A program made the position numbers and the translations under genes. Below the pieces are notes generated by a model, which saw only the letters and a list, made by a program, of their open reading frames with translations, did not search any database and had not been told where the DNA came from. From Macrostomum lignano (taxonomy: Eukaryota): 64,000 nucleotides of DNA. Position 1 is the stretch's first letter. The number at the start of each line of letters is the position of its first letter. Below are positions 1 through 64,000 of the stretch, one piece after another. The stretch lies in contig NIVC01001378.1 in NCBI GenBank assembly GCA_002269645.1, forward strand, positions 1 to 64,000. Reading direction: 5' to 3'.

Positions 1-998
1 TAATTCCCCCCCCCGAGCTGTGGGCGCCTCTTCCATTCATTTCTCGCGCTTCTGCTTTCAATTTCGGTCAAAATATATATAATAACCCCTCGCCAGCAGA
101 TTAACAAATTAATGCTTGTTCTAACCTGTTTTTTTCGCTGCAATTAAAAATTAAGAATTCTTCTTTCAACTGCTGCACCTGCTGCTTGACCCAATTTTAA
201 CAAATTCTTTGAATTGACGCGTTCCACACTGTCAAATGCATCAATTTTCTCTCCCCAAGTGTTTTCGTCTCCCAAATGCAGCGGCTTACTATAAGTAGAG
301 AGAGACGCGCGTCTCAGCTTATTGTGACAGTAGAAAGAGTTAAGAATATTATAACAAAAACCAATTCGTTTTTTGTTGCATCTCTGTGTCAGAAAATTTG
401 ATTTGCCCTTTTTGCGTTCCGCTTTCGCCTATCTAGAGAGATCTGCGAAAAACTGTCGCAAAAAATACAACAGAAAAGCTTGCGAAGGAATTGAGAGTCT
501 GTTGCAGCCAGCAGGCTTGATTTCAATTCCTAAAAACGATTGTGTGCGTTTTCTGGCGATTCTAAAAAACAGCTGCAAGGCCATCTCCCTCTGTTCGTTA
601 ATTTGACAATAAATAAGACAATAGGAACAAACAATTTTACAAGCAATAAGCTGAGGTAATAGTATTTTAAGATTTTTAAGTCATTTCATTTACTGGCATG
701 AGAAAAGGTAGGAAAAACGGTGATAATAGAAAATCAACAATCATTTCTAACAGCTATTGACAAAAATGGCAATAAAAATCGTACAGTTATTTACTAAGTA
801 ATCTAAGTAGCATATATAAAGAAGTTCAAATTTTGAATTAATACGAGCGTAGTTAATTTTGATCGGATCGAATTGCACTTCAACACGCGTATTGATTGCT
901 CCGTCTTGATTGGTAAGGAATGGACACTTTTTAGGCTAGTTTAATTGAATTCAGCGAAAATGTGGACAAAAGAAAAATCAATCAACCAAAAGTGAAAA

Positions 999-2334
999 CT
1001 ATAAGTAACAAACGCTTCTGCTTTTGTTCTCACCCAATTTTGATCGAATCTCTTTGTGCACATTCAGCAGGAGTCCACATAGGAGGAGCCCCAGCCTTCG
1101 CCGCTCGCTGAGAAGTCGCTGGCTCGATCTTCAACCAGGAAGTTGAGAACCACGATTCGAATTTGTCACCGGGTCGGACGATGTACAGCTGTAGGGGGGC
1201 GGCATAGAGTGCTCTGTAGCTTTGCACCCAGCGAGATCAAGAATGACAGACACTAAAACAGACAGACAGACAAAACCCAGTCCTACCCTGAGATGCCGGC
1301 GGCGTCTCAACCGTATCTCGTCGACAAGTCGGCGAATCAGTCTCGAAGCTGGCGTGTCTAGCCGGGGCAGTTCCGTCTGTCGGAAAGCAAATTAATAAAT
1401 AAGCTTATCCACTGGTCCCTCACAGTACAGACAACATTTTAAAAAGCCTTACCTGATCGCAGCGTACGTTTGCCACGGAATTTACTCCGAAAACACTTAA
1501 AAGCCAGGTCGAACTGACCTTTGATCCCAGCCAGAGGAACATGACTATGCCGTTTTCTGAAAATACATCAACAATTTCAAGTGAAAACTCGCTACATTTC
1601 TATCAACAGTAACAGTAAAAAGTTTTAGATTCTCAAAATTAGATTCTTAAAATGAAGCTAATATCCGCTACTTGCTTATTAAAAGTAGAATAATAAGGCT
1701 TTTTTATAAAATAAAATAAGCTACTTTAAATACATATTTGCTACTTATCTACTAACAGTAGCAGTATGAAGAAATCCTCACCTAACAAGTAAACACCGTT
1801 TTGTTTTAATCGATCAACAGAGCAGCGGATTTGTTTCACATTTAACTCGCACAGATCGGCTGAGTCAGACTCTTTTCCATCTCCAACACCGTCTTGCGCC
1901 TCGTCGCTGTCTGATTCGTCATCAGCTTCTCTAGACGGCGGCAAATGGTGGACGGCATTAGTCTGGGATAGAAGTACACGTTCGAGGCCACGGCGTCCAT
2001 CATTGAGCACAGGTACATAAGTAGGACCGATCGTCTGTGGATATGTCAGCCCCTGAACGGAGAGAGCAAATTAAGGATAGATTTATGCGTATAGGCTGGC
2101 AGTCAGACGGTCGCACCGCCGACTAAAAGCAAGAAAACAGACAGTCAGAAAGACAGACAGAAAGACAGACAGACAGACAGACAGACAGATAGACAGACGG
2201 GCAGACAGACAGACAGACACTAAGACAGGCAGGCAGACCCTAAGACAGACGAGCAGACAGACAGGCAGACAAACAGACAGACAGACATACAGACAGACAG
2301 ACGAGCAGACAGACACTAAGACAGGCAGGCAGGC

Positions 2335-2366
<32 letters not shown>

Positions 2367-2374
2367 GGTCAAGC

Positions 2375-2434
<60 letters not shown>

Positions 2435-3102
2435 AGACAGGCAGACTCAGACAGACAGACAAACAGACAGACAGACAAACAGACAGACAGAGAGAAAGAC
2501 AGGCAGACAGACACTCGAAAAGCATAACAAGCTTTTATAATCAAATAAACATTAATAAACAAGTCCTGTTTAAAAGGATAAAAGTAAAAAAATCGCAACA
2601 CACTACTGAAAATGCAGGAAAGAAACAAGAAAACAACTGCCTGTTTAAATAATAAACAAAAACGGTAAAAAAACGAGCCAATTGAGCCAGAAGCAGTTCC
2701 CAGCTGAAAAAAAACAACACTAGCAAATTCATCCGGCATCCGATGATGAAAGTGAGCAGAGGCTGGAATACTGGTAGATCATATGCAGGGCCTTTTAAGA
2801 CCAGCAGCTGACAATTACCCAGCAAATTGGAGTAGCGACTAAGTGCTGGCTTCAACGATTGACAGCTGCCTAAATTGTGGCGTGTTCAGCATTCGCTTGC
2901 AGTGCACAATGTAATCAAGGGAGTGATTTCTAGACTGCAAGACTACGGGGCTGCGACATGACGCCAAGTCTTGCATAAATGCTGCTGTCTTGTGCCAGAC
3001 TGTGTGCACCCCCCACTCTGTCTGTCTGTCTGTCTGTCTGTCTGCCTGCCTGCCTGCCTGTCTGCCTGCCTGTCTGTCTGTCTGCCTGCCTGTCTGTCTG
3101 CC

Positions 3103-3175
<73 letters not shown>

Positions 3176-3186
3176 GCCTGCCTGCC

Positions 3187-3237
<51 letters not shown>

Positions 3238-3293
3238 TGTCTGTCTGTCTGTCTGCCTGCCTGCCTGCCTGTCTGTCTGTCTGTCTGTCTGAC

Positions 3294-3328
<35 letters not shown>

Positions 3329-3374
3329 GTCTGTCTGTCGTCTGTCTGTCTGTCTGCCTGCCTGTCTGTCTGCC

Positions 3375-3423
<49 letters not shown>

Positions 3424-3434
3424 GCCTGCCTGCC

Positions 3435-3477
<43 letters not shown>

Positions 3478-3626
3478 TGTCTGTCTGTCTGTCTGCCTGC
3501 CTGCCTGCCTGTCTGTCTGTCTGTCTGTCTGACTGTCTGTCTGTCTGTCTGTCTGTCTGTGTCTGTCTGTCGTCTGCCTGTCTGTCTGTCTGTCTGTCTA
3601 TCTGTCTGTCTGTCTGCCTGCCTGCC

Positions 3627-3661
<35 letters not shown>

Positions 3662-3689
3662 TGTCTGTCTGTCTGTCTGCCTGCCTGCC

Positions 3690-3724
<35 letters not shown>

Positions 3725-3922
3725 TGTCTGTCTGTCTGTCTGCCTGCCTGCCTGCCTGTCTGTCTGTCTGTCTGACTGTCTGCCTGTCTGTTGTCTGTCT
3801 GTCTGCCTGCCTGCCTGTCTGTCTGTCTGTCTATCTGTCTGTCTGTCTGCCTGCCTGTCTGTCTGCCTGTCTGTCTGTTGTCTGTCTGTCTGTCTGCCTG
3901 CCTGCCTGTCTGTCTGTCTGAC

Positions 3923-3969
<47 letters not shown>

Positions 3970-3987
3970 GTCTGTCTGTCGTCTGCC

Positions 3988-4040
<53 letters not shown>

Positions 4041-4077
4041 TTTTGTCTGTCTGTCTGTCTGCCTGTCTGTCTGTCTG

Positions 4078-4127
<50 letters not shown>

Positions 4128-4173
4128 GCCTGCCTGTCTGTCTGTCTGTCGTCTGCCTGCCTGTCTGTCTGTA

Positions 4174-4256
<83 letters not shown>

Positions 4257-4291
4257 GTCTGTCTATCTGTCTGCCTGCCTGCCTGCCTGCC

Positions 4292-4352
<61 letters not shown>

Positions 4353-5599
4353 GCCTGTCTGTCTGTCGTCTGCCCCCAATACTACGCAAAACGGAACCGA
4401 ACCTCACCTTGAAAGGCGTCGCTCTTCACAATGGCATTAACGTACACCGGCATGAGCTTGAGCGTCTCTGGCAGGATCAGCTGGCCCATGGAGCTGCCAG
4501 CTGAGACGCAGTGCCGCCTATAGGCAGTCAGGATGCCAACACACCGGCTGACCAGAGCGGACCTGGCTTCTAGCGGTCCCTTTTTCAGTAACAATTTCAG
4601 AGCAGCTTTGACTAACAGATTCAAGGTGGCGTCAACATCGGCCGATCGATACATATCGGCCAGCTGACCTGTGGTGGCCAAGGCCAGATTGTGCACCCGA
4701 ACCCGGCGATGCCCGGACAGTCCGGTGTACAGCAGGGCGCACTGGGCCAGCACAGGCTCTGCATCGTCGTCGGCAAGTTTAGAATCGTGACGCAGTTCAA
4801 CGGCCACAGCTCGATCGGACGAGAACGCGCCGGCTTCCAGTATGCCTTCGCCGACGATGTTGAAGCCGCCGTGAATGTCGGAGCAGCTGATCCCGGCGCT
4901 GGTTCGAATCCGCATCGAACAGTCGAATGCCAGACAGTTGGATACGGCCAGTTCTAGATCGCTGGCTAGTTGATTTCCGTGCGTGTCCGACTGCAGTAGG
5001 TAGTGAGTAGTATAAATAGCGTTTTTTGGAATTATTGTTGCAAATTAGCAAAAATTTGTTGCGAGGTAATTTGGTATTGATGCGACATTAAATCAACTGA
5101 CTTTTTATAACTGTCTGACTTGGCGCCCAAGTGGCTGTCTCAGTGTCTTTCTGTCTGTCTAAGTGCTTTTCTGTCAGCCTGTCTTAGTGCCTTAAGTGTC
5201 TCAGTGTCTTTCTGTCAGTCTTAGTGCTTTTCTGTCAGCCTGTCTTAGTGCCTTAAGTGTCTCAGTGTCTTTCTGTCTGTCTTAGTGCTTTTCTGTCAGC
5301 CTGTCTTAGTGCCTTAAGTGTCTCAGTGTCTTTCTGTCTGTCTTAGTGCTTTTCTGTCAGCCTGTCTTAGTGCCTTAAGTGTCTCAGTGTCTTTCTGTCT
5401 GTCTTAGTGCTTTTCTGTCAGCCTGTCTTAGTGCCTTAAGTGTCTCAGTGTCTTTCTGTCAGTCTTAGTGCTTTTCTGTCAGCCTGTCTTAGTGCCTTAA
5501 GTGTCTCAGTGTCTTTCTGTCTGTCTTAGTGTCTTTCTGTCTGTCTTAGTGCTTTTCTGTCAGCCTGTCTTAGTGCCTTAAGTGTCTTAGTGTCTTTCC

Positions 5600-5643
<44 letters not shown>

Positions 5644-5662
5644 TAGTGTCTTAGTGTCTTAG

Positions 5663-5709
<47 letters not shown>

Positions 5710-5750
5710 CTGTCTGACTGTCTGTCTGTCTTAGTGTCTTAGTGTCTTAG

Positions 5751-5849
<99 letters not shown>

Positions 5850-5894
5850 TTGTCTGTCTGTCTGTCTGTCTATTTGTCTGTATGTCTGTCTTAG

Positions 5895-5991
<97 letters not shown>

Positions 5992-8900
5992 GACTGTCTG
6001 TCTGTCTGTCTGTCTGTCTGTCTGCCTGCCTTAGTGTCCCAGTGCAGAGGCAAAGCAACGCAAAACACGGGCGAAAAACAGCCTCACCCGAAAGCTGGCA
6101 TATTTATACAGAGATCCGCCAGTTATGAAAGGCAGCTGGCCCAGCGTGGCCACATCGGCATAAGCCGCATCCGTGCAGACGAACAGGTCAACACCCAGAC
6201 CGGAGTCTGAGCACCGCTTAGCCAAAGCTTCGTAATAATCTCCCACAGGAGACAGCAGACTGGATTCCTTCTCAGTGCCAAGCAGCTTTCTATTGTCTCT
6301 TTGCAGCAATTTGCCTGGAGCAGATTCGCAGGTGGGCAGACCCGTGTGCAGCAGAACCAATTTGCCAACACTGCCGCAGGAAGTGAACGCGTCCAGTGTG
6401 GCTTCAACAACTGGTCCAAGTATGATGTCGGAGACTGCTGTGTCAGCGAACTGTTGCGGAATCGATTCCAATAATTGGTCGATCAACGTTGCCGATGAAG
6501 ACAAGTCGACTAGGAAACCGCCGGATATTGCTGCTCCTAGAGGAGCGAATGGTTCCTCTAAATCTGACACAATTAATGACTGCGGCTGGGACAGACTGGC
6601 TGACAGGTTGTAGAAGTGAACGCTGCGGTCGTAGGTCAGAAAGCCGACCCGAGGAGAAACTTGAGTTTGCCAGTCTGGTGCTGTCTCGCTTGGCAGGAAG
6701 GCTGGCAGCTGCGTTTGAAGGAAGGGGTTTAAAGGGAATTTAATCGGGACGAATGGAGAACGGGAAACTAGATAGGACCGGAAGTTGAGTATCTAACAAT
6801 AGTTGACTGGAAGTTGATTATCTAACAATAGTTGACCGGAAGTTGATTATCTAACAATAGTTGACCGGAAGTGGATTATCTAACAATAGTTGACCGGAAG
6901 TGGATTAGGCTAACAATAGAGAGCGGAAAGTGGATTAGCTACAATAGTTGACCGGAAGTGGATTAGCTAAAAATATAGAACCGGAAGTGGATTAGCTAAA
7001 AATAGAGAGCGGGAAGTGGATTAGCTAAAAATATAGAACCGGAAGTGGATTAGCTAAAAATATAGAACCGGAAGTGGATTAGGCTAACAATAGAGAGCGG
7101 GAAGTGGATTAGCTACAATAGTTGACCGGAAGTGGATTAGCTAACAATAGATACTGTAATTGAACAGGAAAGCAGAGAATAACAAATTCTGCCTTACTCG
7201 CCGACGCAGATGATCGCAGACCAGCGCAGTGAGGCCGGAGTGTACAGCTCTGTAGCTGACATCGATAGCGAACACGATGCCCGGCGGTGGCGACTCGTTG
7301 AAGGTGGCGCGGTCGCCCCGGCGATATTCTAGGCCCGGGGCGGGCAGCTCGTAGGAGCCCAGACGCAGTTCCGGTCGATAGGCGGCGTCAACCCGACAGC
7401 CGGTCTGGTCCAGATGGGCGAAGTACGACTGCAGATTGTAGGGGGGGGGCGCAATATGCATCGATTTTTTATTTTACATGGAGCTAACAGAATAAATAGA
7501 TACAGACATAAGAAAAGATTAGATAACACAATATATGCTTCTAATTAAAGCATTATCGTTAAAAACCGGACATAATAATTAGGGCGCGCATTTAAAAAAA
7601 ACGAAAATAATAAATAAGGGCGTGGATTCAAACAAACAAAAACAATAATCAAGGCGCGCATTTTAACAAAAAAGATAATAAACAAGGACACGCAATTAAA
7701 CAAACAAAACGATAATGATGGAGCGCGCATTAAGAAACGAAAATAAATAGGGACAAGCATTTAAACAAACTAAAATTATAAATAGGGCGCGCATTTTAAA
7801 CAAAACAAAATTTTGACTAGGGCGCGGATTCAAACAAAAGAAAATTATATAGGGGCGCGGATTCAAACAAAAGAAAATTATAGATAGGGCGCGCATTTAA
7901 ACAAAAGAAAATTATAAATAGGGCGCGCATTTAAACAAAAGAAAATTATAGATAGGGCGCGCATTTAAACAAAAAAAATTATAAATAGGGCGCGCATTTA
8001 AACAAAAAAAATTATAAATAGGGCACGCATTAAAACAAACGAAAACTATAAATAGGGCGCGGATTTTAACTAAAGAAAGTTATGAATAGAGCGCGCATTA
8101 AAACAAACGAAAATTATAAATAGGGCGCGGATTTTAACTAAAGAAAATTATAAATAGCGCGCATTTAAACAAAATAAAATTATAAATAGGGCGCGCATTT
8201 TAACTAAAGAAAATTATAAATAGGGCGCGCATTTTAACAAACCTGAGGCGTATCTGTCCGCGCCCCGCAGAAGCCGCACTGGAAGCGCCGGCCGCCATCA
8301 AGCCAGGCCATGTAGGGACTCATGTAGGCTCGACAGCGAATGCATCGAACAATCGAATCTTCGCCGCCGCCGCCGCCGCCGGAGCCGCCTAGCCCGCTAG
8401 TTGCTATGGAAACCGAACCGCCCGAGCCGGATTTTGTAGCAGGCATCATTGGCGCTACAATCAGGCCCATAGCCAGGCCGCCAGACGATTTCAACAGGTC
8501 GCTAGTCCGTGGCACCGAACTCAGAGTTGGCCGCATGAACGTAGGCAGACTCGAGCCGCAGTCGGTCATGATCAGCCGGTCAACCGAGGTCACCAGCGGA
8601 GGCGGCCGGCCAATATTGGCCGGGCCAGACTCGTAATGGCAGGTTCCGCTTGACGACAAACTCGCGGAGGCTTGGAATCGGCGAAGATCGTCTTCGAGCA
8701 CGTGGACTGCCGATGGCATCTGGTCGGGATGGAGACTGCGCTGCTGCTGCTGGGGAGATCTGCCATTGTTGGGAATATAGTCTTTTTCAGTTGGACATTT
8801 CTTTGCGCCAAACTCTATACTTTCTACTTATTAGTAGGTAACCTCTAACATTCCGAGTATTATTTAGGATCTTTTAAAGATTAAAATACACTATAGGAAG

Positions 8901-9765
8901 TGAAAAATGAATCAGCTAACCGAATATTAGCTGGTGGCGACATCTGATGAATGCCAGGTTGCTGCGCTGATGATTGAGTCAGCTGATTTGGCTGATAATT
9001 TGCCGTTGAAGGTGCCGGATAGCCCAGAGGCTGTTGCGGGTAGCCCTGGGTAGGAGGCGGCGGAGGATGTCTCTGGGGCGCTTGCGGGGGCGGAAAACCC
9101 TGGGACGGATGACTCTGTGGCGGTTGTGGGGCGGAAAACCCTGGGGCGGATGACTCTGCGGTGGTTGCTGGGGCGGAAAACCCTGGGGTGGATGACTCTG
9201 CGGTGGTTGCGGGGGCGGAAAACCCTGGGGTGGATGACTCTGCGGTGGTTGCGGGGGCGGAAAACCCTGGGGTGGATGACTCTGCGGTGGTTGCGGGGGC
9301 GGAAAACCCTGGGGTGGATGACTCTGCGGCGGTTGCGGGGTGGAAAACCCTGGGTGGATGACTCTGCGGCGGGTGTGAGGGCGGGTGGCTCTGGGGCGGT
9401 TGTGGGGGCGGAAAACCTTGGGGCGGATGACTCTGGGGCGGGTGTGGAGGCGGATGACTCTGGGGCGGATGTGGGGGCGGATGACTCTGATATGCCTGTG
9501 GCAGTTGCAGTTGACCAGGAGGCCCATTGTATTGACTAGGTGGCACTGGTGCCCGAGTCTGCTGTCCATTCTGAGCAGGGTGTCGCGCTGGGGGAGGAGC
9601 GCTGAAACAGATGTTTGATCAGTTTACATAATTAATTGGGTAATTAACTTGTCAATGAGTCAATTAGACTTAAAAAAGAACTTACACAGCTTGGCTAACC
9701 CCAGTTGAATTGTATTGAGCTGGTGCCCATTGCTTCTGTTGTATCTCTGGCTTCTGGCTTTTCAT
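999..9765 (-). CDS. SEC24C: Sec24C/D-family COPII cargo adaptor. Exons (minus): 9765-9686, 9601-8921, 8759-8243, 7428-7198, 6708-6088, 4990-4408, 2052-1782, 1556-1453, 1376-1287, 1188-999
   Basis: Motifs in the expected order: Pro/Gln-rich N-terminus, [15 protein letters not shown], Zn finger [14 protein letters not shown]...GRRFQCGFC, trunk domain VFAIDVSY...[15 protein letters not shown]...[52 protein letters not shown]...SSYVD...HKEIR. Junctions are GT-AG and phase-consistent. Single-base deletions occur in the 9601-8921, 2052-1782 and 1188-999 exons. The first exon and the C versus D assignment are less certain. Confidence 0.93.
2135..2515. repeat. (GACA)n microsatellite in a Sec24 intron
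   Basis: Direct 4-mer array with GGCA and other interruptions. Confidence 0.95.
3018..4372. repeat. (TCTG)n/(CCTG)n compound microsatellite, ~1.35 kb, in a Sec24 intron
   Basis: Direct 4-mer array. It generates the spurious SVCL/DRQT ORFs. Confidence 0.97.
5140..5590. repeat. 61-bp minisatellite, ~7 copies
   Basis: Unit CTTAGTGCTTTTCTGTCAGCCTGTCTTAGTGCCTTAAGTGTCTCAGTGTCTTTCTGTCTGT recurs every 61 nt. Confidence 0.92.
5598..6030. repeat. (TCTG)n microsatellite with TTAGTG interruptions
   Basis: Direct array that runs up to the intron boundary near 6088. Confidence 0.95.
6772..7146. repeat. ~30-bp minisatellite (ACCGGAAGTGGATTAGCTAACAATAGTTG-like), ~12 copies
   Basis: Imperfect tandem array in a Sec24 intron. 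Most units contain CCGGAAGT. Confidence 0.9.
7575..8236. repeat. ~35-39-bp AT-rich minisatellite with an AGGGCGCGCATTT core, ~17 copies
   Basis: Tandem units such as TAGGGCGCGCATTTAAACAAAAGAAAATTATAAA fill the intron between exons at 7428 and 8243. Confidence 0.9.
9075..9495 (-). repeat. Coding 42-bp repeat ([14 protein letters not shown])n in the Sec24 N-terminal region
   Basis: Plus-strand unit GGGGGCGGAAAACCCTGGGGTGGATGACTCTGCGGTGGTTGC, which translates to a 14-aa Pro/Gln repeat on the minus strand. Confidence 0.9.
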
Positions 9766-10409
9766 TAAAGGCAGTTGTCAAATAAAAGCTGAAATTCAAT
9801 GTGCGTCAAATGCAAGATACTCATTAAAGCGTCATGGACAAAAAAGACAGTTTAAACTGCAAAGACATTTCTTTTGTGACTTGTTAATGTAATGAAATTT
9901 TGCCATAGGAACTGTGATCTATTGGTGCCGTTTTTAAATTTATTTTCTTATACCTTTTCAATGGCTGAGCCAATTTATGTGATTTAATAAATGTTGTCCT
10001 TGCTTTCTCTTTTTGAAAAATAAGACATTAATGTTACTTGTTCTACAGAAACTTCACTATTTGGTCGTAATATTCTGTATCAGATTTACTGACAATAAGG
10101 TAAGACGTTTATCAACTACACTAAGCTTTATGAACATTTAAAACTTCGAATAAATATTATATGATACTTTCTCTTTGTTATATCTAGTCTTAGTTTGTAC
10201 AAGTACTAAACATTTTAGTTACATAGTAGGTGATATATAATGCTAGTATTAAACCGTCATTTTGTTATATTGATTACATATGATTTTTTATTTAGATTAA
10301 TTATTCTATTATTATATCGATGTCACATTTACACACATCCGAAAGCTCCCTCTTTCACCTGCTCTGCTTATAGCTAGTCAGAGGTGACTAATTGTGTAGA
10401 CTCAGAGTC

Positions 10410-11232
10410 ATGCTAACAAGCAAGCAGGCATTGGATGCGCTGTCATAAAATAGCTGGCACTCTCAGTCGAGAAGATCAGAATACCTTGGCTGGAAAGGTT
10501 ACTCGACTAAAGACCTGCATTCAATACCTCCATCGCTTACCCCAAGGATGAGGAATATGAAGCCTTTGACTACCGTAACTGTGCTTGAGAAGCTGCTCAG
10601 GGAAGAGTAGTTGGTTATCGCGAATTTTGGCTCTAGCTTTGAGCCAAGGCCTGCTGACGTTTGCAGTGTCTGTAACGTTTCTCATAGGAGCTGTGTGGTG
10701 CTGATGAGGCTTTCAAGGACAAAGCTGTAGAGGTTCACAAGAACTTCACAAACAACTTGCAGCTCATGATGCTGTGATTGCGCAGCTTTAGCGAAAGATC
10801 TCAAATCATCTCAAGCTCAGGGTGCTTAACCAGAAACTGTATCGTGTTAGATCACATTTGCAATTCCTTTCTGGTGACAATTCCAGTGCAGAAGGCAGGC
10901 TAAATCCGGCAAATAACAAGAACAAGAAGTAGTGCAAACGGTGGTTTGATTTGAAATGCAGGCTAGGGCAACTCCAGCTGCAGCTGCAGTCTGAGTAGTC
11001 AGTTGCCTCATTGCCAGGCAAGTTGGATGATGCCCATATCCAGACAATGGAGCCTCGCGCGTCTGGAGGCTTAGTTCACCACGAAGGTGCTTCAAGTCTG
11101 CATGCAGCTTATCCTTCAGTGCCACATCCTACCGATGCATGTGCCAACCAGCATTCGCATAGTATTCGGCACAATTGGATGCTTCAACATGCTGCAGCTT
11201 TGATTGCCGGTGTTGTGCCCGGGTGCACTTAA
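10410..11232. pseudogene. Decayed coding-like island of unknown origin
   Basis: GC-balanced block within AT-rich DNA. Stop-interrupted plus frame is coiled-coil-like (KELHKQLAAHDAVIAQL...). Minus frame SIVWIWASSNLPGNEATD weakly recalls the RNase H W-x-x-GH-x-G-x-x-GNE-x-AD motif. Confidence 0.25.
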
Positions 11233-12302
11233 TTGCACTGATGAGTAATCTCTAGCTCTTAGTCAAGTCTGCCCGGCGGACCTTTCTCTGCGCTCCCTAA
11301 GCTGCTAACTTATTTGTGCCCCACCCCATTTTCTCTGCCGCCCTAAGCTGCTTCCGCGCCAGCCCCAACCCTCCAATTATTCTGCTGTGATTGGTTGACC
11401 CGCCCCAAGCTGCCTGTACCCTTCTCTGCCCTCTGATTGTCTATTGGTTTTTTAACCTGGCTTGAGGGTCTTGAGACCCTAGGACAATCGTAGGGAAGGA
11501 CTGATCACGTCTCTTGAAGCGATCCCAAGGCAGCAACCCTTGACAAGGTATTTTTGATGCCAGCGGATCGTCTATTCACACTGCTCAGTATCAGGTATGT
11601 GAGCTGCTGTTTGATGCTCTAGTCCATATTTGTTAATCTAAGACAGCTATTCATTGAATCAAATTTGCCTGAATAGAACATATCTTTATCGTACACTTGA
11701 TTTCATTCTTGCCCAGCACTTAGACGTTGGAAATCATCAGCGAGTGGCGCTTGCCATTTGTAAAGTGGAAGGTGGCACTGCTGCCATCTACTCATCGGAG
11801 CTCAATGTGTCCATCATTGAGCTGGTGGACATCTTTGCAAGAATCAGAGTTGTCAGTTCTGCCGAAAAAAAAATATGCACCCGCCTGTATCAAACTAATT
11901 TCCGGTAGCTTCCCATAACGTTTAATGATGTTAATTTGATGTCAATAGTTCTTTTATCAGTCACAATAGTATAATGATGAAAGAGTAACAATAATAGTTT
12001 AATATACCGGTATTACTTATTAACAGTTCCCATTTATTTATTGTACAAAAAAAGAATGGCTAGGACTGTATTAATCTTAGCTGTAGCCCCCACCACTGCA
12101 TCCACACAATGTGCATATGGAATAAAAAATCTCTATTGCTTGAGTTCCCAACCCTAGGGACTTGAAAGTTCTCTAAACAAAAGCTTTAAAACTGACAACA
12201 TTCATTTAGCTCGTATTTCTACTGTTATATCCCCTTCTCACCTATTAAATCAAGGGCTCCAATGATTTTTAAAGCCTTTCAAGTCGTCAGCACACGACAC
12301 AG

Positions 12303-12887
12303 GTGAAAAAGGTTGGAGAAGTCATCGGTGAGACTGTCACAAATATTGATAGGATTTTCGAGATCCATTGGCTATTGCAAGTAACTGTTATATACTCGCT
12401 GGTTCAAAACCTAAAAACAGCTTCTTCAGCAGGTCCACAAAGGAGCAGCAGCTGTCGCGTCAGCCGTCATCGCCGCACCAGCCAGCGCCACCCGGACAGC
12501 CGTGTGCCTCAACCGCCTCAGCAACAACAGAGACGATACTATCGTGAGACAGCCCCGAATCTCATTGCCATGCACGGCGCTCCACTCGAGAGAGTGGTAC
12601 ACGGCATCCGGGTGTACTTGGAAACGATCGCCCACCTCCATCTGGACCGAGCTTTGCCGCAGCGCGCCTACCTCTGGTCGAGCCTGCAGCACCTGCGAAC
12701 ACGACTGTCGAGAGAGGAGGCCATCGTCATGCTGCAGTACGCAAACGCAATCCACCAGTTCAGAGACGACATTGACGCCAGCCGACAGCCAATTCAGCGC
12801 CAACTCGTCAATATTGAGGTGCGCTGGGTGTTTACCCAACTAGGTTGGCTTGAGTTTCGGGACCTTCCACATAACTGCAACTTCTGA
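12303..12887 (+). CDS. Unrecognised ORF or exon(s), possibly an orphan gene
   Basis: 194-codon open frame in a GC-rich island with coding-like third-position bias from 12570 to 12887. No family recognised. Confidence 0.35.
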   Translation: MKKVGEVIGETVTNIDRIFEIHWLLQVTVIYSLVQNLKTASSAGPQRSSSCRVSRHRRTSQRHPDSRVPQPPQQQQRRYYRETAPNLIAMHGAPLERVVHGIRVYLETIAHLHLDRALPQRAYLWSSLQHLRTRLSREEAIVMLQYANAIHQFRDDIDASRQPIQRQLVNIEVRWVFTQLGWLEFRDLPHNCNF

Positions 12888-15800
12888 TTATGAATGGACA
12901 AGTTTGTATCATACATGCGCAACCTTGGGAATCACCTGGCTGTTTCTATTGGCAACACACACATGTAAGTCGCTATTGGCTGAGAGCAGTCACGTGACTA
13001 CTATTCCATCCAAAAGCAACTTACGTCTTACGTGTGTGTTGCCAATAGAAACGGCCGAGTGAATCCCTAGGTTGCGCCCAAGCATGGTTTGTATGCTGAC
13101 ATTTTTGTGCTTTACTAATTGACATTACATGTATTTGTAGAATTGGCCATATTACTAGTGTGTCTTCATATGCCTGTAGTTCATTTACCTTACTATTAGC
13201 ATATTATTTTTCACTTGTAATACACCTATAGCATTTATCTTACTATCGACATGTTCTTCCTTTTCTTTGTAATACACCTGTGAAAAATTTGCCTTGATTT
13301 TATGCACGAATTTTCCACTTTCATACATCTGAAAATGTATCTGTTGTAAGTACATTTAGTACCTGGATAAGTGCTTTTCTAGTTTTTTCTTATTAATAAA
13401 TATCCTTTCTAGTTATACTTGTTTGATATATACATTATAATACTTAACAATTTTATTTACTCTAAAAAAATTTTCTATTATTTCTATATTTTTTTCTTTT
13501 TTCATAAATTTCCTTAAGGGAAGGCAGCTAAGATAGTGTACTTTTTGTAGAGTCTTCTGAGAGTCTTCTGAGAGTGGTCTTTCAGTGTATTCTTGCTACA
13601 ATTACAAATTCTTTCTTAAAAAATATAGTAATCAAATTTTTGCTCAAAAGTTTAAATTGTTGTAAAACCAAAAATTATTATAAAAATTGTTTTAAATATA
13701 TTGTTCAAGCAGTATAAATAAGAGCCCAGAGTGGGCCAAGAAGAGCAACTTGTCTACCCCTATTTTGCTCCCTTCTTGCGAGCTAACAAGCTAACATTTA
13801 TATATTAAATTGTAGTGCTTAAGAGACTTATTCTTTTCCTTAGAAGTAAGAGCCTAATTCAAGAGTATTGAGTTTGCTAAAAATGAGAAAATCGCCTAAG
13901 GGCAATAACCACTTTAATAATCACCTCAGGCAGGAGAAATTGCATAAAACCTATGACCTCCTGATCCTGCATCCCAGGAACACCTAGGACTAAGAGAAAA
14001 CCTCTATAAGAATAAATAGTGAGAATAAAATAGACAGTGTCATTAGACAACTTAGGCCAGAAGTATAGTGCATATACATGCGCTACCAGTAGATAATTAT
14101 ATGCTACCAGTACAGAGGTAGATAGAGAAGTAGATATGTTACCAATAGATATAAGTACAAACATTAAGTACATTAATAACGACCAGTAGGAGAGCATAGC
14201 AAATTAGCCCTGTAACAACTTTGATGACAGCTGTGGAATCATTTATAAAAATAGAAGAAAACCCCTGTTATAACTTTGGTGGCTTAATAGCAAGATATTT
14301 TATAATAAGAGGAATCACTCCTATTACAACTGTGGTGGCAACAGTGGGATTATAGAAGGCATCGTTATATAACAATAAATAACCTTTTTTGAATTGCGTA
14401 CTAGACCCTTTTTGGCAAATAATATGATTAATTTGATTTTTATGCTTTTTGGCAATACTATTTATAGAAGAATATCAATACATGTAAAGATTTATTTGAC
14501 TGCTTTATTACAAGCTTTTAAAAGACCCAAAAGCTTAAAATTTATGCAAAAATTAACTTTTTCAGCTTTTTTCTATTTTAAAATAACTTTTCCATTGATT
14601 CTATAAAGTGCATAAGTGTGTATGCAAACTATTTTCTTAGGAGTAATGCATGCCAACCAAGACTCAAGAAAGTTACATATATGCCAGAAAATTCCAATGT
14701 ACAAATGACCCCTTTTAAAGTTGGCATATAAATTCATGTAAACTTTTGGGCATGCTTTGGCACACAAATTGATGCCAATGGACCTTGGATGCCAACTGTG
14801 TATACCAACTTTTGCCATGCATACAAGGCCAATGCACACCCAAGTTTTGGGTTGTATACTACATGATCCAAAGTGTGATGTCTAGGTCTAATTTGATAAA
14901 AAACTTTGTAGGTCTATATCAAATAATTTTCATACAATATGCCATGCAATAGTCTAACACTAATAATAGGCCTAGGCCTACCTTAGTACTACTGCAAGTG
15001 TAAGTAGTTGGAACACTTTAAGGAGGCCTAGTTGAATATTATGAAATATACTAGATTATTACTATTGAGTTAAAATAGTAATTTTCAAATTATTAGGTCC
15101 AATTTTATAAATTAATATAGTTCCTAGGCCTTGGTAAAATGACCAACCATTTGCCATAAAAATAAAGTAACAATTAATATTTAACAGCATTGCCACTATA
15201 TTCATTCATTCATTCAAAGAAAATTTATTGATTTATTTAATTAATTCATATATCAAAACTATTTTTTGCATTCAGATAAGAGATAACAGTGCTAAAATAG
15301 AGTCATAGACTAGGACTACTGACTACAAGCAGTAAAAACTGAGACTGTTGCTACTTTTACAAACTGGAGTTACCAGGTAACTGTTAGTGTTACTCTACTT
15401 ATTCTTAAATCTGAGGGCTTGAACTGTTGACCAGCTTGGCTTGTACTAGGGGAGGGGGGGGGGCGGGCTAATCATAAAATCATTTCATGTATAAAGTCAT
15501 AAAAACGACTGATTTAAAACAAATTATCCTAAAAATAAATAACTAACTAACACTACTTTCATATATTTATTATCTTAAAGTGTTAACATAGATTAGGACT
15601 AAGTACTTCGACAGTGACTGCATAACTGGCAGGCAACGAAAGACTAGTATTGTCTAGTAAACGCAAACGGCAAACTTTCAATTCTCATAAGTAGTGCGCG
15701 TTTCGTAGAATTTCTTTATGCTTAAATTTCTGCTACTCGATTATCATTAATAGGCTTAATGTTATTTAATTTTAATCTACTATAAAGAAAAATAAAATTA

Positions 15801-16322
15801 TTGATTTAGTACATATACTTTTTTATTTTTCGAAGATTTCAAAAACTATACAAATTGTTAGTATGTGTTTTTCTGAGAAAGTGTTGTTCATTTTTGCGAG
15901 TTTTTAAGTTACTTATTAGGTTAAGTTTTTTGACAGGCTGGCTCACTGGTTCAGGTTAAGCCTGCACTGCGTGTGTATTGTGTATACCGCTTTCAAATGC
16001 CTATGTTTTATTTCTTTCCGATTCACTTTATAAATTATCGTAAGGTTTAAAAAATTGCGTGATGAATTACAGAATGTAAACTTATTTTCGCCTTAATAAT
16101 CTCCCATATTTCGTAATTCCGATTTTAACAGAAATTGAAAATGTTAGTTTCACCTGATTTTCTATTGCAAAACTACAAAACAAACAGTAAGAAATTTTTT
16201 AAACTGAAAATTTCATTTTTTCTTAAGTTAAGCCTGTAGACAGTCCTGTTTTATATCATATATGAAATCTTGCAATGCTAATCTATTTTTCTGCTTCTGG
16301 CTTCATTTTACACCTATTTTAG

Positions 16323-19300
16323 ATCGAAAAACATCGTTTGACATAATTGCCATCTGCGCGTCTGATTCTGACCAAGCTTTGGGTTATAAAATACTAGGCG
16401 AGCAAAAGTTTAAAGACAAGTTAAGAATCTACTCGGATCCACCAGGTCCAAAAATTGGTGAGTGAAATTAAAACTCATCTTCGGATCACTAAACATATAG
16501 TTGTGCCTAAACTGCTTTCCTAACTTACAGGCAATGGCGGCGCTCTGCTGCACTGTCTCAACCAGCTTCGACTGGAATTTGGCATCAAAAAATTATCTAA
16601 ACTGCGAATACTATTTATCCCAGCTGGTGGCATGAGCCAACGGTCGCCATGGCTTTCCGCCCTAGGAAAATTATTCGCTGTGATGCCAACAGTCAGCGCG
16701 GGCTGCTTGGATATGCTTGACATTGTCACTGCTCTGTCGGAACCGTTTGCGCAGTTCGCTGCCAATGCTGGCGTTGGATGCTGTTTCTTAGGTATGTTGC
16801 AGTTTTTGGAACAGAACAACCCAAGCGTGCACAACAACCGATCAGGTGTCTGTACAATAAGCTTCAAGATATTGGTACAACAACCGATCAGGTCTCTGTA
16901 CAATAAGCTTCAAGATATTGGTACAACAACCGATCAGGTCTCTTTACAATAAGCTTCAAGATATTGGCACAACAACCGATCAGGTCTCTGTACAATAAGC
17001 TTCAAGATATTGGTACAACAACCGATCAGGTCTCTGTACAATAAGCTTCAAGATATTGGTACAACAACCGATCAGGTCTCTTTACAATAAGCTTCAAGAT
17101 ATTGGTACAACAACCGATCAGGTCTCTGTACAATAAGCTTCAAGATATTGGTACAACAACCGATCAGGTCTCTGTACAATAAGCTTCAAGATATTGGTAC
17201 AACAACCGATCAGGTCTCTGTACAATAAGCTTCAAGATATTAGTACAACAACCGATCAGGTCTCTGTACAATAAGCTTCAAGATATTGGCACAACAACCG
17301 ATCAGGTGTCTGTAAAATAAGCTTCAAGATATTGGTACAACAACCGATAAAGTGTCTACAATAAGCTTCAAGATATTGGTACAATAACCGATCAGGTGTC
17401 TGTACAATAAGCTTCAAGATATTGGTACAATGACCGATCAGGTGTCTGTACAATAAGCTTCAAGATATTGGCACAACAACCGATCAGGTGTCTGTAAAAT
17501 AAGCTTCAAGATATTGGTACAACAACCGATAAAGTGTCTACAATAAGCTTCAAGATATTGGTACAATAACCGATCAGGTGTCTGTACAATAAGCTTCAAG
17601 ATATTGGTACAATGACCGATCAGGTGTCTGTACAATAAGCTTCAAGATCTGTCAAATCTCTAACCAGTGCTTAGCTCTTTCTTAAACGCCCACCCTGTCC
17701 CGCACAGCCTGCTCAGACGCTCTGCTACCCTACGAGTTCGATTCCATCAGTCTAATATCCAATTCGACTTGTTCTCGCCGCCTCGCCGAGTCCGACATAG
17801 TCGCTTTAGCCCATCCCACTGTGGATTTGAGCTTAGCAACCGGACACGGAGTTTACTGCGTAGATGTTGACCAGGGGGAGCTAAGCAACCAAGAGGATTA
17901 TCGATGCAGTTCGAATAGCTTCACCGTTCTGGACTGTTCTCGGGTGCTTCAAAAACCGACTATTGCGGAGATGCGATCAGCTAGCGGGCTTATCGACTCC
18001 ACAGATGGTAGCATTTTGATTGATTCAAATTTTTGGTTGAACGGTCACTTCATCGAAGCCTTATTGGCCTGGCGAGACGCCAACGAATTCTCCATGGCTG
18101 GGGTGGAGCTGGATGCTTACGGAGACCTGCTGCGGGGACTGGGCAGGTGAGAGAGGCCTTTTTATTAGACCCAGAGGCCCTAACTTTATTTATCGTTGGG
18201 CATGTACACTTCACTGTGCCTTGGGGCCCTCAGCCTTAAGGTCGTTAATTGCACGAGCAGAGCCAAGCCGAGATTCCAATTAAGCCCCAAATTAATGTGA
18301 CTGCACTTGGAATCAAGCCTGGGCAGCAGGCACATCAGAGTGCTACGCTAGACCACTGGGCTACGGCACCTAGGTGAGAGTGACCTTGCACTATAGAGGG
18401 ACTTGGAGTGTCTGTCGGGTTGGAGGTAGCACACCCACTGAAAGATCAGAGCGATCAGAGCACCCACTGAAGGATCAGAGCACCCACTGAAGGATCAGAG
18501 CACCACCTGAAGGATCAGAGCACCCACTGAAGGATCAGAGCACCCACTGAAGGATCAGAGCACCCACTGAAGGATCAGAGCACCACCTGAAGAATCAGAG
18601 CACCCACTGAAGGATCAGAGCACCCACTGAAGGATCAGAGCACCCACTGAAGAATCAGAGCACCCACTGAAGGATCAGAGCACCCACTGAAGGATCAGAG
18701 CACCACCTGAAGAATCAGAGCACCCACTGAAGGATCAGAGCACCCACTGAAGGATCAGAGCACCCACTGAAGGATCAGAGCACCCACTGAAGAATCAGAG
18801 CACTACCTGAAGGATCAGAGCACCCACTGAAGAATCAGAGCACTACCTGAAGAATCAGAGCACCCACTGAAGGATCAGAGCACCCACTGAAGAATCAGAG
18901 CACTACCTGAAGAATCAGAGCACCCACTGAAGAATCAGAGCACCCACTGAAGAATCAGAGCACCACCTGAAGAATCAGAGCACCCACTGAAGAATCAGAG
19001 CACCCACTGAAGGATCAGAGCACCCACTGAATAATCAGAGCACCCACTGAAGGATCAGAGCACCCACTGAAGGATCAGAGCACCCACTGAAGAATCAGAG
19101 CACTACCTGAAGAATCAGAGCACCCACTGAAGAATCAGAGCACTACCTGAAGGATCAGAGCACCCACTGAAGGATCAGAGCACCCACTGAAGAATCAGAG
19201 CACTACCTGAAGAATCAGAGCACCCACTGAAGAATCAGAGCACCCACTGAAGGATCAGAGCACCCACTGAAGGATCAGAGCACCCACTGAAGAATCAGAG

Positions 19301-22300
19301 CACCCACTGAAGAATCAGAGCACCCAGTGAAGAATCAGAGCACCCACTGAAGGATCAGAGCACCCACTGAAGGATCAGAGCACCCACTGAAGGATCAGAG
19401 CACCCACTGAAGAATCAGAGCACTACCTGAAGAATCAGAGCACCCACTGAAGGATCAGAGCACCCACTGAAGAATCAGAGCACTACCTGAAGAATCAGAG
19501 CACCCACTGAAGAATCAGAGCACCCACTGAAGAATCAGAGCACCACCTGAAGAATCAGAGCACCCACTGAAGAATCAGAGCACCCACTGAAGAATCAGAG
19601 CACTACCTGAAGAATCAGAGCACCCACTGAAGAATCAGAGCACTACCTGAAGGATCAGAGCACCCACTGAAGGATCAGAGCACCCACTGAAGAATCAGAG
19701 CACCCACTGAAGGATCAGAGCACCCACTGAAGAATCAGAGCACCCACTGAAGAATCAGAGCACCCACTGAAGGATCAGAGCACCCACTGAAGGATCAGAG
19801 CACCTACTGAAGGATCAGAGCACCCACTGAAGGATCAGAGCACCTACTGAAGGATCAGAGCACCACCTGAAGGATCAGAGCACCCACTGAAGGATCAGAG
19901 CACCCACTGAAGAATCAGAGCACCACCTAAAGGATCAGAGCACCCACTGAAGAATCAGAGCACCCAGTGAAGAATCAGAGCACCCACTGAAGAATCAGAG
20001 CACCCAGTGAAGAATCAGAGCACCCACTGAAGGATCAGAGCACCCACTGAAGGATCAGAGCACCACCTGAAGGATCAGAGCACCCACTGAAGAATCAGAG
20101 CACCCACTGAAGAATCAGAGCACCCACTAAAGAATCAGAGCACCCACTGAAGGATCAGAGCACCCACTGAAGAATCAGAGCACCCACTGAAGAATCAGAG
20201 CACCCACTGAAGAATCAGAGCACCCAGTGAAGAATCAGAGCACCCACTGAAGGATCAGAGCACCACCTGAAGGATCAGAGCACCCACTGAAGGATCAGAG
20301 CACCCACTGAAGAATCAGAGCACCACCTGAAGGATCAGAGCACCCACTGAAGGATCAGAGCACCCACTGAAGAATCAGAGCACCCACTGAAGAATCAGAG
20401 CTTCCACTGAAGGATCAGAGCACCCACTGAAGAATCAGAGCACCCACTGAAGGATCAGAGCACCACCTGAAGAATCAGAGCACCCACTGAAGGATCAGAG
20501 CACCACCTGAAGAATCAGAGCACCTACTGAAGGATCAGAGCACTACCTGAAGAATCAGAGCACCTACTGAAGGATCAGAGCACTACCTGAAGAATCAGAG
20601 CACCCACTGAAGGATCAGAGCACCCACTGAAGAATCAGAGCACCCACTGAAGAATCAGAGCACCCACTGAAGAATCAGAGCACCCACTGAAGGATCAAAG
20701 CACCCACTGAAGAATCAGAGCACTACCTGAAGAATCAGAGCACCCACTGAAGAATCAGAGCACCCACTGAAGAATCAGAGCACCCACTGAAGAATCAGAG
20801 CACTACCTGAAGAATCAGAGCACCTACTGAAGGATCAGAGCACTACCTGAAGAATCAGAGCACCCACTGAAGAATCAGAGCACCCACTGAAGAATCAGAG
20901 CACCACCTGAAGAATCAGAGCACCCACTGAAGAATCAGAGCACCCACTGAAGGATCAGAGCACCCACTGAAGAATCAGAGCACTACCTGAAGAATCAGAG
21001 CACCCACTGAAGAATCAGAGCACCCACTGAAGAATCAGAGCACCCAGTGAAGAATCAGAGCACCCACTGAAGGATCAGAGCACCACCTGAAGAATCAGAG
21101 CACCCACTGAAGGATCAGAGCACCCACTGAAGAATCAGAGCACCCACTGAAGAATCAGAGCACCCACTGAAGAATCAGAGCACCCAGTGAAGAATCAGAG
21201 CACCCACTGAAGGATCAGAGCACCCACTGAAGGATCAGAGCACCCACTGAAGGATCAGAGCACCCACTGAAGAATCAGAGCACCCACTGAAGAATCAGAG
21301 CACCCACTGAAGAATCAGAGCACCCACTGAAGGATCAGAGCACCACCTGAAGAATCAGAGCACCCACTGAAGGATCAGAGCACCCACTGAAGAATCAGAG
21401 CACCCACTGAAGAATCAGAGCACCCACTGAAGAATCAGAGCACCCAGTGAAGAATCAGAGCACCCACTGAAGGATCAGAGCACCCACTGAAGGATCAGAG
21501 CACCACCTGAAGGATCAGAGCACCCACTGAAGAATCAGAGCACCCACTGAAGAATCAGAGCACCCACTGAAGAATCAGAGCACCCACTGAAGGATCAGAG
21601 CACCCACTGAAGAATCAGAGCACCCACTGAAGAATCAGAGCACCCATTGAAGAATCAGAGCACCCAGTGAAGAATCAGAGCACCCACTGAAGGATCAGAG
21701 CACCACCTGAAGGATCAGAGCACCCACTGAAGGATCAGAGCACCCACTGAAGAATCAGAGCACCACCTGAAGGATCAGAGCACCCACTGAAGGATCAGAG
21801 CACCCACTGAAGAATCAGAGCACCCACTGAAGAATCAGAGCTTCCACTGAAGGATCAGAGCACCCACTGAAGAATCAGAGCACCCACTGAAGGATCAGAG
21901 CACCACCTGAAGAATCAGAGCACCCACTGAAGGATCAGAGCACCACCTGAAGAATCAGAGCACCTACTGAAGGATCAGAGCACTATCTGAAGAATCAGAG
22001 CACCTACTGAAGGATCAGAGCACTACCTGAAGAATCAGAGCACCCACTGAAGGATCAGAGCACCCACTGAAGAATCAGAGCACCCACTGAAGGATCAGAG
22101 CACCCACTGAAGGATCAGAGCACCCACTAAAGAATCAGAGCACTACCTGAAGAATCAGAGCACCCACTGAAGAATCAGAGCACCCACTGAAGAATCAGAG
22201 CACCACCTGAAGAATCAGAGCACCCACTGAAGAATCAGAGCACCCACTGAAGGATCAGAGCACCCACTGAAGAATCAGAGCACTACCTGAAGAATCAGAG

Positions 22301-24596
22301 CACCCACTGAAGAATCAGAGCACCCACTGAAGAATCAGAGCACCCACTGAAGAATCAGAGCACCCAGTGAAGAATCAGAGCACCCACTGAAGGATCAGAG
22401 CACCACCTGAAGAATCAGAGCACCCACTGAAGGATCAGAGCACCCACTGAAGAATCAGAGCACCACCTGAAGGATCAGAGCACCCACTGAAGGATCAGAG
22501 CACCACCTGAAGAATCAGAGCACCCACTGAAGAATCAGAGCACTACCTGAAGAATCAGAGCACCCACTGAAGAATCAGAGCACCCACTGAAGGATCAGAG
22601 CACCACCTGAAGAATCAGAGCACCCACTGAAGGATCAGAGCACCACCTGAAGAATCAGAGCACCTACTGAAGGATCAGAGCACTACCTGAAGAATCAGAG
22701 CACCTACTGAAGGATCAGAGCACTACCTGAAGAATCAGAGCACCCACTGAAGGATCAGAGCACCCACTGAAGAATCAGAGCACCCACTGAAGGATCAGAG
22801 CACCCACTGAAGGATCAGAGCACCCACTGAAGAATCAGAGCACTACCTGAAGAATCAGAGCACCCACTGAAGAATCAGAGCACCCACTGAAGAATCAGAG
22901 CACCACCTGAAGAATCAGAGCACCCACTGAAGAATCAGAGCACCCACTGAAGGATCAGAGCACCCACTGAATAATCAGAGCACCCACTGAAGGATCAGAG
23001 CACCCACTGAAGGATCAGAGCACCCACTGAAGAATCAGAGCACTACCTGAAGAATCAGAGCACCCACTGAAGGATCAGAGCACCCACTGAAGAATCAGAG
23101 CACTACCTGAAGAATCAGAGCACCCACTGAAGGATCAGAGCACCCACTGAAGAATCAGAGCACTACCTGAAGAATCAGAGCACCCACTGAAGAATCAGAG
23201 CACCCACTGAAGAATCAGAGCACCACCTGAAGAATCAGAGCACCCACTGAAGAATCAGAGCACCCACTGAAGAATCAGAGCACCCACTGAAGAATCAGAG
23301 CACCCACTGAAGAATCAGAGCACCCACTGAAGGATCAGAGCTCCCACTGAAGGATCAGAGCACCCACTGAAGGATCAGAGCACCTACTGAAGAATCAGAG
23401 CACCCACTGAAGAATCAGAGCACCACCTGAAGAATCAGAGCACCCACTGAAGGATCAGAGCACCCACTGAAGGATCAGAGCACCCACTGAAGAATCAGAG
23501 CACCCACTGAAGGATCAGAGCACCCACTGAACATGTCCTGCATTGGTTTCTCGCCCACTCTCCCAGGGACGCCCATCTCGATGACTACGTCAACGAGATT
23601 CGAAACCTGACCCGGCCTCCCAGTCCATCGACAGCTGCTCGTCTCGCCCAGCTGCGCACGAGCCTGTTTGAGCTGCTCAAAGGAAGACAACTCAAACTGT
23701 GCCGCATTGAACGATCCGCACTGGTCCACATTGGCAGCACTAAAGAATACTTGAATACCCTGTTTCAGCCTATTGAATTGGCTAGGTGCTTCAGCACCGC
23801 CGCTGCACCTGACAGTGGGTAAGATTTATGATATTGTCTCATTTCTACAGAGATTATTCTGAATACAATATCAGATCTTATCTCCATCTTTATTCTGGGT
23901 GAGATTTAGGGAATAATCAGTCTAATATCTATAAGATTAGGGAATAATTAATCTAATCTCTATAGAGCAAAGCATTTAATTTTCTATTTCAGCCCTATCC
24001 TTGTCACCAACTCTCGCATCAACATAGCCAACGGCTTGGAAATCTCATCCAACGGAACCGGTTCCGCATTGGAATTCTGCGAAATCTCCGCTCGCTCCTG
24101 CCGCATCGGGTCGGGCTGCTTGTTGAGTCATTGCCGATGCCGCGAGCCGGAAGCTGAACTGGTCATCCCGGATGGCTGGGTGCTGCAGACCGTGCCGCTA
24201 CTAGCTGGAGCCGGCCAAGTCACGTGGGCCTGGCACTCGGACGACAATCCAAAGCAGCGAAGCTTAACCGAAGCCAAATTTCTTGGCAGACCGTTGGTGG
24301 AATTCTGTCATCGCCACGGCCTGCCAATGGACGAGGCGGAATGGTCTGGCAGTGGCAGCCTGTGGACTGCTAGACTGTTCCCCTGCGACAGGACTTGGAC
24401 TGCAGCGGTTGGCGGCCATGGACAAGGCGACCAGTCTTTGTTGACAACGCTTAAGTTGTTGAGATGGAGCGGCGAGTCTTGGAGACTGGTTGACTGGCTG
24501 GCTGAAAAGCCCGAAGAGAGAAGACTGATGAGCATGGCTGATATTGTCATGGAGAAGGACACCAAAGCTCTGATAGAGTTCAGGATGACTTTCTGA
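16323..24596 (+). CDS. FPGT: Fucose-1-phosphate guanylyltransferase (GDP-L-fucose pyrophosphorylase). Exons: 16323-16457, 16531-16791, 17708-18146, 23567-23818, 23993-24596. First coding exon not located
   Basis: Spliced protein has FDIIAICASD...YSDPPGPKIG|NGGALL, AGGMSQRSPWLSALGKLF, ACSD, ALAHP...TGHGV, LQKP, ELDAYGDLLRGLG, HIGSTKEYL, SLWTARLFP and MSMADIVMEKD, colinear with FPGT as I recall it. All four junctions are GT-AG and phase-consistent. Confidence 0.92.
16829..17648. repeat. 46-bp minisatellite, ~18 copies, in an FPGT intron
   Basis: Unit ACAATAAGCTTCAAGATATTGGTACAACAACCGATCAGGTCTCTGT. Confidence 0.96.
18178..18367 (-). mobile_element. tRNA-derived SINE, 3'-truncated copy of the family at 26890-27240
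   Basis: Closely similar to 27051-27240. The minus strand begins with a tRNA-like head carrying an A box (TAGCCCAGTGG) and a degenerate B box (GGCTTGATTCC). Confidence 0.8.
18432..23531. repeat. 20-bp satellite (CACCCACTGAAGRATCAGAG)n, ~255 copies, 5.1 kb, in an FPGT intron
   Basis: In exact register from 18461 to the end, with substitution variants only. Confidence 0.99.
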
Positions 24597-24628
24597 ATAC
24601 CAGATGTGCCTTTTACTAACCATTGAAT

Positions 24629-26456
24629 AGTGGATGTTAGAGAGACGCCACAGTGGGTGTTAGAGAAACGCCACATTGAGTGTTAGAGAGGCGCCACAGT
24701 GGGTGTTAGAGAGGTGCCACAGTGGTGTTAGAGAGGCGCCACAGTGGGTGTTAGAGAGGCTCCACAGTTAGTGTTATAGAGAGGCGCCACAGTGGGTGTT
24801 AGAGAGGCTCCACAGTTAGTGTTATAGAGAAGCGCCACAGTGGGTGTTAGAGAGGTGCCACAGTGGGTGTTAGAGAGGCGCCACAGTGGGTGTTAGAGAG
24901 GCGCCACAGTTAGTGTTATAGAGAGGCGCCACAGTGGGTGTTAGAGAGGCTCCACAGTTAGTGTTATAGAGAGGCGCCACAGTGGGTGTTAGAGAGGCTC
25001 CATAGTTAGTGTTATAGAGAGGCGCCACAGTGGGTGTTAGAGAGGCTCCACAGTTAGTGTTATAGAGAGGCGCCACAGTGGGTGTTAGAGAGGCTCCACA
25101 GTTAGTGTTATAGAGAGGCGCCACAGTGGGTGTTAGAGAGGCTCCATAGTTAGTGTTATAGAGAGACGCCACAGTGGGTGTTAGAGAAACGCCACATTGA
25201 GTGTTAGAGAGGCGCCACAGTGGGTGTTAGAGAGGTGCCACAGTGGGTGTTAGAGAGGCGCCACAGTGGGTGTTAGAGAGGCGCCACAGTTAGTGTTATA
25301 GAGAGGCGCCACAGTGGGTGTTAGAGAGGTGCCACAGTGGGTGTTAGAGAGGCGCCACAGTGGGTGTTAGAGAGGCTCCACAGTTAGTGTTATAGCGAGG
25401 CGCCACAGTGGGTGTTAGAGAGGCTCCACAGTTAGTGTTATAGAGAGGCGCCACAGTGGGTGTTAGAGAGGCTCCACAGTTAGTGTTATAGAGAGGCGCC
25501 ACAGTGGGTGTTAGAGAGGCTCCACAGTTAGTGTTATAGCGAGGCGCCACAGTGGGTGTTAGAGAGGCTCCACAGTTAGTGTTATAGAGAGGCGCCACAG
25601 TGGGTGTTAGAGAGGCTCCACAGTTAGTGTTATAGAGAGGCGCCACAGTGGGTGTTAGAGAGGTGCCACAGTGGGTGTTAGAGAGGCGCCACAGTGGGTG
25701 TTAGAGAGGCGCCACAGTTAGTGTTATAGAGAGGCGCCACAGTGGGTGTTAGAGAGGCTCCACAGTTAGTGTTATAGAGAGGCGCCACAGTGGGTGTTAG
25801 AGAGGCTCCATAGTTAGTGTTATAGAGAGGCGCCACAGTGGGTGTTAGAGAGGCTCCACAGTTAGTGTTATAGAGAGGCGCCACAGTGGGTGTTAGAGAG
25901 GTGCCACAGTGGGTGTTAGAGAGGCGCCACAGTGGGTGCTAGAGAGGCGCCACAGTTAGTGTTATAGAGAGGCGCCACAGTGGGTGTTAGAGAGGCTCCA
26001 TAGTTAGTGTTATAGAGAGACGCCACAGTGGGTGTTAGAGAAACGCCACATTGAGTGTTAGAGAGGCGCCACAGTGGGTGTTAGAGAGGTGCCACAGTGG
26101 TGTTAGAGAGGCGCCACAGTGGGTGTTAGAGAGGCTCCACAGTTAGTGTTATAGAGAGGCGCCACAGTGGGTGTTAGAGAGGTGCCACAGTGGGTGTTAG
26201 AGAGGCGCCACAGTGGGTGTTAGAGAGGCGCCACAGTTAGTGTTATAGAGAGGCGCCACAGTGGGTGTTAGAGAGGCTCCATAGTTAGTGTTATAGAGAG
26301 GCGCCACAGTGGGTGTTAGAGAGGCTCCATAGTTAGTGTTATAGAGAGGCGCCACAGTGGGTGTTAGAGAGGCTCCATAGTTAGTGTTATAGAGAGACGC
26401 CTCTATAATATAGAGAGCTGGCGCCATAGTGGATGTTAGACGGACGCCACAGTGAG
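24629..26456. repeat. Composite 23/25-bp minisatellite (48-bp higher-order unit) immediately 3' of FPGT
   Basis: Units TAGAGAGGCGCCACAGTGGGTGT (23 bp) and TAGAGAGGCTCCACAGTTAGTGTTA (25 bp) mostly alternate. Confidence 0.96.
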
Positions 26457-26889
26457 TGGCATGAATACACACGCAACTGTGCTTACATACTCTAGGTGCT
26501 CTTCAGAAATCCAGATTTATTACACTAGTCTGTATTGCCTATGCTATTCGTCAACGTGTTAACTACAATAATTTATTTATAAAATAATTTTTGTTTATAG
26601 CTGTGTGTTGATACCGATTTTTAATCAATTTTTGGTTTCTTTTATAGCAAAAGTTTTACTTGCTTTGAAGTTGGAGAATTCATTCAATATTTAAATGAAA
26701 CACAAAATATTTAATAATTAGCCATTATATCTGCCGTTAATTTGTTTGTGCCACTATCACTATGTAATACATTGTGAGATGATATCGTTAGGTTGATCAT
26801 TTTGATTTGTTTAAGCAAAATATGAGCAAATTTCAAGCGTTTGTTTAGTACTTTTTGTCTCTAATCTGTCAATCCATCTGTTTAGCTAG

Positions 26890-40349: not shown

Positions 40350-41158
40350 CCAGCGGCAGCGGATGGGCCCAAACGCATATTGGCCAATTCGAACGGAACC
40401 CGATGCAGCAAAGCACCTCGACACTCGGGCCTGAGATCGGTGACGCCGGTAGACAGCTGCTCCAACAGGCGCATTGCTATTGGCAGGCTGACTCCGTTGC
40501 AGGCAGCTGACGGAGGATCAGCCGTCATCCAGCACGAGTAGTCACTACTGGACTTTTCATAGAAATCTTTATTATCCTTGCAACGCAACCAATCGAGCGT
40601 TCGGTTGACGTCTGACTCAACGCCGTTCTCGTTCAATCGAATTTCCAACGATGATGAGGACGACCCAGAGGCTGCCAACGCGGTGGCGAAGAAGATGGCT
40701 CGTTGACGCGGTCGAAGACGACTGTCTCGACAAACTGAGTTGGACAAAGACTGGCGTAGGCCGGTCAGTAGGACTGGCTGACCATAGAACAGTCGGCCTT
40801 TCAGAAAGCATTCAGGCTCCACCCTTGCAGAGTCGTCACCGCTGCTGTCACCGGTCTTAGTTGGCGGTAGGACTCGACCAACAAAGACCAGATTGGCCGT
40901 CGCAAATCGGGTGGCAACGAATCGATCGTTGAAATCTGCGCCGTTGGCCTCGCCAAAAATCCTGGTTATGCTGTCGAGTCGGTGACAACCGTCGAGGCCG
41001 GTGGTTTCCAGGCTGAAGTGCTGCTGCGCCAGTGGATAATTGCACTGTGAGACTTGCGTAGACGCCAAAGAATTGGTTGGCATTATTGCAATCAAAAGCA
41101 GAAGGTACAACGCAACTGATGTCATTTCTGCTGTTGTTTTTACTAGTACTTTTCGCAT
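40350..41158 (-). CDS. First coding exon of a secreted protein with an NtA (agrin N-terminal, TIMP-like OB fold)-like domain. Downstream exons unresolved
   Basis: Signal peptide MTSVALYLLLLIAIMPTNSLA, then ANLVFVGRV...ARVEPECFLKG...PVLLTGL...VC...RAIFF, matching the pattern of agrin NtA (ANVVLTGTV...VRVWRYLKG...VVISGF...IC...TRIFF, from memory). A strong donor G|GTAAGT lies at 40350/40349. Confidence 0.65.
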
Positions 41159-42117
41159 GTTTCCTGCAGCGATTTTTCCGACTGTTAGCAAACTATTTCT
41201 GGATTCTTCATTTCTGTTTCGGCTCTATTTTGGCACAGCGAGACGCCGAGGCAACCGCATGTAGCTGTTTTCGGCCGCTAGCAATTATCTGGGAAAATAG
41301 AGGGACGTGGCAGACGAAAAGGGTGGCTGTCTGACGTCCCGCAGAAAGCGATGCATTTTCAGGACGCTGGCTGGAGGGCTGCCCTTAAGGGGACAGACGA
41401 TACGCGATAGTCCAGTCAGGCAGTTGGGGCTAAAATGGATGGAAAGAACTCCAGCGATTGGGTGGCGACTGACTAAAGCTAGGGGAAACGAGCAGCAGAG
41501 GGAAGGAGATGTGCACAACCGAAATGCGCACGCTGGGTACTTTTAAGCTTTTAAGTCGGCGTTTCGTTTTGTTGCGTACGAGTATAAGAAACATGTAAAT
41601 GTAACAATGGAGCTTACGCCTTTTTATGCACAGATTTGTGATTCATCAAGTAAAGTCCCGTCAATTAAGAAAGTATTAACAGTGTATAGGAGAGGATCAA
41701 AGGGGCAGAGCAACTCTAAGGTTGACAAGAATGACTCTCGCGCCATACGACCCCTGGTTCGATTGTGGTGCGATTCACACCCGTGAGGCCCAACCCCACA
41801 GTCAGAGCCGCTGTACACTATGTTTGATTTTGTGTATGAGTGCGTGCCTGTTTTATATAGAAGCCACTCAAACTGAAAGCTGAAATCTTGGCATGAGGAA
41901 AGCAAAATTGTTTGTCAACGCGTGGTTTAACCATTGCTCAACTGGGATGTACATTTTCATCATCTCTATGAAGAGCAGGATAGTAGAAACTTGAAATTTT
42001 CTCCAATCTTTCTTCCATGTATTTCCAGAAATTAATAGCTCGAAGTTTTTGAACCTGAAGGAGCTGCATTGCGCGATTGTTTCTTGCCGCGAAGTTTGAA
42101 AAATTAACGTTGTACCG

Positions 42118-43575
42118 CTATTCCAGACCTGCGCAAAGAAGTAGAGTTGTAGAATTTGTAAGCAATTACTCATGTTATCTAATAACTTCTCAGACTTAGA
42201 AAACATAACACTACTCACTCGCAAATGGCTCAGTGCCGGCAGTGTCCAAGAACATCTTCACGTTCACCCGGCCGTTGGGATTCCACTCGCCGGCCCGTAT
42301 GCCCATGCTGGCGCAGCCAGTGGTGCCGCAGGTCCTGCACCTTCCAGCCTTGAAGTCCTCGTAGCTGGAGCACGGGTAGGCCTGCAGATGGGGCGGTTTT
42401 TTGACCATTGCAGTCTTGCTTCTATTTAGTTAGTTCGAATAACACTTCGGCAAATAAGGTCGATCAACGCAAGCCACAGGCGTATAGCATAAAATCTTCT
42501 TATCGTGACTCGACGATGCTTACCCGGTAGTTCTTCCGTGGATTGAGAATTGTGCTGACCATAACCTGTTGCACGCGGTTGTGACTGCAAGTCATGCGCC
42601 AGACTGTGCCGCCGATGATGCCGCCGACACTTCCGCTGGGCGGTTCGTTGCAGTTTGGCTGCGACTTGCCTCCGTTCGGGTAGAAGTCCACGTGGCCCAC
42701 CGGCTGCATCAGACCGAACCCGCCTGAAAGCTTGATGATGCTCAACGTGCTGTCTCCGTCGGTGTGGATCGCATCAACGAACGGAGCATCGGTTGGATCG
42801 AGTCGAACCTCCGGATGAGTGTTCTCGAAGTAGGGTCCGGCTGGATCCAATCCGGAGATGCGGCCCAGCTTCTTGTTTCTGGTGTTCAATCGTTCGCCCG
42901 CGTAGCCGGAAACGTGAGCACCCAGGCTGTGGCCGATGAGGTGGAAGTTCTCCCGGTTGGCGCCAAAGTTCGACTCCAGCCAGACGATGAACTGGGCGAC
43001 GAGGGCGCCGACGACGCGGGTGTTCGCCGTAGCCTTTAGATGGTTCGTTGATTTTTAGTTGGTCAGTTGATTTAAACTCGAGAGAAGTTTTCTTAACGAA
43101 GGATTGTTCAATATGCATGCGATAAAGGACTTTGTCCAGCACTTACTTGCGTGAATGGAAAGCCACTGCCCCGACTCCAGTCCAGCTGAATCACATTGTA
43201 GTCGCCTTCGTTTAACAGGGCGCGCTTCATCGATTGGTTCCAATCAGAGTTACCGTTGCCAGTGAATCCGTGAATAACGATCTTTGTTGGCACATTAGAC
43301 CTGAAGTTGGATTTGCTCACGCTGTCCCTGTTGTTTTAGACCAGGTTCTGAGCAGTGTTGACATTGCGCCTGGTGTACAGGGCAAAGGTCAGCCGAATTC
43401 TGTCGGGATCCTGCGGCAGTACCTGAATCGGTCGGTTGACGGAATCATAGAAGTTCCCTCGGGTGCTGAAGCAGCCCAGTCCATCGTAGCAGACTTCTCT
43501 GAAGGTGCTCTCTTCACTAGAGTAGATTGAGCAGACGCAGAGGCCCAGAAGCAGCAGCAGAATGCTTTGTCGCAT
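42118..43575 (-). pseudogene. Pancreatic-lipase-like gene, copy A, with one in-frame TAA (43336-43338). Exons: 43575-43147, 43033-42524, 42381-42219, probable terminal exon 42128-42118
   Basis: Signal peptide, [73 protein letters not shown] and CSHNR. Copy B has TAC where this copy has TAA. Confidence 0.85.
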
Positions 43576-44203
43576 GGCGTGTTTTCAGGCGACAAAGTTG
43601 TATTGTACTTATTAACTATGGGGTAACGATTGAACTATACTTTTGAGCAGCTGTAAAATAATGGCACCATACTTACCTCTGTTTAAGTAGGCGATATACG
43701 CTCGTAATTGGGCTGAGAGAAAATTACAGGTTCCTATTTCCCATGAATTTTCTGTAGCGATTTTCCATTCTTTGAAACAATGACGTCATGGACGCAGAGA
43801 CCAGATAATGCTAAGGAATTTAGGATTAGGCATAGCTAATCATACGAGCTCGTATTAGGCATAAATTATGTACAATAAATTTTGTTATTTTTTTCCAGAG
43901 GACTAAGTGAAGTCGATGTGAATTATTCCAAATGCTATGCTGATAAGGTGGTTAAACTGTAAAACAAATTGAACGCACCATTAGTCCAGCGATTCGATAA
44001 GAAAAATTGTAGAGCGAGTAAAAGAATCTCTAGTAAGTGGCAAAATAAGGTCGAAATCTATGAGCAGTACATGCTGGTAAATCGAGTTGGTCTTGAAAAT
44101 GCACATTAAATGACACACACGTTATACTCAGAAGGAGAAAGGGGCAAACACGATTCTTTCGTTTTTTAGCGTTATTATTCTGAGTATAACCCAGAAGACT
44201 AGG

Positions 44204-45044
44204 TGCTTGACTGCATGCTGCGGATCGCTCCTCCTAACAACGACGACGGCGATGCGTGGGTCGACGTCAACCGGTGAGGCGGCTCAGTGTGCTTGGCTAC
44301 GCCGACGATCTCGCCCTGCTGTCCTCACCTGTCGAGGGCGCCCAGCGACAACTGGAGACGCTAGTTTTTGCGCCAACACGCAAAAAACCGTCGTGCTCTG
44401 CGTGCTGGACGACATCGAGGCTGCGATTTTGTGCCGAGGCGCTGATGGACAGGCGATCGGGCTTCCGCGTTGTCAGCACTTCGTCTACCTCGGCGGTCTG
44501 GTTCCCGGCGTCCATGAGGATTTGCGGCGTCGCCGCGGGCTTGCCTGGGCTGCGTTTCGTTCTGTGAGGGCGGTCCTGCAGTCCGAGACCCTACCTGACC
44601 GCCAGAGGGCGGCGCTGTTCCAGGCGTTGATCGAGACCGTCCTGCTGTACAACGCCGAGACCTGGACGGATTGGCCCGAGCAACAAGTTGACGCGGCACG
44701 CTGACCTTCTGCGCTCCGCCTTCAAGATCGGCGACGAGCGAGTCACCAACGCGGCTTTTTGTATCACCGCACCGGCCTGGTCCGTCCAAGCGACCTGTTG
44801 CGCCGTCGGCGACTCCAGCTGGCATCCGAGCCGAGTCGTACTGCCCACAGCCGGTGCAGAGGAGTTCTGCTGCTGACGCTGCAGGCACCCTACCGGCGGG
44901 GGCAGGCACCGCACTCGGCGTTTCGTCGACTGCCAGCTGGCTGACCCCGGCGCCCCGGATTCGGCCAGCGGCGTGGCGTTCGTTCACGACCTGGCCCTGA
45001 GGTCAGCGACGCTGAACGCGTATTTTGTTGTTGTCTTGTTGTTG
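44204..45044 (+). mobile_element. 5'-truncated RTE-clade LINE (3' part of RT), frameshifted
   Basis: LSVLGYADDLALL, FVYLGG, LAWAAF, LFQALIETVLLYNAETWT, followed by a (TTG)n tail at 45023-45044. Confidence 0.88.
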
Positions 45045-46129
45045 TATATTGAGAATCTAAGACGCAATTAAGAAGTCAATAAATTGATGGTGTTAACCAA
45101 CTGACTTACTAAATTTGCAACATATATCTAAAGATCTGTCAGGCATAGATCACATAGCTACAACACGTTTTTTTAAGTCAATCAAAATTGTTTAATTGGA
45201 CTACTTAAAATGAATTAGTTGAATGCTGATAGAAAAAATTATAAGAAATATAACTGACTCTTTTAGTTTCATTTTTTAACGATCCTGCGAGCATGACTGT
45301 TTAAATGCAACGATATTACTCAGCTTAGGGGACACTGGAGAACGTTTCGATAAGGGCTCCCCTGCGCGTGTTTGCCGCAAACGCGTCCTTAGAATACTGT
45401 CGTGACAGCTTAAACCAATAGGCACGAGTTTAATTTTGTATTTGTTGTAAAAAACAAACACTCGTATTAATCGTAGATATGACAGTAAACTAGTATTCGT
45501 ATTTTCGTATTCGAATTTCGTATTTGAGCGAATTTTTCAACTTTCTCCGGATTGTCGACATGCAAAAATTCTACCAGAAGTTCCAATTTAGGAACTACCT
45601 GTCATAGGATTCAGAGCACGCCTATGTTGCTATAACTCATTCTTAATTAATCTTTTTTACGCTCTATCTTGATATCTAAAACACATTTATTTAGTCGCTA
45701 GGGGGAGGGCTTGCTAGGGGGAGCCCTCGCGATAGGGGGGCGCTAGGGGGAGACCACAGTGTATACCTTCAAGCAGCGAGAAGGCTCTTTCGCTATTTAC
45801 ATGGACACTCATTCAGCTGATCTGTAACAAGCGACCACACAGAAATACGCTCGCACATCAGACAAAACTGTTTTTAAACACAAAGTCAAAGACTGTTTAA
45901 ATTAATATGATTACTTATTGCTAGTTAGCAGTGAAACGTTTTGTGCGCATATTTTTGTTTATTTTTTAAAATGATAATTCGTTTTAAAATAGATTTCGTC
46001 CCGTTTTGTTGAGTCCAGTGAAGCGTATTGGAACAGATGGCAGTCTAACCTCGACCTGGGAGGAATAAAATTACGGGTTTCATCACATTGTATTAAAGTC
46101 TGTAGCATATCTTGTACAAAATATTTATC

Positions 46130-46437
46130 TAATGATAATAATAATTGATTACACCTGCCCTAATAGGCAGCTTTGCAACCGACATCAGCTCAGCCGCAGC
46201 ATTGCGCGGCGCATCTGAAGGCTGCGTACGGCTGTTCAGTCCAACGACTGGGAGGTCGCCACACACACACCCTGAATTACCCCACCTAATGCTGGTACCC
46301 ATTTTACAGCTGGGTGAACTGAAGCAATGCAGAGCTAAGTGTCTTGCTCAAGGACACAAATTGTTCCGAGTGGATCGAGAATCGAACCCCCGACCTTGCT
46401 GTCGTAAGTCCGACGCTCTGACCACTTGGCTACAACC
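46130..46437 (-). mobile_element. tRNA-derived SINE with a CORE (MIR-like) central domain
   Basis: Minus strand: A box GTAGCCAAGTGG, B box GGTTCGATTC, then TGTGTCCTTGAGCAAGACACTTA...CAGCTGTAAAATGGGTA (resembles the MIR core TGTGACCTTGGGCAAGTCACTTAA...TCTGTAAAATGGG), ending in an (ATT)n tail. Confidence 0.82.
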
Positions 46438-46482
46438 TCTTATTATAATGCATGTATCAATCTTCTAATCCTGTCGTATGTG

Positions 46483-47938
46483 TCAAATGCAGTCTAGATG
46501 GTCCATCAGCAACAGCAATTTAGACAAAAATTGCATATGTGTCTAGTAGTTATTTCGAAAACTGCTCTCACTCTCGAATGGCTCAGTGCCGGCAGTGTCC
46601 AAGAACATCTTCACGTTCACCCGGCCGTTGGGCCTCCATTCGGCAGCTCGGATGCCCATGCTGGCGCAGCCAGTGGTGCCGCAGGTCCTGCACCTTCCAG
46701 CCTTGAAGTCCTCGTAGCTGGCACAGGGATAGGCCTGCAGGCATTTTTGAATAATAATAGAATTGACTCATTTCACCACGTAACGATAGTCATGTTTTGA
46801 TAAATCATCCGCATCCATCTGCTAAACTAGTAATCAACACACGACACCACTCTAAACAAAAGAATGGCAAACTCACCACATAATTGCGTCGCGGATTGGC
46901 AATGGTGCTGATCATCATTGCACGAACGCGATTGTGACTGCAGGTCATGCGCCAGACTGTGCCGCCGATGATGCCGCTGACACTATCGCTCGGTGGTTCG
47001 TTGCAGTTCGGCTGCGATTTGCCACCGTTCGGGTAGAAGTCCACGTGTCCCACCGGCTGCATCAGACCGAACCCGCCCGAAAGTTTGATGATGCTCAACG
47101 TGCTGTCTCCGTCGGTGTGGATCGCGTCAACGAACCGAGCATCAGTTGGATCGAGTCGAACCTCCGGGTGAGTGTACTCAAAGTAGGGTCCGGCGGGGTC
47201 CATTCCTGTGATGCGGCCCAGCTTCTTGCTTCCAGTGCTCAACCGTTCGCCTGCGTAGCCGGAAACGTGAGCACCTAGGCTGTGGCCGATGAGGTGGAAG
47301 TTCTCCCGGTTGGCGCCAAAGTTCGACTCCAGCCAGACGATGAACTGGGCGACGAGGGCACCGACGACACGAATGTTCGCAGTGGCCTGCGGTTTGGTTG
47401 GGTTCTTTGAATTCTTCTGGGTTGCAACTAAAGTCAGCTGCCGCTTTGAACATTATAGTTTATACCCTACAGCCAGGCAATTAGGTGAGTCAATTTTATA
47501 ACAACTCACCAACGTGTAAGGATAGCCGTTGCCCTGACTCCAGTCCAGCTGGATGACGTTGTAGTCGCCTGCGTTCAACAGAGCAACCTTCATCGCCTTG
47601 TTCCAATCGGAGTTTCCGTTGTCCGTGAAGCCGTGAATGATGATCTTAGTTGGTGCGCTTGACCTGAAGTTGGACTTGCTCACGCTGTCCCTGTTGTTGT
47701 AGACCAGGTTCTGAGCAGTGTTGACGTTGCGCCTGGTGTACAGGGCAAAGGTCGGCCGAATTCTGTCGGGATCCTGCGGCAGTACCTGAATAGGTCGGTT
47801 GACGGAGTCATAGAAGTTCCCTCGGGTGCTGAAGCAGCCCAGTCCATCGTAGCAGACTTCTCTGAAGGTGCTCTCCTCACTAGAGTAGATTGAGGAGACG
47901 CAGAGGCCCAGAAGCAGCAGCAGAATGCTCTGTCGCAT
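46483..47938 (-). CDS. Pancreatic-lipase-like triacylglycerol lipase, copy B, intact and without a PLAT domain. Exons: 47938-47510, 47386-46877, 46734-46572, probable terminal exon 46493-46483
   Basis: Catalytic triad motifs GHSLG, DPAGP and CSH, plus signal peptide MRQSILLLLLGLCVSS. Junctions are GT-AG and phase-consistent. Confidence 0.9.
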
Positions 47939-48719
47939 ATTGTTGTCTAATTGCACAAATGCACCGCTATGTAGAGCTATAGAGCTAAATTGTACCGTAC
48001 CGTAAGAATTCGAACTGTAAAGATTTACACAATAATGTGAGGATAATTTATAGAAAAAAACTTTAATGGCGCGTGTAACCACCTTGCAGCTTTCCCATGG
48101 CAAGTTGTTATCCCAGAACAGCGCCTGGAATCAATTAGTGACGCACTCAAGTGATAAACCTGTTAAATATGGTCTGTGTGTTACAAAAATAGCGTAATAA
48201 ATAAAGGCGCAGTTTGAACTGAGATTATCATTACCGGTTTTTTGTGAGAAAACTGACAAATGTCGTTACGAGAAAATGGGGTGATCGATGCAATTGTTTT
48301 TCTCAAATTAGGGTACAATCTACACATGCAGTACTTTTTAGACACACACCTTCATTTGTACTGCATGAATTCAATGTGTGTAGCTTCGAGATGCCAGTTC
48401 ACTAACTCAATATTTGAAACAAAGCTATTTAATTTTGTTACCATAGGTGCAACTTTTTGTATCACTGTCTTCTGCAAGCATTTAGCACTCGTATATCCAT
48501 ATAGTTGCATGTTATCGTAATTTCTACCATTATGGGATTTTATGGGAGCGCTAAATTGTTTAGTTATGCATTTTCAGGACCTTTTATTTTCCTCTACTCA
48601 ATGCGAGATTTAGATGCACATGCTAGAGAACTACTAAAGTCGCAACCGGGTGCACTATGGCCATCCGTTGAAGTTGCTGACAGCCCGTCAGGATGATAAC
48701 TGAATGCTTAGGGGCTATA

Positions 48720-49270
48720 GCTGGGAATGTGCAGCAGTTGAGGCGTGCTCACTGTTGAGGCTTGATCAGCGAAATCGGACATAACAGTTTTTGCCACTGC
48801 ATGGATGTTTCAAGTTACCTGTTGCCACCTGCTGAAGGTCCAGAAGCTCCGCATAGCTGCAGGCCAGTGACCACAGAAGTCATGTATGGACAATGCGACC
48901 TGCCAGAGCAGCTGGACAGACCTGATAGACAGGCGGTGGAAGTTGGAACTTCCGCGGTGTTAACAATTCGTCGTCTTACTTGGTTCCCAATTCGTCAGCG
49001 AGGATCTGCAGCTAGTCTGCGAGCTCCGCTCCGTCAGCAACTCCGCTCCGTCACCTGCTGCTCCGTCAGCAACTCTAACTGGCAGGCCAAATCATTTCCA
49101 TTCACTTCACCATTATAGTCGTTTGCGAAAAGGGTGAAAAGGCTGCAATCAATTGCATCCTTACCGGTGCGGCAGGGGATACAGGAACGCACTCGGCGTT
49201 TCCTCGAGTGCCTGCTGGCTGATGCCGGCGCCCGGGGATTCAGCTTGGTGGTGCAGCCTGCGTTTTTAAG
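48720..49270 (-). mobile_element. Possible decayed hAT-transposase remnant
   Basis: Fragments FANDYNGEVNGNDLACQLELL, NFHRLSIR and ARLN...LLHI in shifting frames loosely resemble a hAT dimerization region. Weak. Confidence 0.25.
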
Positions 49271-49699
49271 CATTTTTTTTAGATACGAGCGTGTATGACC
49301 CGCAGAATATTCTATGGATGTAACCTAAACAGCAAATTTAATTTATTTCTGTTGTGCTTCACGCCGCTCTGATCTTGGTGTAATACTTATGAATATGAGT
49401 TGCAGTCTATTTAAGTACCAGCCTCCTGGTGCCGCCGCCAAGCATGCTAGCCGTGCGTTCCACAACCTTAGCGGAGAGCCGCGCTTCTGCTGCGGCTGCC
49501 AAGAGCGGCACACCACCCACTCGGCGGGGCCACCGTAGTGAGTGTCGAAGTAAAGAACGGCGCCGTGAGCGAAATCGCCGTGGTCGACTTCGGGGACGCG
49601 AGCGACGAGCCGCAAGCAGCCTGCCCCTCCCAACTGGTGGTGCGGATCCGCTGGGTGGCGCCAGGGACCGTGAGGTTTAAAATCACCGGACCCCAGCCG

Positions 49700-52286
49700 A
49701 ACCAAAATGCGCACAGCAACAGCTCAGAATTGCTACATGGAACTGCCGAACATTGCGAGCAAAGTGGAGACAACATCTTTTGGCCCAGCTTGAAGGCGAC
49801 CTACAACTTGATATGCCTGGGCTTCACCAGGAGCACCTATAGGCGGCGGCTGGCTCCTGCAATACACATCAGCAGACTCGAAAGGTCGGGGAGGAATTGG
49901 CGTTCTAGCTCGTAACAGGGCCGAGGCTTCAGAAAAGTACACGCTGTGAGAGCCTGTCGCCGCGGCTTCTGCGCTTCGACATTCGACTCCGCAAGCGTAA
50001 CATGCGGCTCTTCTGTGCCTATGCGCCCACGGCTGCGCACCCAGAGGAGCACAGGAGTTCTGGAGTTCCTGTCAGCACAGCTGGAGAAGACCGCTCAACG
50101 CGAAACTGTACTGGAGATCTCAACGCCGTCATGCAAAGATCCGAGCGCGCCCGCTTTGTAACGCCACGCGAAAACAACAACACTAATGCCCTAGTGGATT
50201 TCATGGACCGCCACGACCTGGTCTCAGCAAAGAAGCTGTTCAGGAAGCCGCTTCACAGATTGGCAGCATTTGCTGGCTTTAAACGGCCAGGTCGGAAAGC
50301 GTGAGGAAAATTTGCTACGAAGATACTCGCACAGCTCGACCACGTGCTGCTTCGCCAGCGAGAACGACGACAAGTGACCAACTGCGATACAGTGGCCCCG
50401 TTGGCAGTGCAGTCAGACCATAGGCTGCTCTACTGCAACCTGCGCCTGAGGGACCCGCCATATCGACCACCGAAAAAACAGCCAAAGCGCTACTCCAGGA
50501 GATCACGGACGCCGGTCCCGACAATAAACCGCGTGCCGTCTGGTCGGTCGTCAATCGGCTGACAGGCCGCAAGAGACGCAAGGCTCTGAGCCATGTGGGT
50601 GACACGCCCGAAGAGAGGCGAAACGAGCTGCGGGCCTTATTCTCTGGTATCGTCGACGCGCCCCCTCCGCCGCAAAGGGACAATATATCATTGCCCACGG
50701 AGGTTGAGCTGCCAGAGGAGAGCTCCTTTAACGTCAGCCCCATCACCATCGACGAGGTGCTCCAACTTGCAAAGAAGACGCCTGGCAACAAGGCTACTGG
50801 ACCAGACGACGTGCCTGTCGAGGTGCTGCGAATCCCGCAGGTCATGTTGGAAGTCATGCGAGTGATGAAATACGTGCTAGCTGGGGGCCCCACCTGGGGG
50901 ACTGCGCATATCGTCGGGATCCCAAAGAAACCAGATTCCGTCAAGGTCGAAGAACATCGCGGGATTTCGCTAATGTCCTGCACAGCTAAGCTATTTAACA
51001 GAGTTCTGCTGTCGCGGCTGCAGCCGGTGCTGGACCCGTTCCTCCGGCGCGAGCAAAACGGATTCCGGCCAGGCAGAGGCACCGTGACCCAAATTCTCGC
51101 TCTGCGTCGAATTCTAGAAGAGGCCAGCATCCACCAGTCGAACATCATCTGCATCTTCGTAGACTTACTGAAGACCTTTGACTCGGTGTCGAGGCGGGTA
51201 ATCGCCAACATCCTGCGCGCGTATCACGTACCCGAGCAGCTGGTGATGGCTGTGTTAGCTCTGTACCAGGAGAGTAGGGCGGCAGTTGTGACGGTCGGAA
51301 GCCTTTCCGACTTCTTCGACACGTCTTCCGGCGTTCTCCAAGGGGACACCTTGGCTCCATTTCAGTTCGTCCTGGTCTTGGACTGGGTACTGCGTACTGG
51401 CCTCCCTGACGACTCCAAAGGATTCTTGCTCCGCCGCGGAACAAGCAGGCGACCACCCTGAGAAGTGGCTCTCCGTCCTAGCCTACGCAGACGACCTAGC
51501 GCTGCAGTCTAGTACAGCTGAAGGAGCTCAACTCCTGCTGGACCAGCTGACAGCGGCGGCCGCTGCGATCGGACTGTCCGTGAACACCAAAAAGACAATG
51601 GTGCTGACCGTGCCGACGGACCTCCCAGCTGAGATCTACTGCCGCTGCACGAACGGGCAGGTGGCGTTGCTGCCCCACTGCAAAGAGTTCGTCTACCTCG
51701 GCGGTCTTGTGCCAAGCATCACGGATGACATGGCACAGCGCAGGGCGCTTGCCTGGGGCGCATTAATTCCGCACCATGCGGACTGTCCTGCAGTGCCCCG
51801 CGCTGCCGGATCGGCTGAGAGGGCGGCTGTTCGATCAGGTCGTCATAGAAACCATACTACTTAACAATGCTGAAACGTGGACACTGACCGGCCCGCAGGA
51901 GCGGCAACTCCTGAAAGCCGCCTTCGGTGTCCTGCACTACTCGCCGATCCGCCACCACCAAACATCAGCAATGACGAGCAGCACTGACGACCCAGTCTCC
52001 TGCTGCAAATCCGGCGCCTACAGCTGGTTGGCCACGCTATCCGGGCAGAGCAGTAGTGCCCTGAGCCGCTTCAGGACGTGCTGCTGCTATACAATGTATA
52101 TAACTTCAAGGGCCGCGGCGGCTTGGTCAGACGAGGAGTCTGCGTTTCGTCGACCTGCTTCTAAAAGACGCTGAAATCTCTGACTCTCGCGGACTCGCTA
52201 TTTTGCGTAAATCTGCGCTTGCGCGCGCCTTTTGACAGCAACCCAACTTGGCTTGCCCAGGGTTGTTGTAATTTGTTGTTGTTGTT
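49700..52286 (+). mobile_element. Near full-length RTE-clade LINE (APE endonuclease + RT) with frameshifts and stops. The 5' end may extend to ~49330
   Basis: EN motifs LRIATWNCRTL, AYAPT, GDLNA, LDHVL and SDHRLL. RT motifs ATGPDDVP, HRGISL, EQNGFR, FVD...FDSV, GVLQGDTLAP, YADDL and FVYLGG. (TTG)n tail at ~52262-52286. Confidence 0.92.
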
Positions 52287-52460
52287 ATGAATACGTACAT
52301 GTATTCAATTTCTTTAAACAATTTTAATTACACCCATCTCTAATACATACTAGCTGTTGCACGTAAAAATTATGGCTTTTCGCTTGCATTCTGTACATTT
52401 TATGTACAGTATTACATGACAGTTTTTCATGCATTCGGTTTGGATTTTCATAAAAATGTA

Positions 52461-54220
52461 ACGGGTGATCCAAAAAATGGACAAACTTTGTTGTGAAACT
52501 GTGCCAAGGCAATACAGTGAATCTTTACAGGCTCGCAGCAGGTGAATCCTGACACCTGTAAGATTTTTTCTGCCAACTTTGGAATGGATATCTTTATCCA
52601 GTTTCCTAAAATAGCCATTCTAAATTTAGCCAACAGTCACTTTCAACTTGAAGCAATAGACAGTAGATGTGTAATTGCAGAAACAACCAAAGACACTTTC
52701 AACTTAAAGCCAAAGTCAGGATGAAAATTAATTCACTGCCAGTGGCAGAATTGTGCTTTATCGAGATGGCCAGCAAATTCACTGAGGAAGATCGAGTGAG
52801 AATTCTGCAATTTTACTACGCAAATGGCAGTAGCGTAACATCAGCAGCTCGGAGGTTCAACTTCTGGAGAAATCAACAGGAAAACGCTGTCGAAATTCCG
52901 CTCTGCTCTGCAAGCAACGTGAGCAAACTGATTAAGAAGTTCACCGACAAGAAGACAGTCAAGCAGGCACATAAAGGAAACAGTGGACGTCCCAGAAGTG
53001 CTCGCACTGAGGAGAGAATTCTGGAAGTTCTGCAAGAACTGGACGAATCTCGCACGTCGTTAAGACAGGTGGCTGCAAGTACTGGGCTCTCGTACACTTC
53101 GACCCAACGGATTGCCAAACTGGACTTGCACATGTACCCGTACCGAACAGAAGTGAAACATGGACTGACGGAGCCCGATTTTGTACAACGCACAGAACTG
53201 TGCACCAACATGCTGCAAACGTCTGAGAATGGCGCTCTATTTATCCTTTTTGTTGACGAGGCCGCATTCCGTACCGACGGAACAGTCAATCTTTGGAATG
53301 ACAGATCCTGGGCCGTTCGCAGTTCGCAGCCAGACATTCCTCCAGCAGGTCTGCACCAGAATGCCCAGCGGACACATGTGCTTGCAGCAATGTCTCAACA
53401 TTGGCTCGGAGGTCCTTATTTTTTTCCTGGCAAAGTATCAGCTGCAGCGTACCAACGTGCTCGAGCATTTTCTTCTGCCAGATCTCGAGGCAATGCACAT
53501 TGAACCAGGTAACATCTGGTTTATGCAGGATGGAGCCCCAGCTCACACTGCTTTGGCCACGCGGGCATTTCTGCATGATACATTCGGACACAACAGAATA
53601 ATTGGTAAGCTTTTTGACATGCCGTGGCCCTCAAGGTCTCCTGACCTCAATCCTGTGGACTATTTTCTGTGGGGCTTTGTGAAAGACCGCGTTTTCGCAA
53701 ACGGAGGCTTCCTGAACGTCGCCATGTTGAGCAATCGTTGCTGCTTTCAATGACATCAGAACAAACAGCATGCAAGCAGTGCGTAATGCTGTTGACGCGT
53801 TTCTGCCTCGTCTGCAGGAGTGCGTTGAAGCCGATGGTCGACAGCTGCGACACAGGTGACTGGGGAAAGGATGAAGACAAAATTTTATTGCTCCTTTGTT
53901 TTAAATTATTCATTGTTTCATTGCTTCATTGTTTCAATAAATCTGACCTTAAATAAAGCAGATCTTCTTGTGTGTTGGCTGTCATGCGGTCATTCCTACA
54001 ATTACACATCTACTGTCTATGGCTTCAAGTTGAAAGTGACTGTTGGCTAAATTTAGAATGGCTATTTTAGGAAACTGGCTAAAGATATTCATTCCAAAGT
54101 TGGCAGAAAAAATCTTACAGGTATCAGCTAGGATTCACCTGCTGCGAGGCTGTAAAGATTCACTGTATTGCCTTGGCACAGTTTCACTACAAAGTTTGTC
54201 CATTTTTTGGATCACCCGTT
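52461..54220 (+). mobile_element. Full-length Tc1/mariner-superfamily transposon, rosa/DD41D-like (1760 bp)
   Basis: ~220-bp TIRs (52461-52677 and 53999-54220) starting ACGGGTGATCC, flanked by TA on both sides (52459-60 and 54221-22). Confidence 0.95.
52766..53860 (+). pseudogene. rosa-like DDD transposase with two frameshifts (~53455 and ~53730)
   Basis: N-terminal HTH (MASKFTEEDRVRILQFYY), GRPRS, LFVDEAAF, WFMQDGAPAH and WPSRSPDLNPVDYFLWG. The C-terminus RLQECVEADGRQL lies in a shifted frame. Confidence 0.9.
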
Positions 54221-56596
54221 ATATTTAATAGATCAACAATTGAAGAGGAAACATTAATTATAAGCAGCAGACACAATAAAGTTTTTTTCATTTAAATACA
54301 CTGTATTCACCATTTCAGGAAATAAAACTTACTAATGGTTTGAAACTATTATATATTGGTTCTAAAAATATTTTTTTATTTACTTCTTAACCTTTTTTGT
54401 TTGCTTGTTATTTTTCTTGGAAAGTTAATTTAAAAAACGAGTGTTCTTTAACGGTCTTATCGTTTAAAAAAAGACCTTGTTGCTGCTTGCCTACTTGCTT
54501 AGCTGATGCTTGATGCGTGGGTGTCTAGACAGATACTCGGAAGGATATTTAATACTATCGTTTATAACGTCTGGCAGGAACCTCTCATGCTTAGGGTAGG
54601 GAGTTAGGCCTAGCATTGGAATAATAGTCATTAGGTTAGTTATTAGCTAGAATCAACCCTAAAGACAAAGTGTTGCATTGTTGTTGCTTGACAGTATGAA
54701 GACATATTTATACATGCCTATACAGCACAGGCCTAAGAGGAGACCTGTTTGCCCAGTAGAAATCTACCTTGCAGACCTCTAGTCTAGCCTACCTAACTAG
54801 GGGGCCTATCTTCTATCCTAGTTTCCTAGGTTTAGGCCTATTTTTTGTGCAATAATACTAATAGGGATGCTATCAATAATGCTTTTATGCTGTTGCAGTA
54901 TAACATCCTGACTTTGAAAATCGCCTCCTTATATTAGACCTTGACTTTGATTTTTCATACTAGCAAAAGATCTCAGGCTCAGTTTTTTTTTTATTTAAAA
55001 AATACAATAGGCCCTAGGGCAATAGGCCTACTCTAGTCTAGTTTCACACATTTAATTATTTTTCAAAATATAGGTCCTAGTGACTTTGCTTGTTACTGGG
55101 AGTAAATATTTTAACTTGCAGAAGTGTAAGATGTGGCAATATGTCAATTTTGTCTGATGGTTAAGTTACTAGTTTGATTTGATATGGCCAAATGCTAGGC
55201 CTACATCTATAGCAAATACCTATTATTGTTCCCTGTTTTTTTAAAAGGGACTAAGATGGAAGATTCTATTCTATAATCCCACATATGCTTATCTTATTAT
55301 CTATGACTTGTCAATAAATAATGTTAATTTTGATAATTAAATGAATTCATTCTGTATAAACTGACTATCAATGTGATTATAAATGTGGACTGACTTTTAT
55401 CTTTCATTTTTAGTAGAATATATTTAAAGAAACAGTGATTAATTTATTCATAGACAAAAAGTTCAACCACTATGAGCAAATTATTGGCCATATTTATTAA
55501 AGTTGCTTTTAGTTAAGCAATGAATTGCAACAATTAAACCTGTATAGAAGGACATAATATTTGATATCTAGCCCTATTCCCTTAGCAGCCCTTGACCATT
55601 AGGCTTGCACCTTTACTTCTTGTCAAATGAAATGTATCTAAACTAAATGCCAACCTCACCCCTCCAGGTTTGTAAGAATTAGTGCCCTCATATCCATGTT
55701 TTATAAACTCAATTCATAATATTCCACTTCTCCTAAAACCTCCAAGGCTCCAAAAGCCTCACAACTTAATCTAAGCACAATATGCTTTCAATGGCTCAAG
55801 CATCCCTACATTTCTTCAAGATGTGCCATGTGTTATCCTATCCTAAATCCCACAACCCCTAAAATTCTCAACTCTTCAAACGCAACATTGTCAGTCCTTA
55901 ATCTCCTAATTCCTATTTCTACCCAATTTCTTCAATTCATTTGTGATCCCTTCTATTCATCAATTAAAAACAAAAAATAATACAAAATGAAAATACAAAA
56001 ATTTCTAAGGCAAGGAAGTCTAAAATTTATTATTAGAGATGATTTTATTAACTTTAACTTGAATGTAAGACATAGAATTATAAAAGCCTTTTGTCAAGTT
56101 TCTGACTTATTTTAATTAACTTTAGAAATTCAAGCATTCAAATTGTTTTTAATTTTTAAAAGGCTTCTAGTTTTTTATTTTATTTTTATATTTTAGACTT
56201 TACTGCATATTCCATGTCTAATTATTGCTTCAACAAAGTTGAAAAATCAGTTAAATGCCTATCACAAGTTTAATATAATTGAAGCATAAAAAATATTGGT
56301 TTAATAAAACCAGTAATTCAGAAATATAATAAAATTTTAGGACTTCTAAGTCCTATTGGAAGAAGTGAAGTGTAAATAGACATCTGGTTCTTCTTGTTTT
56401 AGCAGATTGTTAATACAAAAAATTGCATAAATTTATGGGTCTCAATTTGAACATTTATTCCTATATGGCTTATTAGACTTTAATTTTGGCAAACTGTATC
56501 TTTCAATTGATGCTCCTTCAACTACGAACCCAAACTTATAAACACATTAACCACTCACTATACTACTAACTAGTAGTTAGGAAAATAAACACAAGG

Positions 56597-57550
56597 ATGT
56601 CTTCAGGAGGCACTAGAACTGGCTCCAAACGAAAGTCTTCATCAATGGCAGCGTCAGATGCCGGAGATGACTCAGCATCGAATGCTTCATCAACAAACAC
56701 GGCCAATGTGCCGTCGCAGCATCACAAGCTTCGGCATCATCACCATGGCCAGCAATCGTCTGGCTCAGTAGGCAATCAGCAGCAATCGAACTGGGATTGC
56801 AGTGTCTGCACCTATAGCAATCCGGCCGAGTCGTTCAAATGCATGATCTGCGACACTAGGAAAGGCACATCGACAAGGAAGCCGAGGTTAAATCCGCAGG
56901 TAGTGGAGATGCAGGAGATGATCCAGAGCGCCATTCTCCGAGGCGGAGGCAGTGCCGGAGCCGGGGCTCCCGGTGGCGCCGGTGATCACGGCGGTGACGC
57001 CGAGTCCGACCAGAGCGGCAGTCAGTCTCTGCCTCGACTCTCCTCCGGCGGCGCCAAGCACCCAACTAGCGGCGGTGGCGGCGGCGCCTTTCGTAAGGGC
57101 TCCGGCGCTGTCAGTCTAGGCGGCGCGCGCAATCATCATCATCACCAGAAGCTGCCCAGATTAAGAAATGTTGACAGATCAACAGCCAGGCACATTCCCG
57201 TCACTGCTAACGGAGTGACAGTTATTATTACGGATTTTAAACCGAAAACAAGTGTGGCATCGGCTGTTGCCAAATCGAAGCGATCTGTTGCAATGGAATC
57301 TTCTTCTAATGCAGCAGCTACAGGTGATCATGCGGACGATTCTTCTACATCGATTGCTTCGCCTCCGATGCCGAATTCGCTTTTGACTTCGACGAATTTG
57401 CCGCCACCGTCGCTTACTAACGAAGATGTACATTCGGCTTCTGGCGCACCCGCCCCAGCGGTCTCGTCTGGCATGCTGGATGAGGAGACAGATTCCATTG
57501 ACAGACGGTCGGAATCGCCGCCACAGATATCGCCGCAAAAATTTGATTGA
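56597..57550 (+). CDS. RYBP: RYBP/YAF2 homolog (RING1- and YY1-binding protein, non-canonical PRC1), single exon, 317 aa
   Basis: RanBP2-type Zn finger [32 protein letters not shown] and the C-terminal motif [31 protein letters not shown]. Confidence 0.93.
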
Positions 57551-57594
57551 TGAATTTGTATGCGACTTTATATTCATCCGAGAATACTTATCGC

Positions 57595-57945
57595 TACTTC
57601 CGGTTCTGTCCTTTAATAATAAGTTCCGCCACTTCCGGTTCTGTTCTCTAATGGGTTCCCTTACTTCCGGTTCTGTCCTTTAATGGGTTCCGCAACTTCC
57701 GGTTCTGTCTTTTAATAAGTTTCCGCCACTTCCGGTTCTGTTCTCTAACGGGTTCCATTACTTCCGGTTCTGTTCTCTAACGGGTTCCATTACTTCCGGT
57801 TCTGTCTTTTCAATAATAGGTTCTATTACTTCCGGTTACGTCCATTAACGGTTTCCGCAACTTCCGGTTCTACGTCGTATTCTCTAATGGGTTCTATTTA
57901 TTCCGGTTCTGTCCTTTAATGGGTTCCGAAACTTCCGGTTCTGTC
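57595..57945. repeat. ~30-32-bp minisatellite (ACTTCCGGTTCTGTTCTCTAACGGGTTCCATT-like) just 3' of RYBP
   Basis: About 11 imperfect units, each with an ACTTCCGGT core. Confidence 0.88.
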
Positions 57946-59021
57946 CTTCAACTAAAGTGTATCTTTGCCGCCCTTAAATTGCAATCCGAATTAACTTGAT
58001 TTAAATTGCATTTTTAACAAATCTAGCTACTTTAGTTTTCAATTCGAAAAGTCATAAAAATAGCACTTCCCCTTGGTCCGAGTGGTCTCAGTGCGAGAGC
58101 TAGTTTGCCTTACAGTCTGATTATAATGTGCTGTCATGTTGTTAATGAAAATACTGTAAGCATCAAAATGAACACAATCTATTTTAATTAATTAATTATA
58201 CTGCTCGCCTTAAAACCGTTTGTCTCGCGCTCTGCAAGTCGGTGTACAGTTTGTGTATCAGAATTTTATTGTGTTTTTTTCGAATCGCTTAATCGCACAA
58301 TCATTTATTTGGCTAGAAGCTATTGGTAATGTTCAATCATTGTCTCCAGCGTAGTTAATAAAATATACAAGTTCTAAATTTGTGACTTGCATGTATAAAA
58401 ACTATGTTCCAGTGTCAGTGGGTGAATAGGTTTTTTTACCTTGCAAAATTAATTTTTATCTCCAAAGTTTTTGGTTTTGTATTTTCTCTAGTGCCGGCGC
58501 TCTGCGTTGAACTGCATTTTTTACTTCGATCTAACGAATTTTCATTTCCTCCCTTTGTCACTGCTTACTACTTGTCACTGCCATCTCAGTAGTGTCTAGT
58601 GAAAAAATTAACTTGCTTTTTGTGTGCTTGTGTCCTAAACTGGCGTATCTATAGCAATGCGTTGTCTCGGCTCTGTGTGCTAAATTATCATCATATTATT
58701 GAGCCTAAATCACTTCAGTGTTCAATGAAAATTTGAAGGTCACTTGTAGCTACGTGTACACACCAGTTGTATATTGCTGTTAATTAAGAAACTAATTAAT
58801 TTTTAGGCCGATTTTATGTGTATTTAAACTCAATTCAGGTAGTGATACTGACTGGACTCAGTTTAATAAATTCAGTAAAAACATAACCTGCTGCTTTTAT
58901 TGCATATAATGTCATGCTCAATGGCGTCCACAATTAATGGTTGACTATTATTAATTTCTTCTGTTTACTATTTTCTGATAAGATTCGTTTCTTGCCTTTG
59001 CTGGTTTTCGGGAATGTGGGC

Positions 59022-59147
59022 ATCACAAACCCGAATTATCACAACATCAAAAGCACTTCAAATCATAAACCAGATTGTCACAAACCCGAAATATCACAAC
59101 ACCAAAAGCACTTCAAATGATAAACCAGATTATCACAAACCCGAAAT
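59022..59147. repeat. 55-bp tandem duplication (~2.3 copies)
   Basis: ATCACAAACCCGAA...AAAGCACTTCAAAT...AAACCAGATT repeated. Confidence 0.85.
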
Positions 59148-59283
59148 ACCATAGTTCTTAACGCCGAAAGTGCTAGCAACGCCCATTATAAGACATGCTG
59201 CTTCATTTTTTGTTATAATGATATAAGGGAACTCTGTGGCTTTCAGACACTCAGTCCGAGAAGTGTCCTATAGGCCCTGAACA

Positions 59284-60370
59284 TGTATCTCCAATCATAC
59301 CTCAGCCATGGCTAAGTAAGCATCTCCATTCAAACCTCAGCCATGGCTAAGTAAGCATCTCCAATCAAACCTCAGCCATGGCTAAGTAAGCATCTCCAAT
59401 CAAACCTCAGCCATGGCTAAGTAAGCATCTCCAATCAAACCTCAGCCATGGCTAAGCAAGCATCTCCAATCAAACCTCAGCCATGGCTAAGTAAGCATCT
59501 CCAATCAAACCTCAGCCATGGCTAAGTAAGCATCTCCAATCAAACCTCAGCCATGGCTAAGTAAGCATCTCCAATCAAACCTCAGCCATGGCTAAGTAAG
59601 CATCTCCAATCAAACCTCAGCCATGGCTAAGTAAGCATCTCCAATCAAACCTCTCTCAGAGCCATGGCTAAGCAAGCATCTCCAATCAAACCTCTCACAG
59701 AGCCATGGCTAAGCAAGCATCTCCAATCAAACCTCTCTCAGAGCCATGGCTAAGCAAGCATCTCCAATCAAACCTCTCTCAGAGCCATGGCTAAGCAAGC
59801 ATCTCCAACCAAACCTCTCACAGAGCCATGGCTAAGTAAGCATCTCCAATCAAACCTCTCTCAGAGCCATGGCTAAGCAAGCATCTCCAATCAAACCTCT
59901 CACAGAGCCATGGCTAAGTAAGCATCTCCAATCAAACCTCAGCCATGGCTAAGTAAGCATCTCCAATCAAACCTCTCACAGAGCCATGGCTAAGTAAGCA
60001 TCTCCAATCAAACCTCTCACAGAGCCATGGCTAAGTAAGCATCTCCAATCATACCTCAGCCATGGCTAAGTAAGCATCTCCAATCAAACCTCTCTCAGAG
60101 CCATGGCTAAGTAAGCATCTCCAATCATACCTCAGCCATGGCTAAGCAAGCATCTCCAATCAAACCTCTCACAGAGCCATGGCTAAGTAAGCATCTCCAA
60201 TCAAACCTCTCACAGAGCCATGGCTAAGTAAGCATCTCCAATCAAACCTCTCACAGAGCCATGGCTAAGCAAGCATCTCCAATCCTACCTCAGCCATGGC
60301 TAAGCAAGCATCTCCAATCAAACCTCTCACAGAGCCATGGCTAAGTAAGCATCTCCAATCAAACCTCTCA
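59284..60370. repeat. 35/41-bp minisatellite, ~28 copies
   Basis: Unit AAGCATCTCCAATCAAACCTCAGCCATGGCTAAGT. A +6-nt variant dominates the right half. Confidence 0.96.
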
Positions 60371-60676
60371 CTAAACCTTTAACAAATTAAAGTTAAATAA
60401 AAGGAGTATGCAGTATTTTTGTATTTGTTTGATTTTAGGCCAGTGAGTAAAAAGCGCGATCTGCAGTGGGTTCGTACAGGAATAGGGCTAAGGGTAGTTT
60501 TTTATTGTAGAATAAAATATTAAACTGAAATACTTCGGGTGTGTCATAAGTAATGTCACTGCAGGCCTCTGTCTAAAATATGTAGGCACATGGACTTGTG
60601 GGTAGTGTAGCTGCAAAGTATACTTAGTGAAGCAATAGCAGTGCATTTGAGACGTGCATAGGTTGTTTATGGCCCA

Positions 60677-63600
60677 CACAGGTAGGAGGAATTCAAGTTA
60701 AATGCAAAAAAATTGCCCATAATCGGTTTTTTGCTCATGGGATAGAATTTGTACTCCTGATTCTAAAATGACCTCCCATGAAATCCTAACTGATTGGGTT
60801 CGCGAGAAATGCTCATAATTAAGTTTTTACCATAGATATGAGGCAGTCCAACAAGCAAAGCTCGCCATTCAAGGATAAGTTGAATGTATTTTGTCCAAAA
60901 CAGCTCTCACCACTGTGAATTCAATTTGTAGTGTGCAATAGTTCAGGCACTATTTCAAAATATATATATTAATTTAAAACAGTGAATCAGCAAATTAATA
61001 ATTATTATCATTATTTACCTATAGAATTTTTAAGATAATGGCTAATCTTTCTAAGTCTAAACCAAAACAGAAAACTGTAATGCAATAGATATTGAGCTGT
61101 AAATTCAAATAGATTGTCATTGAGCATTTTTAGTTTTACAAGCAATTACAAATGACAGCTATTATATTGTACCGTAGCCTGTAGAAGCTGTTGTCCCATC
61201 GCTGGGTCACCACTCCGGCGCTTAAAGTTTTGCCATACTTTACTGAAATCATGGTGAGCACTTTCACCAGCCTGCTCAGAAAATGTGCCCAGGCCTTTGC
61301 CATGCAGTCTGCAAAACTCGACCACATGGACGAACACGCAGTGAACTTTTGGTGTCACTCTAATAGGTAGCTTGCAGTAGGACTCTCGAAACTGCTGAAT
61401 CAGCTGTTCATATTCAGGCTGTAGCTTCTCCCCAAAGCAAGCGTGTACCACTTCACGGAAGCATCGAAGGGCTTCACCAAACTGCTTCAGCTGCTCAGGC
61501 AGGATGCTCGTCAGTTCATCAGCTAGTTGCAGGATTGCGTGGCACTGGTTGCCCTCGAATGATCCTCCGCGATAGTCAGCGCGCCCGATGTTATGGCTTG
61601 CAGCCCAGCTGAGTACATGACCTCCGTCAGCTTCAAGCGAGTCGACGATCTTGTTAACAACTCCAATGAGAAGATGCAGTTCAGGTGGGGGCAGCTTGTT
61701 GAGTATCGGCTCATCTTCTCCACCAGACAAAAGGGGTTTGTTAACACAGCTTTTAAAAAGCTTGGCCGATCGCAACTCATTGCCTGCTTCGGAAAAGGCA
61801 GCTGCATTCTTTGTTACACTGCCAAATGTGCGCGTCAGACCATCCGCAGCGAATGGAGCCTTTGCCTCGCACCATGTACATGGGTACATTGCCGCGTGAT
61901 TCTGCAAGCCAATCACTATGTTGGCAAGCTTGAGATCACAAGCAACAGTAAACGAAATCGCCTGTAGATTCAGAGAGTCCAGTAGTAGTTTTACGTTGAG
62001 ATAAGTCTCACTAACATCAGGAGCAATAGCGATGATCATTAATTTTTTAACACCAGAGTTGAGAAACTGGCGGCTGCAGGCTAACTTCTTTACTGGCGAT
62101 GCTGCAGGCTCAGACTCACCGGTCACAGTCAGCACAACTTTCAGAGAGCCTCCTCCACCATCAATTCCAATCTTGACAAAGCTGTTCTCGATGCCACGCT
62201 CGGTGCAAATATGATTTAGCAAACCTTGAAGATCGGAGCAGATCACGGCTGGCCTTGGTCCCGAAACCTCCTGAGTCTGTCCAGATGAACGTATGAATGG
62301 CAGCTGAACAAACGTGAAGAAGCTTGTTAGGCAGCGGCCTCTCTTCTGCAGCTCTTCACGAAGGTTAGGCTCGATCACATGCCGGCCTGCACCTAACCTA
62401 AGAATTCTGGCCAGCTTTAGAGTCTGCTTGCTGCTTAAACTAAGGCCGACTTTCAAAGCCGAAATTGTTTCGTGGCTTATATATCCTTTCCTAGAAACAC
62501 TTGTTATAGGTTCAGCGGCTGAGCTAGAAGCTACCTTGACTCGAAGAGGTTTACCAGCAGTTTGACTTAGTACAATACCACCTGCTGCAGTCTCATTACA
62601 CTCCTTGATGACTGAGCTAGCCAGCTGGTGCTTGGTAAGAGGAGATATTTTGTCTCGCAAATTCTTTAATTTGGTTGTTTTATTGCAGCGATGCTCCAGG
62701 CCGGGTCCGATCCGTGACATGCAATGCGAGCAGAGTTTTTGAATCGCAGTAGCCTCTGCCACAGCAGGACGACCTCGGCCTGCTGGTGGACCTGTGGCCA
62801 AGTATTTGGTGTCTGGCACTGCACTGCTGCTCCTGTGTGAGCTGGCCAAGCTACACAGCTCACAGTTGCAGTCAGGGTTGCCACGAGTTGAAGGCGGCAG
62901 AGACTGAAGGTCGGTAACTATCTGGTCATACGCCAGTAGGACTGGAATAGGTCGCGAATCTGGGCAGGACAAAGACGAAAGCTTCCTTCTGCAGCCGTCA
63001 CATATGCCAGATGGAAGATATTGTCTTTCTACCTTGAAGCCTTCGTACACTGTAGATTGAATTAGTTCAATCTGATGCTCCGTCAAAGGGCGATGCGCTC
63101 TTCGAAGACACATGGCACACAGTGCCTGGAGATTTTCTTCGTGGTTTCTTTTCTTTGGCATTGTAGATGATGATGAGTAAAAACAAGAAAATTGTTTGGA
63201 CAGTTGATCAATTGAAACAAAATATTCTAAAATGCTCTAAATACTCATTTACATCACCATAAATTGAGCAACTGCTCATGATTTAGGTATAAAGGGATCG
63301 ATAAAAAATAATGTGCAAATCGTGTGAGTGTGATCACAAGCAAAATTTTGCCTTTTGCCGTTTAATGGTGGCGGGTTGAATGTACATATTTTTATCGATT
63401 ATACGTCAGGTGATTTTTTTGCATATTTCATGATCGTGGTGGTAAATAGACTTAGAAAACTGTACAATACTTGTTATCTTCTCTAATTTAGAGAATCAAA
63501 CTTATTTATATAGAAGAGGCCAATTCTTTACGCTAAGAATGTACAGCATAGCATCAGTTGTAACATCGCACACTTAACAAAGTTGCCTTGAGTTTTTTGT

Positions 63601-63900
63601 TTTGTTTTACCCTACAAAAAGGATGATTAAACATACATGCACTCAATACAAATTGAATTCACAGTGGTGAGAACTGTTTTGGACAAAATACATTCAACTT
63701 ATCGTTGAATGGCAAGTTTTGCTTGTTGGACTGCCTCTTATCTATGGTAAAAACTTAATTATGAGCATATCTTGCGAACCCAATCAGTTAGGATTTCATG
63801 GGAGGTCATTTTAGAATCAGGGGTACAAATTCTATCCCATGAGCAAAAAACCGATTATGGGCAATTTTTTTGCATTTAACTTGAATTCCTCCTACCTGTG
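60677..63900 (-). mobile_element. Complete Chapaev-type (CMC/Transib-related) DNA transposon, 3224 bp
   Basis: Ends CACAGGTAGG...CCTACCTGTG. TIRs 60677-60930 and 63647-63900 differ at about 8 positions by eye. A 4-bp TSD CCCA sits at 60673-76 and 63901-04. Confidence 0.9.
61146..63161 (-). CDS. Intact 671-aa Chapaev-type transposase with RAG1-like motifs
   Basis: N-terminal H-X7-C-X2-C (HEENLQALCAMC), CDGC and CNCELC Zn ligands. Core motifs KIGIDGG, CDLKL, YPCTWCE, PELHLLIG, PKVHCVFVH and SEQAGESAHHDF. No stop or frameshift. Confidence 0.92.
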   Translation of the reverse strand: MPKKRNHEENLQALCAMCLRRAHRPLTEHQIELIQSTVYEGFKVERQYLPSGICDGCRRKLSSLSCPDSRPIPVLLAYDQIVTDLQSLPPSTRGNPDCNCELCSLASSHRSSSAVPDTKYLATGPPAGRGRPAVAEATAIQKLCSHCMSRIGPGLEHRCNKTTKLKNLRDKISPLTKHQLASSVIKECNETAAGGIVLSQTAGKPLRVKVASSSAAEPITSVSRKGYISHETISALKVGLSLSSKQTLKLARILRLGAGRHVIEPNLREELQKRGRCLTSFFTFVQLPFIRSSGQTQEVSGPRPAVICSDLQGLLNHICTERGIENSFVKIGIDGGGGSLKVVLTVTGESEPAASPVKKLACSRQFLNSGVKKLMIIAIAPDVSETYLNVKLLLDSLNLQAISFTVACDLKLANIVIGLQNHAAMYPCTWCEAKAPFAADGLTRTFGSVTKNAAAFSEAGNELRSAKLFKSCVNKPLLSGGEDEPILNKLPPPELHLLIGVVNKIVDSLEADGGHVLSWAASHNIGRADYRGGSFEGNQCHAILQLADELTSILPEQLKQFGEALRCFREVVHACFGEKLQPEYEQLIQQFRESYCKLPIRVTPKVHCVFVHVVEFCRLHGKGLGTFSEQAGESAHHDFSKVWQNFKRRSGDPAMGQQLLQATVQYNSCHL

Positions 63901-64000
63901 CCCAAGCTATCGCAAGAATACGCCAAGCAGATTTAGCAAGTGCAACGCGATGAAAAATCATCTATGCAGTGAACAAAAATCACCATGAATCTCGACATGA

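What the first reader, a model, noticed from the sequence alone, without database searches (positions are those of the whole stretch)
60677..63900. Apparently intact, potentially active Chapaev-type transposon with a RAG1-like transposase
Seen directly: CAC...GTG termini, ~254-bp TIRs that are identical over the outer ~80 bp, a perfect 4-bp TSD (CCCA) and an unbroken 671-codon ORF. Established: CAC/GTG ends, 3-4-bp TSDs and an N-terminal 'Chapa' Zn finger shared with the RAG1 N-terminus define Chapaev elements. Motif parallels with RAG1, recalled from memory: HEENLQALCAMC vs HQANLRHLCRIC, DLKL vs DEKL (D708), YPCTWC vs YICTLC, ELHLLIG vs ALHCDIG, VHCVFVH vs FHKTLAH and AGES vs GNES (E962). The ends begin CACAGGT (RSS heptamer is CACAGTG) followed 20 nt later by GCAAAAAAA, symmetrically on both sides, and there is no room for a RAG2-like gene. 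The superfamily is known. The value lies in a seemingly functional, RAG2-independent relative for studying RAG origins or as a transgenesis tool.
Basis: partly seen in the sequence, partly recalled or inferred. Interest (0 to 1): 0.85.

Follow-up and report, generated by a model that had tools for sequence, protein, structure and literature searches.

The report
Intact Chapaev transposon with RAG1-like transposase
This is a complete, young copy of a Chapaev-group cut-and-paste DNA transposon in the flatworm Macrostomum lignano; its single gene encodes an enzyme predicted to fold like RAG1, the enzyme that rearranges vertebrate antibody genes, which makes it a useful new member of a known family and not a new kind of element.

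Summary
Window 60677-63900 is a 3224-bp element with 257-nt terminal inverted repeats (TIRs; 96% complementary, outer 78 nt identical), CAC...GTG tips, a perfect CCCA target-site duplication (TSD) and an unbroken 671-codon ORF on the minus strand.

The host is Macrostomum lignano. A second copy at another locus is 99.3% identical, has a different 4-bp TSD (GTAT) and is frameshifted. A sister family (42% aa identity) has five near-identical copies, four of them with perfect 4-bp TSDs.

- **Fold:** all 32 significant PDB matches of the AlphaFold model are RAG1 or HzTransib (best E 5e-12).
- **Catalytic residues:** profile alignment maps D409, C428/C431, H496, H607/H612 and E633 onto RAG1 D708, C727/C730, H795, H937/H942 and E962.
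- **Family:** the family is closer to a published Chapaev3 transposase (E 6e-14). Its N-terminus matches published Chapa domains, best Chapaev-2_HM.

TIR nt 30-38 read AAAAAAATT, 22 nt after the heptamer. This copies the published Transib/RSS23 layout and recurs in four diverged families.

Current activity is plausible but untested. It is a new member of a known kind, of moderate interest.

The parts
60673..60676 (.). Left target-site duplication, CCCA
   Evidence: Read directly; identical to 63901-63904.
60677..60933 (+). TIR arm on the 3' side of the transposase gene (257 nt)
   Evidence: 96% complementary to 63644-63900, outer 78 nt identical. Relative to the L001 copy, positions 60860 and 60904 are private changes of this copy.
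60677..60683 (+). Heptamer-like tip CACAGGT (the RSS heptamer is CACAGTG, the Transib consensus CACAATG)
   Evidence: CAC is the only part shared by all six related families; in L010 one arm reads CCC.
60706..60719 (+). Subterminal block AAAAAAATTGCCCA (TIR nt 30-43); nt 30-38 AAAAAAATT occupy the place of the Transib/RSS23 nonamer, 22 nt after the heptamer
   Evidence: it is the best positionally conserved block across six families (score 46; shuffles mean 36, max 44; 0 of 2000 reach it). Transib consensus CACAATG-N23-AAAAAAATC from PMC1131882.
61146..63161 (-). Transposase ORF, 671 aa, one exon, intact
   Evidence: It aligns end to end with homologues of 657-707 aa.
62853..63143 (-). N-terminal Chapa-type zinc-finger domain (aa 7-103); family-invariant ligands H7, C15, C18, C54, C57, C98, C100, C103
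   Evidence: The profile matches published Chapa domains: Chapaev-2_HM 54 bits, -1_AA 37, -1_HM 32, -5_HM 26. AF2 pLDDT is about 85-96.
62766..62780 (-). GRGRP, an AT-hook-like motif (aa 128-132) in a disordered linker; GRP is conserved in most homologues
   Evidence: The L001 copy has R131H. A role in binding the A-tract is inference only.
62685..62732 (-). CCHC zinc knuckle (C144, C147, H157, C159), invariant in the family
61263..62162 (-). Catalytic core from D334 to E633: D334 (GIDGGGG), D409 (CDLKL), C428/C431 (C(2)C), H496 (LH), H607/H612 (H(4)H), E633 (GES)
   Evidence: hhalign to RAG1 gives D409=D708, C428/C431=C727/C730, H496=H795, H607/H612=H937/H942 and E633=E962. D334 aligns to the first D of Garfield_BM. 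Fold match to RAG1/HzTransib.
63644..63900 (-). TIR arm on the 5' side of the transposase gene (257 nt); tip 63894-63900 and A-tract block 63858-63871
63901..63904 (.). Right target-site duplication, CCCA

Best explanation
Window 60677-63900 is an autonomous cut-and-paste DNA transposon of the Chapaev group, in Macrostomum lignano. Some authors file Chapaev under the CMC superfamily and others under Transib.

Its single intron-less gene encodes a 671-aa transposase with four parts:
- an N-terminal two-zinc Chapa finger (aa 7-103);
- a disordered linker carrying a GRGRP AT-hook-like motif;
- a CCHC knuckle;
- a catalytic core of about 500 aa that is predicted to fold like the RAG1/Transib core, including the C2 and H2 zinc ligands and the D334/D409/E633 triad.

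Inferred mechanism. A transposase dimer binds each 257-nt TIR at two places: the CAC tip, which sits in the active site, and the A-tract/TTGCCCA block about 22 nt further in, which acts like a nonamer. By analogy with RAG1 and HzTransib, it nicks at the tip and forms a hairpin on the flanking DNA, releasing the element. It then inserts the 3'-OH ends 4 bp apart in the target, which produces the 4-bp duplication. No RAG2-like partner is encoded.

What is shown and what is inferred. Shown: the anatomy, the family assignment, the fold and motif homology, and recent mobility of the family. Inferred: the nick-hairpin chemistry, the role of the A-tract and the GRP motif, and present-day activity of this copy (my estimate about 0.5).
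For: Anatomy.

Host and second copy: P0001 from M. lignano is 99% identical. Copy L001:4262-7483 is 99.3% identical over 3224 nt, sits in different flanks, has TSD GTAT and carries a 1-bp deletion at codon 604.

TSDs in relatives: the sister family (L002-L006) has five copies 99.7-99.97% identical, with TSDs ATCT, TTGC, AACC and CTCG, plus one imperfect pair, TATA/AATA. Four more families have CAC tips. L010 and L011 have perfect 4-bp TSDs (TATA, TACA); L008 and L009 have one-mismatch pairs, CATG/GATG and TGCC/TGCT.

Fold: the AF2 model has pLDDT 83. All 32 Foldseek PDB hits with E<=1e-3 are RAG1 (27; best 4wwx_E at 5.4e-12 over about 565 columns) or HzTransib (5; 6pqx_A at 3.5e-7, TM 0.58). 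The next hit has E 0.03.

Sequence: hhalign to the verified mouse RAG1 core gives E 8.8e-5 over 227 columns, with every catalytic and zinc residue from D708 onward in register. The best PDB profile hit is amphioxus RAG1L at the C(2)C motif, E 0.69. hhalign to Chapaev3 Garfield_BM gives probability 98.2% and E 6e-14 over 346 columns.

State of this copy: at the four strongly conserved columns where the two copies differ (R24, R131, R260, Y666), the window copy keeps the family consensus.

TIR block: conservation. It matches the Transib TIR consensus CACAATG-N23-AAAAAAATC (PMC1131882).
Against: - No functional data exist: no transcript evidence, no empty or polymorphic site, and no excision footprint could be examined with these tools.
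- Only two copies of this family were found, and one is frameshifted.
- Differences between the two copies are 10 non-synonymous to 4 synonymous. That is neutral drift, so nothing shows selection on this copy.
- Sequence similarity to RAG1 is modest (hhalign probability 59.8%) and covers only aa 407-641. The N-terminal half of the core (aa 120-420) gave no signal against RAG1 389-720, so the D334=D600 equivalence rests on the fold match and on the Garfield alignment.
- TM-scores are moderate (0.43-0.58). AF2 may partly remember RAG1 from its training set.
- Pfam finds nothing.
- The Chapaev reference sequences came from machine-read supplement PDFs and contain reading errors.
- The A-tract block is clear in four of the six families. 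It is absent or shifted in L008 and L011.
Confidence: 0.85

Rival explanations
1. It is a member of the canonical Transib lineage, or of a new Transib sub-lineage, that happens to make 4-bp duplications; it is not a Chapaev element.
For: The only significant fold matches are RAG1 and HzTransib. The TIR layout (CAC heptamer, about 22-nt spacer, AAAAAAATT) copies the published Transib consensus. A 2026 preprint reports Transib relatives with 3-bp TSDs, so TSD length alone does not decide the matter.
Against: - Canonical Transib transposases have no N-terminal Chapa/NZD domain (PMC4411706; preprint). This protein has one that matches published Chapaev Chapa domains at 26-54 bits.
- The profile similarity to a Chapaev3 transposase (E 6e-14, 346 columns) is far stronger than to RAG1 (E 8.8e-5).
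- Eight of eleven related elements show perfect 4-bp TSDs and the other three show 3 of 4 matching; none shows 5 bp.
- Kapitonov and Koonin treat Chapaev as a clade inside the Transib superfamily, so part of this rivalry is only a matter of naming.
Confidence: 0.07
2. It is a structurally intact but no longer mobile copy. It may be silenced by the host (for example through piRNAs) or carry an inactivating missense change, and its ORF is unbroken only because the copy is young.
For: Only two copies were seen and the other is already frameshifted. Differences between the copies look neutral (10 non-synonymous to 4 synonymous). This copy has two private changes in the inner part of one TIR. No expression or polymorphism data are available.
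Against: All family-invariant residues are present, including the DDE triad and every zinc ligand. At the conserved columns where the copies differ, this copy keeps the consensus. The outer 78 nt of both TIRs are identical. The 0.7% divergence between copies indicates very recent transposition of the family.
Confidence: 0.4
3. It is a domesticated host gene derived from a transposase, or the two copies arose by segmental duplication or an assembly artefact and not by transposition.
For: M. lignano has a duplicated, repeat-rich genome (tandem arrays throughout the window).
Against: Homology between the two loci starts and stops exactly at the CAC and GTG tips. The flanks are unrelated and each copy has its own 4-bp direct repeat, CCCA versus GTAT. 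Long TIRs are retained. The sister family shows five further independent insertion sites.
Confidence: 0.02

Closest known systems
Chapaev transposons (Repbase Chapaev-1/2/5_HM of Hydra and Chapaev-1_AA of Aedes; filed as CMC-Chapaev by RepeatMasker and as a clade of the Transib superfamily by Kapitonov and Koonin 2015)
   Same: CAC...GTG tips, 4-bp TSD, one transposase of about 650-700 aa, an N-terminal Chapa zinc finger with the pattern H-x7-C-x2-C ... C-x2-C ... C-x-C-x2-C, and the C(2)C, LH and H(4)H motifs with a DDE triad.
   Different: It is a new host (a flatworm) and a new family. Only N-terminal fragments of the Repbase proteins could be compared, so identity over the catalytic core is unknown. 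The TIRs are long (257 nt).
Chapaev3 elements (for example Garfield_BM of Bombyx mori, PMC4079192)
   Same: Homologous core over 346 columns at E 6e-14, with the same order of motifs.
   Different: Chapaev3 makes 3-bp TWA duplications and carries a different type of N-terminal finger (C-x..-C-x2-C ... H-x..C). Its proteins are shorter (556 aa).
Transib transposons (HzTransib, PDB 6pqn/6pqr/6pqx/6pqy)
   Same: Same predicted core fold (E 3.5e-7, TM 0.58). No RAG2-like partner. A TIR with a CAC heptamer, a spacer of about 22-23 nt and an A-rich nonamer-like block.
   Different: Transib makes 5-bp TSDs and lacks the Chapa domain. No sequence-level hit to HzTransib was obtained in the two PDB sequence searches made with this protein and its family profile.
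RAG1 / RAG1L (vertebrate V(D)J recombinase; amphioxus ProtoRAG, PDB 6b40)
   Same: Best fold match (E 5.4e-12 over about 565 columns). D708, E962, C727/C730, H795 and H937/H942 are in register. The N-terminal finger is related to the RAG1 NZD (published alignment; PMRAG1L 22 bits).
   Different: No RAG2-like gene. No RING finger was detected. The TSD is 4 bp, not 5 bp. The two ends are symmetric, so nothing suggests a 12/23 rule. About 14% sequence identity.

Membership tests
Chapaev | TIRs with invariable 5'-CAC ... GTG-3' termini (PMC4079192) | tested here: met
   Window tips are CACAGGT and ACCTGTG. The same holds in L001, the sister family and L008, L009 and L011; in L010 one arm is mutated to CCC.
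Chapaev | Target-site duplication of 3-4 bp (4 bp for Chapaev proper) | tested here: met
   CCCA (window) and GTAT (L001); ATCT, TTGC, AACC and CTCG (sister family); TATA (L010) and TACA (L011). Three further elements have a one-mismatch 4-bp pair.
Chapaev | DDE catalytic triad | tested here: met
   D409 and E633 align to RAG1 D708 and E962. D334 aligns to the first D of Garfield_BM and is invariant in the family. The D334=D600 equivalence is inferred from the fold match only.
Chapaev | Conserved C(2)C, LH and H(4)H motifs (Yuan and Wessler 2011, as cited in PMC4079192) | tested here: met
   C428-x2-C431, L495-H496 and H607-x4-H612.
Chapaev | N-terminal Chapa zinc-finger domain | tested here: met
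   The profile of aa 1-112 against published Chapa fragments gives Chapaev-2_HM 54 bits, -1_AA 37, -1_HM 32 and -5_HM 26. Eight invariant ligands are present. The fold search of the isolated domain was inconclusive: best hit a ZAD domain at E 2.5.
Chapaev | Phylogenetic placement of the full transposase among Repbase Chapaev families | not testable with these tools
   No Repbase or RepeatPeps library is available. There is only indirect ranking: Chapaev3 E 6e-14 versus RAG1 E 8.8e-5.
Transib (canonical) | 5-bp target-site duplication (PMC1131882) | tested here: not met
   4 bp in all eleven elements examined, three of them with one mismatch.
Transib (canonical) | Transposase with no domain other than the RAG1-like core (PMC4411706) | tested here: not met
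   A Chapa domain and a CCHC knuckle are present.
Transib (canonical) | RAG1-core-like fold | tested here: met
   Foldseek hits to 6pqx_A at E 3.5e-7 and to RAG1 at 5.4e-12.
Transib (canonical) | TIR made of a CAC heptamer, a spacer of about 23 nt and an A-rich nonamer | tested here: met
   CACAGGT-N22-AAAAAAATT in the window. Sister family N23-AAAAAAATG, L010 N23-AAAAATTGC, L009 N25-AAAAATCTC. Not seen in L008 or L011.
RAG1/RAG1L (ProtoRAG, TransibSU) | Adjacent RAG2-like gene inside the element | tested here: not met
   There is no second ORF outside the transposase ORF; the spacers are 212 bp and 482 bp.
RAG1/RAG1L (ProtoRAG, TransibSU) | RING finger after the N-terminal zinc domain (RAG1, RAG1L) | tested here: not met
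   No Pfam hit at E<=10 apart from a chance zinc-ribbon match. Only a 16-residue CCHC knuckle is present.
CACTA/EnSpm and Mirage (other CMC groups) | CACTA termini with 3-bp (EnSpm) or 2-bp (Mirage) TSD; EnSpm-type transposase domains | tested here: not met
   The tips read CACAGGT, the TSD is 4 bp, and there is no Pfam transposase hit.

The most novel reading that the evidence does not exclude
Chapaev ends use the same two-part signal as Transib TIRs and V(D)J recombination signals: a CAC heptamer, a spacer of about 22-25 nt and an A-rich nonamer-like block (here AAAAAAATTGCCCA). That signal is read by a RAG1-core-like enzyme whose GRP AT-hook and CCHC module stands in for the RAG1 nonamer-binding domain. 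If so, heptamer-spacer-nonamer recognition predates the Chapaev/Transib/RAG split. The window copy, together with its more prolific sister family, would then be a live, RAG2-independent third branch on which that recognition can be tested in a transgenesis-capable animal.
Probability: 0.3. Interest if true: 0.65.

Novelty: new member of a known kind. Interest (0 to 1): 0.42.

Why it matters
Chapaev is the least studied branch of the RAG1/Transib family. In the literature searched, no Chapaev element has been assayed or solved, and a 2026 preprint states that experimental validation in Chapaev systems is lacking.

This locus supplies a complete, apparently undamaged element with defined ends, a defined TSD, a confident full-length model and mapped catalytic and zinc residues. 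The host, M. lignano, is a flatworm in which stable transgenesis is available (PMC8717057). That makes several questions testable:
- whether Chapaev uses nick-hairpin chemistry;
- whether the Chapa finger, a relative of the RAG1 N-terminal zinc domain, has a role in transposition;
- whether the RSS-like two-part end is functional.

It could also serve as a native transgenesis vector. Conversely, it could be a source of instability in M. lignano lines.

Tried and rejected
- Pfam scan of the transposase: no family, only a chance zinc-ribbon match at E 3.4.
- Single-sequence search against PDB sequences: nothing relevant.
- Profile search against PDB sequences: only a sub-threshold RAG1L hit at E 0.69. 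I used it as a lead, not as proof.
- hhalign of the N-terminal half of the core (aa 120-420) against RAG1 389-720: no signal, E 0.51. Neither the D334=D600 equivalence nor any NBD equivalence is shown at sequence level.
- Fold search of the isolated N-terminal 200 aa (pLDDT 84.7): no significant match. The best hit is a ZAD domain at E 2.5. This agrees with the preprint's statements that the NZD fold has no solved homologue and that one of its zinc modules resembles a ZAD, but it proves nothing.
- Exact look-up of the window's own protein: not on record, so copy number could not be extended that way.
- TIR searches in L007 and L012: none found, probably because the contigs are truncated or the copies degraded.
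- Search for further copies or solo TIRs in the window: none.
- Rejected ideas: a domesticated gene, a segmental duplication, and a CACTA or hAT assignment. The reasons are given under the rival explanations and the membership test.
Full report
**Observation.**
- The arms 60677-60933 and 63644-63900 form a 257-nt inverted repeat at 96% complementarity. In a direct alignment they are identical over the outer 78 nt and differ at nine inner positions.
- The element begins CACAGGT and ends ACCTGTG. It is flanked by CCCA at 60673-60676 and again at 63901-63904.
- The minus-strand ORF 61146-63161 is 671 codons from ATG to stop.
- All other ORFs of 80 aa or more lie inside that ORF in other frames. 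The two non-coding stretches are 212 bp and 482 bp, so there is no room for a second gene.
- A 29-nt probe of the tip matches only the two ends of the element in 64 kb, against zero expected. A BLAST of the whole element against the window finds no other copy.

**Host and other copies.**
- The nearest database protein (P0001, 99% identity) is a hypothetical protein of Macrostomum lignano.
- Its locus, L001 on contig NIVC01000136.1, holds a second copy of the element at L001:4262-7483. It differs by 21 substitutions and two 1-bp indels over 3224 nt, which is 99.3% identity. The flanks are unrelated and it has its own 4-bp duplication, GTAT.
- That copy lies inside the span of a MIF4G-domain gene on the opposite strand. 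It carries a 1-bp deletion at codon 604 that shifts the frame.
- Seven of the nine mismatches between the TIR arms are shared by both copies, so they belong to the family and are not decay. Two (60860 and 60904) are private to the window copy.
- Within the ORF the copies differ at 10 non-synonymous and 4 synonymous sites, the pattern expected of neutral drift after insertion. At the four strongly conserved columns among these (R24, R131, R260, Y666) the window copy keeps the family consensus.
- A sister family in the same genome (P0003, 42% aa identity) has five copies that all encode the identical 680-aa protein. They are 3457 bp long, 99.7-99.97% identical, and have 226-nt TIRs starting CACGGTT. 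Their TSDs are ATCT, TTGC, AACC and CTCG, plus one imperfect pair, TATA/AATA.

**Breadth of the family.** A profile of 28 homologues finds 10,132 clusters at E<=1e-3 and 1,611 at E<=1e-30 among 1.84 billion representative proteins. Named members come from insects, Pseudolycoriella and Psylliodes. This is therefore a large and widespread transposase family. Four further families for which ends could be recovered also start with CAC:
- L008: CACGGTG, TSD CATG/GATG.
- L009: CACACTG, TSD TGCC/TGCT.
- L010: CACGGTT on one arm (the other mutated to CCC), TSD TATA.
- L011: CACTATT, TSD TACA.

In all, eight of eleven elements have perfect 4-bp duplications and three have one mismatch. None fits 5 bp.

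**What the protein is.**
- Pfam finds nothing, and a single-sequence search of PDB sequences finds nothing relevant.
- A profile search of PDB sequences puts amphioxus RAG1L (6b40) first, though not significantly (E 0.69), exactly at the GL..S.Y.CT.CE motif.
- An AlphaFold2 model built on the 28-sequence alignment has mean pLDDT 83. In a Foldseek search of the PDB, all 32 hits with E<=1e-3 are RAG1 (27; best 4wwx_E at 5.4e-12 over about 565 columns) or HzTransib (5; best 6pqx_A at 3.5e-7, target TM 0.58). The next hit is at E 0.03.
- Profile alignment of the family to that sequence gives E 8.8e-5 (probability 59.8%) over 227 columns. It puts D409 on D708, C428/C431 on C727/C730, H496 on H795, H607/H612 on H937/H942 and E633 on E962.
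- The N-terminal half of the core gave no sequence signal against RAG1. The equivalence of D334 (GIDGGGG) with D600 (SCDGMGD) therefore rests on the fold match and on the alignment below.

**Why Chapaev.** The published hallmarks are a 3-4-bp TSD, invariable CAC...GTG termini, a DDE triad and the C(2)C, LH and H(4)H motifs (PMC4079192). All are present.
- The family profile aligns to the Chapaev3 transposase Garfield_BM, read from that paper's supplement, with probability 98.2% and E 6e-14 over 346 columns, including the first aspartate. That is far better than the alignment to RAG1.
- The N-terminus carries eight invariant zinc ligands: H7, C15, C18, C54, C57, C98, C100 and C103.
- A profile of aa 1-112 was scored against the Chapa-domain fragments printed in Additional file 5 of Kapitonov and Koonin 2015, used as machine-read. 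The scores are Chapaev-2_HM 54 bits, Chapaev-1_AA 37, Chapaev-1_HM 32, Chapaev-5_HM 26, a sea-star RAG1L 22, amphioxus Chapaev-1/2 at 16 and 12, and human RAG1 4.
- The element therefore belongs with the Hydra/Aedes type of Chapaev.
- A separate model of aa 1-200 (pLDDT 84.7) has no significant PDB fold match; the best is a ZAD domain at E 2.5. This is in line with a 2026 preprint, which found no solved homologue for the RAG1 NZD fold, a resemblance of one of its zinc modules to a ZAD, and NZD-like Chapa domains in Chapaev transposases.
- Whether Chapaev is filed under CMC or under the Transib superfamily differs between authors.

**The ends.** A more telling reading is that TIR nt 30-38 are AAAAAAATT, 22 nt after the heptamer. 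That is the published Transib TIR consensus layout, CACAATG-N23-AAAAAAATC, which itself mirrors RSS23 (PMC1131882).
- The same layout appears in families whose transposases are only 34-42% identical to this one. The sister family has N23-AAAAAAATG, L010 has N23-AAAAATTGC and L009 has N25-AAAAATCTC.
- Across the six families, the best positionally conserved 14-mer beyond the heptamer is AAAAAAATTGCCCA at nt 30-43. Its score is 46, against a shuffle mean of 36 and maximum of 44; none of 2000 shuffles reaches it.
- L008 and L011 do not show the block at that position.
- Both ends of one element are identical here, so nothing suggests a 12/23-type asymmetry.
- On the protein side, a GRP motif resembling an AT-hook (GRGRP, aa 128-132) is conserved in most homologues. 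It lies in a disordered linker just before an invariant CCHC knuckle. That it reads the A-tract, as the GGRPR start of the RAG1 nonamer-binding domain does, is my inference and is untested.

**Mechanism and its status.**
- Shown: the anatomy, the family, the fold and motif homology, 4-bp staggered integration, and recent mobility of this family and its sister.
- Inferred from RAG1/HzTransib: dimeric binding of the heptamer tip and the subterminal block, nicking, hairpin formation on the flank, and independence from any RAG2-like partner.
- Unknown: whether this copy is active now. I put that at about one half.

**Comparison and novelty.** The Chapaev superfamily, its Chapa domain and its link to RAG1 are published. 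A RAG2-independent relative of RAG1, HzTransib, is already characterised structurally. I found no description of Chapaev elements in M. lignano in the searchable literature and no functional work on any Chapaev element.

The finding is a new member of a known kind. It has practical value as an intact candidate for the first functional study of this branch. It also offers a modestly novel lead in the RSS23-like layout of the ends, but I could not check whether the original Repbase Reports already note that layout.

**Caveats.**
- The TM-scores are moderate.
- AF2 was trained on RAG1 structures.
- The Chapaev reference sequences came from machine-read PDFs with reading errors.
- Copy number, empty sites and expression could not be examined, because no M. 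lignano genome or transcriptome is searchable with these tools.

Noticed in passing
L002-L006 (M. lignano contigs NIVC01000157, 566, 1036, 2395 and 40), element at 3417-6873 of each locus: A sister Chapaev family: 3457 bp, 226-nt TIRs starting CACGGTT, and five copies 99.7-99.97% identical that all encode the same 680-aa protein. It looks more prolific, and possibly more active, than the family in the window.
   Followed up: partly
L001:4262-7483: The second copy of the window's family lies within the span of a MIF4G-domain gene on the opposite strand, presumably in an intron. It is inactivated by a 1-bp deletion at codon 604, and P0001 is the resulting frameshifted gene model.
   Followed up: yes
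L008:4001-25560 (Pseudolycoriella hygida CM055406.1): The protein annotated 'Protein doublesex' (P0029, 756 aa, DM domain) is a chimeric gene model. Its first 580 or so residues are a Chapaev transposase from an element with about 210-220-nt TIRs (roughly L008:3565-6556), fused to downstream DM-domain exons.
   Followed up: partly
window 59304-60369: A 41/117-nt satellite array (about 28 copies, 92% matches) ends roughly 300 bp before the transposon. The element sits next to tandem-repeat DNA.
   Followed up: no
window 2137-38084 (many arrays): The window is unusually rich in tandem repeats: (TCTG)n at 3017-4372, a 5-kb array of a 20/40-nt unit at 18454-23531, a 23/48-nt array at 24629-26401, and 46-nt and 58-nt arrays at 16831-17648 and 30814-31712.
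   Followed up: no
window 50595-51461 (+): An ORF with a reverse-transcriptase domain (RVT_1, E 1.6e-19), probably a retrotransposon remnant.
   Followed up: no
window 6031-6570 (-), 24036-24596 (+), 47453-48103 (-), 56597-57550 (+): Exon-like ORFs of host genes: Sec23/24 trunk domain, fucose pyrophosphorylase, lipase, and a RYBP/YAF2-like protein (RanBP zinc ribbon plus YAF2_RYBP motif).
   Followed up: no
P0134 (representative search): A 3919-aa protein carries a segment at residues 2822-3311 that matches this transposase (E 7e-147). It is either a fusion or domestication, or another chimeric gene model.
   Followed up: no
window 60741-60746 and 63831-63836 (TIR nt 65-70); the same offset in L002, L009 and L011: A second short block, GATAG(A/T), recurs at about nt 65-70 of the TIR in several families. 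It may be another binding element; its significance was not tested.
   Followed up: no
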